Shown here: piece after piece, positions 1 through 64,000 of the stretch
How positions within the stretch are numbered: position 1 is the first letter of the stretch
Layout: the number at the start of each line of letters is the position of its first letter
Sequence record: PQ567651.1
Direction: 5' to 3' (one strand)
Source: Escherichia phage cardinal
DNA length: 64,000 nt
Notes under the pieces: model-generated
The model's database searches: none
Seen by the model: the letters and a program-made list of their open reading frames with translations, nothing else
Told to the model about the DNA's origin: nothing
Program-made: the position numbers and the translations under genes

Positions 1-276
1 AGCACCTAATGCATTTTTAGACATACGATAAAATTTATTTACTGCTGCACTACGAGACATTTTAAAGAAGCTATCCCACATAGTTACAAGAGCATCAGTA
101 ACTGCTCGACGAATACCTAAAACAATTACACCACGTGCTTCACGATCTGCATAGTGTGCAAAGTTTTTATCATTACGAGGAGTTAAATTAGAGAAAATGA
201 GTTTTGTATTTTGGTTGTACATCTGCTTGTGACCAGGTTTATACCAATCAGTAGCAAAAGGTGCAAAAATATTCAT
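1..276 (-). CDS. NAMPT-family protein (NadV/Namat-like), N-terminal ~92 aa; gene continues past window start
   Basis: Minus-strand translation from ATG at ~276 gives MNIFAPFATDWYKPGHKQMY..., matching the NAMPT N-terminal TD(S/W)YK..H motif; RBS AAGGAGA upstream. Confidence 0.7.
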   Translation of the reverse strand, partial: MNIFAPFATDWYKPGHKQMYNQNTKLIFSNLTPRNDKNFAHYADREARGVIVLGIRRAVTDALVTMWDSFFKMSRSAAVNKFYRMSKNALGA

Positions 277-308
277 AGTTATGTCTCCTTGTTTGTTAGT
301 GTGGGAGT

Positions 309-337
309 ATCTTACTAAGCATACTCCCTATTGTCAA
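309..337 (-). promoter_or_regulatory. sigma70-like promoter (TTGACA-17-TAAGAT) overlapping hairpin gggagtat/atactccc
   Basis: Minus strand reads TTGACAATAGGGAGTATGCTTAGTAAGATACTCCC followed by AAGGAGA and ATG. Confidence 0.5.
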
Positions 338-347
338 CACTTATTAT

Positions 348-1241
348 TTAAAAATTCCACACGTATGGAGATACAATTTGTTGTTGCAAATCTGACTGAT
401 TCTTAACAAGAACACCGGAATCTTCTTGGATGTTATCTTCCCACACATTAAGAGAATGAATGCAGTCAAAGTGCTCACTTAACTCTTTAAGACCTTTAGA
501 AAAGATACCGTGTGTAACATATAACTCAATCTTACCTGCGTTACGAGCACGTAGCACTTTAGCCAATTCAATAAAAGTTCTACCGCCGTCACAGATATCA
601 TCTACGATCATCAGGTTACGCTTATTGAAATCCTGTACAGAAATGTCTGTACGAACAATAGCACCTGTTGCAGTATCTCTAACCTTCTCTGCACAGAACA
701 CATCTAAAGACATTTTCTTAGATAATTTAAATATTTTCTTAAGAGCACCACCATCAGGACTAACAAGAGCAAAATTCTCCATACGTAACTTCCACTTTAA
801 AGTTTCATAAGCAATCTCTTCTTGAGGTATTACACAGAGTCTGTCAAACACCGCTGGAGTAACATCACTATGTGGATCAGCAACGATAACACGTGAGAAA
901 TTTAATGAATTAATTATAGAAGCAAATGCTTTAACTCCGAATGCTTCACCAGGCTCACACACTCTGTCTTGTCGTGCATACGGTACATACAACATGAGCA
1001 AATCAACACAATATGGTTTATGATATAGCATATTGTCCAATGCATTCTTAGTCATAACCAAAGTCATCAAGTCTTTAGCAGATCTTACTTCTAAAGAGAG
1101 TAAGATTCTGTCTGTAGCATGATTGAAACCTGATAGATTCGTGTCTAGTTGAACATGTTGTTCTCCACCAGAGAATGTAAAGACTTTAACGTCTACATCA
1201 GTAACATAACAGTCAACACCATGTAGAATACTAACTTTCAT
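348..1241 (-). CDS. ribose-phosphate pyrophosphokinase (PRPP synthetase)-like protein; possibly Adps-like
   Basis: 297 aa; PRTase motif MIVDDICDGGRTF, SPDGG and THGIFS motifs typical of Prs. Confidence 0.75.
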   Translation of the reverse strand: MKVSILHGVDCYVTDVDVKVFTFSGGEQHVQLDTNLSGFNHATDRILLSLEVRSAKDLMTLVMTKNALDNMLYHKPYCVDLLMLYVPYARQDRVCEPGEAFGVKAFASIINSLNFSRVIVADPHSDVTPAVFDRLCVIPQEEIAYETLKWKLRMENFALVSPDGGALKKIFKLSKKMSLDVFCAEKVRDTATGAIVRTDISVQDFNKRNLMIVDDICDGGRTFIELAKVLRARNAGKIELYVTHGIFSKGLKELSEHFDCIHSLNVWEDNIQEDSGVLVKNQSDLQQQIVSPYVWNF

Positions 1242-1662
1242 TGTTTATCTCCTTAGTTGAGTTAGGACTTTATGTTCTCTACTCTACATACAGATAGATC
1301 TAAAGTCAATAGATATTTATTATTTAATTTATTATTTAATTAATAATAAAATTAATAAAGAATCTATTGTTAGTATAGAGTATGTATGTTAGTATTATAG
1401 ACATAACATAGTGCTATATGTAGACTACTCAGTTGTCTGTTAGATCATGTATCACAAGATTAGATAACACCCCCTCGCTGCGCTCGGCGTTTTTCGGGGG
1501 TTAGGGTAGCATACTTTTTTGCGTTTGTCAACACCTTTTTGGATTATTTTTAAGTACAACCTAAACCTCCTAAAAACGATTGTAACGAGTTTTACTGTGA
1601 GGTAAGGTGATTGCATATCTTAAAGGCTATTAGCTCGTTACAGAGCCGTACAGGAGGGAATA

Positions 1663-2031
1663 ATGAGGGTCACACGCTACGTTAGAAGTGAAACAATAGA
1701 TGGAAGCATAATGTATGCTTTCTACGATGATAAAACTTTTTGTTCTGCGTTCTATGAAGAAGACTTATCTACGGAATGGCAACAAATCATCTTCTTACTT
1801 GACATTTTGAAAAGAAGAGATAACTTTGAAGGTATTGAGTGGACAGTGGGAAGCAAAGTTATCATTCCAGGCTTAAGCAAACATGAGTTGCTTGACTTAG
1901 ATTGCAAACTTTGTAATTATCAATTCTCAAAACGTTTACCATTAGAAAGACAGTTAGGAGTTGAGATTCATGTTGACTTGGGCGATGGAGTATCCTATAC
2001 TCTCAACAAGCATAGTGCTGACGTTAATTAG
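1663..2031 (+). CDS. hypothetical protein
   Basis: track ORF, RBS AGGAGGG upstream; no recognisable motif. Confidence 0.55.
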   Translation: MRVTRYVRSETIDGSIMYAFYDDKTFCSAFYEEDLSTEWQQIIFLLDILKRRDNFEGIEWTVGSKVIIPGLSKHELLDLDCKLCNYQFSKRLPLERQLGVEIHVDLGDGVSYTLNKHSADVN

Positions 2032-2097
2032 TGGGATCACAAAGTGCGTCACGAGCATTTGCGATTGTTTAACACATTTTAAACAAAGGAAAAATAA

Positions 2098-2295
2098 ATG
2101 AATCAAACTATACAAACAAGCTATAGAGTAATTCTTGGTGAGTTCCATGTTGTTAAGTCAACATTGAATTATGAAGAAGCTAAAGAGAATTTCTTGCTTT
2201 GGGTTGAAGCATTCTCTGAAGTTGAAAAGGTAAGTTACAATTGTGTAACTTTGACTGCTGATCACGTACCTGTTTTGGAGTTTATTAAAAAATGA
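2098..2295 (+). CDS. hypothetical protein
   Basis: track ORF colinear with neighbours. Confidence 0.5.
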   Translation: MNQTIQTSYRVILGEFHVVKSTLNYEEAKENFLLWVEAFSEVEKVSYNCVTLTADHVPVLEFIKK

Positions 2296-2531
2296 AAAAA
2301 GAAATTTTAACTGATGTAACATATTCTTGTATTAGCAAAGGTGGTTTATATCGTGTAGTTGGCTTTCCTAAACCAGCGGGTGTATCTAAAGTATTTGATC
2401 CTGTTGTGATCTACGAAGATGTAAGGACTGGTCAACAGTATTGGCGATTCCAGCAAGATTTCTTACACCGTATGGAGGTTGTTGATGGCGAAAACACCGA
2501 AGAAGCGATCCGTAACAAAGCACGCATCTAA
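2292..2531 (+). CDS. hypothetical protein
   Basis: track ORF, start overlaps previous stop (ATGA). Confidence 0.5.
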   Translation: MKKEILTDVTYSCISKGGLYRVVGFPKPAGVSKVFDPVVIYEDVRTGQQYWRFQQDFLHRMEVVDGENTEEAIRNKARI

Positions 2532-2820
2532 AGATGGGGCGGCAAAGGCCGCTCCTAAGAAACAAAAATTTGACACAGAGGCTTTTGTCTTTGATACTCC
2601 AATAGAAAAGATAGAAGAAGCTCTTGCTAAATTTGAAGAACGTGAAGCAGATCCTATGGCAGATCCTTTCACAGAAGATGAATTGTATTGGTTTGGCTGG
2701 TGGGTTTTGAATCTACCAGAAGCTAAAAAACGAGGAATGAAATCAGTTCCTATTTGTGCAAAAGAGTCGGCTGTGTTAGGTTTATACGAGAAGCCTAAAA
2801 GAAGGAGCAAAAAGAAATGA
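2485..2820 (+). CDS. hypothetical lysine-rich protein
   Basis: ATG at 2485 preceded by GGAGG; track ORF 2479 uses TTG; basic N- and C-termini. Confidence 0.5.
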   Translation: MAKTPKKRSVTKHASKDGAAKAAPKKQKFDTEAFVFDTPIEKIEEALAKFEEREADPMADPFTEDELYWFGWWVLNLPEAKKRGMKSVPICAKESAVLGLYEKPKRRSKKK

Positions 2821-3095
2821 GAAAAACCTACCTGAAGTGTTTGTCTGTTGTGCAAAATGAATGGTATTCAGGTTTGCTGACAGCAGGTAAGAAATATGAA
2901 GTGCTCAATAAACCAGGGGCAAGGTTTTCATTAATTAAGAACGATGAAGGCACTGAAATGCTTATTTCAGTTGCAGATTCTGTGTATGGTACTTTTGAGT
3001 TTGTCTATGAACATGCACCAATTATTCTTGAATACAGCGGTACAAACAAACCTTACACAGCTTTAGATGTGATCAACAACAAAAGGAATAAATAA
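2817..3095 (+). CDS. hypothetical protein
   Basis: track ORF, colinear. Confidence 0.5.
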   Translation: MRKTYLKCLSVVQNEWYSGLLTAGKKYEVLNKPGARFSLIKNDEGTEMLISVADSVYGTFEFVYEHAPIILEYSGTNKPYTALDVINNKRNK

Positions 3096-3286
3096 TGTTC
3101 CTTATTTATTCAGGTAAAGCCAAATACATGCAAGGTGTAAAGCGTGTAGAAGTAGTAGATACTGTAACTATAGGAAAATCCTTTATTCTTTATCTGTTTT
3201 ATGTCAATGGAGAAAGATTTGCTGTTTCTAAGCAATTGGTAGATAAAGGTAAAACTTGGAAAGAAGAGAAACAGGAAGGGGGTTGA
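3095..3286 (+). CDS. hypothetical protein
   Basis: track ORF, colinear. Confidence 0.45.
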   Translation: MFLIYSGKAKYMQGVKRVEVVDTVTIGKSFILYLFYVNGERFAVSKQLVDKGKTWKEEKQEGG

Positions 3287-3288
3287 TA

Positions 3289-3630
3289 GTGGCTAAAATT
3301 CTTTGGTTAGACGATTTAAGAGATCCTAAAGATTATGGTTATGAGGATGCCATTTGGTTAAAATCTTTTGAGGATTGGTTATCTTTTGTTTCAGATGAAG
3401 ATAATTTCAATAATATCTCAGAGATACACTTCGATAATGATCTTGGAGAAGATCAAGAAGGATATCATGCGTTCTTAGACGTAGAATGTATGTTGTACGC
3501 GGGTGAATGGGATGCTCTTAAAACTATCTATGTTCATACATCAAATCCTTCTGCTGCTGGTAAATATATGTTAGCTAAGGAAAATTTTATTTCATCCTAT
3601 GGTATTGAAATTAAACGTGTTAACTATTAA
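3289..3630 (+). CDS. hypothetical protein
   Basis: GTG start after GGAAGGGGG RBS; track ORF starts at upstream TTG 3256. Confidence 0.5.
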   Translation: MAKILWLDDLRDPKDYGYEDAIWLKSFEDWLSFVSDEDNFNNISEIHFDNDLGEDQEGYHAFLDVECMLYAGEWDALKTIYVHTSNPSAAGKYMLAKENFISSYGIEIKRVNY

Positions 3631-3788
3631 GTAGGTATTATGCATTACTCAGTTTGGTCAGAGCAAGAAGAGGATGAAGGGCATTTTATCTATAAAGAGG
3701 AAGAAAACTGTAGCGATACGAGTAATGATCTTTTACTTCCTGATTACAGTTTTTTCGCTGATAGATTAAAAGAGTATGGGGAAAATTG

Positions 3789-4148
3789 ATGTGCGCTACT
3801 AATCAACATGATATTTGTTACCAACCTCTTACTTGGATTGGTGAGGATCACTATGCTCAACGTGTTATAGTCTGCGCTGCGAATAAGTATATTCTCAATA
3901 ATGGCGAAGAGTTAATTATTCCTTGTGTTAGGCATGCAAATCCTGTACTATCTGCACAACTTAATGTTTTAAAAGATGCAGGATTGATTGATAAACTGTT
4001 TTGCTTACCTGATAATCAAGGGTTTATTGATCAGTATTATAACTGGTGGAGTCGCAAAGATGCTTATATCATTGCAGATAACGCCAAACAAATTAACTAC
4101 GAAAGAAATGGTCACAACAGTGAACTATTCAGCGAGGGATTATACTAA
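3789..4148 (+). CDS. hypothetical protein
   Basis: track ORF; ATG at 3789. Confidence 0.5.
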   Translation: MCATNQHDICYQPLTWIGEDHYAQRVIVCAANKYILNNGEELIIPCVRHANPVLSAQLNVLKDAGLIDKLFCLPDNQGFIDQYYNWWSRKDAYIIADNAKQINYERNGHNSELFSEGLY

Positions 4149-4699
4149 TGTTTATTACAAGTGATTTGCATTTTATGCACAAACGTATCCGAGAGTTTGC
4201 TCCTGAATATCGCCCGTGGGAAGATATGGAGCATATGACAGAAGCACTGATCGAAGCATGGAATAAATGTGCCACAACACCAGGAGTAAAGATGTACCAT
4301 CTTGGGGACTTCTGTTTCGGGACTGAAGAAGATACCCGTAAGATTGCTTCCCGTCTCCAAGGGGATATTACTTACTGTGTTGGGAACCATGATTATAGTA
4401 AACACAGAAAAGTGCTTGCAGAGTATGGAGAAGTTGTGTATTATGACGAAGTGAAATATCAGAAGCTGTTCTTCGTCTTAAGCCATTACCCTATGGCTGC
4501 CTGGAATAAACAAGGGCATGGATCAATCATGCTACACGGACACTCTCACGGATCATTCCCTGATCATTTGTATGGGAAAATGTTGGATGTTGGTTGGGAT
4601 GCACACGGGAAAATCTTGCATTTTGACGAAATCATCTCTATTATGGATAAGCGTGATATTGTTGTTGTAGACCATCATAAGATAATCAAAGGAGATTAA
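4148..4699 (+). CDS. calcineurin-type metallophosphoesterase
   Basis: MPP motifs SDLHF, GDFCFG, GNHD, HGHSHG in order. Confidence 0.7.
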   Translation: MFITSDLHFMHKRIREFAPEYRPWEDMEHMTEALIEAWNKCATTPGVKMYHLGDFCFGTEEDTRKIASRLQGDITYCVGNHDYSKHRKVLAEYGEVVYYDEVKYQKLFFVLSHYPMAAWNKQGHGSIMLHGHSHGSFPDHLYGKMLDVGWDAHGKILHFDEIISIMDKRDIVVVDHHKIIKGD

Positions 4700-4700
4700 G

Positions 4701-5633
4701 GTGGCTAAGTTCAATTGTGATGACCTGATTGCAAAAGGTTTAGTGCATAAAAAAGAAGTTAAATCTGGAGAGTATGCTGGTCTTGCTGTGCTTAAATACA
4801 AAAACAATGTATTCTGGGATAATTTGTGGAACGTTGACAAACGACTTTTAGATTGTCGTGGGTTGGTTGTTGACTCAGAAGATAATGTTGTTATTTGGCC
4901 TTTTACTAAAATCTTTAATCGTTTTGAAAATGGTACAGATCTTCCAGCAGACGAAATTGTAGATGCTGTCCGTAAAGTAAACGGTTTTATGGCATCTGTA
5001 GGTGTGTACAAAGGGAAACTTGTTGTATCAACAACAGGGAGCCTAGAATCAGATTTCGCAATTATGGCAAAGAACCGTATTGTTTCCGAGTGTGACGACA
5101 TAGAGTATTTCATTAAGTGGACAGAGAGTGCAAAAGCAACTTTTCTTTTTGAAATCTGTGATCCTTCTGATCCACATATTGTCGAAGAAGAACCAGGCGC
5201 ATACTTAATTGGAGCAAGAATTCAAAATCTTGATGGAACAAGTTTCATGTTACCTGAAGGTGTTCTTGATGGGATTGCATCTATTACAAAGTTTAAACGT
5301 CCTGAAGTTTATCCGATGATTAAATTTTCAGATGTTGTTGAAATGTCTAAACATTGTAAACACGAAGGGTTTGTTGTTCGTGAAACAAACTATCCGTTTA
5401 ACTTACTCTTAAAGATTAAGTCACCATACTATCTTGCTAAGAAGTTCCTTATGCGTGGTGGCAATAAGAAGTGGGATATGATTTGGGACAACCCAAACAA
5501 TGCTAAACAAATTGTTGACGAAGAATATTATACTTTGTTAGAATGGCTTCGAAATAACTTTACGAAGGTTCAATGGGCTGCTCTAGATCCACAAGAGCGA
5601 CGTAAAGAAATAGAAAACTTCTTTGGAGGCTAA
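4701..5633 (+). CDS. RNA ligase, T4 Rnl1-like
   Basis: GTG start after AGGAGA; DCRGLVVD...FTKIFNRFENG and KVNG (motif I KxNG) and KIKSPYY resemble recalled T4 Rnl1 segments. Confidence 0.6.
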   Translation: MAKFNCDDLIAKGLVHKKEVKSGEYAGLAVLKYKNNVFWDNLWNVDKRLLDCRGLVVDSEDNVVIWPFTKIFNRFENGTDLPADEIVDAVRKVNGFMASVGVYKGKLVVSTTGSLESDFAIMAKNRIVSECDDIEYFIKWTESAKATFLFEICDPSDPHIVEEEPGAYLIGARIQNLDGTSFMLPEGVLDGIASITKFKRPEVYPMIKFSDVVEMSKHCKHEGFVVRETNYPFNLLLKIKSPYYLAKKFLMRGGNKKWDMIWDNPNNAKQIVDEEYYTLLEWLRNNFTKVQWAALDPQERRKEIENFFGG

Positions 5634-6038
5634 ATGAAACAACTTATCATTTTACGTGGTGTTTCAGGCGCAGGTAAATCTACAGTAGCAGAAATTATTT
5701 CTGAAGGTTATTGGCCTATCTGTGAGGCAGATCAATATCATTACACAGAAAACGGTGTTTACGATTGGAAGCCAGAAAATGTAGGTAAAGCACACTCATG
5801 GTGTCAGAGTATTGTTCGTGATGCTATGGCATCTAATATTAAAAAGATTATTGTCTCTAACACTTCAACCACAGAGAAAGAACTTAAACCTTATTTTACT
5901 ATTGCTGAAGAGTTTGGTTATCAAGTTATCTCTTTAGTTGTTGAAAATAGGCACGGTAACGACTCAATTCATGAGGTTCCACAACATATTCGTGATCAGC
6001 AAGAGAAACGTCTTCGCAGTTCACTTAAGCTACAATAA
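5634..6038 (+). CDS. polynucleotide kinase-like P-loop kinase (T4 Pnk kinase domain-like, no HAD phosphatase domain)
   Basis: N-terminus MKQLIILRGVSGAGKSTVA (Walker A) closely resembles T4 Pnk MKKIILTIGCPGSGKSTWA. Confidence 0.6.
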   Translation: MKQLIILRGVSGAGKSTVAEIISEGYWPICEADQYHYTENGVYDWKPENVGKAHSWCQSIVRDAMASNIKKIIVSNTSTTEKELKPYFTIAEEFGYQVISLVVENRHGNDSIHEVPQHIRDQQEKRLRSSLKLQ

Positions 6039-6047
6039 GGAGAGTGT

Positions 6048-6368
6048 ATGGAAATTTATTCTGGTGAAGGTAAGTATTTTACAGTAGTCGATAATGGTGA
6101 AATTATTATTTATCGCTACGGAAGTGAGTGGAGGAACGAGACAGGAGACGGCTATATCTTATCTTTGCTCAGTTTGATTAATGATCTTACGGAAGAACTT
6201 GAAGAAACAAAACGTTCGTATGATGATCAAGTAGATTCATTAGAAAACATTATTTCAGATCTAAACGAAGAAGTTTCTTGTTTGAATGAACAAGTTTCAG
6301 AATTAACACTGGAATGTGAAGATTTAGGTGATGTTATTGCAGATTTAAATGAACGTCTTAAGGATTAA
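6048..6368 (+). CDS. hypothetical acidic coiled-coil protein
   Basis: track ORF; heptad-like acidic C-terminus. Confidence 0.5.
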   Translation: MEIYSGEGKYFTVVDNGEIIIYRYGSEWRNETGDGYILSLLSLINDLTEELEETKRSYDDQVDSLENIISDLNEEVSCLNEQVSELTLECEDLGDVIADLNERLKD

Positions 6369-6371
6369 TAT

Positions 6372-6596
6372 ATGAGTACAGCTATCTATGTTAAAGGTGT
6401 AAGCGAAGATCAACAAATGTTATTCTCATTTGGTGAGAATACTGAAATGGAAGATATGTTTAATGATATCCTTGATGCCCTTTCTTCGGAAGGGTTCACA
6501 ATGATTACATACTTTATGGCAACATCTTCTGAATACGTTGATACAGATCTTGAAGACTTAATGGAAGAAATTCAAACTCTTGTGTATAATTGGTAA
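6372..6596 (+). CDS. hypothetical acidic protein
   Basis: track ORF, colinear. Confidence 0.5.
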   Translation: MSTAIYVKGVSEDQQMLFSFGENTEMEDMFNDILDALSSEGFTMITYFMATSSEYVDTDLEDLMEEIQTLVYNW

Positions 6597-6604
6597 GGGT
6601 AACT

Positions 6605-6793
6605 ATGACATTTATTGAAGAACTAACGAGAATTGCAAACGCACCTAACAGTAGCGAAGATCCTTACTTTATGGTGGATGATTACACTGGTGGTAATATT
6701 GATGATGCCTATGAACTAGGCAGACTACACGGTGAAATTGAAATGGCTAAATGGGTTCTTTCGCAACTGGAGGTTAAAGATGAAACAAACTAA
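6605..6793 (+). CDS. hypothetical protein
   Basis: ATG at 6605 within track ORF 6590..6793. Confidence 0.45.
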   Translation: MTFIEELTRIANAPNSSEDPYFMVDDYTGGNIDDAYELGRLHGEIEMAKWVLSQLEVKDETN

Positions 6794-7895
6794 TCCTACA
6801 TTATACGGCAAAACTTCTACAGGTAAAATTAAACAATGGTCAGTCTATACCGAAGGTAGTGTTGTAACTGTTGCTCATGGTCAATTAGGTGGAAAGATTA
6901 CTAGCAAATCTTATACAGCAGAACCTAAAAATATTGGTCGCTCAAATGAAACAACAGCAGAAGAACAAGCTGAAATAGAAGCTCTTGCCAAATGGACAAA
7001 GCAACTTAAGAGTGGGTATTATAAAACAAAAGAGGAAGCTGAAAATCATGTTCCTTCCACACCCATGAAATGTCAGGATTATAAAGATTATGCTGATCGT
7101 GTTTTGTTCCCAGGTTATGCACAATATAAATTGAATGGTCTACGTTCAATGATTAACATGCAAGGTGAATGTTTATCTAAAGCTGGGGAGGTATATAAAC
7201 TTCCACCTCACTGGGAAGAAATTCCAACCTTCATTAAAGAAGTAGTTGGTCATCCTCTTGACGGTGAAGTTTTTGCTGGTTTGGGTGTCCTTAGCCTTCA
7301 ACAAATTAATAGTGCGTGGAAAAAGCATAATGCTAACACACCACTTCTTAAATACTATGTATATGATGTTCCTGTGGCATCTGTACCATTTGAGAAGAGG
7401 GTTCAAGTTTTGGCTGCGCTAAAAGAAGTTGTTGAAGATAAAGGTTTAGATGAACTTATTTGTGTAGTACATACAGAGTACATTGAAAACCAAGAACAGT
7501 TTGATGCTTTCTATGCAAAAGCTCTACGTGAGAAAGCGGAAGGTGTGGTGTATCGTAACGCACAAGGTGTTTACGAGTTTGATAAACGTTCTTATGATGT
7601 TATTAAACGTAAACCACGACAGACGCTTGAAGTTAAAGTGGTAAGTGCAAAGCGTGATAAAAATGGTGACGGGGTATTGACAGGCGAGATGGAAAATGGT
7701 AAAGTAGTCGAATTCCTGATGCGTAAGGATTCAGATGAAACCATTAACTATCGTAAAGCAGAAAATGCCGAAATGTTAATTGGTAAATTTGTTGAGATTG
7801 AGTATGAAGAGTTTTCCGATGGTGGAATACCTACGAAACCAACAGGTGTCCGTTTACGTAAGATGATTCCAGGTACTTGGGAACCAGCAGAGTAA
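6780..7895 (+). CDS. ATP-dependent ligase-like nucleotidyltransferase (DNA or RNA ligase)
   Basis: ATG after GGAGG; candidate motif I YKLNGLR (KxNGxR); track ORF starts upstream at 6732. Confidence 0.5.
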   Translation: MKQTNPTLYGKTSTGKIKQWSVYTEGSVVTVAHGQLGGKITSKSYTAEPKNIGRSNETTAEEQAEIEALAKWTKQLKSGYYKTKEEAENHVPSTPMKCQDYKDYADRVLFPGYAQYKLNGLRSMINMQGECLSKAGEVYKLPPHWEEIPTFIKEVVGHPLDGEVFAGLGVLSLQQINSAWKKHNANTPLLKYYVYDVPVASVPFEKRVQVLAALKEVVEDKGLDELICVVHTEYIENQEQFDAFYAKALREKAEGVVYRNAQGVYEFDKRSYDVIKRKPRQTLEVKVVSAKRDKNGDGVLTGEMENGKVVEFLMRKDSDETINYRKAENAEMLIGKFVEIEYEEFSDGGIPTKPTGVRLRKMIPGTWEPAE

Positions 7896-7903
7896 GAGAT
7901 AAT

Positions 7904-8083
7904 ATGGTATTAGTAACAGTTCTTATGATGTTAATTGCTATTGCAATTATAATGTTAGCCTCGTTTCCAGTGGACAAATGGTACTGCAATTTTTGTAGAT
8001 TTGTTGTTTTCCTCTGTGCTGGGGTGTATATGGGCGAATCGGTAGTTCGCATTAGTGTTTTGTTAGAACAATATTTTAAATAA
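7904..8083 (+). CDS. hypothetical small membrane protein
   Basis: hydrophobic stretch VLVTVLMMLIAIAIIMLA; weak RBS. Confidence 0.35.
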   Translation: MVLVTVLMMLIAIAIIMLASFPVDKWYCNFCRFVVFLCAGVYMGESVVRISVLLEQYFK

Positions 8084-8092
8084 GGAGAAACA

Positions 8093-8815
8093 ATGATCGA
8101 GAATTTTTTCAAACAAGTAAAAGTGGACAATAGCTTCTTTATCAAAGCTGCCGATCAAATTGTTGCTTGGAATGCTAAGGCACGTGGTGGAGTAACCCCA
8201 GAATTTACTCAAGAGATGTTTGAAGCTCAACTTTCTTTTGTACGAGAAGAACTTAAAGAGTTTCAAGCAGCAGCACAGGAAAATGATCACGTTGAATTAC
8301 TTGATGCAGCAGCAGATATTTTTGTGGTAGCCTCCTACCTGGCATTTATGTTCTTTGGTAAAGAAGGTGTTGATAAAGCTCTGGAAATGCCGACAGGAGA
8401 TGTTCTGGCAGAAAACATTTACGATGTTATCATTGAATTTGATAAAATGGTAGAAAATGACTTGCAATTTGCCTTAATGTCTCTTACACTTACACGTATG
8501 GCACGAGATACTTTGGTGCGTTCTGTCTATAACGAGAAGAAGGTTATGCGTGAAGTGTTGAATAGCAATGAGTCCAAGTATCCTACCAAGAAGCAACTCC
8601 TGGCTATTTGGGAAACTAAGGATATTATTGAAGCTCTTGAAAAAGAGTGCGATGCTATCGAGATGCGAAGCAAAGATCGTGCAGAAGGTTCTTATACTGG
8701 GGTACATGCTGTATATAACGAAGTTCAAAAGGTGTACGTATTCTTTGATGACAAAGGTAAAATTATGAAACCATCTACCTTTGTTAAACCTAATATCGCA
8801 GCAATCATTGCTTAA
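8093..8815 (+). CDS. hypothetical protein, possibly MazG-like NTP pyrophosphohydrolase
   Basis: EELKEF...ELLDAAADIFVVASYLA resembles the MazG-type all-alpha NTP-PPase motif; weak. Confidence 0.4.
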   Translation: MIENFFKQVKVDNSFFIKAADQIVAWNAKARGGVTPEFTQEMFEAQLSFVREELKEFQAAAQENDHVELLDAAADIFVVASYLAFMFFGKEGVDKALEMPTGDVLAENIYDVIIEFDKMVENDLQFALMSLTLTRMARDTLVRSVYNEKKVMREVLNSNESKYPTKKQLLAIWETKDIIEALEKECDAIEMRSKDRAEGSYTGVHAVYNEVQKVYVFFDDKGKIMKPSTFVKPNIAAIIA

Positions 8816-8822
8816 GAAATAA

Positions 8823-8845
8823 AGCCCCTTCGGGGGCTTATTGGA
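8823..8845 (+). terminator. hairpin agcccc-ttcg-ggggct after gene end
   Basis: GC stem with UUCG loop right after stop; weak T-tract. Confidence 0.4.
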
Positions 8846-8851
8846 GGTATT

Positions 8852-9130
8852 ATGTTAACAGCAGAAGATATCTTTAAACACGGTTTGCGTCAGGTAATCA
8901 AATCCTTGAAGAATGCAGGTATTGAAGATATCACACAGGAAATTGTTGGTTTAGAAAAAGAAGGTAAGAGAACAGAGTTTAAGTTTTACACAGAAGAACA
9001 GTGGCTGAGTAATCCGCAAAACAAAGCTAATGAAGCTGTTAGTCTGTTTGGTAAATCTTATAAAGGATTTAAATATCCTGATCATATTGTCGAATATGAT
9101 GGTGTAAAATATTTTGTAGTTATTATTTGA
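8852..9130 (+). CDS. hypothetical protein
   Basis: track ORF, RBS GGAGG. Confidence 0.5.
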   Translation: MLTAEDIFKHGLRQVIKSLKNAGIEDITQEIVGLEKEGKRTEFKFYTEEQWLSNPQNKANEAVSLFGKSYKGFKYPDHIVEYDGVKYFVVII

Positions 9131-9140
9131 GGAGAAAACT

Positions 9141-10025
9141 ATGTTTGCTAAAAATTTCAAATCTTGCGTAACCCTGATTTCTGGTGATGGTCTGTCTATT
9201 TCCGCACTGAACACAGTAACAGACAAACCGCTGGATTTTGTTGTGGCACAGGGTCAACAAGCACATACCATTGGTCTTGTTCGTTTTGAAGATGATGGTT
9301 CCTATGTAAAAGTGTTCTCTGGTTTAGAGGTTATTAAAGTAGGGCAATCTGTTAAGAAAGTTAACAAGAAAAAAGTTAAACGCATTCTTAATGAAAAACT
9401 CCAAGAGATGGAACAAGAGTTTATTGCTGCAAATCCTACTAAAGAATTCTTCTTGGACAAAGAAAGTAAAAAAGCAATTGAGGCTGATATCGTGTTTTCT
9501 CTGCTCCCAGAAACAGAGGCAGATGATTTCTATAACTATGTTGTTGTAGACACTGAAAACAGTATTACCTACGTTCTTAATGGTTCTAAGAAAATTAGTG
9601 AAGATATTGCTGTATTTCTTCGTGAGGTGTTGGGTACTTTCCCAGTCCTGCCGTTTAGTGTACACGAAGAAGCCATTATTAAAGGTTTTGATACCATCTT
9701 AGAAGAACATGAGGCTGAACGACTGACCCTGGGTAATTATATTAAACTTGAAGATTCGGAAGGTGTGGTTGTATGGAGTAAAGAGTCCCTTTATGAATCT
9801 CGTGCAGTAGAACTTATGGAAGATGGTAAGCACGTCGTTGCCATTGGTCTGGAATATGACGGCTTCGTTAACTTTATTGTTGATAAAGAATTTAAGTTGA
9901 GTGGTATTAAATTCCCTAAATACTTTAATGATGAAGAAGGATCTTTTGAAGCATCTGTCCTTCTGTGCTTTAATGAAATCCGTGGTATTATGCAAGACCT
10001 TATCAAGTCAACTATTCAAAAATAA
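9141..10025 (+). CDS. RdgC-like recombination-associated protein
   Basis: FSLLPETE and LGTFPVLPF segments resemble RdgC conserved regions. Confidence 0.5.
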   Translation: MFAKNFKSCVTLISGDGLSISALNTVTDKPLDFVVAQGQQAHTIGLVRFEDDGSYVKVFSGLEVIKVGQSVKKVNKKKVKRILNEKLQEMEQEFIAANPTKEFFLDKESKKAIEADIVFSLLPETEADDFYNYVVVDTENSITYVLNGSKKISEDIAVFLREVLGTFPVLPFSVHEEAIIKGFDTILEEHEAERLTLGNYIKLEDSEGVVVWSKESLYESRAVELMEDGKHVVAIGLEYDGFVNFIVDKEFKLSGIKFPKYFNDEEGSFEASVLLCFNEIRGIMQDLIKSTIQK

Positions 10026-10099
10026 TACTTGACTTACTAATTTAATATGTGTTAATATGCCTACCTACTCAGTTAGGTGGGCTTTTAAGGAGACACACC

Positions 10100-10312
10100 A
10101 TGAAAAAACTTCTTGTCGGTTTACTTTTAGTAATCAGTTCTTATTCTTATGCTGGTCAAATAACTTTAATTAATTCTGGAGAACAAGTTTCTGGAAGTAC
10201 AAAATACTGTTTTTACTCTAACGGTATGTACGACAAGGTTATAGAGGTTTCTGCAAGTCGTCAGTGTCCCTACACACGAACATTCTCAACAGAGAGTTCA
10301 GATGATGAATAG
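10100..10312 (+). CDS. small secreted protein with signal peptide
   Basis: ATG after AAGGAGA; MKKLLVGLLLVISSYSYA signal-peptide-like N-terminus. Confidence 0.5.
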   Translation: MKKLLVGLLLVISSYSYAGQITLINSGEQVSGSTKYCFYSNGMYDKVIEVSASRQCPYTRTFSTESSDDE

Positions 10313-10404
10313 GAGGTAATATTAGCGGTTACATTTTAATCCAACCGGAAGACCTGCACAAATATGTTGACGAGAACACAATTCTTGCAATAGACTACGA
10401 TCAA

Positions 10405-11439
10405 GTGGCGTTCCAAGCGGCTTCAGCTTTAGAACAAAGAAAAATCCACGCTGTACACAAGGCTTCCGGTAATGTAAAAGAGTTTGAAACAAGAACAGAT
10501 TTTTGGGGTAAATCTTCAAAAAATATTGGAGGATGGTTAGGAGCACTTAACGCGCAACGCGAAGCTGCTGGTAAGAAGTTGTTCTCCAAGGAAGATTTTG
10601 AAATAAAAGATGTTCAAATAGTCCCAGAGAATATTTCTTTTACGTTTCAAGCTGCAAAGACAAAAATAACCCAGATGGTGGATCACCTAAAACTTCAAAA
10701 GTATTGCGGTGTCATCGGGGTAGGAAAAACCTTCCGGCATTCTTTCAAAATGCCAAAAGAATATAAATCAGAACGATCAGATTTAAGACCAATCCAATTA
10801 TCAGATACTAAAGATTATCTAGTTGAAAAACATAACGGTGACGTTGTTACTGGTATTGAGGCAGATGATGCTTTAGAAATCTATGGATATGCAGGGTATA
10901 AAGCCTACAAGGAAACTGGTAAGTTTTCTCATATTGTAGCATCTATCGACAAAGATAGCTTACACACACCAAGTTTACTCTTTAACTTTTATAAAGAGGA
11001 TGGTGTTTATAAAAATCCTTGTGTTATTCTGATTGATGAATCTATCGGTGATATCTGGATCGTAGAAAAAGGTAAGAAAAAAGAAGTTAAGGGTTGGGGT
11101 AGTTACTGGTTAGCTTATCAAATGCTAATGGGCGATAAGACAGATAGTATTCGACCTTACCAAGATTTCGATGTTAAGTTTGGAGATATTACTTGCTTTA
11201 ATCTTATTTCCAAATGTAAAACACAGGCTGAACTTTTTCAGACAGTTAAAGATCAGTATTATGAATGGTTCCCAGATGGCGTTAAATTTACTTCTTGGGA
11301 TGGTGAAGAAGTAGAAATGACAACTGATGAATGGATAGAGACAATTTTTCAGTTGGTATATATGAAACGTTGGGCGAATGATGAAACAACTTTTGAAAGT
11401 ATGCTACAAGCATATATTTCAGAGCAGGAGGAACATTGA
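10405..11439 (+). CDS. RNase H / 5'-3' flap exonuclease (T4 rnh-like); true start probably upstream near 10321
   Basis: GIEADDALEIYG and LMGDKTDSIRP (H3TH-like) motifs; in-frame upstream extension encodes ILAIDYDQVAF resembling T4 RNase H ICLIDFSQIAL. Confidence 0.65.
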   Translation: MAFQAASALEQRKIHAVHKASGNVKEFETRTDFWGKSSKNIGGWLGALNAQREAAGKKLFSKEDFEIKDVQIVPENISFTFQAAKTKITQMVDHLKLQKYCGVIGVGKTFRHSFKMPKEYKSERSDLRPIQLSDTKDYLVEKHNGDVVTGIEADDALEIYGYAGYKAYKETGKFSHIVASIDKDSLHTPSLLFNFYKEDGVYKNPCVILIDESIGDIWIVEKGKKKEVKGWGSYWLAYQMLMGDKTDSIRPYQDFDVKFGDITCFNLISKCKTQAELFQTVKDQYYEWFPDGVKFTSWDGEEVEMTTDEWIETIFQLVYMKRWANDETTFESMLQAYISEQEEH

Positions 11440-12398
11440 GTAAATTAACAGACGAACAGAAAGCCTTGATTGTATCTATGAAAGCACAAGGTTATTCTTC
11501 GCGTAAGATTGCACAAGAGGTGTTGGGAAGTTCTACTAAGAAGAGCACAGTAAATGATTACTTAGCTCGTGTAAATTCACCACATCGCGGTGCTCCGCAA
11601 GATAAAGGTGGGCCAGTAATTAAAATTATTGACGTAGAGACAGCACCGGAGATTGTGTATAGCTTCTCACGTTTCAAAGCCTTTATTGCACCTGAACAAG
11701 TTATTCGTCGAGGTTACTTGCTTTCCTATTCCTCTGCTGATTTAGAAACAGGGGAAGTAGAAGGTAAGAACCTTAGCAATTACCCTTTGTTTGACATAGA
11801 TCATACAGATGATTGGGAATTATGTCAAGATCTCTGGCACTTGCTTGATGATGCAGATATTGTGATCGCGCACAATGGTATTAAGTTTGATAAGGCTTAT
11901 ATTAACCAACGTTTTGCTTTTCACGGTATGGAGCCACCATCACATTACGTTGTAATTGATACACTCAAGGCAGCTAAGAAGCAGTTTGCACTACCTTCTA
12001 ATGCGATTAAAGAAATGTGTTTGTATTTTGATACAGAAAACTTTAAACTTGATAATGAAGGTTTTCCTTTGTGGAAAGCATGTTGTGAAGGAGATAGACA
12101 TGCCTTCTTCCGTATGCAAACATACAACGATGGTGATGTTGTTTCTCTTCGAGATCTTTACATCAAACTTCGTGCATGGATTCCACAACATCCTAACGTA
12201 TCTGCATTCTATGACGATGAAAAACTTCGTTGTCCTCGTTGCGGTAAAGAGCACCTTGAAGTTGTTCCTGGTAAGGTTTACACAACAGCGGTTAGTACAT
12301 TCCAAGTGCTAAGATGCACATCATGTAATAGCCTGTCTCGTGGACGTGTTAATTTGCGTAGCAAAGAGAAGCGTGTAAACACTGTTATTGGAATTTAA
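11436..12398 (+). CDS. DEDD-family 3'-5' exonuclease with N-terminal HTH and C-terminal Cys pairs
   Basis: TTG start after AGGAGG; IIDVETAPE (Exo I), IAHNGIKFD (Exo II), C-terminal CPRCG...CTSCN. Confidence 0.5.
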   Translation: MSKLTDEQKALIVSMKAQGYSSRKIAQEVLGSSTKKSTVNDYLARVNSPHRGAPQDKGGPVIKIIDVETAPEIVYSFSRFKAFIAPEQVIRRGYLLSYSSADLETGEVEGKNLSNYPLFDIDHTDDWELCQDLWHLLDDADIVIAHNGIKFDKAYINQRFAFHGMEPPSHYVVIDTLKAAKKQFALPSNAIKEMCLYFDTENFKLDNEGFPLWKACCEGDRHAFFRMQTYNDGDVVSLRDLYIKLRAWIPQHPNVSAFYDDEKLRCPRCGKEHLEVVPGKVYTTAVSTFQVLRCTSCNSLSRGRVNLRSKEKRVNTVIGI

Positions 12399-12403
12399 TA
12401 AAA

Positions 12404-12428
12404 AAGGGGCGAAAGCCCCTTTATTTTT
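12404..12428 (+). terminator. rho-independent terminator ggggc-gaaa-gcccc + T-tract
   Basis: aaaaaggggcgaaagcccctttattttt immediately after stop. Confidence 0.7.
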
Positions 12429-12437
12429 GGAGGATTT

Positions 12438-12839
12438 ATGACTACAGCACTGGATATTCAAATTGATGGTGATCACTACAAACGTATGCGTATGCAACCT
12501 TTGGAACTTGCATATCTAATTGGTGCAACTCCTTGTTTCACTAAGTTAGCTAAGTATGCTTGTCGAAACAAAGGTGATCGTGTGATCAACCTAAACAAAG
12601 CGATTCACGTTATTCATATTGAAAAAGAATTAAGTGATAAGTATTACAATATGTTGTATGAAGCCTACCCTAACTTAAAAAATCCTGTAAAAATTGAGTT
12701 AGCTAATCAGCTAATTGATTTATACACAGACGATGATCTTGTTCGTAAGGCTTTAAAAGCAATGTACAAAGGTAAGTATATTGAAGCAGCAGATGCTATT
12801 GAAACATTGAAGGAGAGTGTAGATGGCTTCTCACGGTAA
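12438..12839 (+). CDS. hypothetical protein
   Basis: track ORF, RBS GGAGG. Confidence 0.5.
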   Translation: MTTALDIQIDGDHYKRMRMQPLELAYLIGATPCFTKLAKYACRNKGDRVINLNKAIHVIHIEKELSDKYYNMLYEAYPNLKNPVKIELANQLIDLYTDDDLVRKALKAMYKGKYIEAADAIETLKESVDGFSR

Positions 12840-13017
12840 ACAATACGGAGAGGGTGAAGTATATAAAATATACAATAAACGTGGAGATAAACTCCTATAT
12901 ACAATCACAATCCCAGAAAACATGTGTAAAGCTGGTTTAGACCGTATGCTTTTCTTTAAATATAACATTCCACCAGGAGATTATGTAGCTAAAAAGGTGA
13001 GCACTATTGGAAAATAA
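12823..13017 (+). CDS. hypothetical protein
   Basis: track ORF, overlaps neighbours by a few codons. Confidence 0.45.
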   Translation: MASHGKQYGEGEVYKIYNKRGDKLLYTITIPENMCKAGLDRMLFFKYNIPPGDYVAKKVSTIGK

Positions 13018-13582
13018 AGAACCTAAAGTTATTTGGGGAGATGGAACACCTTGGAAAACTCAAGCAGCCTTTTATACATATTTAAGGGGTTGCTTAAGGA
13101 AAGCATGGGTGAGACACCCGAATAAAATAAAAAAGATCCAATCTGTACGATTTAAAGCGGATAGGTTGGATAAAGATGGAAATATAGTTTTAGATAAGAA
13201 AACAGGCAAACCGAAACAGGTTTGGAATTGTAAATGTGAATTGTGTGGACATACAGGAGGTATGAAAGACTTTCAAGTAGACCATATTAATGCAGCAGGT
13301 ACATTAACCTGTTATGAAGATATCCCAAGTTTTGTTTTACGCCTATTGTATGTAACAGAAGACGACCTGCGTGTAGTTTGTAAGCAGTGTAACGCTATCC
13401 TGGCTTATGCTGACAAGCACGATATGACATTCAGGGAAGCAAAAGCGGAGAAAGAAGCGATAGCTTTATGCCAATCTAAAAAGGATAAAAATTGGCTAAC
13501 GAAGCGCGGAATTTCACCAGAAAGTACAGTAAGTAAGCGAAGAAAACAAATAGTAAAAATTCTTCTTGACGAAGAGAAATAA
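13007..13582 (+). CDS. HNH endonuclease (homing-endonuclease-like)
   Basis: CKCELCG...DFQVDHINA...CKQCNA arrangement typical of HNH nucleases; TTG start. Confidence 0.5.
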   Translation: MENKEPKVIWGDGTPWKTQAAFYTYLRGCLRKAWVRHPNKIKKIQSVRFKADRLDKDGNIVLDKKTGKPKQVWNCKCELCGHTGGMKDFQVDHINAAGTLTCYEDIPSFVLRLLYVTEDDLRVVCKQCNAILAYADKHDMTFREAKAEKEAIALCQSKKDKNWLTKRGISPESTVSKRRKQIVKILLDEEK

Positions 13583-13627
13583 TAAAGTATTATCGCTCCC
13601 ACAAATGGGAGCGTTAGAGGAGAAAAT

Positions 13628-14191
13628 ATGGCTAAACTTTATTTCCGATATAGTCCGATGAACAGTGGTAAAAGCACACATTTGCTACAAACAGCTTGGA
13701 ACTATAAAGAAAGAAATATGAAAGTTCTTCTTTTAACTTCAGCTTTAGATACCAGATCTGGTTGTGCTATTGCTTCTAGGATAGGTATTAAAGAGGAAGC
13801 AAAACCAGTTAAAACAAAAGAAGATATGCTGGAAATTTATACACAACTTAAAGAAAATCCAGTAGATGCAGTATTTGTGGACGAATCACAATTCCTAACT
13901 AAAGATATGGTTGACATTCTTGGAGATGTGGTAGATAATTACGATATTCCTGTATTCTGTTATGGGCTTAAAACAGATTTTGCTACAGAATTGTTTGAAG
14001 GTTCTGAACGGTTATTAGCCATAGCAGATTCAATTACAGAATTGAAAAGCATTTGTAAATGTGGAAGAAAAGCTATTTTCAATGCTAGACTTATCGACTC
14101 TAAAGAACAGATTGTTATTGGAGGAGAAGACATTTACGAAACAATGTGTAGAAAATGTTATAACAGGAGAAATAATGCGTCTAGTATGTGA
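13628..14191 (+). CDS. tdk: thymidine kinase
   Basis: N-terminal YFRYSPMNSGKSTHLLQ P-loop and C-terminal CKCG...CRKCY zinc motif. Confidence 0.85.
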   Translation: MAKLYFRYSPMNSGKSTHLLQTAWNYKERNMKVLLLTSALDTRSGCAIASRIGIKEEAKPVKTKEDMLEIYTQLKENPVDAVFVDESQFLTKDMVDILGDVVDNYDIPVFCYGLKTDFATELFEGSERLLAIADSITELKSICKCGRKAIFNARLIDSKEQIVIGGEDIYETMCRKCYNRRNNASSM

Positions 14192-14765
14192 TTGGGATTT
14201 AGTAATAGCTCCTGCCGATGTAGAATGGTTGAGTTGGTTAAATGCGGTAAGTAGATCTAATATCAAATTTGATAAGACACATAAGACTGTGCATTATGAT
14301 ATTACGAAATATTTTCCTGATTTTAAAAAGCAATTTGGTGTAGATCCTTACTCTTTTTGGGATAACCAACATCTATATGATACTATGGGAGTAGTACCTA
14401 ATAGTACAGATGTTGTTCATCGTATAATTGCAAATGGAGCTAATATATCTATAGCAAGCCACACTAAAGGTGGACACCTTAGTTCTAAATATAGACACGT
14501 AACACGATCTTTAGATAAAGTGGACTTTAGTAGAACATCTGGTAATGGCTTTTTTGCAACAAAAGAAAAATACTTATTACCTTGCGACGTAACTATTGAC
14601 GATAGGGCTGAAAATCTTGTCCTATTTCCAGATGAAACGTTGAAAATATATTTCAACACTATTTACGAAGATCCATACTTGGAAGAGTTAAAGAAACTTC
14701 CTAATGTAATTATCACTGGTTTAGATAATCAGTGGGAAGAAATTGAAAGTATTTTACTACCTTAA
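14175..14765 (+). CDS. HAD-family 5'(3')-deoxyribonucleotidase-like protein
   Basis: ATG after GGAGAAATA; N-terminal VCDWDLVIA (DxD HAD motif I); track ORF starts upstream inside tdk. Confidence 0.5.
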   Translation: MRLVCDWDLVIAPADVEWLSWLNAVSRSNIKFDKTHKTVHYDITKYFPDFKKQFGVDPYSFWDNQHLYDTMGVVPNSTDVVHRIIANGANISIASHTKGGHLSSKYRHVTRSLDKVDFSRTSGNGFFATKEKYLLPCDVTIDDRAENLVLFPDETLKIYFNTIYEDPYLEELKKLPNVIITGLDNQWEEIESILLP

Positions 14766-14774
14766 GGAGAAATA

Positions 14775-15746
14775 ATGACAAACTCTATTTCAGCAAAAAT
14801 TATTGCACACTCTCAAACATCTGAAGGTAAGGATATTGTTACCTTTGAACTTGAATATCCTCGAATCATTCACTCTGAATTGATGACGCATCGTTTGTTT
14901 TCTCGTAATGCCGCATCAAGTCGAGCTATCCCTGTTAAAACTCTAATTGAAATGGTACGGCAATCTCCAGCACGTCCTTATCGTTTTGGTGCTAACCAAC
15001 CAGGTATGCAAGATAAAGGCACAGATCACGATGCCCTGATTGATGCAGGTTACACTGCAAAAGAATGGTGGGACTTGGCTGCACTAAGTGCTGCACGTTT
15101 TGCAGAAGAGTTTGCCCTTGCTGGTTATCATAAACAGGTTGCAAACCGCCTACTAGAACCATTCCAGCGTATGAAGACTGTAGTAACCACTACAGAGCTA
15201 GAAAACTTCTTGTGGTTGCGCGTAGATGCTGATGCAGATCCTACTATTGAGGCTCTTGCTAAAGAAATTAAAAAACTGTATGAATCTTCTGAACCATATC
15301 TTCTTTTCCCAGGGGAATGGCATACACCTTACGTTAATCGTGATCGAGATCCAGAAACTGGCATGATCCGTTATTTCTTGGGTGAAACCTTCTCCAACGA
15401 GAAAATGTTGACAGAAGAGGAAGCAAAAGCTATTTCAGCTTCTTGTTGCGCTCAGGTAAGTTATCGTAAATTGAATGATACTAAAGATAAAGCATTGGAC
15501 ATCTATTCTCGTTTGCTGTCTGGACAAAAGGTACATGCATCTCCGTTTGAACACCAGGCAACGCCAATGAAAGAAATGGATTTGTCAGGATTAAAACAAC
15601 AGAAAGGTGGTATTAATATTCCTCCGTTCCCTACTTCTTGGGAAGAAGGTATTACACACATGGATCGTAAACATCGTTTGTGGAGTGGAAACTTCTGTGG
15701 TTGGATTCAACATCGTCAACTTTTGACTAACCATACAAAATGGTGA
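14775..15746 (+). CDS. thyX: flavin-dependent thymidylate synthase ThyX
   Basis: ThyX signature ELMTHRLFSRNAASSRAIP (RHR...S...R). Confidence 0.85.
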   Translation: MTNSISAKIIAHSQTSEGKDIVTFELEYPRIIHSELMTHRLFSRNAASSRAIPVKTLIEMVRQSPARPYRFGANQPGMQDKGTDHDALIDAGYTAKEWWDLAALSAARFAEEFALAGYHKQVANRLLEPFQRMKTVVTTTELENFLWLRVDADADPTIEALAKEIKKLYESSEPYLLFPGEWHTPYVNRDRDPETGMIRYFLGETFSNEKMLTEEEAKAISASCCAQVSYRKLNDTKDKALDIYSRLLSGQKVHASPFEHQATPMKEMDLSGLKQQKGGINIPPFPTSWEEGITHMDRKHRLWSGNFCGWIQHRQLLTNHTKW

Positions 15747-15763
15747 TCAACTTAAAATTATAG

Positions 15764-15792
15764 TTGACTTTTAATTGAGATTCGTGTAGTAT
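15764..15792 (+). promoter_or_regulatory. sigma70-like promoter TTGACT-17-TAGTAT
   Basis: consensus-like -35/-10 with 17-nt spacer in intergenic gap, followed by hairpin ggagagc/gctctcc and RBS. Confidence 0.5.
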
Positions 15793-15843
15793 AGGCTAAC
15801 GTTAGGAGAGCTATGCTCTCCTTAAAAGAGAGAAGGAGAATTT

Positions 15844-16254
15844 ATGTCACTAATTAATACAACCATTTGGGCGACCGTAAGTATGTCTACCATTAAGGCT
15901 ACACCGATCTGGAAAGAAATGGCTAAAAAACACGGAGGAAAAATTCCTCACGAGTATCATAACACTACATTGCGAGCAGCATTAGTAATGCTTGGTATGT
16001 CTACCGATGGACATTATACAGTAGAACGTGGTGTTAATATTCGTAGTAACAACAATCGACGTGTGGTGTTTGCAAATACTACATTGTATACTTTCCCAGT
16101 TCGACAAGACTATAAATATAAGCGAATCTATCAAGGTGTAGATATTTTGCACTTTGGAGAAGAAGATTTTACAGGTTGGGGTAGCTCTCATATCAAAATG
16201 GAAGACTTCGGAAATGAACATGATCCATCACGAGATGATGATTCTGAATTCTAA
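15844..16254 (+). CDS. hypothetical protein
   Basis: track ORF, RBS AAGGAGA. Confidence 0.55.
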   Translation: MSLINTTIWATVSMSTIKATPIWKEMAKKHGGKIPHEYHNTTLRAALVMLGMSTDGHYTVERGVNIRSNNNRRVVFANTTLYTFPVRQDYKYKRIYQGVDILHFGEEDFTGWGSSHIKMEDFGNEHDPSRDDDSEF

Positions 16255-16266
16255 TTGAGAGGCCAA

Positions 16267-16515
16267 ATGACAGAAAGTAATAAATATGAAGGCTGTGAAA
16301 TTGAAGTCTATTTTGATGAAACATTAGGTTGCAATGTAACAGTTATTCTTGATACATCTAAAAGATTATCCCCAAAAAGACAAGAAGCAGACCGCAAAGC
16401 AAAGGCAAAAGGTTTTGAAGGTATAGATCATTTTGAAGGTTTTCTATACGCAAATGGCTTATATAATGAGATGCGTGGCGGTTATGATGTAGATGTTCTA
16501 AACATGCACAATTAA
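16267..16515 (+). CDS. hypothetical protein
   Basis: ATG at 16267 after GAGAGG. Confidence 0.5.
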   Translation: MTESNKYEGCEIEVYFDETLGCNVTVILDTSKRLSPKRQEADRKAKAKGFEGIDHFEGFLYANGLYNEMRGGYDVDVLNMHN

Positions 16516-16526
16516 TAGGAGAGGAA

Positions 16527-18791
16527 GTGACTCAGTATCTAAGCAAATCTATCCGTTATGTAACAAAAACAAACGGCAAGAAAGAAGAATTTAATCCAGA
16601 AAAACTTCGTAAATGGTCAGAGTTTGCTGCTGGTAAATTAAATTGGTCTGAAATTGAACTCGAAGCTGTTAAACGTTGTTACGACGGTGTGCCTACTCGT
16701 GATTTACATAAAGCTATGATAGCAGCATGTATTGATAAGAAAGATCAGGCATATAGTGATATGGCAGGTCGGTTACTTCTTGGTATGATTTATAAACAGG
16801 CTCATGGGGGATATCACAATATCCCCTCCCTCCTGGATTTCTACAATATGTCTGTAAGTAAAGGCTATTGGGGAAAAATGGATTATACAGAAGAAGAAAT
16901 TATTGAGATTGGTAAAATTGTCAATCATGATAAAAACCTAACTTATGGTTATTCCGTACTGCGCCAGATGGTTGATAAGTATCTTGTGAAAGATGCGATC
17001 AATGATGTGGTTTTTGAATCACCACAATTTTTATTCATTGGTGTAGCAATGAAGGTAATGGAAATTCAACCAAAAGATCGCAGAGTAGAAGACATTAAAC
17101 GTCTATATACCTACGTAAGTGATCTTAAGATTAATTTACCATCACCTTATTTAACAACGTTGCGTACTAAGATTAAAGGTAGTGCTTCTTGTTGTCTGTT
17201 TAGAGCAGATGATACAGCAGAATCTTTAGCAATTGCTAACTATCTTGCTCATGAATATACATTGAATAATGCAGGTATTGGTGTTAACCTCCAAACCCGT
17301 GCTACAGGACAAGGTGTTAAGAACAACCGTATCGTTCACGGTGGTCTTTTACCATATCTGAAATGGATGGAAACAAGTGTTGGAGCATCAAAACAAGCAA
17401 GCCGTGGTGGAAGTGCAACAGTAACGTTTACAATATTAGAACCTGATTTTGAAGATCTGGTACGTTTGAAAAACCCAACTACTGTTAGTGAAAAACGAGT
17501 AGATAAACTTGATTACTCTATTGTAGTAAACAATGCTTTCCTGCGCCGTGCAGCAAAAGGTAAAGATTGGATGCTAGTCAGTTATGACGAAGCACCAGAA
17601 CTCTATGAGGCGCTTTATAAAAGCGAGGAAGAGTTTGAAGAAGTATATGAAAAAGTTAGTCGCAAACGAATTAAGAAGAAGTTTGTAAAAGCACGAGATC
17701 TTCTGGCAGAAATTATTACACAAAGAGCAGAGACAGGACGTATTTATATGTTCTTTGCGGATAATGCTAATAAGCATACTCCGTTTAAGGATGTTATTTA
17801 TCAGTCCAACTTGTGCCAAGAAATTTTCTTACCTACGAAAGCATTTCACAGTATGACTGATCTTTTCACAGGTGAGAATACAGAAGACCAAGAATTGGCA
17901 TTATGCTTCCTGTCTTCTATTGTAGCTGGTCGTGTTACACCAGAAGAATATGAAGATGTTGCATATTATACCGTTCTAACTATTGATAATGTTATTGAAA
18001 CAATGCAGTATCCGTTTAAACATAACGAAATCACTGCTAAAGCACGTAGGTCTATCGGTGTAGGTATTACAAACCTGGCACATTATCTGGCAAGTAATTT
18101 TGTTACTTATTCAGATCCTTACGGCAAAAAACTAATTCACGAATTAGCAGAAAGACATTATTACTGGTTAGCAAGAGCTTCTCTTCGTTTGGCAAAAGAG
18201 AAAGGTAATGCAGAATGGATGCATAAAACCAAGTGGCCTGAAGGATGGTTGCCTATTGATACCTACGCTAAAGCTGTAGACGATATTGGCAATTTTAAAC
18301 TTAAAATGGATTGGGAAGGTTTACGACAAGATATCATTGCACAAGGTGGTATCCGAAATAGCGTATTAGCAGCTATTGCTCCAAATGAGTCCAGTAGTCT
18401 TGTAAGTAATACGACTAACTCTGTGTATCCTGTACGTGATACTATAGTTTATAAACAAAGCCAAAAGGGTAATGTTCTGTTTATTGTGCCAGACTACGAT
18501 AAACTAAAAGATATTTACCAATCGGCTTGGGATACACCAGATAAAGATATGGCTGAAGCATATGGACTGTTGACTAAATTCTTAGATCAAGGTGCATCAT
18601 GTGATAAGTGGATTGACTATTCTAAGATGGAAGGTGGTCGTTTATCCATTAAATCAGAAATGCAATATATTCTTCAGTTTGCAAAACTTGGTGGTAAATC
18701 TTTGTACTACCTAAATAGCAGAACAAAATCGGCATCCTCACTCGCTCAAGAAGATTCTGAAGACGAGGGGTGTAGCGCCTGTAAAATGTAA
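16527..18791 (+). CDS. nrdA: ribonucleoside-diphosphate reductase large subunit
   Basis: 754 aa; N-terminal ATP-cone-like region, C-terminal Cys pair CSACKM, overall class Ia NrdA organisation. Confidence 0.85.
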   Translation: MTQYLSKSIRYVTKTNGKKEEFNPEKLRKWSEFAAGKLNWSEIELEAVKRCYDGVPTRDLHKAMIAACIDKKDQAYSDMAGRLLLGMIYKQAHGGYHNIPSLLDFYNMSVSKGYWGKMDYTEEEIIEIGKIVNHDKNLTYGYSVLRQMVDKYLVKDAINDVVFESPQFLFIGVAMKVMEIQPKDRRVEDIKRLYTYVSDLKINLPSPYLTTLRTKIKGSASCCLFRADDTAESLAIANYLAHEYTLNNAGIGVNLQTRATGQGVKNNRIVHGGLLPYLKWMETSVGASKQASRGGSATVTFTILEPDFEDLVRLKNPTTVSEKRVDKLDYSIVVNNAFLRRAAKGKDWMLVSYDEAPELYEALYKSEEEFEEVYEKVSRKRIKKKFVKARDLLAEIITQRAETGRIYMFFADNANKHTPFKDVIYQSNLCQEIFLPTKAFHSMTDLFTGENTEDQELALCFLSSIVAGRVTPEEYEDVAYYTVLTIDNVIETMQYPFKHNEITAKARRSIGVGITNLAHYLASNFVTYSDPYGKKLIHELAERHYYWLARASLRLAKEKGNAEWMHKTKWPEGWLPIDTYAKAVDDIGNFKLKMDWEGLRQDIIAQGGIRNSVLAAIAPNESSSLVSNTTNSVYPVRDTIVYKQSQKGNVLFIVPDYDKLKDIYQSAWDTPDKDMAEAYGLLTKFLDQGASCDKWIDYSKMEGGRLSIKSEMQYILQFAKLGGKSLYYLNSRTKSASSLAQEDSEDEGCSACKM

Positions 18792-18798
18792 TGAAACT

Positions 18799-18822
18799 AG
18801 GGGGCTTTGTCCCCCTTTCTTA
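18799..18822 (+). terminator. hairpin aggggg-ctttgt-ccccct + T-rich tail
   Basis: located right after nrdA stop. Confidence 0.5.
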
Positions 18823-18831
18823 AGGAGGAAT

Positions 18832-19167
18832 ATGCCTACATTAGTTGTATTACCTGGAGCAACACCACAAAGACATTGGGGAAATTATACACTGGTAGAT
18901 AGTAAAGATTTTACATTCGATTGGTGTTGCCATTATATTGCAGGTTTTCAATTTTCCAGTGTTGAAATATGGGCTTCCAATGATCCAGAAGCTACCTGGT
19001 ATGCTTTAACCAGGGCAAGATATGATGGAGAGGTTACTGTACTACTCACAAAGAGTGTATGGAACGCATTAGAGAAGGCTTACATAGAGAATGGTATGGA
19101 GAGAAAACACATTGATACAATAAAAGCAATGTGTGATATTGTGGAGGATTTAAATGGCAGCGATTAA
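18832..19167 (+). CDS. hypothetical protein
   Basis: track ORF between nrdA and nrdB. Confidence 0.5.
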   Translation: MPTLVVLPGATPQRHWGNYTLVDSKDFTFDWCCHYIAGFQFSSVEIWASNDPEATWYALTRARYDGEVTVLLTKSVWNALEKAYIENGMERKHIDTIKAMCDIVEDLNGSD

Positions 19168-20239
19168 TTTATACAACGACACTTACAAAGAAGGTTTCTA
19201 CCCTGTATTTTTGGGAGAACAGTTAGGTATTTTTGATTCTATTAACGTAACATACCCAGAAATGCATCGTCTGTACAAACTACAAAAACAGCAAGATTGG
19301 GATGAAAACGAAGTAAACTTAGATCAGACACGAAAAGATTTCGTAGCTTGTTCTAAAAGCAACTATGATGTTATGATCAAAAACCTATCCTTCCAATGGG
19401 AAAATGATTCACTTGCTAAATCAATCATCACTTTGTTTGCACCATTTTTAAGCAACAACGAAGCATGTGCAATGATGATGAAGCAATCAGAAATGGAAGT
19501 TTTACACGCTTTGACATATTCTGAAATTATTCGTCAGTGTATCCCTAATCCAAATGAAGTTATCGATCAGATTATGGAGAACGAAAGAATCTTCCAGAGG
19601 ATGGGTATAGTTGAAGAGATAATGAGTGATCTGGCAGAGGCAGGGCATAAATATGCTCTAGGTCTGATTGAGAAGGATGATAACCTTCGTCTACTGATTC
19701 TGAAAGGAATGATTGCACTTATCGGTCTGGAAGGCATTCAATTCATATCATCTTTTGCTGCAACATTTGCCTTAGCAGAGCAGCAATTGTTTGTAGGTGC
19801 AGCTAAACTCATTCAAAAAATTATGTTGGATGAACTATTGCACGTTAAAATGGATTATGCTATTATTGATGCACTGCTGAAAGATCCTGTTTGGAGAAAA
19901 GTATACGAAGACAATATCGACGTTCTGACAGAAATTCTTGACACGGTAGTTGGACAAGAGGAAGATTGGTGTGACTATCTGTTTAGTGAAGGAAGGGTTA
20001 TCGTTGGTGGTAACGCAGAGTTGTTCAAACTTTGGGTTTACTTCAATGCCGCGCCTATCTATCGCAGACTGAAAATGAAACACAAATTCCGTGCACCGAA
20101 GAAAAGTCCACTGCCTTGGATGGATGTTTGGTTAAATCCAGATCAAATTCAAGCAGCAGCACAGGAGATCCAAATTACAGCTTACAAACTGAATTCAGCA
20201 AATAAAGATGTAAGTGATGACGAGGAGTTAGACTTCTAA
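19154..20239 (+). CDS. nrdB: ribonucleoside-diphosphate reductase small subunit
   Basis: 361 aa; position after nrdA and iron-ligand-like E/H-containing helices; C-terminal acidic tail DDEELDF. Confidence 0.8.
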   Translation: MAAINLYNDTYKEGFYPVFLGEQLGIFDSINVTYPEMHRLYKLQKQQDWDENEVNLDQTRKDFVACSKSNYDVMIKNLSFQWENDSLAKSIITLFAPFLSNNEACAMMMKQSEMEVLHALTYSEIIRQCIPNPNEVIDQIMENERIFQRMGIVEEIMSDLAEAGHKYALGLIEKDDNLRLLILKGMIALIGLEGIQFISSFAATFALAEQQLFVGAAKLIQKIMLDELLHVKMDYAIIDALLKDPVWRKVYEDNIDVLTEILDTVVGQEEDWCDYLFSEGRVIVGGNAELFKLWVYFNAAPIYRRLKMKHKFRAPKKSPLPWMDVWLNPDQIQAAAQEIQITAYKLNSANKDVSDDEELDF

Positions 20240-20457
20240 TGAAACTACTTTGTGTTGGATTAATTTCTGACTTCAAAGACGTTTTCGAAAAGGGAGCCTC
20301 TTATGAGGCTTCCGAATTACAGAATGGTTTCTGTGATGTTTACGGCAAACGTTTAAAAAAGAATGGTGATCATTGGCTAGGAGTTATGTCTTGCGGTCAT
20401 ATTATAGTTAATGGTGTAGCCAAGTTTGAAATTATCAAAGGAGAAAAAGATGATTGA
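20239..20457 (+). CDS. hypothetical protein
   Basis: track ORF. Confidence 0.45.
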   Translation: MKLLCVGLISDFKDVFEKGASYEASELQNGFCDVYGKRLKKNGDHWLGVMSCGHIIVNGVAKFEIIKGEKDD

Positions 20458-20632
20458 TTTTGTTGATGTAGATATTAATTCTGACTTAACAGAAGATGAA
20501 GGTGGTGCTTTTGTGTGTTCAGATGGAGAGAAATGTTTTACTCTGATGGTAGAAACTTATGATGGTATCACAGAAATTCTGTTAACAGAGAATGAGTTAA
20601 AACAGATGTTAGAAAAGATTGAGGAGCTTTAA
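20450..20632 (+). CDS. hypothetical protein
   Basis: ATG after GGAGAAAAAG within track ORF 20426..20632. Confidence 0.45.
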   Translation: MIDFVDVDINSDLTEDEGGAFVCSDGEKCFTLMVETYDGITEILLTENELKQMLEKIEEL

Positions 20633-20634
20633 TA

Positions 20635-20781
20635 ATGGACGATGTAAGTATTTGTCCTATCTGCGGCGGCACTGGGAATTTTATTGTTAGTATGGAACAA
20701 TTTATTCCTTGTTGGAATTGTAACGGTTTAGGTTTCGTTCATACGGAAGAAAAAGAAGAGGAGGAAGATAATGGGAACTAA
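20635..20781 (+). CDS. small Cys-pair (zinc-ribbon-like) protein
   Basis: 48 aa, CPICGG...CWNCNG; RBS GAGGAG; below track size cutoff. Confidence 0.35.
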   Translation: MDDVSICPICGGTGNFIVSMEQFIPCWNCNGLGFVHTEEKEEEEDNGN

Positions 20782-21097
20782 TATTGAATGGCGTATGTTA
20801 CAGGGTGCGCCTTTTAATAAATGGGAAGAGGCTGTAGGAGAAGATCCTAGAATTGAAGAAGAATTTGATGGAGATTTTAACTGGTTCTTACAAGAAGGTC
20901 TTGATTTAAGTCGTATCTCTCCTTTCTATGACGCTGATGAATCTTACTGCATATATGGCATTTATTTAGAAGGTGGCGAAGGAAGTATAGCTGTAGATCT
21001 TGAGCAACTAAATAAGAATGCAAAAGAAGCCTATGCACAACTTCTTGAAAAATATAACATTGAAACGGAAACTATTATTTCTCAACACGTTTGGTAA
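20771..21097 (+). CDS. hypothetical protein
   Basis: track ORF. Confidence 0.5.
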   Translation: MGTNIEWRMLQGAPFNKWEEAVGEDPRIEEEFDGDFNWFLQEGLDLSRISPFYDADESYCIYGIYLEGGEGSIAVDLEQLNKNAKEAYAQLLEKYNIETETIISQHVW

Positions 21098-21110
21098 GGA
21101 GGATAGTAGA

Positions 21111-21308
21111 ATGATGCTAGATCAACTGATCAATGCTCCTCGCGTAACAGTAAGTCCAAAAACATTTGCATCACTTTTAGAAGATGCTAGAGAGGTTTAT
21201 AACTTTACTGAAGAAGAGATTCCTGTTCCTGTTGAAAAAGGTTCCAGATGGTTGTTTTATGAAGGTATTATTTTTACTGAAGGGAATAATTGGAAGGAGA
21301 CTAAATGA
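21111..21308 (+). CDS. hypothetical protein
   Basis: ATG after AAGGAGG within track ORF 21018..21308. Confidence 0.45.
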   Translation: MMLDQLINAPRVTVSPKTFASLLEDAREVYNFTEEEIPVPVEKGSRWLFYEGIIFTEGNNWKETK

Positions 21309-22213
21309 AATACTTAGTAACAGGTGGTTTAGGCTTTATTGGAAGTGCGGTAGTTCGTTTCCTGGCTAAAAACACTAAGAATGATATTTACGTTATAGAT
21401 AAATGGAGTTACGCTTCAGACCCTAGAAATTTATCAGAAACACCTAATGTAAAGTTTTGTCGTGTTGACTTGACAAATGCTCAGTTAACTGCTAAGATTG
21501 TGGCAGATGTTAATCCAGATTATATAATGCATCTTGCAGCAGAAAGTCACGTAGATAACTCAATAGCATCACCGAGTGTTTTTATAAATTCAAATATTGT
21601 TGGAACATTTAATCTTCTAGAAGCTGTTCGTTTAATGGGAGATAAATCAAATCTTAAAATGTTTCATCATATTTCAACAGACTATGTTTTTGATGGGCAT
21701 GTTGCTGGCACAGAAGATAGTAAAACAAACCCCTTGAACACCTACGGTTACAGTAAACAATTAGGTGAAACTTTAGTACAAACAGTTTGTCCTACAGCAC
21801 TTATTATCAGAACAGCTTCTGTTTATAGTGAATTTGGACATAACTTTTTGAAAACTATGTTGGAACGCTACAACGGTGGTCAAAAAGAATTTAATGTAGT
21901 ATGTGATCATTTATCATGTCCTACTTATGCACCTGATCTTGCAGAAACAATTTTTAAACTTGTAAAAGATGGTGTAAATAGTAAAATTGTACACTATGCA
22001 GGTGCAGATTATATTTCTTGGTATGATTTTGCACGAAAGATATTTCTTGTTATAGATTTATCTGTTACAGTTAATCCTGTATCTGCTTCAACCTATAATT
22101 CCAAAGCAGTCAGACCAGCAACATCTTATTTAAGAACAGATCCTACTTTAAATCCGCGAAGTGTTGATAGCGGTATTGTAAGAGCTTTAACTATACTTTT
22201 AAACAAGGAGTGA
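21305..22213 (+). CDS. NAD(P)-dependent epimerase/reductase, RmlD (dTDP-4-dehydrorhamnose reductase)-like
   Basis: Rossmann VTGGLGFIGS and STDYVFDG motif characteristic of RmlD-type reductases. Confidence 0.5.
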   Translation: MKYLVTGGLGFIGSAVVRFLAKNTKNDIYVIDKWSYASDPRNLSETPNVKFCRVDLTNAQLTAKIVADVNPDYIMHLAAESHVDNSIASPSVFINSNIVGTFNLLEAVRLMGDKSNLKMFHHISTDYVFDGHVAGTEDSKTNPLNTYGYSKQLGETLVQTVCPTALIIRTASVYSEFGHNFLKTMLERYNGGQKEFNVVCDHLSCPTYAPDLAETIFKLVKDGVNSKIVHYAGADYISWYDFARKIFLVIDLSVTVNPVSASTYNSKAVRPATSYLRTDPTLNPRSVDSGIVRALTILLNKE

Positions 22214-22476
22214 AAATGAATTTTATTATCTACGGTAAACCAAATTGTCCTTTCTGCACTAACGCTAAGATTCTACTAGAACAGCGTGAACAGGATTTTA
22301 AATACCTTACCTTAGATGAAGACTATTCTTTAGATCAGATTCAGAATCTGGTTTTAGAGAAAACAGGTGTTCTACCACGCACATTTCCTCAGATTTTTGT
22401 GGAAGATGGTGAACAGCTAACCCACGTAGGAGGTTTTTCTGAACTACGTGAATTCATGGCTCAGATTGCGGAGTAA
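22210..22476 (+). CDS. glutaredoxin / NrdH-like redoxin
   Basis: 88 aa with CPFC active site and thioredoxin-fold length. Confidence 0.75.
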   Translation: MKMNFIIYGKPNCPFCTNAKILLEQREQDFKYLTLDEDYSLDQIQNLVLEKTGVLPRTFPQIFVEDGEQLTHVGGFSELREFMAQIAE

Positions 22477-22480
22477 CAAT

Positions 22481-22624
22481 ATGAAAGGTAAACAGAAACG
22501 TAAAATCTTTTCTCGTGCTTTGGCAACAGAGCTTAAGTCCCAAACTAAAAAGACGAAGCCTAAACGTGAAATGTCTCCTGAACACCTACTGTTTCAAGAG
22601 TTAGATCATGGGGAGGGCGACTGA
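22481..22624 (+). CDS. small basic protein
   Basis: 47 aa ORF with RBS GGAG; below track cutoff. Confidence 0.3.
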   Translation: MKGKQKRKIFSRALATELKSQTKKTKPKREMSPEHLLFQELDHGEGD

Positions 22625-22636
22625 TATAAGGAAAAC

Positions 22637-23137
22637 ATGGCTAAAGTAGTTGATGTGTTTGATATGTTACGTTTTGATGAAGGACTAAAGCTAACTGTGT
22701 ATCCTGATACCGAAGGGTATTGGACAGTTGGTATTGGACACCTTCTGACAAAACTCAAAGATAAAGCAGAAGCTATACGTATTCTTGATAACTTAGTAGG
22801 TAGAAAAACCAATGGGGTTATTACTGAAGCGGAAGCTAGAAGAATCTTTGAGAGTGACGTAAAGAAAGCGATACAACAAATCCATTCAAGTGCCATATTA
22901 TCTCCTATTTACGATAAAGTAAGTCCTAATCGTAAAATGGCTATTATTAATATGGTATTTCAAATGGGATTGAAAGGTGCAGAATCTTTCAAAAATAGCT
23001 TGACTTTAGTGAGTAATTCATATTATACTCAAGCCTCTATAAATTTACGTAAAAGTAAATGGTATCGCCAAACACCTAATCGCGCAGAGCGTGTAATTCA
23101 GGTACTTAAAACTGGAACATTAGACGCTTATAACTAA
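22637..23137 (+). CDS. T4-type lysozyme (GH24 endolysin)
   Basis: MLRFDEGLKLTVYPDTEGYWTVGIGHLLTK and WYRQTPNRAERVI closely match T4 lysozyme. Confidence 0.85.
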   Translation: MAKVVDVFDMLRFDEGLKLTVYPDTEGYWTVGIGHLLTKLKDKAEAIRILDNLVGRKTNGVITEAEARRIFESDVKKAIQQIHSSAILSPIYDKVSPNRKMAIINMVFQMGLKGAESFKNSLTLVSNSYYTQASINLRKSKWYRQTPNRAERVIQVLKTGTLDAYN

Positions 23138-23140
23138 ACA

Positions 23141-23162
23141 AAGGGGCGAAAGCCCCTTTTAT
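23141..23162 (+). terminator. rho-independent terminator ggggc-gaaa-gcccc + TTTT
   Basis: same hairpin sequence as at 12404 and 34425. Confidence 0.7.
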
Positions 23163-23175
23163 AAGGAGTGCAAAC

Positions 23176-23928
23176 ATGGGAAATAAAACCGCAAAGGCTC
23201 GTCGTCAATCAGCAGCCAATGATGACAAACGTGCCAGTCGTTATGCGGCTAAAGCAGTAGGAAATGATGATTACCGTCTTGATGAATTTACCCCTGTTGG
23301 GAATCAAGAAGCTATTGTAAGAAGCATGGTTTGGAATGATTTAACCATTGTTAATGCCCCAGCAGGAACAGGAAAAACGACAACAGCACTATGGAAAGCA
23401 TTGCAAATGCTTAAAGCTGGTGATTTCAGAAAGTTGATTTTCCTTAAAAACCCGACAGAAGTAGGTGATGATCAAATTGGTTTCTTATCTGGAGATAAGA
23501 CTGATAAACTAGCAGCACATTACGAATCAACTAAAAGAATTTTCCAACAGTTTATGACTGCAAATAAATTGGAAAACGATATTGCAAGTGGCAAAATTGA
23601 ACTTAATATTCCAAACTATGCACTAGGTGCTACGTGGGATAACAGCATTATTCTTATTGATGAAGTTCAACTTATGTCACCAAATACAGTAAAACTTCTC
23701 CTTGAGCGAGCAGGTCTTAATACACGTATTGTCATTATGGGTGATGTTAATCAAACATATGCAATTAAACGAAGAGCTAATGGGTTAGGTGATTTGTTAG
23801 ATCGTGTTGTTCCTATTAACGAAGAAGGAGAAAGGGAAGCTATTGTAGATTTTATTGGTTATGTTGAAATGACAACTGCTGATAACCAACGTTCCCGTTT
23901 GTCTCAGTTCATCACGGAAGTATATTAA
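23176..23928 (+). CDS. phoH: PhoH-like ATPase
   Basis: Walker A NAPAGTGKTTTAL and PhoH-like overall organisation. Confidence 0.8.
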   Translation: MGNKTAKARRQSAANDDKRASRYAAKAVGNDDYRLDEFTPVGNQEAIVRSMVWNDLTIVNAPAGTGKTTTALWKALQMLKAGDFRKLIFLKNPTEVGDDQIGFLSGDKTDKLAAHYESTKRIFQQFMTANKLENDIASGKIELNIPNYALGATWDNSIILIDEVQLMSPNTVKLLLERAGLNTRIVIMGDVNQTYAIKRRANGLGDLLDRVVPINEEGEREAIVDFIGYVEMTTADNQRSRLSQFITEVY

Positions 23929-23964
23929 TAATTACAAGGCAAGGATGCCTGTTATGGAGGTTAA

Positions 23965-24456
23965 ATGACGCTAATTGAGATTGATCGCAATGGTATTGAT
24001 GAATGCTATCAAGCTGGCTTAGTTAAGCCGAATGAGTTTAGACAGATTTATATTGACAAGATTGAAAAAGAAATATCTCTTCGTTTAGAGAACATGACAA
24101 CTTTGCAAAAAGTTCAGATGTTTTTTAGTTGGTTGAAAGGAGAGGATTGGCTAACTAAATATTACCAGGAATTATCTGATAGTCAAGAAGGCTTGTTTGA
24201 GTGTATAATAAATGTAGCTGGGTCTAATTCAGAGTTACTCCTGATTGATGAAGAAGATTCTAAACTTCTTTTTCTTAGCAGTATTTTTCACAAGAAATCT
24301 ATGTTAGTAAGAAATTGCAGTGATTTACTAAATCATCCACTAACAAGAACTAATAAAATTCTTGTGGATAAAGAAACACTAAGAGCTATTGATTACCTCC
24401 GTAAATATGTAAGCGGTGGTAAAGCAGTCCTTAAAACACTACAGGAGGAAGTATAA
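23965..24456 (+). CDS. hypothetical protein
   Basis: track ORF. Confidence 0.5.
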   Translation: MTLIEIDRNGIDECYQAGLVKPNEFRQIYIDKIEKEISLRLENMTTLQKVQMFFSWLKGEDWLTKYYQELSDSQEGLFECIINVAGSNSELLLIDEEDSKLLFLSSIFHKKSMLVRNCSDLLNHPLTRTNKILVDKETLRAIDYLRKYVSGGKAVLKTLQEEV

Positions 24457-25109
24457 TGACAACAATTATTGCAACACGTAACAAAATTTTGTCTGACGGT
24501 AAGGTAACAGTAGGTAGTCGTGTAGACACTTTAAACTTCAAGAAAGTGCGTAAAATTGGGGACTACCTTGTTGGTGGTGCAGGACGTCTGTCTTCTATCC
24601 TGACTTTCTTTTCTTGGTTTGAACAAAACTTACAATGCCAGGCAGCACAAGAGACAATCCCAGGTTTGGTGATCCAGTCAGATCCCGATAAAGAAGATGA
24701 AGAGTTTGTGGCATTGGTTGTTCATCCAGATGGTAAAATTTATATGCACGAGGGTAATAATCCAACGCGAGCATATCCTTTAACTGAAGATTATTATGCT
24801 GTTGGTAGTGGGGCAGATTTTGCTTTAGCAGCTTTAGATGCAGGGGCAACTCCAGAAGAAGCGATGGAAGTTGCAAAACTGCGAGATGCTTTTTCCGGCG
24901 GTGAAACTTTTATCGAAGAGATCGAAGAACAACTGGAGTTAACAGCGGAAGATATTCTGAACTTCAGCAAGGAGCAACTAATTAGTATGCTGTTGACTGG
25001 TGATCCTGATAGCGATGAAGCTGAAAGTATTTTAGCAGAAATGAAAGAATCACAAGAAAAAGTATTGACAGTCTCTGAAAAACTTGATAAAGTGTCCTCT
25101 GATAATTAA
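24456..25109 (+). CDS. HslV-like Ntn-hydrolase peptidase with acidic C-terminal extension
   Basis: MTTIIATR (Thr right after Met) and YAVGSGADFALAA resemble HslV TTIV.. and AIGSGG motifs. Confidence 0.5.
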   Translation: MTTIIATRNKILSDGKVTVGSRVDTLNFKKVRKIGDYLVGGAGRLSSILTFFSWFEQNLQCQAAQETIPGLVIQSDPDKEDEEFVALVVHPDGKIYMHEGNNPTRAYPLTEDYYAVGSGADFALAALDAGATPEEAMEVAKLRDAFSGGETFIEEIEEQLELTAEDILNFSKEQLISMLLTGDPDSDEAESILAEMKESQEKVLTVSEKLDKVSSDN

Positions 25110-25117
25110 TCTAGTAT

Positions 25118-25140
25118 AAACCCCCTCAAGGGGGTTATTA
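25118..25140 (+). terminator. hairpin accccct-caa-gggggt
   Basis: GC hairpin after stop; weak T-tract. Confidence 0.4.
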
Positions 25141-25149
25141 GGAGGAGAT

Positions 25150-25578
25150 ATGTTACCAGTACCTGTAACCTTTGTAGAAAAAGCCTACTACTCTTTAGAA
25201 CAAAACTGTAAAAGAGCTAAAAATTTTATTGAAAGTTTAGCAGAACAGCGTTACACTGTATCTAAAAAGGGATGGTTCAGAACTTCACAATATTCAGTCA
25301 ACCCTTTCGGAGAAGTTCGTGTGTTGTACGGCAACACAGAAAATATCTTAGAAAGAATGTTAGAACTAGATAGGATCTCCTCCTGTGATTATCAACTGTT
25401 GAAATTTTACGATTTGTCAGAAAACTTTAAAAACTTTCTTGACGATTTATGTAAACGAAAAACAGAAGAAGATACAATACCAGTATCTATGGAAGAATTA
25501 ACGTTCTTAAGAGATATTATGGTTTTTGAAGAAGACCCTGAAATCACAAAAGAGGAGATTTTAAGTAGTGGCAAATAA
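25150..25578 (+). CDS. hypothetical protein
   Basis: track ORF, RBS AGGAGGAG. Confidence 0.5.
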   Translation: MLPVPVTFVEKAYYSLEQNCKRAKNFIESLAEQRYTVSKKGWFRTSQYSVNPFGEVRVLYGNTENILERMLELDRISSCDYQLLKFYDLSENFKNFLDDLCKRKTEEDTIPVSMEELTFLRDIMVFEEDPEITKEEILSSGK

Positions 25579-26077
25579 GTATGATCGTCCACCAACTGAT
25601 TACTATCCTACTCCACAAAAATGTATAAATGCATTATTTAGTGTAATAGATTTTAATAACCTTAAAGAAGAAGGTTTTATTTTTGCAGAACCGTGTAAAG
25701 GCGCTGCTGCTGCAATTTATCAACATTTTCCAGAAGGATCAGAATATTGTGAGTTAGAAGAAGGGAAAGATTATTTTAACCACGAATGGCATACTAAGCC
25801 GGATATTATAATCACAAATCCCCCATTCAAACTTGCACTTGAGTTCTTGCAAAAGAGCTTAAAAGAAGCAGACGTTTGCATATACTTGTTGCGTCTTGGG
25901 TTCCTAGAGTCTATTAAACGAAGGGAATTCCATAAACAGAATCCACCAACAAATTTGATTGTTCTTTCTGAACGACCATCTTTTGTTGCAGGTGGTACTG
26001 ATAAGACAGCATATGCTTGGTACGTCTACGACCCAAAAAACAGGCTGGGTTTAACTCAACCTTTCTATTTTGTTTAA
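25568..26077 (+). CDS. small DNA N6-adenine methyltransferase-like protein (NPPF motif)
   Basis: EPCKGAAA (SAM-binding-like) and IITNPPF (motif IV). Confidence 0.45.
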   Translation: MANKYDRPPTDYYPTPQKCINALFSVIDFNNLKEEGFIFAEPCKGAAAAIYQHFPEGSEYCELEEGKDYFNHEWHTKPDIIITNPPFKLALEFLQKSLKEADVCIYLLRLGFLESIKRREFHKQNPPTNLIVLSERPSFVAGGTDKTAYAWYVYDPKNRLGLTQPFYFV

Positions 26078-26090
26078 GAGGAGCATTTTT

Positions 26091-26321
26091 ATGACCGAGA
26101 AATTTATTGTTACTATGGAACTCACCTTTGATGAAGAAGATTTTGATCTTCATGTATCAACTAAAGCAGATAACATTCACACAACACAGAGTGTTGCAAT
26201 CGCTATGTTCTTTAAACAAGCTATTGCAAAACAAGCTGAAGTATGTGCTGGTTTAGCTGTAGAGTATGCAGAAGTTGTCAAGGTTCTTGAAAGTGCTCGT
26301 AACGGCGATTGGGATGAATAG
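26091..26321 (+). CDS. hypothetical acidic protein; ends at TAG followed by in-frame open extension
   Basis: ATG after GGAGCA; TAG stop at 26319..26321. Confidence 0.5.
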   Translation: MTEKFIVTMELTFDEEDFDLHVSTKADNIHTTQSVAIAMFFKQAIAKQAEVCAGLAVEYAEVVKVLESARNGDWDE

Positions 26322-26528
26322 TGGCATACAATTACTATCTGGTATATTTTTAACGAAACTAAGAAAAAAGACACAGGAACTAATGTTTATGCGGAATCCG
26401 AAGAACACGCAAAAGCTATTGGTTCAGTGCTTCTTTCTAGAATAGCAGGTGAAGAAATTCCTGTAGAGGCTATCTTTGCAGAAGTTGACCCTAGTATTCA
26501 AGAGGATGGTATTACCACTACTTAACTG

Positions 26529-26557
26529 TTGACTTTAACATTAAGGTAGTGCATACT
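26529..26557 (+). promoter_or_regulatory. sigma70-like promoter TTGACT-17-CATACT upstream of recombinase gene
   Basis: -35/-10-like hexamers followed by AGGAGGG RBS. Confidence 0.4.
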
Positions 26558-26582
26558 TCCTGTAACAGAACAGGAGGGTATT

Positions 26583-27245
26583 ATGAAGTTTGTACTATAT
26601 CATCGACTTTCTAAGAAGAAACAACAAGGCAACCAGTATGGTATAGAATCACAGGAAGCAGATATTCAACGCTTCCTGGATTCACAAGAAAATTATACTA
26701 TTGTAGGTAGCTTTGCAGAGTTTTATTCGGGTAAAGGCGATTGGAAGCAACGTAGAGAGCTTGTAAAAGCTGTTAATCTTTGCAAAGAAACAGGTGCTAC
26801 ACTTGTTGTTGCTAAGGTTGACCGTCTTGGACGTAACACAGCTTCTGTTGCAACCTTGTTAGAGATGATCAATGTACGAATAGCAACTATGCCCTCCGCT
26901 GAAAATATGATAATAAATATTTTAGCAGTTCTGGCAGAAGAAGAGGCTCGTGCAATATCTGATCGTGTTAAGAAGAGCCTTAAGGTAGCAAAAGCGAAGG
27001 GAACGCTTCTTGGTGCAGCAAACCCTAAATACAAAAGAACAGATTATAAGAAAACGGAAGAAGCAAAACGCTCAAGAGAGTTTGCGCTTTCTTTAAAAGA
27101 TTCTTTAGTTGCATACAGAGCTTGTAAAACGCCATATATGACGATTGCAAAGCATCTGAATGAATCAGGAAAGAGAACTATTCGTGGGAGTTTGTTCGAT
27201 GCCAAAGCGGTACAACGTCTTTGTGCAAAATTGAATATTAAATAA
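26583..27245 (+). CDS. serine recombinase (resolvase/invertase family)
   Basis: YHRLS (catalytic Ser context), VAKVDRLGRN, EEEARAISDRVKKSL motifs. Confidence 0.75.
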   Translation: MKFVLYHRLSKKKQQGNQYGIESQEADIQRFLDSQENYTIVGSFAEFYSGKGDWKQRRELVKAVNLCKETGATLVVAKVDRLGRNTASVATLLEMINVRIATMPSAENMIINILAVLAEEEARAISDRVKKSLKVAKAKGTLLGAANPKYKRTDYKKTEEAKRSREFALSLKDSLVAYRACKTPYMTIAKHLNESGKRTIRGSLFDAKAVQRLCAKLNIK

Positions 27246-27254
27246 GGAGGAAAC

Positions 27255-27458
27255 ATGGCAGTTCAATCTTTTGAGGAGACTGTTAAAAAACAATTCCTAT
27301 CGAAGCGAGCGATGGTTGAATTTTTGCATTTTCTCGAAGTAGATAGGGTACTTATTGAGACTACACCAGATGGTAACTGGCAAGTCTCGTATATTGCCAC
27401 CAGGCATATCGTAGACAGTACGAAAGAAGAAAGTTCGGAAGTTACGGTTGCTAGTTAA
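27255..27458 (+). CDS. hypothetical protein
   Basis: track ORF, RBS AAGGAGG. Confidence 0.5.
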   Translation: MAVQSFEETVKKQFLSKRAMVEFLHFLEVDRVLIETTPDGNWQVSYIATRHIVDSTKEESSEVTVAS

Positions 27459-27469
27459 AGGAGTTAAGT

Positions 27470-28042
27470 ATGCGTTTAGCTTTTAACGGGAAGATAAGCA
27501 CAGCAAACATATTATCAGCCATAGGATTATTAGGTAAAAAATTCACACCTTTCAGTTTACCTGTTTGTGTAGATTTTGATCATGTATTTGATATTAATAA
27601 TCCTTCACGTTGTATCGCCAGAAGTAATATTGATAACCCAAGTGAAAATCTGTTTTATATTACTAAACCATCCCAGGCAATTTTGAATCAATGGGAAGCA
27701 GGTCTGATTAAACCAGGTAAATATTTTGCATTACTACCTTGTAAATCATTGGCTATAGAGGACAGTCTAAACTATGCAAACAATCTTGTTGTTACAGCAT
27801 TCATTGTCTCAGAAAAAGAAGAAACTGCGGCACTTGCAAACACTGTTAAATCTTTGTATGATGCTTTGGGTGTTACTTACACTACCTTCGTTTGTGAAGA
27901 TATTCCACATTGCGTTGAATTCGTGGTGAATGGTGTAACTGTATGTCGTGTAGAAACAACTCAAGACGAAGACGTTTTTATTACTGTAGCCGATGTAATA
28001 TCTGAACCTGTGTTTAGTTATGCAGTTTCATTAACACATTAA
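27470..28042 (+). CDS. hypothetical protein
   Basis: track ORF. Confidence 0.5.
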   Translation: MRLAFNGKISTANILSAIGLLGKKFTPFSLPVCVDFDHVFDINNPSRCIARSNIDNPSENLFYITKPSQAILNQWEAGLIKPGKYFALLPCKSLAIEDSLNYANNLVVTAFIVSEKEETAALANTVKSLYDALGVTYTTFVCEDIPHCVEFVVNGVTVCRVETTQDEDVFITVADVISEPVFSYAVSLTH

Positions 28043-28052
28043 GGAGAAGGGG

Positions 28053-28379
28053 ATGAAAATAACGACAGAACAGGCTTTAATAGACAAAGGAAGGGAAATC
28101 TTAGAAAGTCATTTGGAGGATATTCAAAGGACTCCAGGGTATCTCGGCTGGCGTATACAAGAAGCCGTCGATTTTCTACCCCGTAAAAATAAAGAGATTG
28201 AAGTAAGATCTCTATTCCTCCTTGTTAAAGTAGATGGTGACGCTATATACAAAGATGTAGCGTCTCACATTGAACAAATAGAAGAAAAAGCCTACAAAGA
28301 ATTTGCAGATCTTGTTGTAGAACATAATATAGAAGGTAAAGTTAATATCTTTATACTTATGGATTTTGAGGAGAGTTGA
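28053..28379 (+). CDS. hypothetical protein
   Basis: track ORF, RBS AAGGAGAAGGGG. Confidence 0.5.
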   Translation: MKITTEQALIDKGREILESHLEDIQRTPGYLGWRIQEAVDFLPRKNKEIEVRSLFLLVKVDGDAIYKDVASHIEQIEEKAYKEFADLVVEHNIEGKVNIFILMDFEES

Positions 28380-29121
28380 TGCTAGTATATCAAGAAATTA
28401 GTGTAAAAGATGATCAAGACCTGTTTATTATTGGTGATTTACATGGTTGCTTTGATTGTACCAGAAAGGTGTTAATACTTTAGGTATCCGAGATCAAGAT
28501 GTTGTTGTATCTTTAGGAGATCTTACAGATCGCGGCAAGCAGAATTTTCGTTGTGTTGTTGAATTCACCAGAAAGCTAAATCGTTATGGTATTCGTGGAA
28601 ACCATGAAGATATGATGATTAAAGGGTTGCTAGAAGGTGATAGACGATATTACGAATGTTGGTTTCAGAACGGAGGCCATACAGTTCTAGACGAGTGTGG
28701 AGAAGAGGGTGCAACTGCTCTTGCTTCGATGCTAGAAGATTTACCTGTTGTACTTGTTGTCAATTATCGTAATATGAAACTAGGCTTTATTCACGGTGGG
28801 TATCCTTCAGTTTTGGAACATTTGCCAATAACAGAAGTTTTGCCATTTTGTTTGAATATGAATAAAGAGCAAGTTTCTCGATTCACAGAATCTTTAATGT
28901 GGGATCGTGATATGATAGATTGCGCACTTGAAGGGATTCTTCTTCCTAGAGTTTCAGGAGTAGATTATGTATTTCACGGGCATTCTTATGTTCCTAAACC
29001 TGTGATTAGCAGTAATAGGGTATATATGGACACAGGATCTTGCTTCAATGGTAATTTAACCTTTGCATATTTTGATGATTCAAATACGTTACAATTTTAT
29101 TCTACTTTAGAGGAGGACTAA
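28379..29121 (+). pseudogene. lambda-type Ser/Thr protein phosphatase (PPP family) interrupted by apparent 1-nt frameshift near 28465..28483
   Basis: GDLHGC in frame of ATG 28379, then GDLTDRG, GNHE, HGG, GH in the track frame 28456..29121. Confidence 0.6.
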
Positions 29122-29441
29122 TGTATAAAATCACAATTAAAGAAACAGTAGGAGAACTTACGAAAGAAACTACTATTGAGACGGAAGATGTTGAGTTAGT
29201 CAAAGAGCTTTTATTTCCAAAACCAGAAATAAAAGATAATGATGAACAGTTGGATGAAGATAATGAGACAGCAAGGGATAAATGGAAGAAACAACTAGCG
29301 GAGATTTGGAAAAAGCCTGAAGTAACTCCTCCATTTGATCCTCGTAGACCTTATAATCCTTGGGAAATTGGAAGCCCTTGGTTTACGTACCCTATTACTC
29401 CAATTGTTAATCCAATTGTTACTCCCAATATTACTTGTTAA
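29121..29441 (+). CDS. hypothetical protein
   Basis: track ORF. Confidence 0.5.
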   Translation: MYKITIKETVGELTKETTIETEDVELVKELLFPKPEIKDNDEQLDEDNETARDKWKKQLAEIWKKPEVTPPFDPRRPYNPWEIGSPWFTYPITPIVNPIVTPNITC

Positions 29442-29451
29442 GGAGAAAACC

Positions 29452-30030
29452 ATGAGCGATTTATTCTACACAGGTGTTGGTAGCAGAGATATTACAGACG
29501 AAGAATGGGATACTATGGTATCTGTTGCAAAATGGCTATCTACATGGTTCATTTTGCGATCTGGTAAAGCAGAAGGTGCAGATTCCGCATTTGAATGCGG
29601 GGTATATGATAGTGGGAACAATACAAAGAAAGAAATATACATCCCTTGGCTCTCGTTTAAAGGTAATGAAATAGAGGGAGAGGTTATTGTTCTTGACAGA
29701 CCAGATAGTGTAAACTATGCTCTAACCTTGCAATATGCAAAAGAATTGCATCCAGCTTGGGACAGATTATCTCAAGGTGCTAAAAAATTACATCAAAGAA
29801 ATATCCACCAAGTTCTTGGAAGAGACCTTGAGAATCCAAAACCATCTTGTTTTCTTTTAGCTTGTGCAAATACAGATAAAAATGGAGATCCTTTAGGTGG
29901 TACAAGAACAGCTTGGATGTTGGCTAAAAAGTTTAATGTCCCTTGTTTTAATATTCGAGGTAAAAGTAAAAAACAAATTTTCGAATTTATTAAGCCTATT
30001 TTAGAGGAGAATGGTCTTGTCCAGAAATAA
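29452..30030 (+). CDS. SLOG/DprA-like Rossmann-fold protein
   Basis: ATG after AAGGAGA; YTGVGSRDIT and SGKAEGADSAFECG resemble DprA/YpsA-type motifs. Confidence 0.4.
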   Translation: MSDLFYTGVGSRDITDEEWDTMVSVAKWLSTWFILRSGKAEGADSAFECGVYDSGNNTKKEIYIPWLSFKGNEIEGEVIVLDRPDSVNYALTLQYAKELHPAWDRLSQGAKKLHQRNIHQVLGRDLENPKPSCFLLACANTDKNGDPLGGTRTAWMLAKKFNVPCFNIRGKSKKQIFEFIKPILEENGLVQK

Positions 30031-30535
30031 TATAAGCGTCATTAAAGATAGTTTTATTGATGTAACAAACGATATTGTACCTACAATACAATATATAGTT
30101 GAGGCACAAGGTTTAAACTTTATACGTGATAAAGTTAAGATTGTTTTTCATAACACTCCAGGTTTTGTAACAGTAGGTTCAACAAAAACGCCGTGCTCTA
30201 CAGATCTGATTACTTTAGACAAAAACTTAACACAAGAAGAAGTAGAAATTCTTAACCTCTATTGGCTAGGTTTTAAAAGATATGAGGATACAGCTTTATC
30301 CCGAATGTCAACTATTTTAGCTAACATTCTGGTTCGGAAAATTTCTAAACTATGGGATGAAGAAAACCCAGATGAAATAGTTTTACACTTTGCTAAACCG
30401 GAAGACGGGGCATATGATATAGACACATCTGAAATGGCTTATGGGTTTATTATTTCTGGTAATGTATTACAGATGGAATCTTTATTGTATGTTGAGACAG
30501 TAAAACACAATAACAATTACGAGGAGGTTGTATGA
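30011..30535 (+). CDS. hypothetical protein
   Basis: track ORF. Confidence 0.5.
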   Translation: MVLSRNNISVIKDSFIDVTNDIVPTIQYIVEAQGLNFIRDKVKIVFHNTPGFVTVGSTKTPCSTDLITLDKNLTQEEVEILNLYWLGFKRYEDTALSRMSTILANILVRKISKLWDEENPDEIVLHFAKPEDGAYDIDTSEMAYGFIISGNVLQMESLLYVETVKHNNNYEEVV

Positions 30536-30789
30536 AAGGTTTAGAGTTTAACTTTGTAGATGCGTGGGAAGGATGGGATGAACTAGGAGTAGGGGATTTA
30601 TGTTTTTATGATGTTACCTTGAAGGAAGAATACAAACATCTAGCTCCTAGTGAAGATTGCGATGTGATTCTAACTATCCTATTAAGTCAGTCTATAGTGC
30701 AATTTGATTTTCTAAAAGGTAGTGAGTGTATTGAAAGTAAAGCATTCCGTTTAGAAGTTTCTCTTGGTGAAGAAGTTCCTGTAGAATAA
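30532..30789 (+). CDS. hypothetical protein
   Basis: track ORF. Confidence 0.5.
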   Translation: MKGLEFNFVDAWEGWDELGVGDLCFYDVTLKEEYKHLAPSEDCDVILTILLSQSIVQFDFLKGSECIESKAFRLEVSLGEEVPVE

Positions 30790-30792
30790 TAT

Positions 30793-30817
30793 AAACCCGC
30801 TTCGGCGGGTTTTTTGT
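30793..30817 (+). terminator. rho-independent terminator cccgc-ttcg-gcggg + TTTTTT
   Basis: strong hairpin and T-tract after stop. Confidence 0.75.
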
Positions 30818-30845
30818 TGACAACACCAGTTTTTTCGAATAAACT
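30817..30845 (+). promoter_or_regulatory. sigma70-like promoter TTGACA-17-TAAACT
   Basis: directly after terminator, upstream of 30872 gene. Confidence 0.45.
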
Positions 30846-30871
30846 ACAGAAAAACAGAAGAGGAGTTTAGC

Positions 30872-31282
30872 ATGTATTATAGTGATTATTTTGTAAACCC
30901 AACAAAAGAACAACTTCAATCAGCAGTGGATAAGATGCAGATTGTAGTTAAAGAATGTGAAAAAATAAGAAAACAACTACAAGAAGAGACTGTTGTTGTT
31001 AATAAATGGTTTGGTCTTAGGAAGAAAGTTGTTAGTAAACACAATATCATCCTTGAAAAAGCAAAAACGACAGGAACTAGTTACGCCTTACAAGCCTTGT
31101 TACTAAATTACATTGATATAGAACAACATTCTCTTCTGCACTGTTGGCTTAACAGTCCTGGTATTGAGGATCTCTTGTTCTGGTTATCGTGTGAATCTGT
31201 ACTTTTAAATGAGAATGAGGCTTACCGTTTAAACTTCTGCCTCAAGGCAGAATTACCAGCTAGTGTTAAGGAGAAGAAGTAA
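30872..31282 (+). CDS. hypothetical protein
   Basis: track ORF, RBS GAGGAG. Confidence 0.5.
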   Translation: MYYSDYFVNPTKEQLQSAVDKMQIVVKECEKIRKQLQEETVVVNKWFGLRKKVVSKHNIILEKAKTTGTSYALQALLLNYIDIEQHSLLHCWLNSPGIEDLLFWLSCESVLLNENEAYRLNFCLKAELPASVKEKK

Positions 31283-31284
31283 TA

Positions 31285-32274
31285 ATGAAAGTTTTAAGTC
31301 TTTTTGATGGTATGTCAGGAGGAATGCTTGCGCTAAAAAGTGCAGGTATTGAAGTAGATACATATTATGCTTCAGAATTAGACAAATTCGCCATAGCTGA
31401 AAGCCAAGCAAATTTTCCAGATATTATTCAGTTAGGTGATGTTACAAAATGGAGAGAATGGGATATCCCGTGGGGAGAAATTGATCTTTTGTTAGGTGGT
31501 AGTCCGTGTCAAGGCTTCTCTTCTTCTGGTAAGGGTTTGAACTTTCAAGATCCGCGATCTAAGCTATTCTTCGAATATGTTGAGATTCTTGAACATATTA
31601 AAAAGTTTAACCCTAATGTTAAGTTCATGCTTGAAAACGTTAAGATGAAAGTGGAGTGGGAAAACGTGATCACAAGTTACTTAGGTGTTGATCCCGTATT
31701 CATTAACTCCGCAGATTTCACGGCACAGAATAGACAACGTTTATACTGGTGCAACTGGGAAATAAAGCCTTGGGATATTACCAATGCAGTGCTGCAAGAT
31801 ATCATTGAAGATGATAGTATTGTAGACAGAGATAAGGCTTATTGCATAGATGCAAATTATGCCAAAGGTGGTAATATAGAACAGTATTTTGAAAAGAGTC
31901 GCAGACAACTGGTTTTTTATCCGGCAGCAATATATGGGCGTAGAATTAATGAAAATGGCAAACGTAGTACATCTAAAACTGATCGTTTGGTACATTGTTT
32001 GGAAGTTCAGGACAGTGAAAAAACTCGTTGCCTCACGACTGTGCCTAAAGACGTACTATTAGCTTACATTCCACCTGGAAGATATCTAGATGCCTTTGAA
32101 AAATTAAGTGAAGGCGTACATTATAGAAAGTTAACGGTTAAAGAGTGTTGCCGCTTGCAAGGTGTGCCAGATGACTACTTTAAAGTGAGTAGTAACACAC
32201 AAGCATATAAGATGTTAGGTAACGGTTGGACTATACCTGTCATTGCACATATTCTTAAATGTATGGAGGAATAG
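31285..32274 (+). CDS. DNA (cytosine-5)-methyltransferase
   Basis: SLFDGMSGG (motif I), GGSPCQGFS (PCQ motif IV), ENV, CCRLQGVPDDY, GNGWTIPVI. Confidence 0.8.
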   Translation: MKVLSLFDGMSGGMLALKSAGIEVDTYYASELDKFAIAESQANFPDIIQLGDVTKWREWDIPWGEIDLLLGGSPCQGFSSSGKGLNFQDPRSKLFFEYVEILEHIKKFNPNVKFMLENVKMKVEWENVITSYLGVDPVFINSADFTAQNRQRLYWCNWEIKPWDITNAVLQDIIEDDSIVDRDKAYCIDANYAKGGNIEQYFEKSRRQLVFYPAAIYGRRINENGKRSTSKTDRLVHCLEVQDSEKTRCLTTVPKDVLLAYIPPGRYLDAFEKLSEGVHYRKLTVKECCRLQGVPDDYFKVSSNTQAYKMLGNGWTIPVIAHILKCMEE

Positions 32275-32397
32275 TGGAAACATTGTGGAAAGGCTGGAAG
32301 ACTGCTCTGATAGCTTTTATAATTCCATTAACTTTTCTTGGTTGGTGTTTTTGGGAATTTATCTTTTGGTTAATTTCCCATATACATTGGGGGTAAT

Positions 32398-33006
32398 ATG
32401 ACTCAAAAAGTTGCATATCAAGTAGATCGTGAAGATGGTGAAGGTAGTGTTGTAGTTTTTGATACACATGGTCTTGCAGCAAGACGCAAAGGCGCTTGTC
32501 TACTGGACATTGGTGGTGAAGATGAATACTGCACTGTACGTAGAGTAAAAGAATTTGATCAATATGCTGAAAAAGGTTTTGTACCCGTGAAAGCACTATT
32601 AGAAGCTGGATGGTGGATACCTAGTGCACATGATTATGATATTTTGGAAGATACAGATGAATTCAACAGTGAAGATTTTGTTTTTTCTCTGGATGAAAAA
32701 TGCGTTTGGAAAAACTGGGATGAAATGGAACGCCATGCTTATTTTATAAACGAAGCATTAGATCGTAAAACTTGGTTTGAAAATACAGTTAAAGCAGCGT
32801 ATCCTCAATTTACTTTTATACAGTTTTGGGGTGGCCCACATCATATTACTCATACAGCATATTTCGAGTTCCCAGGTTCACGTTATAAAGGTACTGTTTA
32901 TTGGGATTGGGACGAGGACAAAGAACCTTCTGCTCAAGACTTCCGTTGCTATGTTTGTCAAGGTGATCAAGAAGCCCTTGACAAGTACCTTAAAAGTCTG
33001 GTATAA
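32398..33006 (+). CDS. hypothetical protein
   Basis: track ORF. Confidence 0.5.
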   Translation: MTQKVAYQVDREDGEGSVVVFDTHGLAARRKGACLLDIGGEDEYCTVRRVKEFDQYAEKGFVPVKALLEAGWWIPSAHDYDILEDTDEFNSEDFVFSLDEKCVWKNWDEMERHAYFINEALDRKTWFENTVKAAYPQFTFIQFWGGPHHITHTAYFEFPGSRYKGTVYWDWDEDKEPSAQDFRCYVCQGDQEALDKYLKSLV

Positions 33007-33023
33007 TCCGTAAAACTTAACCA

Positions 33024-33050
33024 AAGCCCCCCAAGCAGGGGCTTTATTTG
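33024..33050 (+). terminator. hairpin agcccc-ccaagca-ggggct + T-rich tail
   Basis: after stop of 32398..33006. Confidence 0.55.
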
Positions 33051-33062
33051 TCTGGAGGATAT

Positions 33063-33617
33063 ATGGGTTTTGATGATATGTTATTATATGAGGAGGCTTG
33101 TGTGAAAGAAGCTATGGCTTTACCAGTTTTATCTATTGATATTACAACAGTAGACACTTTTTCAGATTGTGAAACGTGTGGATCGTATTCAAGTATTGTA
33201 CATGTGGTCTGTGGGGATTTAGGCACTTACGAAGATGGAGATTATGCAAGTTGTTTAGGTGATAATCAAGATGGTGAAGTGGCAAATGTTGCAAACTGGA
33301 TTGCTTCTAAGTTAAAAGAAAGAAATCGTCCGTTCCCTAATCTTCTTACACCAGAAGCTATGCTTAAAGCTGAACAAGAGATGTATGATTATGGTTATAA
33401 AGTAGATTATGACTATAATGATCCTAATTATAAAAAATTGAGTGACAAGTATTGGGAACTAGCTAACGCTTATGATAAATACTACTCTACAGAAAACATT
33501 GTTAAATTGTTTTTAGATTTTGGAGTAGAAATTAATTGGGATTTCGAAGAGGAAGAGCGTTACGACGCATCTTCTTGGGATGATGATTACGAAGAGGATA
33601 TTGAATGCGAAGAGTAA
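33063..33617 (+). CDS. hypothetical acidic protein
   Basis: ATG after GGAGG within track ORF 33048..33617. Confidence 0.5.
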   Translation: MGFDDMLLYEEACVKEAMALPVLSIDITTVDTFSDCETCGSYSSIVHVVCGDLGTYEDGDYASCLGDNQDGEVANVANWIASKLKERNRPFPNLLTPEAMLKAEQEMYDYGYKVDYDYNDPNYKKLSDKYWELANAYDKYYSTENIVKLFLDFGVEINWDFEEEERYDASSWDDDYEEDIECEE

Positions 33618-34417
33618 TTTTTGTTAGTGGCGCAGGACTATCTGTGGATAGCGGTATCCCAGCTTTTAGAACAGATACTTCTTCAGGGGAGGCGTTATGG
33701 TCTTCTTATGATCTTTCTGAGGTTTGTGACATTTTCAACTTCCGTGACGGTTATCAGCAAGAACAAGGTGTTCTTGATGCTATGGGTGGTTTAGATGCGG
33801 AAGGATATAACCTCTACCGTAAAACTCACGACTTTTACAATAAACGTCGCGTGGAATTAGAGAAAGTTGACCCGAATCCAGCACATCTTCAGATTGGAGA
33901 ATGGTTCAAAAAATATGGCCCAGAACGAATTATTAACATTACTACTAACGTGGATGACCTCCTTGAACGAGCAGGAGTAGATAGGGAAGAAGTGCTACAT
34001 GTGCACGGTTTTCTTCCTGAAATTACTTTTCAAAGAAAAGCCGGACAACCTACAATTGTAAAAGATGTTGGTTATCAAGCCATAGATGTAGATGACTACC
34101 ATTATGTAAAACCTAATGTAATTTTCTTTGGGGAAGCTGCTCCACTTTACACGGATATGTATTATATTTTTGATACACTGACGGCTCAAGATTTGGTTGT
34201 AGTAGTAGGATGTTCAAACCAAGTTATCAATTTTAATTGGGAATTATTCCCTGCACTTAATATGGGTACAAAAATGATCGTTGTTAACCCAGGAATTAAT
34301 TACGAAGAAACTCTTCTTTACGAAGATAGAGGAGTCTTTGTTTATCGAGAAAAGGCCGCAGATGCTTTTAGCAATCCTGCTTTCATAAAAATGATAGAAG
34401 ATCATTTGACTAAATAA
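33605..34417 (+). CDS. Sir2-family (sirtuin-like) NAD-dependent protein
   Basis: VSGAGLSVDSGIPAFR, TTNVDDL, HG, PNVIFFGE, VVGCS match sirtuin motifs. Confidence 0.7.
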   Translation: MRRVIFVSGAGLSVDSGIPAFRTDTSSGEALWSSYDLSEVCDIFNFRDGYQQEQGVLDAMGGLDAEGYNLYRKTHDFYNKRRVELEKVDPNPAHLQIGEWFKKYGPERIINITTNVDDLLERAGVDREEVLHVHGFLPEITFQRKAGQPTIVKDVGYQAIDVDDYHYVKPNVIFFGEAAPLYTDMYYIFDTLTAQDLVVVVGCSNQVINFNWELFPALNMGTKMIVVNPGINYEETLLYEDRGVFVYREKAADAFSNPAFIKMIEDHLTK

Positions 34418-34424
34418 CTTAACC

Positions 34425-34448
34425 AAGGGGCGAAAGCCCCTTTTCTTA
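34425..34448 (+). terminator. rho-independent terminator ggggc-gaaa-gcccc + TTTT
   Basis: third copy of the same terminator hairpin. Confidence 0.7.
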
Positions 34449-34460
34449 TAGGAGAATATT

Positions 34461-34718
34461 ATGACCACAGAACAAATCGTTAAAGACCATTTTATGATGC
34501 ACTACGTTTATTACTTCAATAATAATCAACAGAAAGGTGAGGGATTTTGTTATCTATCCGCACAACAAGGTTTTGGTATCCGTCAAGCAGATATTAACGG
34601 AGCAGTGGCTGGAATTACAAAAGGCTTGGTTGCAAACCTTAAAGACAATGTTGTTGTTGTCCCAACGTGCATCTCTTACCTCTCAACCTGCCCTGAAGAA
34701 GATTTTATGCATTCCTAA
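34461..34718 (+). CDS. hypothetical protein
   Basis: track ORF, last gene of plus block. Confidence 0.5.
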   Translation: MTTEQIVKDHFMMHYVYYFNNNQQKGEGFCYLSAQQGFGIRQADINGAVAGITKGLVANLKDNVVVVPTCISYLSTCPEEDFMHS

Positions 34719-34783
34719 AACCTCCTGTAACGAATTCTAACGCACTTTTTATTTTAGTAATACGTTTCCCTATCCAATGCAAA

Positions 34784-34820
34784 CAAAAGCCCCTAGAATC
34801 GCTTCTAGGGGCTTTATTTT
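34784..34820. terminator. bidirectional terminator at convergence of plus and minus blocks
   Basis: aaaagcccctagaatcgcttctaggggctttatttt: 9-bp stem flanked by A-tract and T-tract. Confidence 0.65.
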
Positions 34821-34893
34821 AGTCTTCTGTAAAATATCCTATGACAACAATGATAAAGATGATTAACACTACGATACTCTCTAGTAAAGTCAT

Positions 34894-35115
34894 CTATAAA
34901 TCTCGTTCATATAGTTCAATTATCAATTCATCCTCTGCTGTTATCGTACCAATTTGCCAAGTGTGAAGATAAACCTCTGTGTAAGAGTGTATCTTACTAT
35001 CTAACAAGCACAACCACGTATTGTTGCTTACCTTTTCTTGAATATGAACCTTAACCACGAAAGGGTGAGGGTTATCTACTAAGAAACCAATACTACCTTC
35101 TACAACTACAGACAT
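34894..35115 (-). CDS. hypothetical protein
   Basis: track ORF. Confidence 0.5.
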   Translation of the reverse strand: MSVVVEGSIGFLVDNPHPFVVKVHIQEKVSNNTWLCLLDSKIHSYTEVYLHTWQIGTITAEDELIIELYERDL

Positions 35116-35176
35116 AATACCTCCTATTATTTATGCTAAGAAAATACTTATAACAAATAAAGAACACACATACAAG

Positions 35177-35198
35177 AAAACCCGCCGAAGCGGGTTTA
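35177..35198 (-). terminator. hairpin cccgc-cgaag-gcggg flanked by A/T tracts
   Basis: identical core to hairpins at 30795 (reverse orientation) and 60976. Confidence 0.5.
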
Positions 35199-35202
35199 TG
35201 TG

Positions 35203-35526
35203 TTATACAATGTGTTTTGTTTTAACGTGCGAAGATTTAAAAATCTTATTATGTAATGAAATACGATTATCACGGAACACATAATAGTTAACAACATCTG
35301 GTTTATCAACACAGAGTGTAGCCACAACTTTCATAGGTATAGATACATTCTCACGAAGAGTAACACTACCTTTCAAACGTTCAGATGAAATGTGAATCAA
35401 ACCTTCTTTTTCATCAATGATAACTTCTTTAACATTTTTGAAATTATAACAAGAGTTGTCAACATAAGATACCCTTGCTTTTGTTTGCTTCTGTTTAGGA
35501 CGAGAACCAGTGTTTATTTTTTGCAT
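35203..35526 (-). CDS. hypothetical protein
   Basis: track ORF. Confidence 0.5.
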   Translation of the reverse strand: MQKINTGSRPKQKQTKARVSYVDNSCYNFKNVKEVIIDEKEGLIHISSERLKGSVTLRENVSIPMKVVATLCVDKPDVVNYYVFRDNRISLHNKIFKSSHVKTKHIV

Positions 35527-35534
35527 AGTTTTCC

Positions 35535-35822
35535 TTATTTGCTTTCACGAGCAAAATAATAATTTTCATATTCATTACGTGTAACGATTTCTGGATGATC
35601 AGGTTCACCGTAACTAAGTTTAATTTCAGGATACACTTTGGTGTTGAATAGACACGTAACACCTCTCATATAATATCCTGTAGGACTTAAAACAACATCA
35701 TCTTCACTTACACTTGAGAATTTTATTTCACCATTAGTATCTTTGACGACAATAAGAGCATGTTCAGGCCAATCAAGATTCTCTTCTTTCAGTTTTTCAT
35801 AAACTTCTTGCACTAGTTCCAT
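35535..35822 (-). CDS. hypothetical protein
   Basis: track ORF. Confidence 0.5.
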   Translation of the reverse strand: MELVQEVYEKLKEENLDWPEHALIVVKDTNGEIKFSSVSEDDVVLSPTGYYMRGVTCLFNTKVYPEIKLSYGEPDHPEIVTRNEYENYYFARESK

Positions 35823-35829
35823 ATTGCCT

Positions 35830-36005
35830 CCTCAGATTACAAATTTTTCTTCTTCTGGTTTCTCGTAGTTGGGAGAATAAACGTGGGATGGATTAAAACC
35901 TTTAAAGCTACCCCGCCCTTTTCGTGGACAATTGAATGTTTTAGCTTTGTGATCACCAAAAGATTTACCACAATGTACACATTTATAATTGGTATCTTTG
36001 AACAT
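35830..36005 (-). CDS. small Cys-rich protein (CxxC...C)
   Basis: 57 aa MFKDTNYKCVHCGKSFGDHK... with RBS GGAGAG; preferred over overlapping track ORF 35837..36034. Confidence 0.35.
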
Positions 36006-36160
36006 TTTACTCTCCTTTGAAAGATAGGCTGCACAGCAGTACAGCCTTTTAAAAATTAGTGTTTAAATTTTTCGATTACTTCGTCAACTTTAGCGATGAT
36101 AACATCTTGGTACTTGTGACCAAAATAACCAACAACAACACCAACAATAAACGTCATCAT

Positions 36161-36760
36161 TTACTTCTCCTTTTTAACTATAATTGCTTCTTCATTCAGG
36201 GTAAACAGCAAGGAAGATGTATCACCAACACACCTTGCACCTGGAATGAGTTCTAAAATCTTAGAGGATATAGCAATAGTATCTTCATCCAGTACATATT
36301 CTCCAGGTAACAATCTTAATGTTATTGGAAAATCTACGGATGCCAAACCAGAGAACATCCCATCATTAAGAAGAACAACTTCTAAACCGTTGCCTTCTTG
36401 TTGTGCATTATGCACTTTTTCAGGTAAGAAGTCAATACATTGATTTAAAATTTCCACATTTAATTCTACGCCAGTCCGAGCTTTATAAACTCTAGCCAAA
36501 TCTATGATCCGAGGATCAATACTGGCGTAAGGAGATTCTAGGTGTTTTGGGTCAATAGGAGCAACGCGCAATTTACCATCGAGAGATATCCACGTTACAA
36601 TCCACATTTCACCAACCCCAGGTTGATCTCGCTCAGTAAGGAATTCTACTAATGCTCCAGGGTTAGGCATTATGTAATCTTGTGTGATCAACATGTTCTT
36701 TACTCGCAAAAGCATTCCTGGCTTTAGTAAGCCCCTCTCACCACTCCAATATTCTTTCAT
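36161..36760 (-). CDS. hypothetical protein
   Basis: track ORF, start moved to ATG with AGGAG RBS. Confidence 0.5.
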   Translation of the reverse strand: MKEYWSGERGLLKPGMLLRVKNMLITQDYIMPNPGALVEFLTERDQPGVGEMWIVTWISLDGKLRVAPIDPKHLESPYASIDPRIIDLARVYKARTGVELNVEILNQCIDFLPEKVHNAQQEGNGLEVVLLNDGMFSGLASVDFPITLRLLPGEYVLDEDTIAISSKILELIPGARCVGDTSSLLFTLNEEAIIVKKEK

Positions 36761-36773
36761 TTTTACTCCTGAT

Positions 36774-37046
36774 TTAATGTCGTAGTTCACTAAACTTACA
36801 AACAAAGTGAACGTTAAGAAAAGTTAGTTTTCGATCTGGTGTAAACTCTGTTACTGTTTTATACACCTGTGCAATACCGAACCTGTTGATAGCAGGTACT
36901 GACAATTGGCTTATACATTTCATAGCTGACAGTTTTGCCTCTTCTTCAGATGCAAAATAAGTAAAGATACCTTCTTCGTCAACTATAATTTCTTGTGTAA
37001 CACAATCTACAAAACAAAAGAAAACATTAGGTAATTTTTCCGACAT
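36774..37046 (-). CDS. hypothetical protein
   Basis: track ORF. Confidence 0.5.
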   Translation of the reverse strand: MSEKLPNVFFCFVDCVTQEIIVDEEGIFTYFASEEEAKLSAMKCISQLSVPAINRFGIAQVYKTVTEFTPDRKLTFLNVHFVCKFSELRH

Positions 37047-37047
37047 A

Positions 37048-37260
37048 TTAGTTGTTCCTGTACTTAGAGAACAAAGTATTGACTAACCAGTCAGCAAACA
37101 GTAATCCAAGTGTACCAATACCGTAACCGATAAGCATAATGTAAGGCACTGCCTTATTTTCATTACCTGTCATTACTTCAGGAAAAATCAAAAACACAAT
37201 ACCGTTACCAACGATAATCCAGAACATAAGAAACACAAACATACGAAGCAACATTGTCAT
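37048..37260 (-). CDS. hypothetical membrane protein
   Basis: two hydrophobic segments. Confidence 0.5.
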   Translation of the reverse strand: MTMLLRMFVFLMFWIIVGNGIVFLIFPEVMTGNENKAVPYIMLIGYGIGTLGLLFADWLVNTLFSKYRNN

Positions 37261-37261
37261 A

Positions 37262-37444
37262 TTATTCTTCCTCCTTCACTTCTTCAACTTTACGAAGCAT
37301 ACGTTTATCAAATGTAGCTTTCTGTAGTTGTTCATTAACATCAAACCACACCACTTCGCAAGTATCGTAGGTAGATACCATTACAGTCATTAACATTTCT
37401 TCACTGGCAAGACGTACAATATCACCTGTTTTAATATTTACCAT
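37262..37444 (-). CDS. hypothetical protein
   Basis: track ORF. Confidence 0.45.
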   Translation of the reverse strand: MVNIKTGDIVRLASEEMLMTVMVSTYDTCEVVWFDVNEQLQKATFDKRMLRKVEEVKEEE

Positions 37445-37848
37445 AACTCCTCCAGAAGTTTACCAAGTTTAGTTTTAAATTCATTATCCCACGCTATACG
37501 AACTATGTCAAGATCACCTTGTGCATTACGTTTTGTATCTAAGTAGTAACCACCATGCTCATAGCGGTGTTTTATATGCTCGATCAGACGTTCTTTACCA
37601 CTCTTAGATAAATAATCATCAAATTCCCCATTGAAAAGGTCTAAGATTGTTTGTCTATTATCTCCTAATTGAGTGATTCTAAAGCTAATCAAACATCCCT
37701 GTAAACCTATATCTGTTTGTTTAAGAGAAAACTCATGACCAAAGCCGCCTGTAACTATAACAAGCGGTTTTCCTGTGATAGAGCTTTTAATAACATCTTG
37801 CTTAGGTTCTGCCAAAGATGTTAGAAACTCTTTTAACCATTTGAACAT
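37438..37848 (-). CDS. hypothetical protein
   Basis: track ORF. Confidence 0.5.
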   Translation of the reverse strand: MFKWLKEFLTSLAEPKQDVIKSSITGKPLVIVTGGFGHEFSLKQTDIGLQGCLISFRITQLGDNRQTILDLFNGEFDDYLSKSGKERLIEHIKHRYEHGGYYLDTKRNAQGDLDIVRIAWDNEFKTKLGKLLEELW

Positions 37849-38008
37849 AAACTCTCCTGTGTGGCGTGGCTTTGCCTAAGCGCCGAAGGCGCGGATCAAA
37901 TATAAGCTGAATTTATTACGCCCAGGTAGCCAGGGCGCATAAATATCAGAAATTTACCATCGAATAACTATTCGAGTAAAATTTTCATCGTAATGAGATG
38001 TTTCTGTA

Positions 38009-38203
38009 TCAATAAAAGTTGAAAAAACCTTCAGCATCCAAGCTAACTTTTGCGAAAGTTGGATAAAGCGTGTATATAGCAACTTCTCTGTCTCCATCTT
38101 TAGCTGCTCTCTCAATATACGCGTAGATATTTTGTAAACTCTCCTTTGCTTTGTTAAGTTCTGCGTTTTCTGCCAGTTCTCTCATTTTATCTGCTACAGT
38201 CAT
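38009..38203 (-). CDS. hypothetical protein
   Basis: track ORF. Confidence 0.45.
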   Translation of the reverse strand: MTVADKMRELAENAELNKAKESLQNIYAYIERAAKDGDREVAIYTLYPTFAKVSLDAEGFFNFY

Positions 38204-38472
38204 TTGTCAGTATCCTTTTCAATAAATCCTGTGGTTTTACAAGGCACACATTCATACATCTGTCCAACATCTGCAACTACCCAACCCATTCCATTGCAAT
38301 AAGGACAGATTGTTTTGTTCTCTTTAGCATACACAGCCAGAAGTCTTTCTTCTAGCTTGTTGTAATCAGCAAGAAGAACATAGTCTCCTTCTGGATCTGG
38401 TACAATATCACATTGACCAGCAGCACCTTGGCTGTACACCTCTAAATCATATCGTGTAACCATTATTCCCAC
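38200..38472 (-). CDS. hypothetical protein with two Cys pairs
   Basis: CPYCNG...CVPCK. Confidence 0.5.
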   Translation of the reverse strand: MGIMVTRYDLEVYSQGAAGQCDIVPDPEGDYVLLADYNKLEERLLAVYAKENKTICPYCNGMGWVVADVGQMYECVPCKTTGFIEKDTDK

Positions 38473-38681
38473 TCCGCAATCAGTTTTGGATTTTCTGCAC
38501 GAGAATAGAATGTTGTAATGTCACCGTAAGTGTACTCTTGTTCCGACAGTTTTACAAGAGAGATCATTTCACGATCTGGAGTACCAGGAATCCAATCAAA
38601 TACGGCAACGCCACGTGGTGTTACATAGAAACCAGATGTATTACCCGTAAACTTATCTTTTCCTTTATATAATTTGTACAC
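38463..38681 (-). CDS. hypothetical protein
   Basis: track ORF. Confidence 0.5.
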   Translation of the reverse strand: MYKLYKGKDKFTGNTSGFYVTPRGVAVFDWIPGTPDREMISLVKLSEQEYTYGDITTFYSRAENPKLIAEWE

Positions 38682-38888
38682 TTTCTACTCCTCATAGATA
38701 GAATCTATTAAAAACCTGCTATCAATCGGTATAAACAGTTTTACTTTTCGTAAAAAACATGCTACCCTAATCTTATATACCGAGCGATAGCGAGGTAGAG
38801 AATATTCCATGTTATACATGGAAAGAGTATATGTAATGTTACTAACTCTATAACTAACTATATACTCTTTATACCTTACTTACTACTC

Positions 38889-39152
38889 TTATTGAAGTTC
38901 AAAGATATCCCCATCTCCATCATATCCATACTCTAACTCTCCTGTATCATATAATACAATAAAGTCTGTATCATCTTCAATAAAAGATTTAGCATAATCT
39001 ACTAACTCTTCATTATCTTCATACCCTTCCAGGTACTCAATACGACCATTGATACATTTAGCTGCAACAACTCCTGGGCCATTGCTTGGAGTCCACTCAC
39101 TGTATACTCGCATACCTAATTCTTTAATCATTGTTTGTCTCCTCATAATCAA
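38889..39152 (-). CDS. hypothetical protein
   Basis: track ORF. Confidence 0.5.
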   Translation of the reverse strand: MIMRRQTMIKELGMRVYSEWTPSNGPGVVAAKCINGRIEYLEGYEDNEELVDYAKSFIEDDTDFIVLYDTGELEYGYDGDGDIFELQ

Positions 39153-39348
39153 TGTAGTTGTAACACTTATTCTTTAAGAAATCTTCTGCTTGTTTCTTGT
39201 GTTTTAGAATGATGCACTTCTCTTTATTCTGTTCTACATCATTATGTAGATTGTATAAGTTAGATGCACCATACAGAATACCAATTAACAAAAGCAAAAA
39301 GATTGCTGTTGATAACAAAAATTGTTGCAACTTGTTTACAGACTTCAT
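39124..39348 (-). CDS. small membrane-anchored protein (paralog of 44134..44343)
   Basis: N-terminal TM helix; C-terminal KCIILKHKKQAEDFLKNKCYNYIDYEE. Confidence 0.5.
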   Translation of the reverse strand: MKSVNKLQQFLLSTAIFLLLLIGILYGASNLYNLHNDVEQNKEKCIILKHKKQAEDFLKNKCYNYIDYEETNND

Positions 39349-39402
39349 AAACCCTCCTTATCGTTAGTACACATTGATACTAACAAGAAGTTAAGATCGT
39401 GT

Positions 39403-39575
39403 CAACATCTTTGTGTTAATTTTATCCACTGTTCACATTCTTCTTTTGTGTCGTACTCTACAGGCTTTCCTGTATCATTTCCACAACCATCTCCGAACGT
39501 AGCCCACCAGGAGAATAGAAAACAAGTTTCTCTTACTCTCCACTTATTGGCATAAGGTACAACATAATAACTCAT
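39403..39575 (-). CDS. small hypothetical protein
   Basis: 57 aa ORF below track cutoff; fills gap on coding strand. Confidence 0.3.
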
Positions 39576-39823
39576 AAGATTGTGATCCTTAGTTCATTTT
39601 CTAAGGTATGTCTCACACATTCTTTGAAATTGTTATCAATATAAACAACACGTACTCCATGAGGTGTTTCTTTACATTCAAACACATTATATACAGTGTC
39701 AGATAAGACATGTTGTACGTTTACTTGTCCAATACCATCTTTAACCACAACCATCACTTTCAGTAAACTTGTATGGTTTTTAACTTCATCTTCTACGTAT
39801 GCTACAACATCTTTGATATTCAT
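39572..39823 (-). CDS. hypothetical protein
   Basis: track ORF. Confidence 0.5.
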   Translation of the reverse strand: MNIKDVVAYVEDEVKNHTSLLKVMVVVKDGIGQVNVQHVLSDTVYNVFECKETPHGVRVVYIDNNFKECVRHTLENELRITIL

Positions 39824-40119
39824 TGTTTCTCCTGTTTAAGTACGATATAAGATTGACGAGATTTCCATCGTCCTATCTTAACAAGGCAAATAATGCCTCT
39901 CTTTAACAGATATTTCATATCTTCGTCATAAGCTGTTTGCAATTGCCACTTACTGTTAACAGGAAGAGAACCATGTACCCTTAAATGAGCTAACAGATAC
40001 TTTCTTCGCTCCTTCCCATAAGGCAGATATTGCCATTCTTTCTTTGATACAGGTTCATGTACTTTACGATGCCAGTAAGTAAGGTGTCTTCTTTTATGTA
40101 AACCCCTATTCCTTACCAT
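39820..40119 (-). CDS. hypothetical basic protein
   Basis: track ORF. Confidence 0.5.
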   Translation of the reverse strand: MVRNRGLHKRRHLTYWHRKVHEPVSKKEWQYLPYGKERRKYLLAHLRVHGSLPVNSKWQLQTAYDEDMKYLLKRGIICLVKIGRWKSRQSYIVLKQEKQ

Positions 40120-40358
40120 TATACCTCTACCTCCGTTACCCCAGGATCTCTAGTCCAGGTGTAGTAGAGCATACCATCTTCTTTCAGTGCAATGCGATCA
40201 CTTTCGTCTCGAAGATATAGGTCACATACTACGCGCAGTTGCGGATCTGATCCGAGTAGTTCTGAAACAATAAGGTCATCACCGCTCATACGAGCAACAA
40301 TCACTGCATATTGACCAGTATCTGCATCAAAAATTGGTTGTCCGATGTTTAATTGCAT
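40119..40358 (-). CDS. hypothetical protein
   Basis: track ORF. Confidence 0.5.
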   Translation of the reverse strand: MQLNIGQPIFDADTGQYAVIVARMSGDDLIVSELLGSDPQLRVVCDLYLRDESDRIALKEDGMLYYTWTRDPGVTEVEV

Positions 40359-40543
40359 TGTGTTGTCTCCTTATTCAGTACGTTGTTTTGTGCTGCGCAC
40401 CAGCACTCATAAAAACCTTGGGTTAATGGCATAGTGTAGTTTCCAGAAGGATCTCTTTCGAGATCCCCATCTGCATAACAACCACTACCTAAGAACCATT
40501 TTTCAAAATCGGATAAATCATCCCAATCTACACTATTTTTCAT
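40349..40543 (-). CDS. hypothetical protein
   Basis: internal ATG of track ORF 40349..40630, avoids overlap. Confidence 0.4.
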   Translation of the reverse strand: MKNSVDWDDLSDFEKWFLGSGCYADGDLERDPSGNYTMPLTQGFYECWCAAQNNVLNKETTQCN

Positions 40544-40544
40544 A

Positions 40545-41003
40545 TTATACTGTCTTATATCCGACAATAGCAACCTGATTCGTAGGCTTCCAACGACCAA
40601 TAATCTCACCAGAAATCTCTGTGCTACCATTTATGTATTGGTAATGGGTATCATCATGATTAACCCATGCCATAACGTCAAGAGTAGGGGTTTTGACGTG
40701 TACCAGTAGTGTAGCCCATTCTGGGGCTTCTTTAATATCCACAGAATCTTGCCAATCTTCTTCGATGTGCCAAGTAGGTTCGCCATCAACATCTGTAACG
40801 AAGAAACGAGCTTTCATACGTTTAAAGAACATTGGTGTATACCCATGATCGCACTCTGGGATAAAATCATCCATCGTTTCGTCATAGGTGAAATATTGTC
40901 CATCTTTATAATGAAAAGATGCACAAAACAGTTCATTACGAGCAGGAACATGCCATACAGCTACAAAACTACGACCATGTGGATAATGTTTAACCTCTTT
41001 CAT
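40545..41003 (-). CDS. hypothetical protein
   Basis: track ORF. Confidence 0.5.
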   Translation of the reverse strand: MKEVKHYPHGRSFVAVWHVPARNELFCASFHYKDGQYFTYDETMDDFIPECDHGYTPMFFKRMKARFFVTDVDGEPTWHIEEDWQDSVDIKEAPEWATLLVHVKTPTLDVMAWVNHDDTHYQYINGSTEISGEIIGRWKPTNQVAIVGYKTV

Positions 41004-41018
41004 AGTTTTCTCCTTATT

Positions 41019-41363
41019 TTATTCAAAAGAATCAATTCGATTTTGTTCTATGTCAATTGCAGCTTCTAAGATAAGTTTTAATGCTTCAAATTGCAAGTCT
41101 TCCTCTAAAGAGAAGACATATAAAACAACGGATTCCAAGTAAGACAGCACTCCAAGACTAAGCGTTGCAATCTCTACTCCTGCATCGGAGAAACCTGTTT
41201 GCAAAACTTCTTTGAAGAAACGTTGTTTATCAACAATAGCAGATAAGATAAGCGTTTTACGCTCGTCTGCTGATCGTACTGTGCAGTATATGTTGCTAAA
41301 AGAATCTAGCCACATTTTGATCATACCTTGTCGGTACATAAGGATTTCAATATCAGCCAACAT
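41019..41363 (-). CDS. hypothetical protein
   Basis: ATG with GGAGAG RBS within track ORF 41019..41462. Confidence 0.45.
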   Translation of the reverse strand: MLADIEILMYRQGMIKMWLDSFSNIYCTVRSADERKTLILSAIVDKQRFFKEVLQTGFSDAGVEIATLSLGVLSYLESVVLYVFSLEEDLQFEALKLILEAAIDIEQNRIDSFE

Positions 41364-41364
41364 A

Positions 41365-41532
41365 TTATCTCTCCTCTGGAGAAAGATTTGCATTAATTTG
41401 ATAGTAAAAATCAAAATCCTTGTGTTGATCGCACCATTCTTGAGCTTCTTTAAATGACGCAAATTGCATAGTGAATGTTGCCATCCACGTGTTCATACTT
41501 TTATTGAACTTGTCGATAAAAAATGTTTGCAT
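41365..41532 (-). CDS. hypothetical protein
   Basis: ATG with GGGAGG RBS within track ORF. Confidence 0.45.
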   Translation of the reverse strand: MQTFFIDKFNKSMNTWMATFTMQFASFKEAQEWCDQHKDFDFYYQINANLSPEER

Positions 41533-41750
41533 TATTCCTCCCATTTTATCCAAAGGCAGTATTCTGGAACATAAACCTCCTTCCCTTTGTTATTTACAAA
41601 GGTGTACTCCACAAATTCTGCTTTATATGTTTTGTTATATTCCTGTGCTGCTGGCACAGGACATTTTGTAATGCGCGTTTCAGTCCAACGGCGGTGTATA
41701 ACCGCCTTGTTCTTTGGATCAAACGGATGTATAAAGTGTGTTTTACTCAT
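41532..41750 (-). CDS. hypothetical protein
   Basis: track ORF, internal ATG. Confidence 0.45.
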   Translation of the reverse strand: MSKTHFIHPFDPKNKAVIHRRWTETRITKCPVPAAQEYNKTYKAEFVEYTFVNNKGKEVYVPEYCLWIKWEE

Positions 41751-42147
41751 GCGCCATTTCCACAAGATTTTTAATCATAGTTTCTCGACAGAGATTCCAC
41801 ATGTCCGAAGCAACCATAGCAGCATATTCATCGGGGTTGGATTCTGGTAAAATCTCTTTAACTGCTTCTGGTGTCGGGTTGCACATAGCAGGTAGTGCTT
41901 TAAGTGCATCTTCAATAGAGAGCTTTTTACCTTCACTGTAAATAACTTCGTAAGCATAGTCATTTACATCTTCTGGAATATCTTGATCCAGGTAACGCAC
42001 AGTAGAGTTATGCATTTTGTTCATAGCTTCACTAACACCAGCGCCACAAAGCTGTGCAACTTCTTTAGAGATACAGTCACAAATAACAACTTCGTAAGGC
42101 TTTCCACCATAATACTGCGCATTATATTTGATTTTAACAGACCACAT
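41743..42147 (-). CDS. hypothetical protein
   Basis: track ORF. Confidence 0.5.
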   Translation of the reverse strand: MWSVKIKYNAQYYGGKPYEVVICDCISKEVAQLCGAGVSEAMNKMHNSTVRYLDQDIPEDVNDYAYEVIYSEGKKLSIEDALKALPAMCNPTPEAVKEILPESNPDEYAAMVASDMWNLCRETMIKNLVEMAHE

Positions 42148-42157
42148 ATTACTCTCC

Positions 42158-42844
42158 TTATTTAACGTGTTTTAGCAATTCAATGTTGGCAGAATAGTTT
42201 TCACCACAATTAGTAACGCTCAACAGTGACCATTTACAAGAGAATACACCTTTTAGATGATCTGGAACACACATCAGCGGAACATAAACTGTTTCTGAAT
42301 CTTGTGTTTGCTCTGTTTTGTTAACATTGCAACAAAATGGCAATACATCATCATGAATCATTTTACATTCACTCAAATTATCTAACATATGTGAAACTTG
42401 TTCTGAAGTTTCAAACATTTGTGCTTCACAAGCCAGCGCACCAACCACTTGATAAGCCTCTCCACACAAATCTTCTAGTTCTAAAATACGTTCAGACATA
42501 GCTTCGATGATTGCTGATCGTGCTTTCACCTTAGTTTCTGCTTCTTTAATTTTCTTCTCAAGTTCTGTAATGTACTTCAGTAGTGCACTAACAACATCTG
42601 GAGTATTTTCTTGATCATCTTGGGAAATTTTTACCAAAGAAGAAGCTGCTTTGCAGCGCACTTTAGGCTCTACGTAGCCAAAAGTCATATTTTCCGAAGA
42701 AGATTGTTGTGAAAACCAGTGTTTGTTCGAAGAAAACACAGGTTCATCTTCAAACCAGAACACATCTCCAGTGATATCACGAGCCATGAAATTTGCATTG
42801 TCTGGAACTTCGTAACGATGCCCTTCAAACATAATCTCTTTCAT
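42158..42844 (-). CDS. hypothetical protein
   Basis: track ORF. Confidence 0.5.
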   Translation of the reverse strand: MKEIMFEGHRYEVPDNANFMARDITGDVFWFEDEPVFSSNKHWFSQQSSSENMTFGYVEPKVRCKAASSLVKISQDDQENTPDVVSALLKYITELEKKIKEAETKVKARSAIIEAMSERILELEDLCGEAYQVVGALACEAQMFETSEQVSHMLDNLSECKMIHDDVLPFCCNVNKTEQTQDSETVYVPLMCVPDHLKGVFSCKWSLLSVTNCGENYSANIELLKHVK

Positions 42845-43254
42845 TACACATCCTCCATTTGGAACATCTTCTTGTGGTTAGAATAGATCTGTTTGAAAAT
42901 CTTGTCAAGGCGTTCATATGATTCTTTATGCTCTTGTTTCCATCCATGATTTCGGATTTTATCTGCCAGGTCATAAGCCTCGCATAAAACTTTGGCAAAG
43001 TTGGTATTATCTATAGCACAAGCCTCAAAACCTTGAACTAAACCCTCTACATCATACCACGTATAGTCAGAGTCACTAGGAGTCTTTCCTGCATCGGCTA
43101 AACGTTGCCTCACCCATTCGATACGTTTTTCATTTAAATGGCACTTACCTTCTCTACACTCTTGTTCTAATTCTTCTTTAGATTCGTTGAATGGGTGAAG
43201 GACAGGAAGTTCTGCTTTTTGCAATTGCTCCAGGTATTCACCTACAATGCGCAT
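42844..43254 (-). CDS. hypothetical protein
   Basis: track ORF. Confidence 0.5.
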   Translation of the reverse strand: MRIVGEYLEQLQKAELPVLHPFNESKEELEQECREGKCHLNEKRIEWVRQRLADAGKTPSDSDYTWYDVEGLVQGFEACAIDNTNFAKVLCEAYDLADKIRNHGWKQEHKESYERLDKIFKQIYSNHKKMFQMEDV

Positions 43255-43258
43255 AGCT

Positions 43259-43426
43259 TCACTGTGTACACTTTCTGCCTGTGTGCCAATAACGGAAGAT
43301 ACTTTCTGTTAAACAGATGTTTTTACTAAACATCGCATTGTCTTTAACATTCGATCTATTAACCCAGTCTAAGTAATATACATAAAACTGCAATAATTCA
43401 TAACTGCTTGGTATAACTTTACTCAT
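43259..43426 (-). CDS. small hypothetical protein
   Basis: 55 aa ORF with AAGGAGA RBS, below track cutoff. Confidence 0.35.
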   Translation of the reverse strand: MSKVIPSSYELLQFYVYYLDWVNRSNVKDNAMFSKNICLTESIFRYWHTGRKCTQ

Positions 43427-43435
43427 AACCTCTCC

Positions 43436-43603
43436 TTAATTGTGCAAAATGTTATCGATCAGTATGACTAATAGTACGAGGATAGAAGGGAGTAGGAATA
43501 GAAATCTTAACATTATGTGATGCGTGTGAGAAGCGGCTTTAGCGCCAGCCGCCAATAAGCCTACTAATCCTACAATAAAGAGCAGTTGTTCAGGGACACC
43601 CAT
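43436..43603 (-). CDS. small hydrophobic membrane protein
   Basis: 55 aa ORF, start overlaps upstream stop (TAATATG). Confidence 0.3.
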   Translation of the reverse strand: MGVPEQLLFIVGLVGLLAAGAKAASHTHHIMLRFLFLLPSILVLLVILIDNILHN

Positions 43604-43607
43604 ATTA

Positions 43608-43829
43608 TGGAACACTTGGATACTCCGTAAGTTCGGCTAATAGTTGGATATGTGGACACGTGAATTGTTGTCCTGGATAGCGTGAGCTAATATCATCCAG
43701 TAAAGCAATCACAGCATTGTGCAATGCTTCGTAATCTTCATAATACACCATCTCTCCATTAGGATCTTCAACAATATCACAGTGGCAAGCGTGAGCAGTA
43801 CACGCATCCCATTCCAGACGTTTTACCAT
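43608..43829 (-). CDS. hypothetical protein
   Basis: track ORF. Confidence 0.5.
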
Positions 43830-43875
43830 AAACCCTCCTATTTATATATCAAGAAACACAAAAGAATAACATCTA

Positions 43876-44124
43876 TCACCAAACCGTTACTACTCCGGTA
43901 CGTAGCGTCTCTTCATGTCCCCAAATATCCGCTTCAATTGTAATTACAACCCACTCCGTGCTCCACTGAATACCAGTGATCTCTGTGAGATGTGCAGCTT
44001 CACGTTGTAGTGAGGCTGTGTCTGTAAGAGACGCACGTAAAGCATCCAATTCTTGTTCAATTTTGGTACGTTCTTCTTCGGTAATCGGTGTACCAACACG
44101 ATCAAAGGTAAAAATATCTAACAT
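43876..44124 (-). CDS. hypothetical protein
   Basis: track ORF. Confidence 0.5.
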   Translation of the reverse strand: MLDIFTFDRVGTPITEEERTKIEQELDALRASLTDTASLQREAAHLTEITGIQWSTEWVVITIEADIWGHEETLRTGVVTVW

Positions 44125-44133
44125 ACTTCCCTC

Positions 44134-44343
44134 CTAATTATAATTCACATAGCGCCCACAATCCTGTTCAAGAAATTTTTCAGCATCCCTTTGGTGCTTT
44201 AACACGATGCACTGTTCTTTTTTAGCTTCACTTTCACGAGCTTCTCTTGCCATATACTCACCTAAACGAATGATACTAGAGAATAACACGTATGCAAGAA
44301 TAAGACAAACAGTGATTGCACAGAAAGTTTTAAACTTAACCAT
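44134..44343 (-). CDS. small membrane-anchored protein (paralog of 39124..39348)
   Basis: ATG after GGAGG; TM helix; EQCIVLKHQRDAEKFLEQDCGRYVNY. Confidence 0.5.
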   Translation of the reverse strand: MVKFKTFCAITVCLILAYVLFSSIIRLGEYMAREARESEAKKEQCIVLKHQRDAEKFLEQDCGRYVNYN

Positions 44344-44686
44344 TGTATTCCTCCATATCACGAATACGATCAATCACCCATTGTACACGTTCTTTATTAA
44401 GGTGTGCAATGCCTAGTTCTGTTTCCGTAAAGTAGTGCGAGAAATCCGTATTAAACGGATGTAAATGGTTCAAACCCGCTTTCTTAAATTGTTCCTTCAT
44501 TTCCTCTCGTACAGAGGATTGGAGCTTTGATACATTCTCAACATCTTTTATCCAAGCAATATTGTACAAGAAGTCTACAAGACACGTGCAAAGACCATAA
44601 TGCTTTTTGCTAAAGTTTGTATCTTCTTGTTCTAACCACCACTCATAAAATTGTAGCAAATAGGAGCTGCTTTTCATGTTACACAC
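44336..44686 (-). CDS. hypothetical protein
   Basis: track ORF. Confidence 0.5.
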   Translation of the reverse strand: MCNMKSSSYLLQFYEWWLEQEDTNFSKKHYGLCTCLVDFLYNIAWIKDVENVSKLQSSVREEMKEQFKKAGLNHLHPFNTDFSHYFTETELGIAHLNKERVQWVIDRIRDMEEYNG

Positions 44687-44699
44687 TTTATTATTCTCC

Positions 44700-44999
44700 T
44701 TAATACCAGTCTACGATCACTGAATCTACAAAGCCCTCTTTGGTGTTTAAAGCATACACCTTACTAAGCCCATGCTCTCGTAGTGCTTCCATAGCAAGAT
44801 CAATCAAATCAACTTGTCGTTTCTTTGCTTGTTCATTTTTTGGATAGTCATCCAAACCGAAAACAGACGGTTTAAATGCTTTGGAGTATTTGCCAGTTTT
44901 AGCCTGATCATAACAGTCCTGAATAATTTCCTCAATAGGAAACCATAAACCTTCTCCACTTTGCTTTGCAATACAGCGCAGTTTTTCTGTAATAGTCAT
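44700..44999 (-). CDS. hypothetical protein
   Basis: track ORF. Confidence 0.5.
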   Translation of the reverse strand: MTITEKLRCIAKQSGEGLWFPIEEIIQDCYDQAKTGKYSKAFKPSVFGLDDYPKNEQAKKRQVDLIDLAMEALREHGLSKVYALNTKEGFVDSVIVDWY

Positions 45000-45208
45000 T
45001 CTTCCTCTCCTTTCAATTTACACTCAAAGATACCATTCTTAATGTTATCTGTCAAATAAAGGCTATCTTCTATCTCTTCTTTTGTATACACATAAGCCTC
45101 CTTTTCCACGTCTGTCAGACCTTGCATCGGAGCTAGTAGCCACCAGCCCCGCCAGTCAAACATAGGAGACTTATCAGATACACGAAGAATGTATCTGTCA
45201 TTACACAT
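44996..45208 (-). CDS. hypothetical protein
   Basis: track ORF. Confidence 0.45.
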   Translation of the reverse strand: MCNDRYILRVSDKSPMFDWRGWWLLAPMQGLTDVEKEAYVYTKEEIEDSLYLTDNIKNGIFECKLKGEEE

Positions 45209-45211
45209 ATA

Positions 45212-45664
45212 TTATACGATGTTCACACTAATATCTGCAACACCAACAAGAGAATAGACTTCAACTACACTTTGTGTACGATCCAGCTTGTAACGTTTCG
45301 CCTCTTTTTCAACTTCCTCACGGGAGATGGTTTCCATGATCGGAACTCCATCCACTACAAGCAGGTATTTCTCTTCGTGTTTACTTTTTGGTGCTTCCTC
45401 TAAGACTTCTACAAAATACTCAAACTCACTTTTTGCAAGCAACGTGTAACACTGAAGAAAGTCTCCTTCATTTTGAGCGATAATTTCTTGTTCTCCTGCT
45501 AAGGATTGCAAAGCAGTGACACCATACCAATCATCCACATCTAATACACGAAAATAAGAATCACCTAAAAAAGAAGCAATCCTGCTATTGCACTCAGACA
45601 CGTTAGCAAACTTACGGATATAAGATGGGTTTTTAAAACGATACACTTTACCAATTTCAAACAT
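45212..45664 (-). CDS. hypothetical protein
   Basis: track ORF. Confidence 0.5.
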   Translation of the reverse strand: MFEIGKVYRFKNPSYIRKFANVSECNSRIASFLGDSYFRVLDVDDWYGVTALQSLAGEQEIIAQNEGDFLQCYTLLAKSEFEYFVEVLEEAPKSKHEEKYLLVVDGVPIMETISREEVEKEAKRYKLDRTQSVVEVYSLVGVADISVNIV

Positions 45665-45674
45665 TACACAAATC

Positions 45675-45852
45675 CTTATTGTTCAAGAGTAAAAGGAATG
45701 ATTTCACCATAGCTGTATTGCATGGCATTCACTTCTGCTTCTGCACGTTGTGCTAGTTCTAATGTTGCACAGATTTTGTAAGGTACAGTGCTGCATTGGC
45801 TCCAGCCTGGGGTATTCTTTGTTACTAAGTACACAGTAGTCTCTTTATCCAT
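45675..45852 (-). CDS. small hypothetical protein
   Basis: 59 aa ORF with GAGGAAAAG RBS. Confidence 0.35.
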
Positions 45853-45866
45853 CTTCTTTTCCTCTT

Positions 45867-46082
45867 TTAAACAGTATATTCGTGTGGAAGGAAAACATAG
45901 TCTTCTCCTTCAACAACATCAACTACTTCCCACTTCCAGCCAGGTACTTGGCTCATTGTCTTGAATGACACATAAGCAACTCCGCTGTAAGCGATATCGG
46001 CATCTAACATAAGAGGGAAAGCAACGTGTGTCAATCCCAGATAACCACAATTATTTTCAATACACACCTGAATGCTTTTCAT
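45867..46082 (-). CDS. hypothetical protein
   Basis: internal ATG of track ORF 45867..46127 just after upstream stop. Confidence 0.45.
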   Translation of the reverse strand: MKSIQVCIENNCGYLGLTHVAFPLMLDADIAYSGVAYVSFKTMSQVPGWKWEVVDVVEGEDYVFLPHEYTV

Positions 46083-46083
46083 G

Positions 46084-46542
46084 TTATGCTCCATTAAAGA
46101 CGGGGCGTGTAGCATTACGTTCATCATTCACTGTAATAAGGTTTTTCATAACCATAACACCCTGAATATAGCCTAACCAACGATGGCGTTTGGTTTCAGA
46201 CATACCATTACACCCATCCTGAATTTCATTCAACATCCACAGTAAGTGGGAAGCACCTGTTTCACTGGTATCTGGATCTTCTACAGAACTAAGAATCGTT
46301 TCATAGCGTTCACAAATTTCTGGGTAGAATTCATAATCCTGTTGTACATCTCGCATTTCTCGAATGAAGTGACGAGCAATAGGCTTCCCACGAAAATATT
46401 CATTGATGAAATCAATAACACACATCTCACTGCCTGTCACCACGGAAGGCGTTCCTATGTTAAATTGAACACTCACACCGCATTCTTTTACAAGATTATG
46501 TACACGCTCAGTGTTAGCAAGATACAAAGATACAGTTTTCAT
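46084..46542 (-). CDS. hypothetical protein
   Basis: track ORF, first gene of minus block. Confidence 0.5.
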   Translation of the reverse strand: MKTVSLYLANTERVHNLVKECGVSVQFNIGTPSVVTGSEMCVIDFINEYFRGKPIARHFIREMRDVQQDYEFYPEICERYETILSSVEDPDTSETGASHLLWMLNEIQDGCNGMSETKRHRWLGYIQGVMVMKNLITVNDERNATRPVFNGA

Positions 46543-47000
46543 TTACACCTCTCATTAGTAGTTTGTTATGCGCGATATTGCATATTTTATGGAACACAGT
46601 GTACAGACATTTCTATTCAATGCAAGCATTATTTGCATCTTATAAATTTACGTCTCATGCCACACATCATACAGCGTCTTTTCATCTATTACAAGAACAG
46701 CAACCTAGGAACATCATTAATGGAGGGATTAGTATAGGGATTAGTATAGGATTTCCCTATCAATTATTCTATATATACCTAATATTTTTAACACACCCCT
46801 TTGTACATAATATAGACAAATAAATATCTATGCCACAAAAATTTTCTGGTATACCCGATTTATTTCGACACACCCCCTTTTCATAAGCGTAAAGTCAATA
46901 ATATCAATAACTTGCCGCAAAATACTGCTCGCTTGCGAGAGGTGCTTAACGCGATTTTCAGCGCCCCCCCGATTTCTGCCGACCGTCCCCCTCAAATATC

Positions 47001-47037
47001 AATGAGAATAATTATCATTTGCATTATCATTCAATGA
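47001..47037. promoter_or_regulatory. Fur-box-like AT palindrome cluster
   Basis: aatgagaataattatcatttgcattatcattcaatga. Confidence 0.35.
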
Positions 47038-47198
47038 CTTATAAGACTTTTGATTATTTTCTGAGCAAGAAAGGTACTACTCACAACAAAACAGATAAAT
47101 TCTAAGTAAATCAATGGCTTGGCAAGTCTAAACATCTATATACACCTTGCCAAATGAAATGATCTGGCGTGAAATAGTGCCACCCGTGGAAGATAGCT

Positions 47199-47219
47199 GA
47201 TAATGATTATCATTTGCAT
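47199..47219. promoter_or_regulatory. Fur-box-like palindrome
   Basis: gataatgattatcatttgcat vs Fur box GATAATGATAATCATTATC. Confidence 0.4.
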
Positions 47220-47451
47220 ACTTTCTGTACTATAAAACCGACTAAAAATCAAGATAATTCTGATTTATTGCGCTTTTAAGAGAGTAGGCTCAACAAATAA
47301 CAACAAATGAGGTATGTTATAGGGGCAATAGTATGAAAAATCATCTATTCAGATGTAAATAATTTTGCGCAATAGTGGTAATATTTTTCTTGACAAGAAA
47401 GATTTCTTTGTGTGCACATAGCGCCCCTGGAGGGTGGCGCATTATGATCAT

Positions 47452-47505
47452 CAGTGTCATTATTCATTTCAGTGTCATTATTCATTTCAGTGTCATTATT
47501 CACCA
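47452..47505. repeat. 3 tandem copies of 18-bp unit cagtgtcattattcattt
   Basis: perfect copies 1-2, third diverges at end. Confidence 0.8.
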
Positions 47506-48120
47506 TGTTTATTATTGCATAGCTTATTATATGGAGCTTATATTATAGCCAATGTTCTAAACATTAGCTAATAATAACGCACCGCAACAATGTAAGGGAT
47601 ACAATATACCATGTATATTGTTGCGCTTGCAATTGTTGCAAGCTACATAAGCACAAATAATAACTATCGGTGATGGTTATTATGTGGGGTGTGTAGTTGC
47701 GTTATTATTAGCCGCCTATGTGTCCGGCATAGGCTGCTAATGATACGCTTGCGAATTATATTTCTTGTTATAGTTATTGTATGGAATGATTACTACATGA
47801 AATGGTTACTGTATGAAATGATTATCTAAGTAATAGATAGGAAGGTAAAGATTAGATCATAAATAGATAGGATGTGAATTATTTAGTAATGTTACTAACA
47901 ATTTAATAGTTACTTTGTGCAACAATTCGATAGATTATAATTGTAGTTTTAAGGGTTAGATAGATTATATTTAGCTTAGTAATGATTTATATTAGTTATT
48001 ATTGTTTAATACAATGTTATCAATGAGATAGTAACAGTAAGTTATAAATAAAGGTGAGATAATTAGTTTTAATTTAGTTAGATAACTTATTATTTTATAG
48101 GTTAGATGGTCTTAAGTTAA

Positions 48121-48196
48121 GAATGATTCTCATTATTGCATTATGCAATTTATTGCATAAATAATCAGCTATAAATAAGAATGATTATCATTTAAG
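48121..48196. promoter_or_regulatory. Fur-box-like palindromes
   Basis: gaatgattctcattattgcattatgcaat...aagaatgattatcatttaag. Confidence 0.35.
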
Positions 48197-48406
48197 AGGA
48201 AAGACAAGAAAAAGGCTGTTTTTGCCAGGTAATTACATGAAGAAATTAAAAATAAGCGGTCTAAAACACGTTGTAAGCGCCTTATGATCTTCATGGTATG
48301 GTTGTTCATCTGCTCCTTGATTAGCTCGATACCGCGATCTATTCACTTTTTTCGGTGAACGTTTTTGATAGGTAAAAGCTATCATCTTTATTTAGGTAAA
48401 AAGAAA

Positions 48407-48423
48407 GGGCGCAATAAGCGCCC
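48407..48423 (-). terminator. terminator hairpin gggcgc-aataa-gcgccc at end of minus block
   Basis: minus strand reads hairpin then TTTCTTTTT; same hairpin (opposite orientation) at 52283. Confidence 0.6.
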
Positions 48424-48439
48424 TTGTTTGAAATGTTAT

Positions 48440-48811
48440 TTACTGATAAGCTGGATCGTTTGTTATATCAATCCAATGAGATAAATTAATTTTATTTTTT
48501 GCTTTCATTTTCTCGATCAAACGTTCGGCTAATGTTTCTGAACGAATATAAACATGCTCGCTAAAATCTTGCCCCGTTTCTTCGTCGATCATTTCTCTAT
48601 ATTCAACCTTGCCGATAAACGCATAAGTTTTACCCGTGTACCAGTTATGTAAATGGATCTCGCATTTATAATCATCGCTATACCCTTCGGTTGTTCTAAC
48701 TTCAACCAAGTCACCTTTAAACACTGATAAGCACCACATAGGATCACGATCTACAGCGCCGTTAAAATCTTTACCGTTTACAGTAGCCGCCAGGTTGATG
48801 ATATTGCTCAT
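48440..48811 (-). CDS. hypothetical protein
   Basis: track ORF. Confidence 0.5.
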   Translation of the reverse strand: MSNIINLAATVNGKDFNGAVDRDPMWCLSVFKGDLVEVRTTEGYSDDYKCEIHLHNWYTGKTYAFIGKVEYREMIDEETGQDFSEHVYIRSETLAERLIEKMKAKNKINLSHWIDITNDPAYQ

Positions 48812-48886
48812 GGTGATTCCTCGTTTACCGTTTAAAATGATTTGCCCTACACGATAACTATAAGTTAACAGAGGCTATAAAGCAAG

Positions 48887-49117
48887 TTATTTTTCAAAAA
48901 ATTTTTCTACTGTGATATTCTTCCCAGTGGGATTAGCTACTTTCAAAATTTTATCATGTACTGGACGCCCAAAAGAATAAGATCCGTATACAGTAAACCA
49001 ATAATCACCGTCAGGCTGTACTATCACCGCTGCATAGGGTACGCCTTTTTCGTTATTGCTGACAGAATAGATCACATTGCCGTTAATAGCTTCAGCGCGT
49101 TTAATTTGTTCGATCAT
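48887..49117 (-). CDS. hypothetical protein
   Basis: track ORF. Confidence 0.5.
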   Translation of the reverse strand: MIEQIKRAEAINGNVIYSVSNNEKGVPYAAVIVQPDGDYWFTVYGSYSFGRPVHDKILKVANPTGKNITVEKFFEK

Positions 49118-49136
49118 GATATGATTCCTATATTGA

Positions 49137-49196
49137 GCGGGAAACCACTTCCCGCCTTACGTGATACATCTTAGTATAAGGGCGATCCGGTGTCAA
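49137..49196 (-). promoter_or_regulatory. promoter + stem-loop cassette (PeSL-like)
   Basis: minus: TTGACA-17-TAAGAT-GTATCAC..GGCGGGAAGTGGTTTCCCGC. Confidence 0.55.
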
Positions 49197-49324
49197 TAGG
49201 TAGAATTGTAAAGATTTGATAGTTTATTTCTTTGATGTTTTGTTATTTGATAGGTGGAAGCTATCAATATATAATAAGATCGTCCGGTGATTATCTTCCC
49301 CTGCTCCCAGGTGCCGCCCGTTCA

Positions 49325-49365
49325 ATAAGCATAACAAAAAACAGGACAAAAACAAGCCCTGTTTT
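49325..49365 (-). terminator. rho-independent terminator after 49373..49576
   Basis: minus: ACAGG-loop-CCTGT followed by TTTTTTGTT. Confidence 0.5.
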
Positions 49366-49372
49366 GTAAAGA

Positions 49373-49576
49373 TTAGATGATCTGCATATCCTCCACGATA
49401 ATTTCTAATTTCCAAACAAGATGATCTAAGCTCCCTGATAAAAATGATTCCGATACATAACCGCCATCTGACACCGTAGCAAGGATCTCGCCATTTGCTT
49501 GCTCTTTGATTTGAACATCCAGGCGGTTAGCCTTTGCTTTATTCAGGACGGCGATCAGGCGGTTAGCTGTAGTCAT
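49373..49576 (-). CDS. hypothetical protein
   Basis: track ORF. Confidence 0.5.
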   Translation of the reverse strand: MTTANRLIAVLNKAKANRLDVQIKEQANGEILATVSDGGYVSESFLSGSLDHLVWKLEIIVEDMQII

Positions 49577-49598
49577 GGTGTTTTCCTTCCAGTTGTGA

Positions 49599-49654
49599 GC
49601 GGCACTATTGCCGCCCTACGAAATACATTCTACCCGATTTATAATTGTTGTCAA
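49599..49654 (-). promoter_or_regulatory. promoter + stem-loop cassette (PeSL-like)
   Basis: minus: TTGACA-16-TAGAAT...GGCGGCAATAGTGCCGC. Confidence 0.5.
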
Positions 49655-49655
49655 A

Positions 49656-49925
49656 CTATTTTTTCAAGCTCGACCAGTCAAAACACGGGGCGATCTCGTT
49701 AAAACTTGTACCATGTAAAGCACATAATTTTTTAGCAATAGCCGCCGTAACCTGGCGTTGTACGCGCGGATCTGCTACTGATTGGAGAAAATAGGCGGTT
49801 TTATATGTGATCATGCTTTCGCCTGTTTCCTTGTTAACGTGGTGCACGGTTTTAGCCTTATCATCTTTTACCAGGGTGTAACCGGATTCGATGGCCTTGA
49901 TTGCAACGTCCAAAGATATTTTCAT
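49656..49925 (-). CDS. hypothetical protein
   Basis: track ORF. Confidence 0.5.
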   Translation of the reverse strand: MKISLDVAIKAIESGYTLVKDDKAKTVHHVNKETGESMITYKTAYFLQSVADPRVQRQVTAAIAKKLCALHGTSFNEIAPCFDWSSLKK

Positions 49926-49945
49926 GATTTACCTCTTTATTGACG

Positions 49946-49965
49946 GCGGGGAATACTCCCCCGCC
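49946..49965 (-). promoter_or_regulatory. leader stem-loop ggcgggg/ccccgcc
   Basis: GC hairpin of cassette family upstream of 49656..49925; no clear -35. Confidence 0.4.
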
Positions 49966-49972
49966 TTATTAA

Positions 49973-50143
49973 TTACTCTTCATCGTCGCCGTTATAGTAT
50001 TCAATGCCGTTTTCATCGGTTACAGTAATGTTAACGCCACCGATAGCAACACGATCACGGGCAAACGTCATGGCTTCATTTAAATCTTCAGACCAAAAAA
50101 TATTGTGACCTTTGCGCGATACATAAAACATAGTTGGGATCAT
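49973..50143 (-). CDS. small hypothetical protein
   Basis: 57 aa ORF filling gap between cassettes. Confidence 0.35.
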   Translation of the reverse strand: MIPTMFYVSRKGHNIFWSEDLNEAMTFARDRVAIGGVNITVTDENGIEYYNGDDEE

Positions 50144-50165
50144 GATTTGTTTCTCTTCTGTTGTG

Positions 50166-50226
50166 AGCGGGAAACCATTTCCCGCCCTATGTGATAAACT
50201 TTACTACGTTGTTTGCCTAGTGTCAA
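50166..50226 (-). promoter_or_regulatory. promoter + stem-loop cassette (PeSL-like)
   Basis: plus: gcgggaaaccatttcccgccctatgtgata...tgtcaa. Confidence 0.5.
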
Positions 50227-50227
50227 A

Positions 50228-50512
50228 TTATTTTTTAATGTTTTGCCCTACAAAATTGATCACTTCCTTAAGCTGTTTCTCAGTCATGATCGTGCCTGGT
50301 AATTCTTCTTTGATTTCTTCCGGTAGATAGATATTACCGCGCCAGGTTAATAAACAACCGTTTTGATCTTCGCAGATAGAATAAGAGAAGATCCACTCAT
50401 TATCATTCTCAAGCTCCCAAAAGCACAAAAAATCTTCTTTCCCTAAATTTTCAACGGTTAAACATAATCCGCGACGTGCTGCATAGTTGGAAAGTGCTTT
50501 TGTGATCTTCAT
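50228..50512 (-). CDS. hypothetical protein
   Basis: track ORF. Confidence 0.5.
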   Translation of the reverse strand: MKITKALSNYAARRGLCLTVENLGKEDFLCFWELENDNEWIFSYSICEDQNGCLLTWRGNIYLPEEIKEELPGTIMTEKQLKEVINFVGQNIKK

Positions 50513-50531
50513 AGCTTATCTCTTCTGTTAA

Positions 50532-50594
50532 GGCGGGGAAACCATTTCCCCGCTCTATGAGATACAATATACTATCTGTTAGGTGTGCTGTCAA
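50532..50594 (-). promoter_or_regulatory. promoter + stem-loop cassette (PeSL-like)
   Basis: plus: ggcggggaaaccatttccccgc...tgtcaa. Confidence 0.5.
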
Positions 50595-50918
50595 TCAATA
50601 ATCTTTAAGATTTTCTACATTTACAAAAGTGCGTTTATTTTCTAAGTTTTCGCCGTACCATTGCCCCATGTTGATTTCTGCGGTGCGCAACCAGGACATG
50701 CCGCGCTCTATCTTTTTACTTGCAATCTCGATCCGGCTTTTGCATAGTGCTTTCGCTTGCAATGTAAAAACACTATTGCCCTGTAATGCTTCCAGGTCAT
50801 CATGTGCAAGGCGATACTCTTTAAAGCCTGATTCTATCATTTCAATAGCATCAAGTAAACGCGCGCGATGATAGAAAAAATCAGAGTTATCCAAATAAAC
50901 ACCGATCACAGATTTCAT
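50595..50918 (-). CDS. hypothetical protein
   Basis: track ORF, internal ATG start. Confidence 0.45.
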   Translation of the reverse strand: MKSVIGVYLDNSDFFYHRARLLDAIEMIESGFKEYRLAHDDLEALQGNSVFTLQAKALCKSRIEIASKKIERGMSWLRTAEINMGQWYGENLENKRTFVNVENLKDY

Positions 50919-51247
50919 AATTTTACCCTTTTGTTTGCGGCCTTTGCCGTTTTCAAGATATAGTTTAAAGCATAACAAAAAATTGTCAAGCCTTTAAAGC
51001 GTACAACTATAAAACCTATTAAAACACAATGTATAACAACATGGCTATAGTAGCAATACAACATAAAGCCATGCTTGTTTTCCTTCCTTCCTCGTATGCT
51101 GGATTTATTACGCTATATTGTACGGGAATAATTTTCATGCTGTTTCCTTAATGTCTTAAAACGTGGTTTACAATAGAAACAAGCATACAGAAGAAAAAAG
51201 ATCCTGTCAATAAGATACCGAAAAATAAATGTAAATAGGGCATGGTT

Positions 51248-51550
51248 TTACTCCTTAAAAAAATCATTGACAATTAAACTGATAACGCCCAGCACCAGAT
51301 CACCAGGTAGTGCCGCGCTTTCGTTGTTGCTTGTTTGCACTTCCTCACTAGTACCAGCACGATAGATTGCATGGTAAGCAATAGTATAATAACCTTTCGT
51401 TATTTCTTTAAGATTAATGATTAGCACGTTATTTGTTTCATCTTGAAACAATTTAGCGGTGATAGTATTGTTTTCTTTTACACTATCGACTTTTATTGAT
51501 GGATCATTTACACCAGAAAAAAGAAAAAACGTTTTAGCTATGCCGTTCAT
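51248..51550 (-). CDS. hypothetical protein
   Basis: track ORF. Confidence 0.5.
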   Translation of the reverse strand: MNGIAKTFFLFSGVNDPSIKVDSVKENNTITAKLFQDETNNVLIINLKEITKGYYTIAYHAIYRAGTSEEVQTSNNESAALPGDLVLGVISLIVNDFFKE

Positions 51551-51597
51551 GTAGTTCTCCTTTGTTGTGTGTATCTTATAACGTGCTTTCTATGTTG

Positions 51598-51999
51598 TCA
51601 ATCTTTTATCTCGGTGCATTTTGCCAGGGTATACGTTGCAAGTGCTGACACTAGTTTTTCATTGCTACGATCTGCGGCTGTACTGTGTACTTTTTGAATA
51701 CTTTTTAACCACGGCGTAAAATTTTGAGTAGTCAGCACACTGGTAATAATTTCACATGGCACATCTTCATTTAAGCCGTTAACAATAGATTTATCTATTT
51801 TTGCCGTTAGTTGTGTAACAGCACCATAAGCGATCATGTGTGAATCCTCCATGATTTCATCGGGGATCGCATTATTAATAAGCATGACGTTTTCCATTGC
51901 ATCAACGGCGCTTAATTCTGCTACTGTGGAGGATATCGCCGCGCTAGATGTTCCAACCATGCCAAAAGAGATTAAACCAGCGATCAATAATTTTTTCAT
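51598..51999 (-). CDS. secreted protein with signal peptide
   Basis: MKKLLIAGLISFGMVGTSSAA signal-peptide-like. Confidence 0.5.
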   Translation of the reverse strand: MKKLLIAGLISFGMVGTSSAAISSTVAELSAVDAMENVMLINNAIPDEIMEDSHMIAYGAVTQLTAKIDKSIVNGLNEDVPCEIITSVLTTQNFTPWLKSIQKVHSTAADRSNEKLVSALATYTLAKCTEIKD

Positions 52000-52007
52000 T
52001 TCTTGCC

Positions 52008-52190
52008 TCATATATGTTTTATTGAGATTATATTGTCACTATATACAACGTTTTTCAACGTGTCAATAAAAATCTTATTGCCTTCAATCCCCAGGATCAC
52101 GCCGCTAGTTATGAAGCCATATTGATCACGATATCGGGCGCATAACCTTTGCCCCTGGGCTAGTGCCTTGCTTATTTCGTCTAATTTCAT
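52008..52190 (-). CDS. hypothetical protein
   Basis: track ORF. Confidence 0.45.
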   Translation of the reverse strand: MKLDEISKALAQGQRLCARYRDQYGFITSGVILGIEGNKIFIDTLKNVVYSDNIISIKHI

Positions 52191-52282
52191 TTTTAAAGCT
52201 CCTGTAAAGCCGTCTAACGTTGATTTATAGGCTTATCCTGGCGTTACCATTGCCTATGGGTAACAAGCCTCTATATAAGCTA

Positions 52283-52310
52283 AAAGGGCGCTTATTGCGC
52301 CCTTTTTTGT
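52283..52310. terminator. bidirectional terminator hairpin gggcgc-ttatt-gcgccc
   Basis: aaaagggcgcttattgcgcccttttttg. Confidence 0.55.
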
Positions 52311-52447
52311 TATTCGTTCCAGTATCTTTTTGTGCTGCGATCTCTTTTTGTTTTGTTCCGCTTGTCGCCTTTTTTGGTGATCTCTTCGTTCCAATTTTTA
52401 CGCGCCTTGCTGCGGTTGAATTTTTCGATCTGCTGTGATGCGTTCAT
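52310..52447 (-). CDS. small basic protein
   Basis: 45 aa ORF with AAGAGGAAG RBS. Confidence 0.3.
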   Translation of the reverse strand: MNASQQIEKFNRSKARKNWNEEITKKGDKRNKTKRDRSTKRYWNE

Positions 52448-52462
52448 GTTTCTTCCTCTTAA

Positions 52463-52822
52463 TTACGCCACGTTATGCTGTTTTGCCAGGATTACGATCA
52501 TGCTTGCAATATATAACCAATAATTTTCCCGCTCACGGGTAACGGTTGTTTCTTTGCTTGTTTCTTTTATGTACTTCCATTCAATTAACAAGTGATCGAT
52601 CTCGTTATAATCAAAAGCAATATTGATTTCTGACGGTAAACCTTGTAACCAGGAGGCTATCGCCTTGATCATGTTGTGATTGTAACGTTTTTGATTATCG
52701 GGATACCAGTATTCAGATGTAAAACGGCGCATCAGTTCGGTGATCTTTTCTTTTTCTGTTGTAGTACCCTCAAAAGAAATAGCCGACACAATGTAAGTTT
52801 TAATTGCTTTTACTGATTTCAT
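52463..52822 (-). CDS. hypothetical protein
   Basis: track ORF. Confidence 0.5.
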   Translation of the reverse strand: MKSVKAIKTYIVSAISFEGTTTEKEKITELMRRFTSEYWYPDNQKRYNHNMIKAIASWLQGLPSEINIAFDYNEIDHLLIEWKYIKETSKETTVTRERENYWLYIASMIVILAKQHNVA

Positions 52823-52842
52823 AATCTTATCTCTTTATTGTT

Positions 52843-52901
52843 GGCGGGAAACCATTCCCCGCCGTTGTTGTTACTTTACTTATAAATGATGCTACTGTCA
52901 A
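52843..52901 (-). promoter_or_regulatory. promoter + stem-loop cassette (PeSL-like)
   Basis: plus: ggcgggaaaccattccccgcc...tgtcaa. Confidence 0.5.
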
Positions 52902-52908
52902 ACGGATA

Positions 52909-53079
52909 TTATTTGTTTTTTAACGTTAATGTTCCCAGCTTATCAGCGTGACGCAGACCAGGAAAGATCCATTTTCCTGATTCATCTTTTACCGGGGCTT
53001 TAAGCGTAGCGCCCAGGTTGGCGGCATTAACTTTACGTGCAACGTTGCGAGCGGCTTCACGGGTAGCGAAAGTGATCAT
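52909..53079 (-). CDS. small hypothetical protein
   Basis: 56 aa ORF with GAAGAGGAAA RBS. Confidence 0.35.
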   Translation of the reverse strand: MITFATREAARNVARKVNAANLGATLKAPVKDESGKWIFPGLRHADKLGTLTLKNK

Positions 53080-53103
53080 GATGTTTTCCTCTTCTCTTTG
53101 TTA

Positions 53104-53188
53104 GGCGGTGGGCTATTCCACCGCCTTGATGAATACAGTTTACTTTATTTTTGCAGTATTGCAAGCGGTTTTATGAAATAAATGTCAA
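53104..53188 (-). promoter_or_regulatory. stem-loop + TTGACA element (cassette variant)
   Basis: plus: ggcggtgggctattccaccgcc...tgtcaa. Confidence 0.4.
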
Positions 53189-53386
53189 AGTAAAATCATA
53201 ATCTTTTGACAGTTTATATTGCACCTTGTTACCGTATATGTCACCTTTACGTAAAGATCCGCGAATACCTATTACATCCTTTACATCTTTAAGATTTTTC
53301 ACGCCTGTAATGTCTTTATTGAAATGATCGTGATCAGAAAATAAAACCTGCTTTGCATTTTTTAACAGTGTGCGGATATTAGCCAT
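53171..53386 (-). CDS. hypothetical protein
   Basis: track ORF. Confidence 0.5.
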   Translation of the reverse strand: MANIRTLLKNAKQVLFSDHDHFNKDITGVKNLKDVKDVIGIRGSLRKGDIYGNKVQYKLSKDYDFTLTFIS

Positions 53387-53407
53387 TTGATAATCTCTCT
53401 TACTAGG

Positions 53408-53464
53408 GGCGGCACTATTGCCGCCCTATGCATTACATTTTACTGATTTTAGTTATCTTGTCAA
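53408..53464 (-). promoter_or_regulatory. promoter + stem-loop cassette (PeSL-like)
   Basis: plus: ggcggcactattgccgcc...tgtcaa. Confidence 0.5.
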
Positions 53465-53472
53465 TATTATTT

Positions 53473-53700
53473 TTAGTTTAATTGATCCAGGCACAACAAG
53501 CGATCAACATTCAGATCGGTTAGGCTAATCGTTGGCACCTGGTAGGATTCGATGTACTCAACGCTCGACCATTGCCCGAAGTTAGCGACCGCCCAGCTAT
53601 TCAAGGAAGAGTGAAGATCATCCCCTTTCTTCTCGGTGATAACTGCTACTACCTGGGAGCTTCCAACCGTACCGGATACGCGAACAATAACGATAGCCAT
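53473..53700 (-). CDS. hypothetical protein
   Basis: track ORF. Confidence 0.5.
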   Translation of the reverse strand: MAIVIVRVSGTVGSSQVVAVITEKKGDDLHSSLNSWAVANFGQWSSVEYIESYQVPTISLTDLNVDRLLCLDQLN

Positions 53701-53722
53701 AATGATAACCTTTCTTTGATTT

Positions 53723-53782
53723 GGCGGGAAACCATTTCCCGCCCTATGTGATATATCTTACACTAATTTAAAACGTTGTCAA
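53723..53782 (-). promoter_or_regulatory. promoter + stem-loop cassette (PeSL-like)
   Basis: plus: ggcgggaaaccatttcccgccctatgtgatatatctta...tgtcaa. Confidence 0.55.
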
Positions 53783-53877
53783 ATTATTTTCTATTTCTTC
53801 CGTAATAGCCCAATTTATGATCTAAGCTAAAACGTTTTGTGAGATAGGTCGAACGATGTTTCATTTTTATGTCTCCT

Positions 53878-54117
53878 TTACATTCCAACCATAGCGGCAC
53901 GGATCGCGGTTTTACTGAACTTGAATCCGTCTGGCGTTTTATCTTGATCCATACTTTCAAGAAATAACATCATATCCCGCGCTGCGTCATTCTTATTGGT
54001 GTTAGCTGCGATAAATTCACGCGCAAGATTATAAAAACCTTCATCGTTGTTGATCCAAAGGCTTACATTCCAATGAGTTTTGTTTTTGTGACCTAAGAAC
54101 ATTTTAGATTTAGCCAT
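53878..54117 (-). CDS. hypothetical protein
   Basis: track ORF. Confidence 0.5.
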   Translation of the reverse strand: MAKSKMFLGHKNKTHWNVSLWINNDEGFYNLAREFIAANTNKNDAARDMMLFLESMDQDKTPDGFKFSKTAIRAAMVGM

Positions 54118-54141
54118 GATGTTAATCTCTTTTTCAGTGAG

Positions 54142-54199
54142 GCGGGAACTATTCCCGCTCTCGATATAAGTATTATATGCTTTTTATTCGTGCTGTCAA
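54142..54199 (-). promoter_or_regulatory. promoter + stem-loop cassette (PeSL-like)
   Basis: plus: gcgggaactattcccgc...tgtcaa. Confidence 0.5.
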
Positions 54200-54205
54200 T
54201 GCTTT

Positions 54206-54571
54206 TTATAAATCTTTTTTACGTTTAACATCGCTTGCATGACTGTATACAGCGATCCCATTATCACGGCAAAAACGGGAAAGATACGCGCCGCGTGAAA
54301 ACTCTTTGCCCTCCAGGTTGATAACCTTGCTAAACTCTTCCAGGGCGACGGTATCAAAATGATCCCCATAACCATATTGAAACGGAACGTTAACGACTTC
54401 AATCAGTTTACCGCCGATCTCAACGTCAACCATCAAAGAGAAATAAGTATTACCATAAGACTTTTGAAACCAGCGACGGGCGCTAATATGTACCGCTTCA
54501 ATGCTGGATAGTTCAATTTTAGCAGTGTTAGCCAGGGTAGCATAAGCAGAAACATTGATATTTTTAGCCAT
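54206..54571 (-). CDS. hypothetical protein
   Basis: track ORF; preferred over overlapping 54196..54402. Confidence 0.5.
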   Translation of the reverse strand: MAKNINVSAYATLANTAKIELSSIEAVHISARRWFQKSYGNTYFSLMVDVEIGGKLIEVVNVPFQYGYGDHFDTVALEEFSKVINLEGKEFSRGAYLSRFCRDNGIAVYSHASDVKRKKDL

Positions 54572-54666
54572 AGTCTTTAATCTCTTTTGATTAGTTAGGA
54601 GTATTCCCGATAAAAGTTATTATGCTTGTACTATCGTTCGTTGTCAATAGCACAAGACTAAAACTT

Positions 54667-54848
54667 TTAACGATAATCATCATAGGCTTTATTGACCTGG
54701 CGAATATAGCATTCAAAAGCTAGATCAATAGATTTATATTCACGGATATAATCACCATAGGAAACCACATACATTTCTATAGCTTCCTCATATGCCAGGA
54801 TGATAGAATCTAAACCTACGATCTCAGTCTTTGCAATAATAGCCATGC
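54667..54848 (-). CDS. small hypothetical protein
   Basis: 59 aa ORF with TAAGGAA RBS. Confidence 0.35.
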
Positions 54849-54932
54849 TTTTATTCCTTAGTAATGTTTCAATCTATATAAGCATTATAGCTTACTGATT
54901 TCAGGTGTCAAGTGATTTTTTATTTCACCTTA

Positions 54933-54989
54933 TGGGGCGTTGCCCCGCTTTATGTGGTACATATTACGGGGCTTGTTCGCATATGTCAA
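54933..54989 (-). promoter_or_regulatory. stem-loop + TTGACA element (cassette variant)
   Basis: plus: ggggcgttgccccgc...tgtcaa. Confidence 0.4.
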
Positions 54990-54992
54990 GCC

Positions 54993-55547
54993 TTACACAA
55001 GACAATTTTCATAATTTTTTAGGGCTTGTCTTTTTTCCTCTTCCGTCGGCATGTATGGCTGGATCTCTTCCTCTTCCAGGGTAGGCATGATTTCTTCCTC
55101 TTCCTCCTGGTCGTCCTGGTCTTCCTCTTGCGCTACTGCAACAAGTTTATTGATCTTCTCCTGGGCTTTAATCAATTTTGCATCTAGCACCATTTTAGCG
55201 GTGTTGTATACCGTCCATGCCATGCGTTTTTCTTCGTATGCTTTATCTAGTGCGGCTAATTTAGCGGGATACTCTTCCAACACCTTAAAAGCCGGATCAA
55301 TGCTGTATAAGGGATTATTTTTAGCGTCATCGCTTGGATCTGCGGCGCTTGCAATGTCAGCGTTGCCATTCGCCAGCCATCCAGGGCGAACGGATCGCGC
55401 CTTTGTGTTGCCGTTGCTCTTTGCCGCTCGATTTCCTATCTGCTCCCCGCTATACCCTACCATGTGATCGATCATGTCATCTGGTATTATGCGCGGATCA
55501 TTAGCGTCATGCTTTACCCAGGACTGGATCACATATTCACGCCCCAT
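54993..55547 (-). CDS. hypothetical protein with acidic C-terminus
   Basis: track ORF. Confidence 0.5.
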   Translation of the reverse strand: MGREYVIQSWVKHDANDPRIIPDDMIDHMVGYSGEQIGNRAAKSNGNTKARSVRPGWLANGNADIASAADPSDDAKNNPLYSIDPAFKVLEEYPAKLAALDKAYEEKRMAWTVYNTAKMVLDAKLIKAQEKINKLVAVAQEEDQDDQEEEEEIMPTLEEEEIQPYMPTEEEKRQALKNYENCLV

Positions 55548-55809
55548 GTTCGTTCGCCTCTTCTGTTAGTAGTTTACATACCTTAAACATGCTTGCCGCG
55601 TCTTTTGACGGTAGCCAGCCTATGCGATACACTCCAGGATCTGGATTCGTTATATCTGTTAATTGAGCGTTACGATGATTAAAAATAGTGTAACCGCCGC
55701 CAGCACGGGGATAAACATTATCTTTAAACCTGATAGCGTATCTCGCCAGGTTGAACGTTGTAGCATGTTCAAAAGCGATCACATTATCAAAAACTTTTAG
55801 AAAAAACAA
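55537..55809 (-). CDS. hypothetical protein
   Basis: track ORF. Confidence 0.5.
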   Translation of the reverse strand: MFFLKVFDNVIAFEHATTFNLARYAIRFKDNVYPRAGGGYTIFNHRNAQLTDITNPDPGVYRIGWLPSKDAASMFKVCKLLTEEANEHGA

Positions 55810-55810
55810 G

Positions 55811-55957
55811 ATTATCCTCCCCAGCGTTTAAAGCCCGTTGCACGGTTATTTTTTAACTCTCGTTTTAGTCTCTTGCAACGGTTTACAAGTGCAAACCGTG
55901 CCGGAGTGGTAACAGTAGCGCCGTTTTTGGTGTGAATACTCATTACATATTGTTTCA
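55811..55957 (-). CDS. small basic protein
   Basis: 48 aa ORF with AGGA RBS. Confidence 0.3.
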
Positions 55958-55976
55958 TAAAGTTTTATCCTATGTA

Positions 55977-56030
55977 AGCGGGAACTATTCCCGCTTTAAG
56001 ATAGCTTATCAGGTTTTAGTGCAATGTCAA
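55977..56030 (-). promoter_or_regulatory. promoter + stem-loop cassette (PeSL-like)
   Basis: plus: gcgggaactattcccgctttaagatagc...tgtcaa. Confidence 0.5.
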
Positions 56031-56036
56031 CCGTTT

Positions 56037-56399
56037 TTATTCGTAAATTTTACCGCTTTCTACCCATACCATAACGCGGCGCATATTATCCCATGCATCT
56101 TGTCGCAGATTTAAGGCATGCAATTCTTCGGTTGTGCTCATACCTGGTACGGGCTTGCTATATGTTACAAAGAGATCGCCAGCATATTCATAAGCCAGGG
56201 TAAGATCACATTGAATCATCTTTTTAAGCATAGCATTAAGCATCATATTAGCGGCATGTTGATCACGTTTTAGCGGTAGCGTTGCGATCTGTGAGCGATA
56301 GCTTTCGATCCGTGCATCCACTGCATCACGTGGAAGATTTTTCACGTCGTCGCGGAAAGATACCAGGTTTAACATGATAGTATTGATTTGCTTGCTCAT
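56037..56399 (-). CDS. hypothetical protein
   Basis: track ORF. Confidence 0.5.
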   Translation of the reverse strand: MSKQINTIMLNLVSFRDDVKNLPRDAVDARIESYRSQIATLPLKRDQHAANMMLNAMLKKMIQCDLTLAYEYAGDLFVTYSKPVPGMSTTEELHALNLRQDAWDNMRRVMVWVESGKIYE

Positions 56400-56424
56400 T
56401 GTGTTACCCTTTCTTTGATGGCCT

Positions 56425-56484
56425 GGCGGGAAACCATTTCCCGCCCTATGTGATACATCTTATCAGATTAAAAAACGTTGTCAA
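56425..56484 (-). promoter_or_regulatory. promoter + stem-loop cassette (PeSL-like), best consensus copy
   Basis: minus: TTGACA-16-TAAGAT-GTATCACATAG-GGCGGGAAATGGTTTCCCGCC, about 25 nt before ATG. Confidence 0.6.
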
Positions 56485-56503
56485 GAATATTTTTTAGATA
56501 ATT

Positions 56504-56785
56504 TTAACTATATGATCCACATTGTTCGCAGTAGTGATCATCGTCGCCATCAGCTACCTGGCTGATAAAGTGATCTACTTTTGCTTTTAGGTTATTATAA
56601 TTGTTTTCTACTTCCTTTAATCGCTCCTGATAGTAGCCCAGGGCTTTAATATACGCCGCCTCTTCTGTTTTTTCACGCATGGCTAAATTCATGCCGCGCG
56701 TATCATCATACAGCCAAAAGCCATCGGTACATTCACTCATTGAAAGGGTAGGGCTTAACTCTTTATGATTAATTACCTTGCTCAT
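56504..56785 (-). CDS. hypothetical protein
   Basis: track ORF, internal ATG start; C-terminal CEQCG. Confidence 0.45.
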   Translation of the reverse strand: MSKVINHKELSPTLSMSECTDGFWLYDDTRGMNLAMREKTEEAAYIKALGYYQERLKEVENNYNNLKAKVDHFISQVADGDDDHYCEQCGSYS

Positions 56786-56796
56786 AGTGTGCGCCT

Positions 56797-56901
56797 TATA
56801 GAATGATTGAAACAACAATTGCTACAGTGATCCACACTGGAACGGCTAACAAAATAGCGTTAATCGTTCCAACCGTCAAGCTGTTTTCTTTCTTGATCAT
56901 C
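56797..56901 (-). CDS. small membrane peptide
   Basis: 34 aa hydrophobic ORF with AAAAGG RBS. Confidence 0.3.
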
Positions 56902-57169
56902 GTTATCAACCTTTTATAAGTAATGTTATTGTGACGGTGGATTGTGGAGATCCTCACCTTTGCCCGTCCTGCATTGCGCCCTCCTTTTGTTTATTGTCGT
57001 TGTGCCTCGCCCCCCTCGACAAGATGAATAATACGCTACCAGGTGAGGAACGTCAACCCCTTTTTTAATCTTTTTTTCATTTCTTTTTTTTGCTTGCTAT
57101 CTATAAAGGAAAGGGCTATTATCTTTCTACCACGCCAACCAGGGCGCACATCAAAGAAAGGGCGATACC

Positions 57170-57436
57170 ATGACAAATACTACTTTACACCTCATGCACT
57201 CATTAGGCTGGCAAGGCGGCACGGTGCACCAGGTAGCAAGCGCAACGGGCTTAAAGGTTGAAACCGTTCTCAACCTGGGCGATCATAAGGTGGAAGAAAT
57301 AGATCATTTTGATACGTTCGCAAATGGTTATCTATGGGCTTGCAGTGGCGGCGGGGAAAGCAAGATCCCACCAGGGGCGCGGGGTGATATATATTTTTGG
57401 TTAGGTGTCCTATCCTGGCAAGAAAACAAAAAATAA
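57170..57436 (+). CDS. hypothetical protein
   Basis: track ORF. Confidence 0.5.
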   Translation: MTNTTLHLMHSLGWQGGTVHQVASATGLKVETVLNLGDHKVEEIDHFDTFANGYLWACSGGGESKIPPGARGDIYFWLGVLSWQENKK

Positions 57437-57438
57437 TA

Positions 57439-57467
57439 TTGACAAGCCCAGGGATCGGGCTTATACT
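57439..57467 (+). promoter_or_regulatory. sigma70-like promoter TTGACA-17-TATACT with palindromic spacer
   Basis: TTGACAagcccagggatcgggctTATACT. Confidence 0.5.
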
Positions 57468-57586
57468 GTTTTACATACAGAAGAGGAAGCGCCACCCCCA
57501 CGGCGTAAAGGCGGGGCTAACATACCAGGGCACTACTGGTTGGAAGGTTGATCGCTGGTACAACGTATTTACAAAGGAGGTTAGCA

Positions 57587-58180
57587 ATGAAAAAAGTTTT
57601 TGGAGTAGGCATTAACGATAGTGCAAAGCCGATCAAAGGTTGTCGATTCTATGCAACATGGCGCAACATGTTACAACGTTGTTATAGTGAATCATATCAG
57701 GACAAAAGGCCATCTTATAAAGGTTGTAGTGTTTGTGATGAATGGTTGACGTTTAGCACTTTTCGTGCTTGGATGGAACAGCAGGATCACCAGGGAAAAC
57801 AATTAGATAAAGATATAATAACACCGGGTAATAAACTCTATTGTCCTGATCGTTGCGTATTTGTAACGCAAGAAATGAATAGTTTGTTAACAGTTACAAA
57901 GAGTAACAAAGGGGATCATCCTTTGGGTGTTTCATTTTTGAATCATAAACCATTGCCGCGCCCTTATTTAGCAACAATACGTTATAATAACGTAGTGGAA
58001 AGATTAGGGTACTATGTAGATCCTTTATCCGCTCATTTGGCCTGGAATAGGCGCAAACGTGAAATAATCATAGAGATTATTAGTAATGAAACGGATTCAA
58101 GGATCGCCGCTGGCTTGGCTTTACGTGTTGACGCTCTCGATCTGGCTTATGAAAATAAAGCGGAAATAACTTGCTTATGA
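57587..58180 (+). CDS. putative homing-endonuclease-like DNA-binding protein
   Basis: ATG after AAGGAGG; N-terminal FYATWRNMLQRCYSESY...GCSVCDEW motif and AP2-like GVSF...RLGYY segment. Confidence 0.4.
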   Translation: MKKVFGVGINDSAKPIKGCRFYATWRNMLQRCYSESYQDKRPSYKGCSVCDEWLTFSTFRAWMEQQDHQGKQLDKDIITPGNKLYCPDRCVFVTQEMNSLLTVTKSNKGDHPLGVSFLNHKPLPRPYLATIRYNNVVERLGYYVDPLSAHLAWNRRKREIIIEIISNETDSRIAAGLALRVDALDLAYENKAEITCL

Positions 58181-58183
58181 CGC

Positions 58184-58212
58184 TTGACAAGCGCCCGACA
58201 AGGGCGCATAAT
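58184..58212 (+). promoter_or_regulatory. TTGACA + palindrome + CATAAT element at start of non-coding region
   Basis: cTTGACAagcgcccgacaagggcgCATAATc. Confidence 0.4.
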
Positions 58213-58436
58213 CTCTTACATAGACAGGAACGCCTACCAATGGCGCTAAACTTGGTGATGATAGCCGCAGGGCATCGACAGCTATAATCGCCGGTAGCTC
58301 GTCTAAAATAAATTTGTAAAGAAATGTAAAGATAAAAATAATCGCTTGCTTTTGTTGTTGGTTATGCTATTCTTATTGTATGGCGAGGGGACACGGGAGC
58401 GCGAGACAAACACCGCCCCTGCGCGTTATTTTCTAA

Positions 58437-58546
58437 ATGAGAAAATTCTCATTTGCTAATGATTCTCATTCTCTTACTGAGAATGATTATCACTTACATA
58501 ATTAAATGATAATGATTCTCATTTACAAATGAGAATGATTATCATA
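58437..58546. promoter_or_regulatory. cluster of Fur-box-like palindromes
   Basis: repeated aatgattctcatt / gagaatgattatcat units. Confidence 0.4.
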
Positions 58547-58569
58547 CGCATACCTATAAAAACACGAAA

Positions 58570-58766
58570 TTGAACTTTTCATTTTTGATTTTTCTACGGA
58601 AAAAGGCAAAAAAACTTTAAATAAACTGGGGAATTTTTAAAAAATTGAAGTTTTCATTTTCAAAATCTGGATAGAAATACGTACAAAAACTTTAAATAAT
58701 TTTGACCAAACTTGAACTTTTCATTTTCAAAATTTGTACCCAAAAATCTGTAAAAACTTTAAATAA
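58570..58766. repeat. 3 direct repeats of ~55-bp unit TTGAACttttcattttcaaaat...aaaaactttaaataa
   Basis: three similar units at about 70-bp period. Confidence 0.7.
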
Positions 58767-59082
58767 TTTTGTACTTTTTATAAAAATGATTTTACTGTTC
58801 TGTTATAAGTAGTAGTTAAGAGATAGTATGCCTTTTAAAGATCAGATACCATAGTCAAACAAACAAATTAAATACTTTATTAACAGAGTACAGAATAATA
58901 TTTACTCTGGATATATTATTCAGAGGGTGGATTTCCGTACATGAAACCCACACCCCTTTTTATAAAAATAAAAATTTTCAAAATATCAGTAAATATCAGA
59001 TTGTGCTTTTAGATAAACAGCAAGGTCTGTATGCCATTTTCCTAAAAGATTTTGTCCTTTCCAACAGTCCTTATTTTCCACA

Positions 59083-59538
59083 TCACGATCCCACATTCCC
59101 ATTTTTGATACCATAAATAGAATCATAAGGGCTTGCCTCTACGAACTCCTTATCTGCGTAAGCGATAAGTTTATTTTTGAGATCTTCATTTTGTGTGTAT
59201 TTAAGATACAAACCACGTTTGACAATCTTCTCCCGTAAAGAAGTCCAGGTATCTTCATCATAATCTTTAACTAATCTGCCTAGACGTTTATAATATGCTT
59301 GTTCTTTTTCTCCTGTATATCTTAGATCTCCGGTTAAAATAGAAGATGCAATATTGTAATCATAAAACAAACATGCTTTTCTCCACATCATATATTGTTC
59401 CACACAAGTAAATTCGACAGAACTTGTGATAGAATTATTATACTTGGGAGCTAAAGGTTCAATAAAAGATGATAGATACCAGTTGCTAAATTCATCTTTT
59501 GCCGAGAAAAAGAACACATACTTGTCAGTAATCCGCAT
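59083..59538 (-). CDS. NADAR (YbiA-like, DUF1768) domain protein; C-terminus apparently frameshifted
   Basis: FTCVEQYMMWRKACLF, RLGRLVKDYDEDTW, EFVEASPYDSIYGI match NADAR; conserved C-terminal WKGQNLLG lies in +1 frame. Confidence 0.6.
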   Translation of the reverse strand: MRITDKYVFFFSAKDEFSNWYLSSFIEPLAPKYNNSITSSVEFTCVEQYMMWRKACLFYDYNIASSILTGDLRYTGEKEQAYYKRLGRLVKDYDEDTWTSLREKIVKRGLYLKYTQNEDLKNKLIAYADKEFVEASPYDSIYGIKNGNVGS

Positions 59539-60936
59539 TTACACCTCCTTATTGTATACTAATTTGCCACCATATTGTGTAACAATTTTTTGAAGATTTT
59601 CCAAATCAGAAACACTTACTGTTTCTGTATGACCATCTTTCAACTCTCTTGCCGTTAAAATACCAGTTTTTAATTTTTTCTTTATAGCTCTTTCAGCAGC
59701 CTTACATTGTTTCACTGTGCTAAAATCATATAAACAAATACGCTCCATAGGAAACATATTACAGCTATTTTGACGTTTTAATCGACTATCACTATTTTTA
59801 GCTATACCAAACTTAAGAGCAACTATAATATTATCATCCTTAACAATATTAATATATAACTGCTGCTGACTATGACCAGCACACATAGGACAACCTCGAC
59901 CGTGGCTTAATAAGGCATTAGCCCTCCCTGTCTGTTCCCCATGCACAAGACAAAGATATTTAAACTTACCGTGACTTCTAGACGGTTTACCGATCCAACC
60001 TACCCAGACATACCCTTTCCCTTCTACTTCCTTTTTTACCCTGTAGGTAATCTGATTTTCTGTATAGTGATAACTAGTTGCACAGCGGCAAGGGATACTT
60101 CCTTGTTTTAGGGGCCACCCTTTAGAGTAAAATTTACCATCGCAAACACCTGCTTGAACATATTCATCATGGGAGCAAACAGGACACTCAACCATCCATA
60201 CTGCATCACGCTTGTTACGTTTCCCTGTATTGGTGAAGATAGTGCCTTCCTTAAATTTCCCTGTAGAAAAGAAATCTGCAATATGTTGATCGTCGGACAT
60301 TGTTAGTGCCTTCCTTGTATTCTCATACCTACATAAAGGACAACCATAACCACGTTTAAAATTGTTAATACTTGTAGTATCCCATTTATAACCACAGTGA
60401 CACAACAAATCAAGTTTTGTTTTATGTCCTTTCCATTTTCCAACGTACCCTAACACCTGATACCCCTTCTTCTGTGCTATCTCTTCCAAGATCGGTAATT
60501 CTGTTTCCCATGCTAACGGTTTATTACTTGCACATGCCGGACAACCACGTCCATTCCTAAAATCAATAATGTTTGTGGTGTTCCACTCTCCATGTTTAGG
60601 GCAAATTATGCGAATTTTTGTTCGCACACCTCGCCACTCCTCGGCAAGACCTATAAAAGTAAACCCTCTTTCTTTAGCAATATCAACAAGGGAGATACAT
60701 TCCTTTTCTTCTGTTACTTTTCTATGACCATTGCAATCGGAGCAACATTTACCGCCTTTAGTTTTAAATACATTGATTATGGTACTTTCCCACTCTCCAT
60801 GATCAGAGCAAGATAGCTTAAGCCTAGTCCTGCTACCTTTCCATTCACCAACATAACCCAAGATTTGAATATTGTGATTTTTAGCAAGGGGTATTAATTC
60901 TTCTTTATATTGTTCCCATGATTTTAGTGCTACCAT
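59539..60936 (-). CDS. protein with five N-terminal Cys-rich (zinc-ribbon-like) repeats and C-terminal T5orf172/GIY-YIG-like domain
   Basis: repeats of LGYVGEWKG..TKL.L.C..HGEW.TT.IN.F..G.GCP.C; C-terminal LYINIV...FGIAKNSDSRLKRQ. Confidence 0.5.
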   Translation of the reverse strand: MVALKSWEQYKEELIPLAKNHNIQILGYVGEWKGSRTRLKLSCSDHGEWESTIINVFKTKGGKCCSDCNGHRKVTEEKECISLVDIAKERGFTFIGLAEEWRGVRTKIRIICPKHGEWNTTNIIDFRNGRGCPACASNKPLAWETELPILEEIAQKKGYQVLGYVGKWKGHKTKLDLLCHCGYKWDTTSINNFKRGYGCPLCRYENTRKALTMSDDQHIADFFSTGKFKEGTIFTNTGKRNKRDAVWMVECPVCSHDEYVQAGVCDGKFYSKGWPLKQGSIPCRCATSYHYTENQITYRVKKEVEGKGYVWVGWIGKPSRSHGKFKYLCLVHGEQTGRANALLSHGRGCPMCAGHSQQQLYINIVKDDNIIVALKFGIAKNSDSRLKRQNSCNMFPMERICLYDFSTVKQCKAAERAIKKKLKTGILTARELKDGHTETVSVSDLENLQKIVTQYGGKLVYNKEV

Positions 60937-60973
60937 CTACTACTCCTTTTATTAAATCTGGCATCAATACAAG

Positions 60974-61000
60974 AAAACCCGCCGAAGCGGGTTTTTATTT
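60974..61000. terminator. terminator hairpin cccgc-cgaag-gcggg with A/T flanks
   Basis: caagaaaacccgccgaagcgggtttttattt; identical core at 35177. Confidence 0.6.
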
Positions 61001-61010
61001 GCTGGCTTAC

Positions 61011-62045
61011 TTAAAACACACTTGCCAAAGTTGCACCATTGGTGATAGTTGGTTCCAGAACAATACGGAAAGAATCTTCTGGATCATCACTAAACACAAC
61101 GATTTTACCGCCTGTAATAAGGTCTGCTTTCATTTTTGTCGCATTCAATGGAATTCGAGCATCTCCTTCATCATCAAAAACCACGTAAGAGCTATTAGCA
61201 AGGGCTTCTTTAGAGTCTGCATCACTTGGAGATGACAAGTACACGTCTAGTGTGCACGAACCACCTAAAAAGATTGCAGGTGTGAAGTTATGCCAACTAG
61301 ATACCCAGCTAACTTTCTGAAGTTTTCCATTAATAACAACGCTGCTGATATCCCATTTATTACCACCACCTAAAGAAACACCCATCATAGAGATGCATTC
61401 TTTAAAGGATAAATCAGGGTAGAAATTAAGTTCTTCTACTATACCTTGGATCACATCAAAGGACAACTCTAAACTTACATCCCAAAGTCTTTGGAAATTA
61501 TCAAAGTGTGCTTTGTTATCCAGGTTTTTATCTAAATAGTCAATCATAGTTTCTAGTGAGATTTTATCATAATTAAAATTATAAAACACACGACTAGGAC
61601 GATTTAAAAAGAATTCAGAGATAAAACCACTGTTTTTAGTCAGAATAAACAGTTTATTACCACTGCCAGTACCATCTAACAAAGTGAGAAGTGCTTCTTG
61701 ATCTTGTTTCTTCTCATACACTTTATCAAACTCGTCAAAAATAATCACTGCTTTGTCGGTGATCTTGCTAATAAGTTCAATGAAATTAGCATCGCTGTAG
61801 GCTTGAGTAACCATAATAGTTGGAATACCTTCTTCTACAAGGTCACGACTAATGAGTTTGGCTAACATAGTTTTACCACTGCCCTTAGTTCCTGTCAGGA
61901 GCAAACCTGTATTTTTACCTTGTGCACTCCGGCGATGGAATGTACGAATAACGTGATTTGCTCGTTTTTCTGTTTCACCATACAGAACATCCGGTACACC
62001 TGTTAGATTACCACGGCTTAAAAAAATAATTGCCAAGGGGATCAC
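61011..62045 (-). CDS. AAA+/P-loop ATPase; N-terminus may extend to ATG near 62140 through a frameshift at an A7/T7 run
   Basis: Walker A GTKGSGKTML, Walker B VIIFDEFD; GTG start lacks RBS while upstream ATG has AAGGGG RBS in +1 frame. Confidence 0.6.
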   Translation of the reverse strand: MIPLAIIFLSRGNLTGVPDVLYGETEKRANHVIRTFHRRSAQGKNTGLLLTGTKGSGKTMLAKLISRDLVEEGIPTIMVTQAYSDANFIELISKITDKAVIIFDEFDKVYEKKQDQEALLTLLDGTGSGNKLFILTKNSGFISEFFLNRPSRVFYNFNYDKISLETMIDYLDKNLDNKAHFDNFQRLWDVSLELSFDVIQGIVEELNFYPDLSFKECISMMGVSLGGGNKWDISSVVINGKLQKVSWVSSWHNFTPAIFLGGSCTLDVYLSSPSDADSKEALANSSYVVFDDEGDARIPLNATKMKADLITGGKIVVFSDDPEDSFRIVLEPTITNGATLASVF

Positions 62046-62151
62046 GACTAACAGTATAGAATCCAGGTGGAAGATAGTTAGATTCCACGCCCATATCTTT
62101 ATTTACACTTACAATATCACCATAAATCGTGTATTTCATTTTAAACCCCTT

Positions 62152-62589
62152 TTATTTTTGTTGAGATGAACGAATTAAATCAGCAGCAAATTCAATCAGA
62201 TACACTTTTGGTGCAATAATGATTTTTAGCCAATCAAAATTCGAAAAGAAAATAACAAATCCTAAAAAGAAAAAGAAAGCACAGACAACAAGACCAACAA
62301 TAGGTAAAGCAGATACTTCACCATAGCGATCTCGTGACCACAGGCATTCTTTATCTTTAATTGCTTTTACGAGGTTCCGTACAGCAATAAAAGTAATAAA
62401 CATAAAGCAAATACTAAAAAGTTGCCATAAACCTGCGGATACTGCTTTCCACAATAACAATTGATGGATTACTTCTGGAATTTGTTGTTTTCCAAACTCC
62501 ACAACATCACTCATTGTTTGAATAGTGACGTTAACCATGTTCAGAAGTACATCCGTTGCTTTATCTGCGATTGCGTTTGTTTTACTCAT
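62152..62589 (-). CDS. hypothetical membrane protein
   Basis: two or three hydrophobic helices. Confidence 0.5.
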   Translation of the reverse strand: MSKTNAIADKATDVLLNMVNVTIQTMSDVVEFGKQQIPEVIHQLLLWKAVSAGLWQLFSICFMFITFIAVRNLVKAIKDKECLWSRDRYGEVSALPIVGLVVCAFFFFLGFVIFFSNFDWLKIIIAPKVYLIEFAADLIRSSQQK

Positions 62590-62603
62590 TCTTTATTCCT
62601 CAC

Positions 62604-62778
62604 TTACCTTTTAAGGAAACCAATCATAATGAAGAACCACATCCAGGCAGGAGAGATAATAAAGCCAAAGAAACCGCAAATAACCGCTTTCTTAATCTCT
62701 TCCAGACAACCCACCAGGAAAAGACCGAGTGAGACTACAATCCAGATAGCCATAAATACTGTAACAAAGAAACTCATA
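62604..62778 (-). CDS. small membrane protein
   Basis: 58 aa hydrophobic ORF with GGGAGAAAGG RBS. Confidence 0.35.
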
Positions 62779-62797
62779 CCTTTCTCCCGTCTGTATT

Positions 62798-63049
62798 TTA
62801 AAATTCAACCACCACTTTATCGAGGTGCTCTGCTTCAACTTGATCTAATGTTAACACCTCAACTAAACCCTTGTCAATACCTAATTTAATAACATCAACA
62901 TATTGTCCAAACAGATCCTGAATAGATATCTTGTGTTCGACAACAACCACTACTTCATTCCCTTTTGTGAATTCTCTCCATACACGTCCACATTTGAAAA
63001 TAAAGTCTGCTTCATCTGCTGTTATCATTTTAGGTTTGATACTTAACAT
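62798..63049 (-). CDS. hypothetical protein
   Basis: track ORF. Confidence 0.5.
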   Translation of the reverse strand: MLSIKPKMITADEADFIFKCGRVWREFTKGNEVVVVVEHKISIQDLFGQYVDVIKLGIDKGLVEVLTLDQVEAEHLDKVVVEF

Positions 63050-63600
63050 TATAAAACTCCGTATTCCGGCTCAAAATCATATTTTTCACAAATCATGTCC
63101 CAGCGTTCGTTGCCGAAGCTGCGACCACAAATTGCATCGTAAGCATAATGCTCTGCTAACCATTTTACAACAGTGTCTACATCGTTATCAAGTGGTAATC
63201 TGAATTCTTTGCCATATCGCATACGAAGAACAAATTCATCCCCTTCTTCAAACAAGTGCATATGGCTTTTTGCATAAGAAGCCAAGTTGAAAAAAGATAC
63301 CTCTTCCCAGCATTCTTTTTCCACTGCAATCCCGTGATCAACAACTAAAGCACCGATAACGCGATACATAATAGGGCTAAACAGTGCGCTTGAGCTAGGC
63401 TGCTCTTCAACTACAGACCAACCTGTTCCCTGCCAAATTTCATTTTTGAACCATTGTTGCATGTCATTCCCTTTTTCATCTACAAGGGATCGGTTACGCA
63501 TTTCAAACCATTCTCCTTCGCAAAAGTATTTATGTTTAACACGTTTGCCTTTTAACATTGCTTCTTTGGCTTCTATCCAAGTCAGATCGGTGTTTTGCAT
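63049..63600 (-). CDS. DUF2829-like (Tad2-fold-like) N-terminal domain fused to unknown C-terminal domain
   Basis: ATG after GGAGATAAACGA; TWIEAKEAMLKGKRVKH...EIWQGTGWSVVEE resembles DUF2829 consensus. Confidence 0.4.
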   Translation of the reverse strand: MQNTDLTWIEAKEAMLKGKRVKHKYFCEGEWFEMRNRSLVDEKGNDMQQWFKNEIWQGTGWSVVEEQPSSSALFSPIMYRVIGALVVDHGIAVEKECWEEVSFFNLASYAKSHMHLFEEGDEFVLRMRYGKEFRLPLDNDVDTVVKWLAEHYAYDAICGRSFGNERWDMICEKYDFEPEYGVL

Positions 63601-63719
63601 TCGTTTATCTCCTCTCATTTGTGTATGCATTAAGATTAGCACAATAAAACAGTATGTCAATACTTGATCTGAAATTAATTTCTGGTATTCTGTGTGTATC
63701 GTAACAAAAGAGGTTAGAT

Positions 63720-64000
63720 ATGAACATCACACTAGCAACTAAGAATATTACAGAAACTTTTGATGGTTTTGGCATTATTATTGCTGTTCATGGGCATAAC
63801 GAAAAATGGTTAGCCTCTTTTGAAGAGGACAAAGAACGCAATGTACGTTTGAATGCACCAATCAAAGTTTTACACCAGGTAGGTGAGAATAAGAAACAAT
63901 GGAGATCATACAAAGAGTGGAACATTACGAACGAGTTAATACACAAACTTGACAAAGTGATAAACATGTTCGACAATGCACCAAGCAGTGCAAAACGTGT
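63720..64000 (+). CDS. hypothetical protein, 5' part; continues past window end
   Basis: ATG after AAGAGG, open to window end; absent from track because no stop in window. Confidence 0.4.
   Translation, partial: MNITLATKNITETFDGFGIIIAVHGHNEKWLASFEEDKERNVRLNAPIKVLHQVGENKKQWRSYKEWNITNELIHKLDKVINMFDNAPSSAKR

What the first reader, a model, noticed from the sequence alone, without database searches (positions are those of the whole stretch)
61011..62140. AAA+/P-loop ATPase whose likely N-terminus is in another frame across an A7/T7 run
The track ORF begins at a GTG with no RBS. About 95 nt upstream is an ATG with an AAGGGG RBS whose 43-codon ORF runs into the ATPase frame at a T7 run (plus strand ttaaaaaaataat near 62029..62035); one fewer T fuses them. 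This is either a sequencing error, slippage, or a separate overlapping leader ORF.
Basis: seen in the sequence. Interest (0 to 1): 0.45.

Follow-up and report, generated by a model that had tools for sequence, protein, structure and literature searches.

The report
ATPase gene split by one extra T
A conserved phage AAA+ ATPase gene is cut in two here by a single extra T in a run of T's that no related phage genome carries, most likely an error in an unpolished automatic assembly, so the finding is ordinary.

Summary
On the minus strand, an ATG (62139) with an AAGGGG Shine-Dalgarno site opens a 43-codon ORF. That ORF meets the GTG-started ATPase ORF (61011..62045) at a T7 run. The run lies at 62020..62026, not 62029..62035.

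Removing one T gives a 375-aa protein that is 100% identical to the single-ORF ATPase (phi92 gp221 type, PHROG 2376) of several Justusliebigvirus phages. All 55 GenBank relatives and 3 IMG/VR contigs have one base fewer, as T6 or C-T5. Homologues down to about 30% identity start at the ATG-equivalent residue. The 43 codons encode a predicted N-terminal beta-domain.

So this is one gene, not a leader ORF plus an ATPase, and not a conserved programmed frameshift. The run is not conserved, there is no stimulatory element, and a +1 shift would be needed.

The window is a Logan contig of SRR33749226, an unpolished k=31 de Bruijn assembly. It carries at least three other private 1-2-nt indels that break genes intact in every relative checked. 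Three relatives carry 0-1 such indels each.

Most likely this is an assembly or sequencing indel (about 0.6). Otherwise it is a recent real frameshift mutation (about 0.3). Interest is low.

The parts
61011..62139 (-). Whole AAA+ ATPase gene (phi92 gp221 type). It is 1129 nt as read, and 1128 nt (375 codons plus stop) once one T of the run is removed.
   Evidence: Repaired translation has no internal stop. It is 100% identical over 1-375 to relatives and matches PHROG 2376 at E=6.6e-108 over 1-367. Relatives annotate one CDS of 1128 nt.
62146..62151 (-). Shine-Dalgarno-like AAGGGG, 6 nt upstream of the ATG at 62139
   Evidence: Read directly. The AAAAGGGG stretch is conserved in 4 relatives, with spacer length varying by 1-2 nt.
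62008..62139 (-). 43-codon ORF. It is the real N-terminal segment of the ATPase (residues 1-39) plus 4 out-of-frame codons and a stop.
   Evidence: In the AlphaFold model (pLDDT 90), residues 1-43 form a five-stranded beta-domain. P24 and L40 are nearly invariant in 102 homologues.
62020..62026 (-). T7 homopolymer (A7 on the plus strand) carrying the private extra base. This is the frame junction, at codons 38-40 (TAT TTT TTA in relatives).
   Evidence: Alignment with 4 relatives shows T6 or C-T5. All 55 GenBank relatives span 80 nt where the window has 81 nt, and none is 100% identical. In IMG/VR the T7 pattern gives 0 hits and the T6/C-T5 pattern gives 3.
61011..62045 (-). GTG-started 344-codon ORF as called. 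Its first 8 codons (MIPLAIIF) are out-of-frame sequence. From LSRGN onward it is the ATPase, residues 40-375.
   Evidence: Prodigal called the same two pieces on the source contig.
61869..61892 (-). Walker A motif GTKGSGKT (residues 83-90)
   Evidence: Read directly. G83, G86, G88 and K89 are invariant in 102 homologues. Pfam AAA PF00004 scores 38.9 bits against a cut-off of 21.2.
61731..61736 (-). Walker B acidic pair D135-E136 (IIFDEFD)
   Evidence: Read directly. Both residues are invariant in 102 homologues.
60974..60995 (-). Intrinsic-terminator-like hairpin AAAACCCGCTTCGGCGGGTTTT just after the ATPase stop codon

Best explanation
This is one ordinary gene: the 375-aa AAA+ ATPase found in all phi92-like (Justusliebigvirus) phages. 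It starts at the ATG at 62139. In this sequence the gene appears split because the T run at 62020..62026 holds seven T's where every relative has six, or C plus five.

The extra T is most probably a homopolymer-length error in the source assembly rather than biology. That source is an automatic, unpolished k=31 de Bruijn graph contig from SRA run SRR33749226 (Logan).

Shown: the two pieces are collinear with the single-ORF homologues. The insertion is private to this contig. The contig carries several other private frame-breaking indels.

Inferred: the cause is technical. The reads and the sequencing platform could not be inspected.
For: (1) One gene.
- Relatives have a single 1128-nt CDS from the same ATG.
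- The repaired protein is 100.0% identical over 1-375 to five or more relatives and to cluster P0001, which has 49 member sequences.
- Distant homologues (64% down to about 27% identity) align from residues 1-3 in one frame.
- The model shows residues 1-43 as a beta-domain fused to the AAA core.

(2) A private insertion.
- 0 of 55 GenBank relatives and 0 of 3 IMG/VR contigs have T7.
- The 43-aa and 344-aa products occur on a single contig of the whole gene-position index, logan:SRR33749226_0.

(3) No decay.
- Against 9 relatives, the repaired CDS differs at 5-22 codons. All differences are synonymous except one.

(4) Excess of indels in this contig.
- The window has private 1-2-nt indels that break ORFs intact in arall, alia and VEcB at five further sites: 43267, 38025, 28457 (a NinI-like Ser/Thr phosphatase cut just after GDLHG), 26349 and 46967.
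- Three of these were checked against all GenBank relatives and are shared by 0/36, 0/55 and 0/55.
- The three relatives have 0-1 such private ORF-breaking indels each.
- Private substitutions are not in excess: 365 in the window against 393-474 in the relatives.

(5) Logan contigs are built from k-mers with base qualities discarded and without polishing (PMC12424806).
Against: - The sequencing platform and the reads of SRR33749226 were not available. If the run is deep Illumina data, a majority-rule de Bruijn assembly rarely miscounts a 6-7-nt run.
- Two of the other private indels (TTT to TT, and loss of one TG from TGTGTG) are not classic long-homopolymer errors.
- Replication slippage produces real mutations in exactly these contexts.
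- The comparison set for counting broken ORFs was only three relatives.
Confidence: 0.6

Rival explanations
1. The extra T is a genuine, recent replication-slippage mutation in this phage or phage population. The ATPase is then knocked out. At most, a trace of full-length protein is made from the rare transcripts or ribosomes that slip on the U7 run, and the phage tolerates the loss.
For: The indel sits in a homopolymer, the usual site of real slippage mutations. The allele is a singleton. The absence of any nonsynonymous change fits a very recent event as well as it fits an error. The contig's substitution divergence is normal, so the data are not generally noisy.
Against: It would require five or six independent private frameshifts in conserved genes within 64 kb, including a phosphatase and this ATPase that are intact in all 36-55 relatives. 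Three sister genomes of similar divergence carry 0-1 each. The first in-frame ATG of the downstream piece lies after the Walker A motif, and the GTG has no SD, so the gene would be essentially dead despite very strong purifying selection in the family.
Confidence: 0.3
2. The site is a programmed recoding signal. Either a +1 ribosomal frameshift or RNA-polymerase slippage on the U7/T7 run is used to make the full-length ATPase, and perhaps also a separate 43-aa product.
For: Homopolymeric A/T runs can support transcriptional slippage, and 'pseudo-pseudogenes' rescued in this way are documented (PMC1088944). The two frames overlap cleanly at the run.
Against: - The two-ORF arrangement and the run length are not conserved. 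All 58 relatives have one ORF, and many have the run interrupted as TAC TTT TTA.
- Seven bases is below the 8-9 nt at which slippage is productive or selected against in bacteria (PMC1088944).
- A -1 slip runs straight into UAA. The +1 shift that is needed has no hungry or stop codon and no upstream SD stimulator.
- The 95 nt downstream fold no better than shuffles (z = -0.11).
Confidence: 0.04
3. The 43-codon ORF is an independent leader or overlapping small gene, and the ATPase genuinely initiates at the GTG at 62045.
For: Only the ORF layout as read, and the good SD in front of the short ORF.
Against: The short ORF's residues 1-39 are the conserved N-terminus of the ATPase family. No homologue starts at the GTG-equivalent position. 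The first 8 codons of the GTG ORF are out-of-frame with respect to every homologue. The GTG has no SD.
Confidence: 0.02

Closest known systems
Escherichia phage phi92 gp221 and its orthologues in Justusliebigvirus (annotated 'ATPase', 'putative ATPase'; PHROG 2376)
   Same: 98-99% nucleotide identity and the same neighbours: an upstream 145-aa PHROG 3054 protein and a downstream CapR/T5orf172 endonuclease. After removal of one T the protein is 100% identical over 375 aa.
   Different: This copy has T7 instead of T6 or C-T5 at codons 38-40, so it reads as 43-aa and 344-aa ORFs.
Classical-clade AAA+ ATPases with an N-terminal beta-domain (proteasomal Rpt subunits, Bcs1, B. subtilis YjoB, NSF/p97 D domains)
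   Same: These are the best structural matches of the model, at Foldseek E of about 1e-8 to 1e-7. They share Walker A, Walker B, a sensor-1 Asn and the NRPxR arginine motif. Pfam AAA scores above its cut-off.
   Different: TM-scores are only 0.36-0.46 and sequence identity 14-20%. The roughly 115-residue C-terminal beta-rich domain has no counterpart in these proteins. No function has been demonstrated, and no protease domain is present.
Transcriptional-slippage genes (Thermus dnaX A9, IS-element A8-A9 runs, 'pseudo-pseudogenes'; Baranov et al. 2005, PMC1088944)
   Same: Two overlapping frames joined at an A/T homopolymer.
   Different: The run here is only 7 nt, is not conserved, and is absent from every homologue.
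+1 programmed ribosomal frameshifting of the prfB type (from general knowledge)
   Same: The direction of shift that would be needed here is +1.
   Different: There is no in-frame stop or rare codon at the shift site, no internal SD a few nucleotides upstream, and no conservation.

Membership tests
PHROG 2376 / phi92 gp221-type phage ATPase | Full-length match to the family profile, N-terminus included | tested here: met
   E=6.6e-108, protein residues 1-367 against profile positions 1-357 of 363, using the one-T-deleted translation. The sequence as read supplies the same residues in two frames.
PHROG 2376 / phi92 gp221-type phage ATPase | Single uninterrupted ORF of about 350-390 codons | tested here: not met
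   As read, the gene is split 43 + 344 by the T7 run. All relatives are uninterrupted.
Classical AAA ATPase (Pfam PF00004) | Domain score above the gathering threshold | tested here: met
   38.9 bits against 21.2, residues 79-170.
Classical AAA ATPase (Pfam PF00004) | Walker A GxxGxGKT, Walker B hhhhDE, sensor-1 Asn, and arginine(s) of the second region of homology | tested here: met
   GTKGSGKT at 83-90, D135-E136, N169, and N179-R180-P181-x-R183. All are invariant or nearly invariant in 102 homologues. Assigning R180 and R183 as arginine fingers is by motif analogy only.
FtsH-like protease / Zn metalloprotease (label used in some GenBank records) | Peptidase M41 domain with an HEXXH zinc site | tested here: not met
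   No M41 hit in Pfam or NCBIfam. No HEXXH in the 375-aa sequence (read directly).
Programmed ribosomal frameshift site | Slippery sequence and two-ORF layout conserved among homologues | tested here: not met
   0 of 58 relatives have the split. The run is T6 or C-T5.
Programmed ribosomal frameshift site | Stimulatory element (downstream structure, or upstream SD plus a slow codon) | tested here: not met
   The downstream 95 nt fold with z = -0.11 against shuffles. The 0-frame codon after the run is AAG, and no SD-like sequence lies just upstream.
Programmed transcriptional slippage site | Conserved A/T run of 8-9 nt or more at the frame junction | tested here: not met
   The run is 7 nt here and 5-6 nt in relatives. 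The threshold is taken from PMC1088944.
Programmed transcriptional slippage site | Heterogeneous run length in mRNA | not testable with these tools
   This needs RNA-seq or RT-PCR of infected cells.

The most novel reading that the evidence does not exclude
The T7 allele is real. The phage still makes some functional ATPase because E. coli RNA polymerase occasionally drops a U on the U7 run, or the ribosome shifts +1. That would make this a naturally occurring 'pseudo-pseudogene' in a lytic phage, expressed at a strongly reduced level.
Probability: 0.04. Interest if true: 0.3.

Novelty: not a real feature. Interest (0 to 1): 0.1.

Why it matters
The value is mainly practical. The gene should be annotated as one 375-aa ATPase starting at the ATG, flagged as frameshifted or low quality, and not as a leader peptide plus a GTG-started ATPase.

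It also shows that this Logan contig carries several private frame-breaking indels. Other split genes in the same window should be treated with the same suspicion. Contigs of this kind should be checked against relatives before recoding is proposed.

If the allele were real, it would show only that this widely conserved phage ATPase of unknown function is dispensable under some conditions.

Tried and rejected
- Looked for the T7 allele elsewhere: GenBank phages, IMG/VR exact-pattern scans, complete E. coli genomes and plasmids (no match at all), and exact look-ups of both split products. It occurs only on the source contig.
- Looked for a frameshift stimulator by folding the downstream RNA. 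Nothing was found.
- Tried to assign the ATPase a function with Pfam, PHROGs, NCBIfam, PADLOC, PDB sequence search and Foldseek. Only a generic classical AAA+ assignment resulted. NCBIfam hits (Hda, DnaC-like, IstB, RuvB) are all far below their cut-offs, and the 'FtsH-like protease/Zn metalloprotease' label is not supported.
- Raw counts of private indels per genome were uninformative, because divergent intergenic stretches inflate them in the relatives. Only isolated indels inside ORFs conserved in the other genomes discriminate.
- Tested whether private differences cluster at GTAC sites, as a possible methylation-linked basecalling artefact. Two of 8 private indels lie within 1 nt of a GTAC, against 3.4% of random positions expected within 5 nt. 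Private substitutions show no enrichment. The test was post hoc, so it is not used as evidence.
- The Logan paper does not state how long-read runs were handled, so the platform remains unknown.

Full report
**What is in the sequence.**
On the minus strand, AAGGGG (62151..62146) precedes an ATG at 62139 by 6 nt. The ORF from that ATG runs 43 codons to a TAA at 62010..62008. A second ORF, in the +1 frame, is listed from a GTG at 62045 to 61011 (344 codons). It carries the Walker A motif GTKGSGKT. The GTG has no purine-rich stretch in front of it. The two frames overlap across a run of seven T's (A7 on the plus strand) at 62020..62026. Deleting one T gives an uninterrupted 1128-nt ORF of 375 codons.

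**What the window is.**
The region is 98-99% identical to 55 GenBank phage genomes of the genus Justusliebigvirus (phi92-like, Stephanstirmvirinae). There the gene is phi92 gp221, annotated 'ATPase'. The window itself is not one of those records. Exact look-ups of its proteins place it on a single contig, logan:SRR33749226_0 (71,993 bp), from the Logan assembly of the SRA. Logan contigs are made from k=31 unitigs. K-mers seen once are dropped, base qualities are discarded, the graph is simplified with Minia3, and no polishing is done (PMC12424806).

**One gene or two.**
- In four relatives inspected in detail, the ATPase is one 1128-nt CDS starting at the same ATG. In the alignment the only structural difference is the run: T6 in KKP_3264, BME3 and phiWec187, and C-T5 (TAC TTT TTA) in arall.
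- An 81-nt query centred on the run matches 80 nt in every one of the 55 records, and none reaches 100% identity.
- An exact T7 pattern finds nothing in IMG/VR, while the T6/C-T5 pattern finds three contigs.
- The repaired protein is 100.0% identical over residues 1-375 to the single-frame translations of alia, ZYD, PaulScherrer, AMO3598 and C3. It is also identical to protein cluster P0001, which has 49 member sequences.
- More distant homologues also align from residues 1-3 in one frame: Phapecoctavirus 64%, Klebsiella phage 74%, Erwinia jumbo phages 39%, Salmonella phage 7-11 36%, Bacillus Bcp1 27%.
- In alignments of 16 and 102 family members, the N-terminal 40 residues are conserved, with P24, L40, Y53 and G54 nearly invariant.
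- The PHROG 2376 profile covers residues 1-367.
- An AlphaFold model built on the 102-sequence alignment (mean pLDDT 90) shows residues 1-43 as a five-stranded beta-domain followed by the AAA core. The junction falls in the last strand of that domain.

The 43-codon ORF is therefore the N-terminal domain of the ATPase and not a leader gene. The first eight codons of the GTG ORF (MIPLAIIF) are out-of-frame sequence.

**Is it programmed recoding?**
No conserved feature supports that.
- The split layout exists in 0 of 58 relatives. In many of them the run is interrupted by a synonymous TAT to TAC change.
- The shift needed is +1. A -1 slip reads UUU UUU UAA and terminates at once (read).
- There is no stop or rare codon and no internal SD at the site. 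The 95 nt downstream fold no better than shuffled sequence (z = -0.11).
- For transcriptional slippage, seven bases is below the 8-9 nt at which slippage is productive or counter-selected in bacteria (Baranov et al. 2005, PMC1088944).
- Low-level adventitious slippage cannot be excluded, but it would be a consequence of the extra T, not a designed mechanism.

**Error or real mutation?**
The repaired CDS differs from nine relatives at 5-22 codons, and all but one of these differences are synonymous. The full-length frame has therefore been under strong purifying selection right up to this sequence. That fits either a technical artefact or a very recent mutation.

The discriminating evidence comes from the rest of the window. 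I aligned the 64 kb to arall, alia (OZ035770) and VEcB (OZ035773) and collected 1-2-nt indels where the window differs from all three. Besides the ATPase, the following are private to the window and shorten or split ORFs of identical length in all three relatives:
- 43267: loss of one TG, splitting the 194-aa arall_123 homologue into 58 + 154.
- 38022..38027: A6 against A5, in the arall_139 homologue.
- 28456..28457: TT against TTT, cutting a NinI-like Ser/Thr phosphatase straight after its GDLHG motif.
- 26347..26351: T5 against T4, in the arall_165 homologue.
- 46964..46970: C7 against C6, in a stretch not annotated in arall.

Three of these sites were checked against all GenBank relatives and are shared by none: 0/55, 0/36 and 0/55. 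The same test applied to the three relatives finds 0-1 private ORF-breaking indels each. Private substitutions are no more numerous in the window (365) than in the relatives (393-474). The lineage is therefore ordinary in divergence but has an excess of frame-breaking indels.

Together with the unpolished, quality-blind origin of the contig, this makes an assembly or sequencing indel the best explanation (about 0.6). A set of real mutations remains possible (about 0.3). The platform and reads are unknown, and two of the other indels are not classic long-homopolymer errors.

**What the protein is.**
It is a classical-clade AAA+ ATPase.
- Pfam PF00004 scores above its threshold.
- Walker A, Walker B (D135-E136), N169 and the NRPxR motif are invariant across the family.
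- The nearest solved folds are proteasomal Rpt subunits, Bcs1, YjoB and NSF, at E of about 1e-8 to 1e-7 but with TM-scores of only 0.36-0.46. PDB sequence hits are weak p97/Cdc48 matches.
- No curated NCBIfam or PADLOC family is reached.
- The 'FtsH-like protease/Zn metalloprotease' label used in some records is unsupported. There is no M41 domain and no HEXXH motif.
- Its function is unknown. The family is widespread in large myoviruses of Gram-negative and Gram-positive hosts.
- The gene ends at a terminator-like hairpin at 60995..60974.

**Verdict.**
It is a private single-base homopolymer discrepancy in a well-known, otherwise perfectly conserved gene, most likely technical. It is neither a new recoding site nor a new gene arrangement. 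Interest is low.

Noticed in passing
window 28456..28457 (+ strand gene, about 28370..29118): A NinI-like Ser/Thr phosphatase (arall_160 homologue, 247 aa) is frameshifted by a private TTT to TT change right after the GDLHG motif. None of 55 GenBank relatives share it.
   Followed up: partly
window 43267 (- strand gene): A private 2-nt deletion (TGTGTG to TGTG) splits the arall_123 homologue (194 aa) into 58 + 154 codons. None of 36 relatives share it.
   Followed up: partly
window 38022..38027 and 26347..26351: Private one-base homopolymer expansions (A6 against A5, T5 against T4) disrupt small conserved ORFs, the arall_139 and arall_165 homologues. The first is shared by 0 of 55 relatives.
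   Followed up: partly
window 46964..46970: The C7 run is a private expansion of the C6 seen in relatives, in a stretch not annotated in phage arall. An open frame of 97 codons in the relatives is split here. Whether it is coding is unclear.
   Followed up: no
window 59539..60936 (-): The CapR-repeat plus T5orf172 endonuclease (PHROG 681) just downstream of the ATPase is 465 aa here, against 390-397 aa in arall, alia and VEcB, and the middle of the gene is divergent. It looks like a variable homing-endonuclease-like gene. This exact protein is found only on the source contig.
   Followed up: partly
window 1..25000: This stretch corresponds to about 27.3 kb in relatives, matched in two BLAST pieces. 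The relatives therefore carry about 2.3 kb that the window lacks. The position and content of that segment were not determined.
   Followed up: no
window 43267 and 28457: Both non-homopolymer private indels lie within 1 nt of a GTAC site, against 3.4% of random positions expected within 5 nt. Relatives encode a cytosine methyltransferase, so a modification-linked basecalling artefact is conceivable. This is post hoc and weak.
   Followed up: partly
GenBank records MG065639, MG065645, MG065656, MG065689: Four records labelled 'Campylobacter phage' with host C. jejuni are about 98% identical to these E. coli Justusliebigvirus genomes. The host label is probably a contamination or mislabelling issue.
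   Followed up: no
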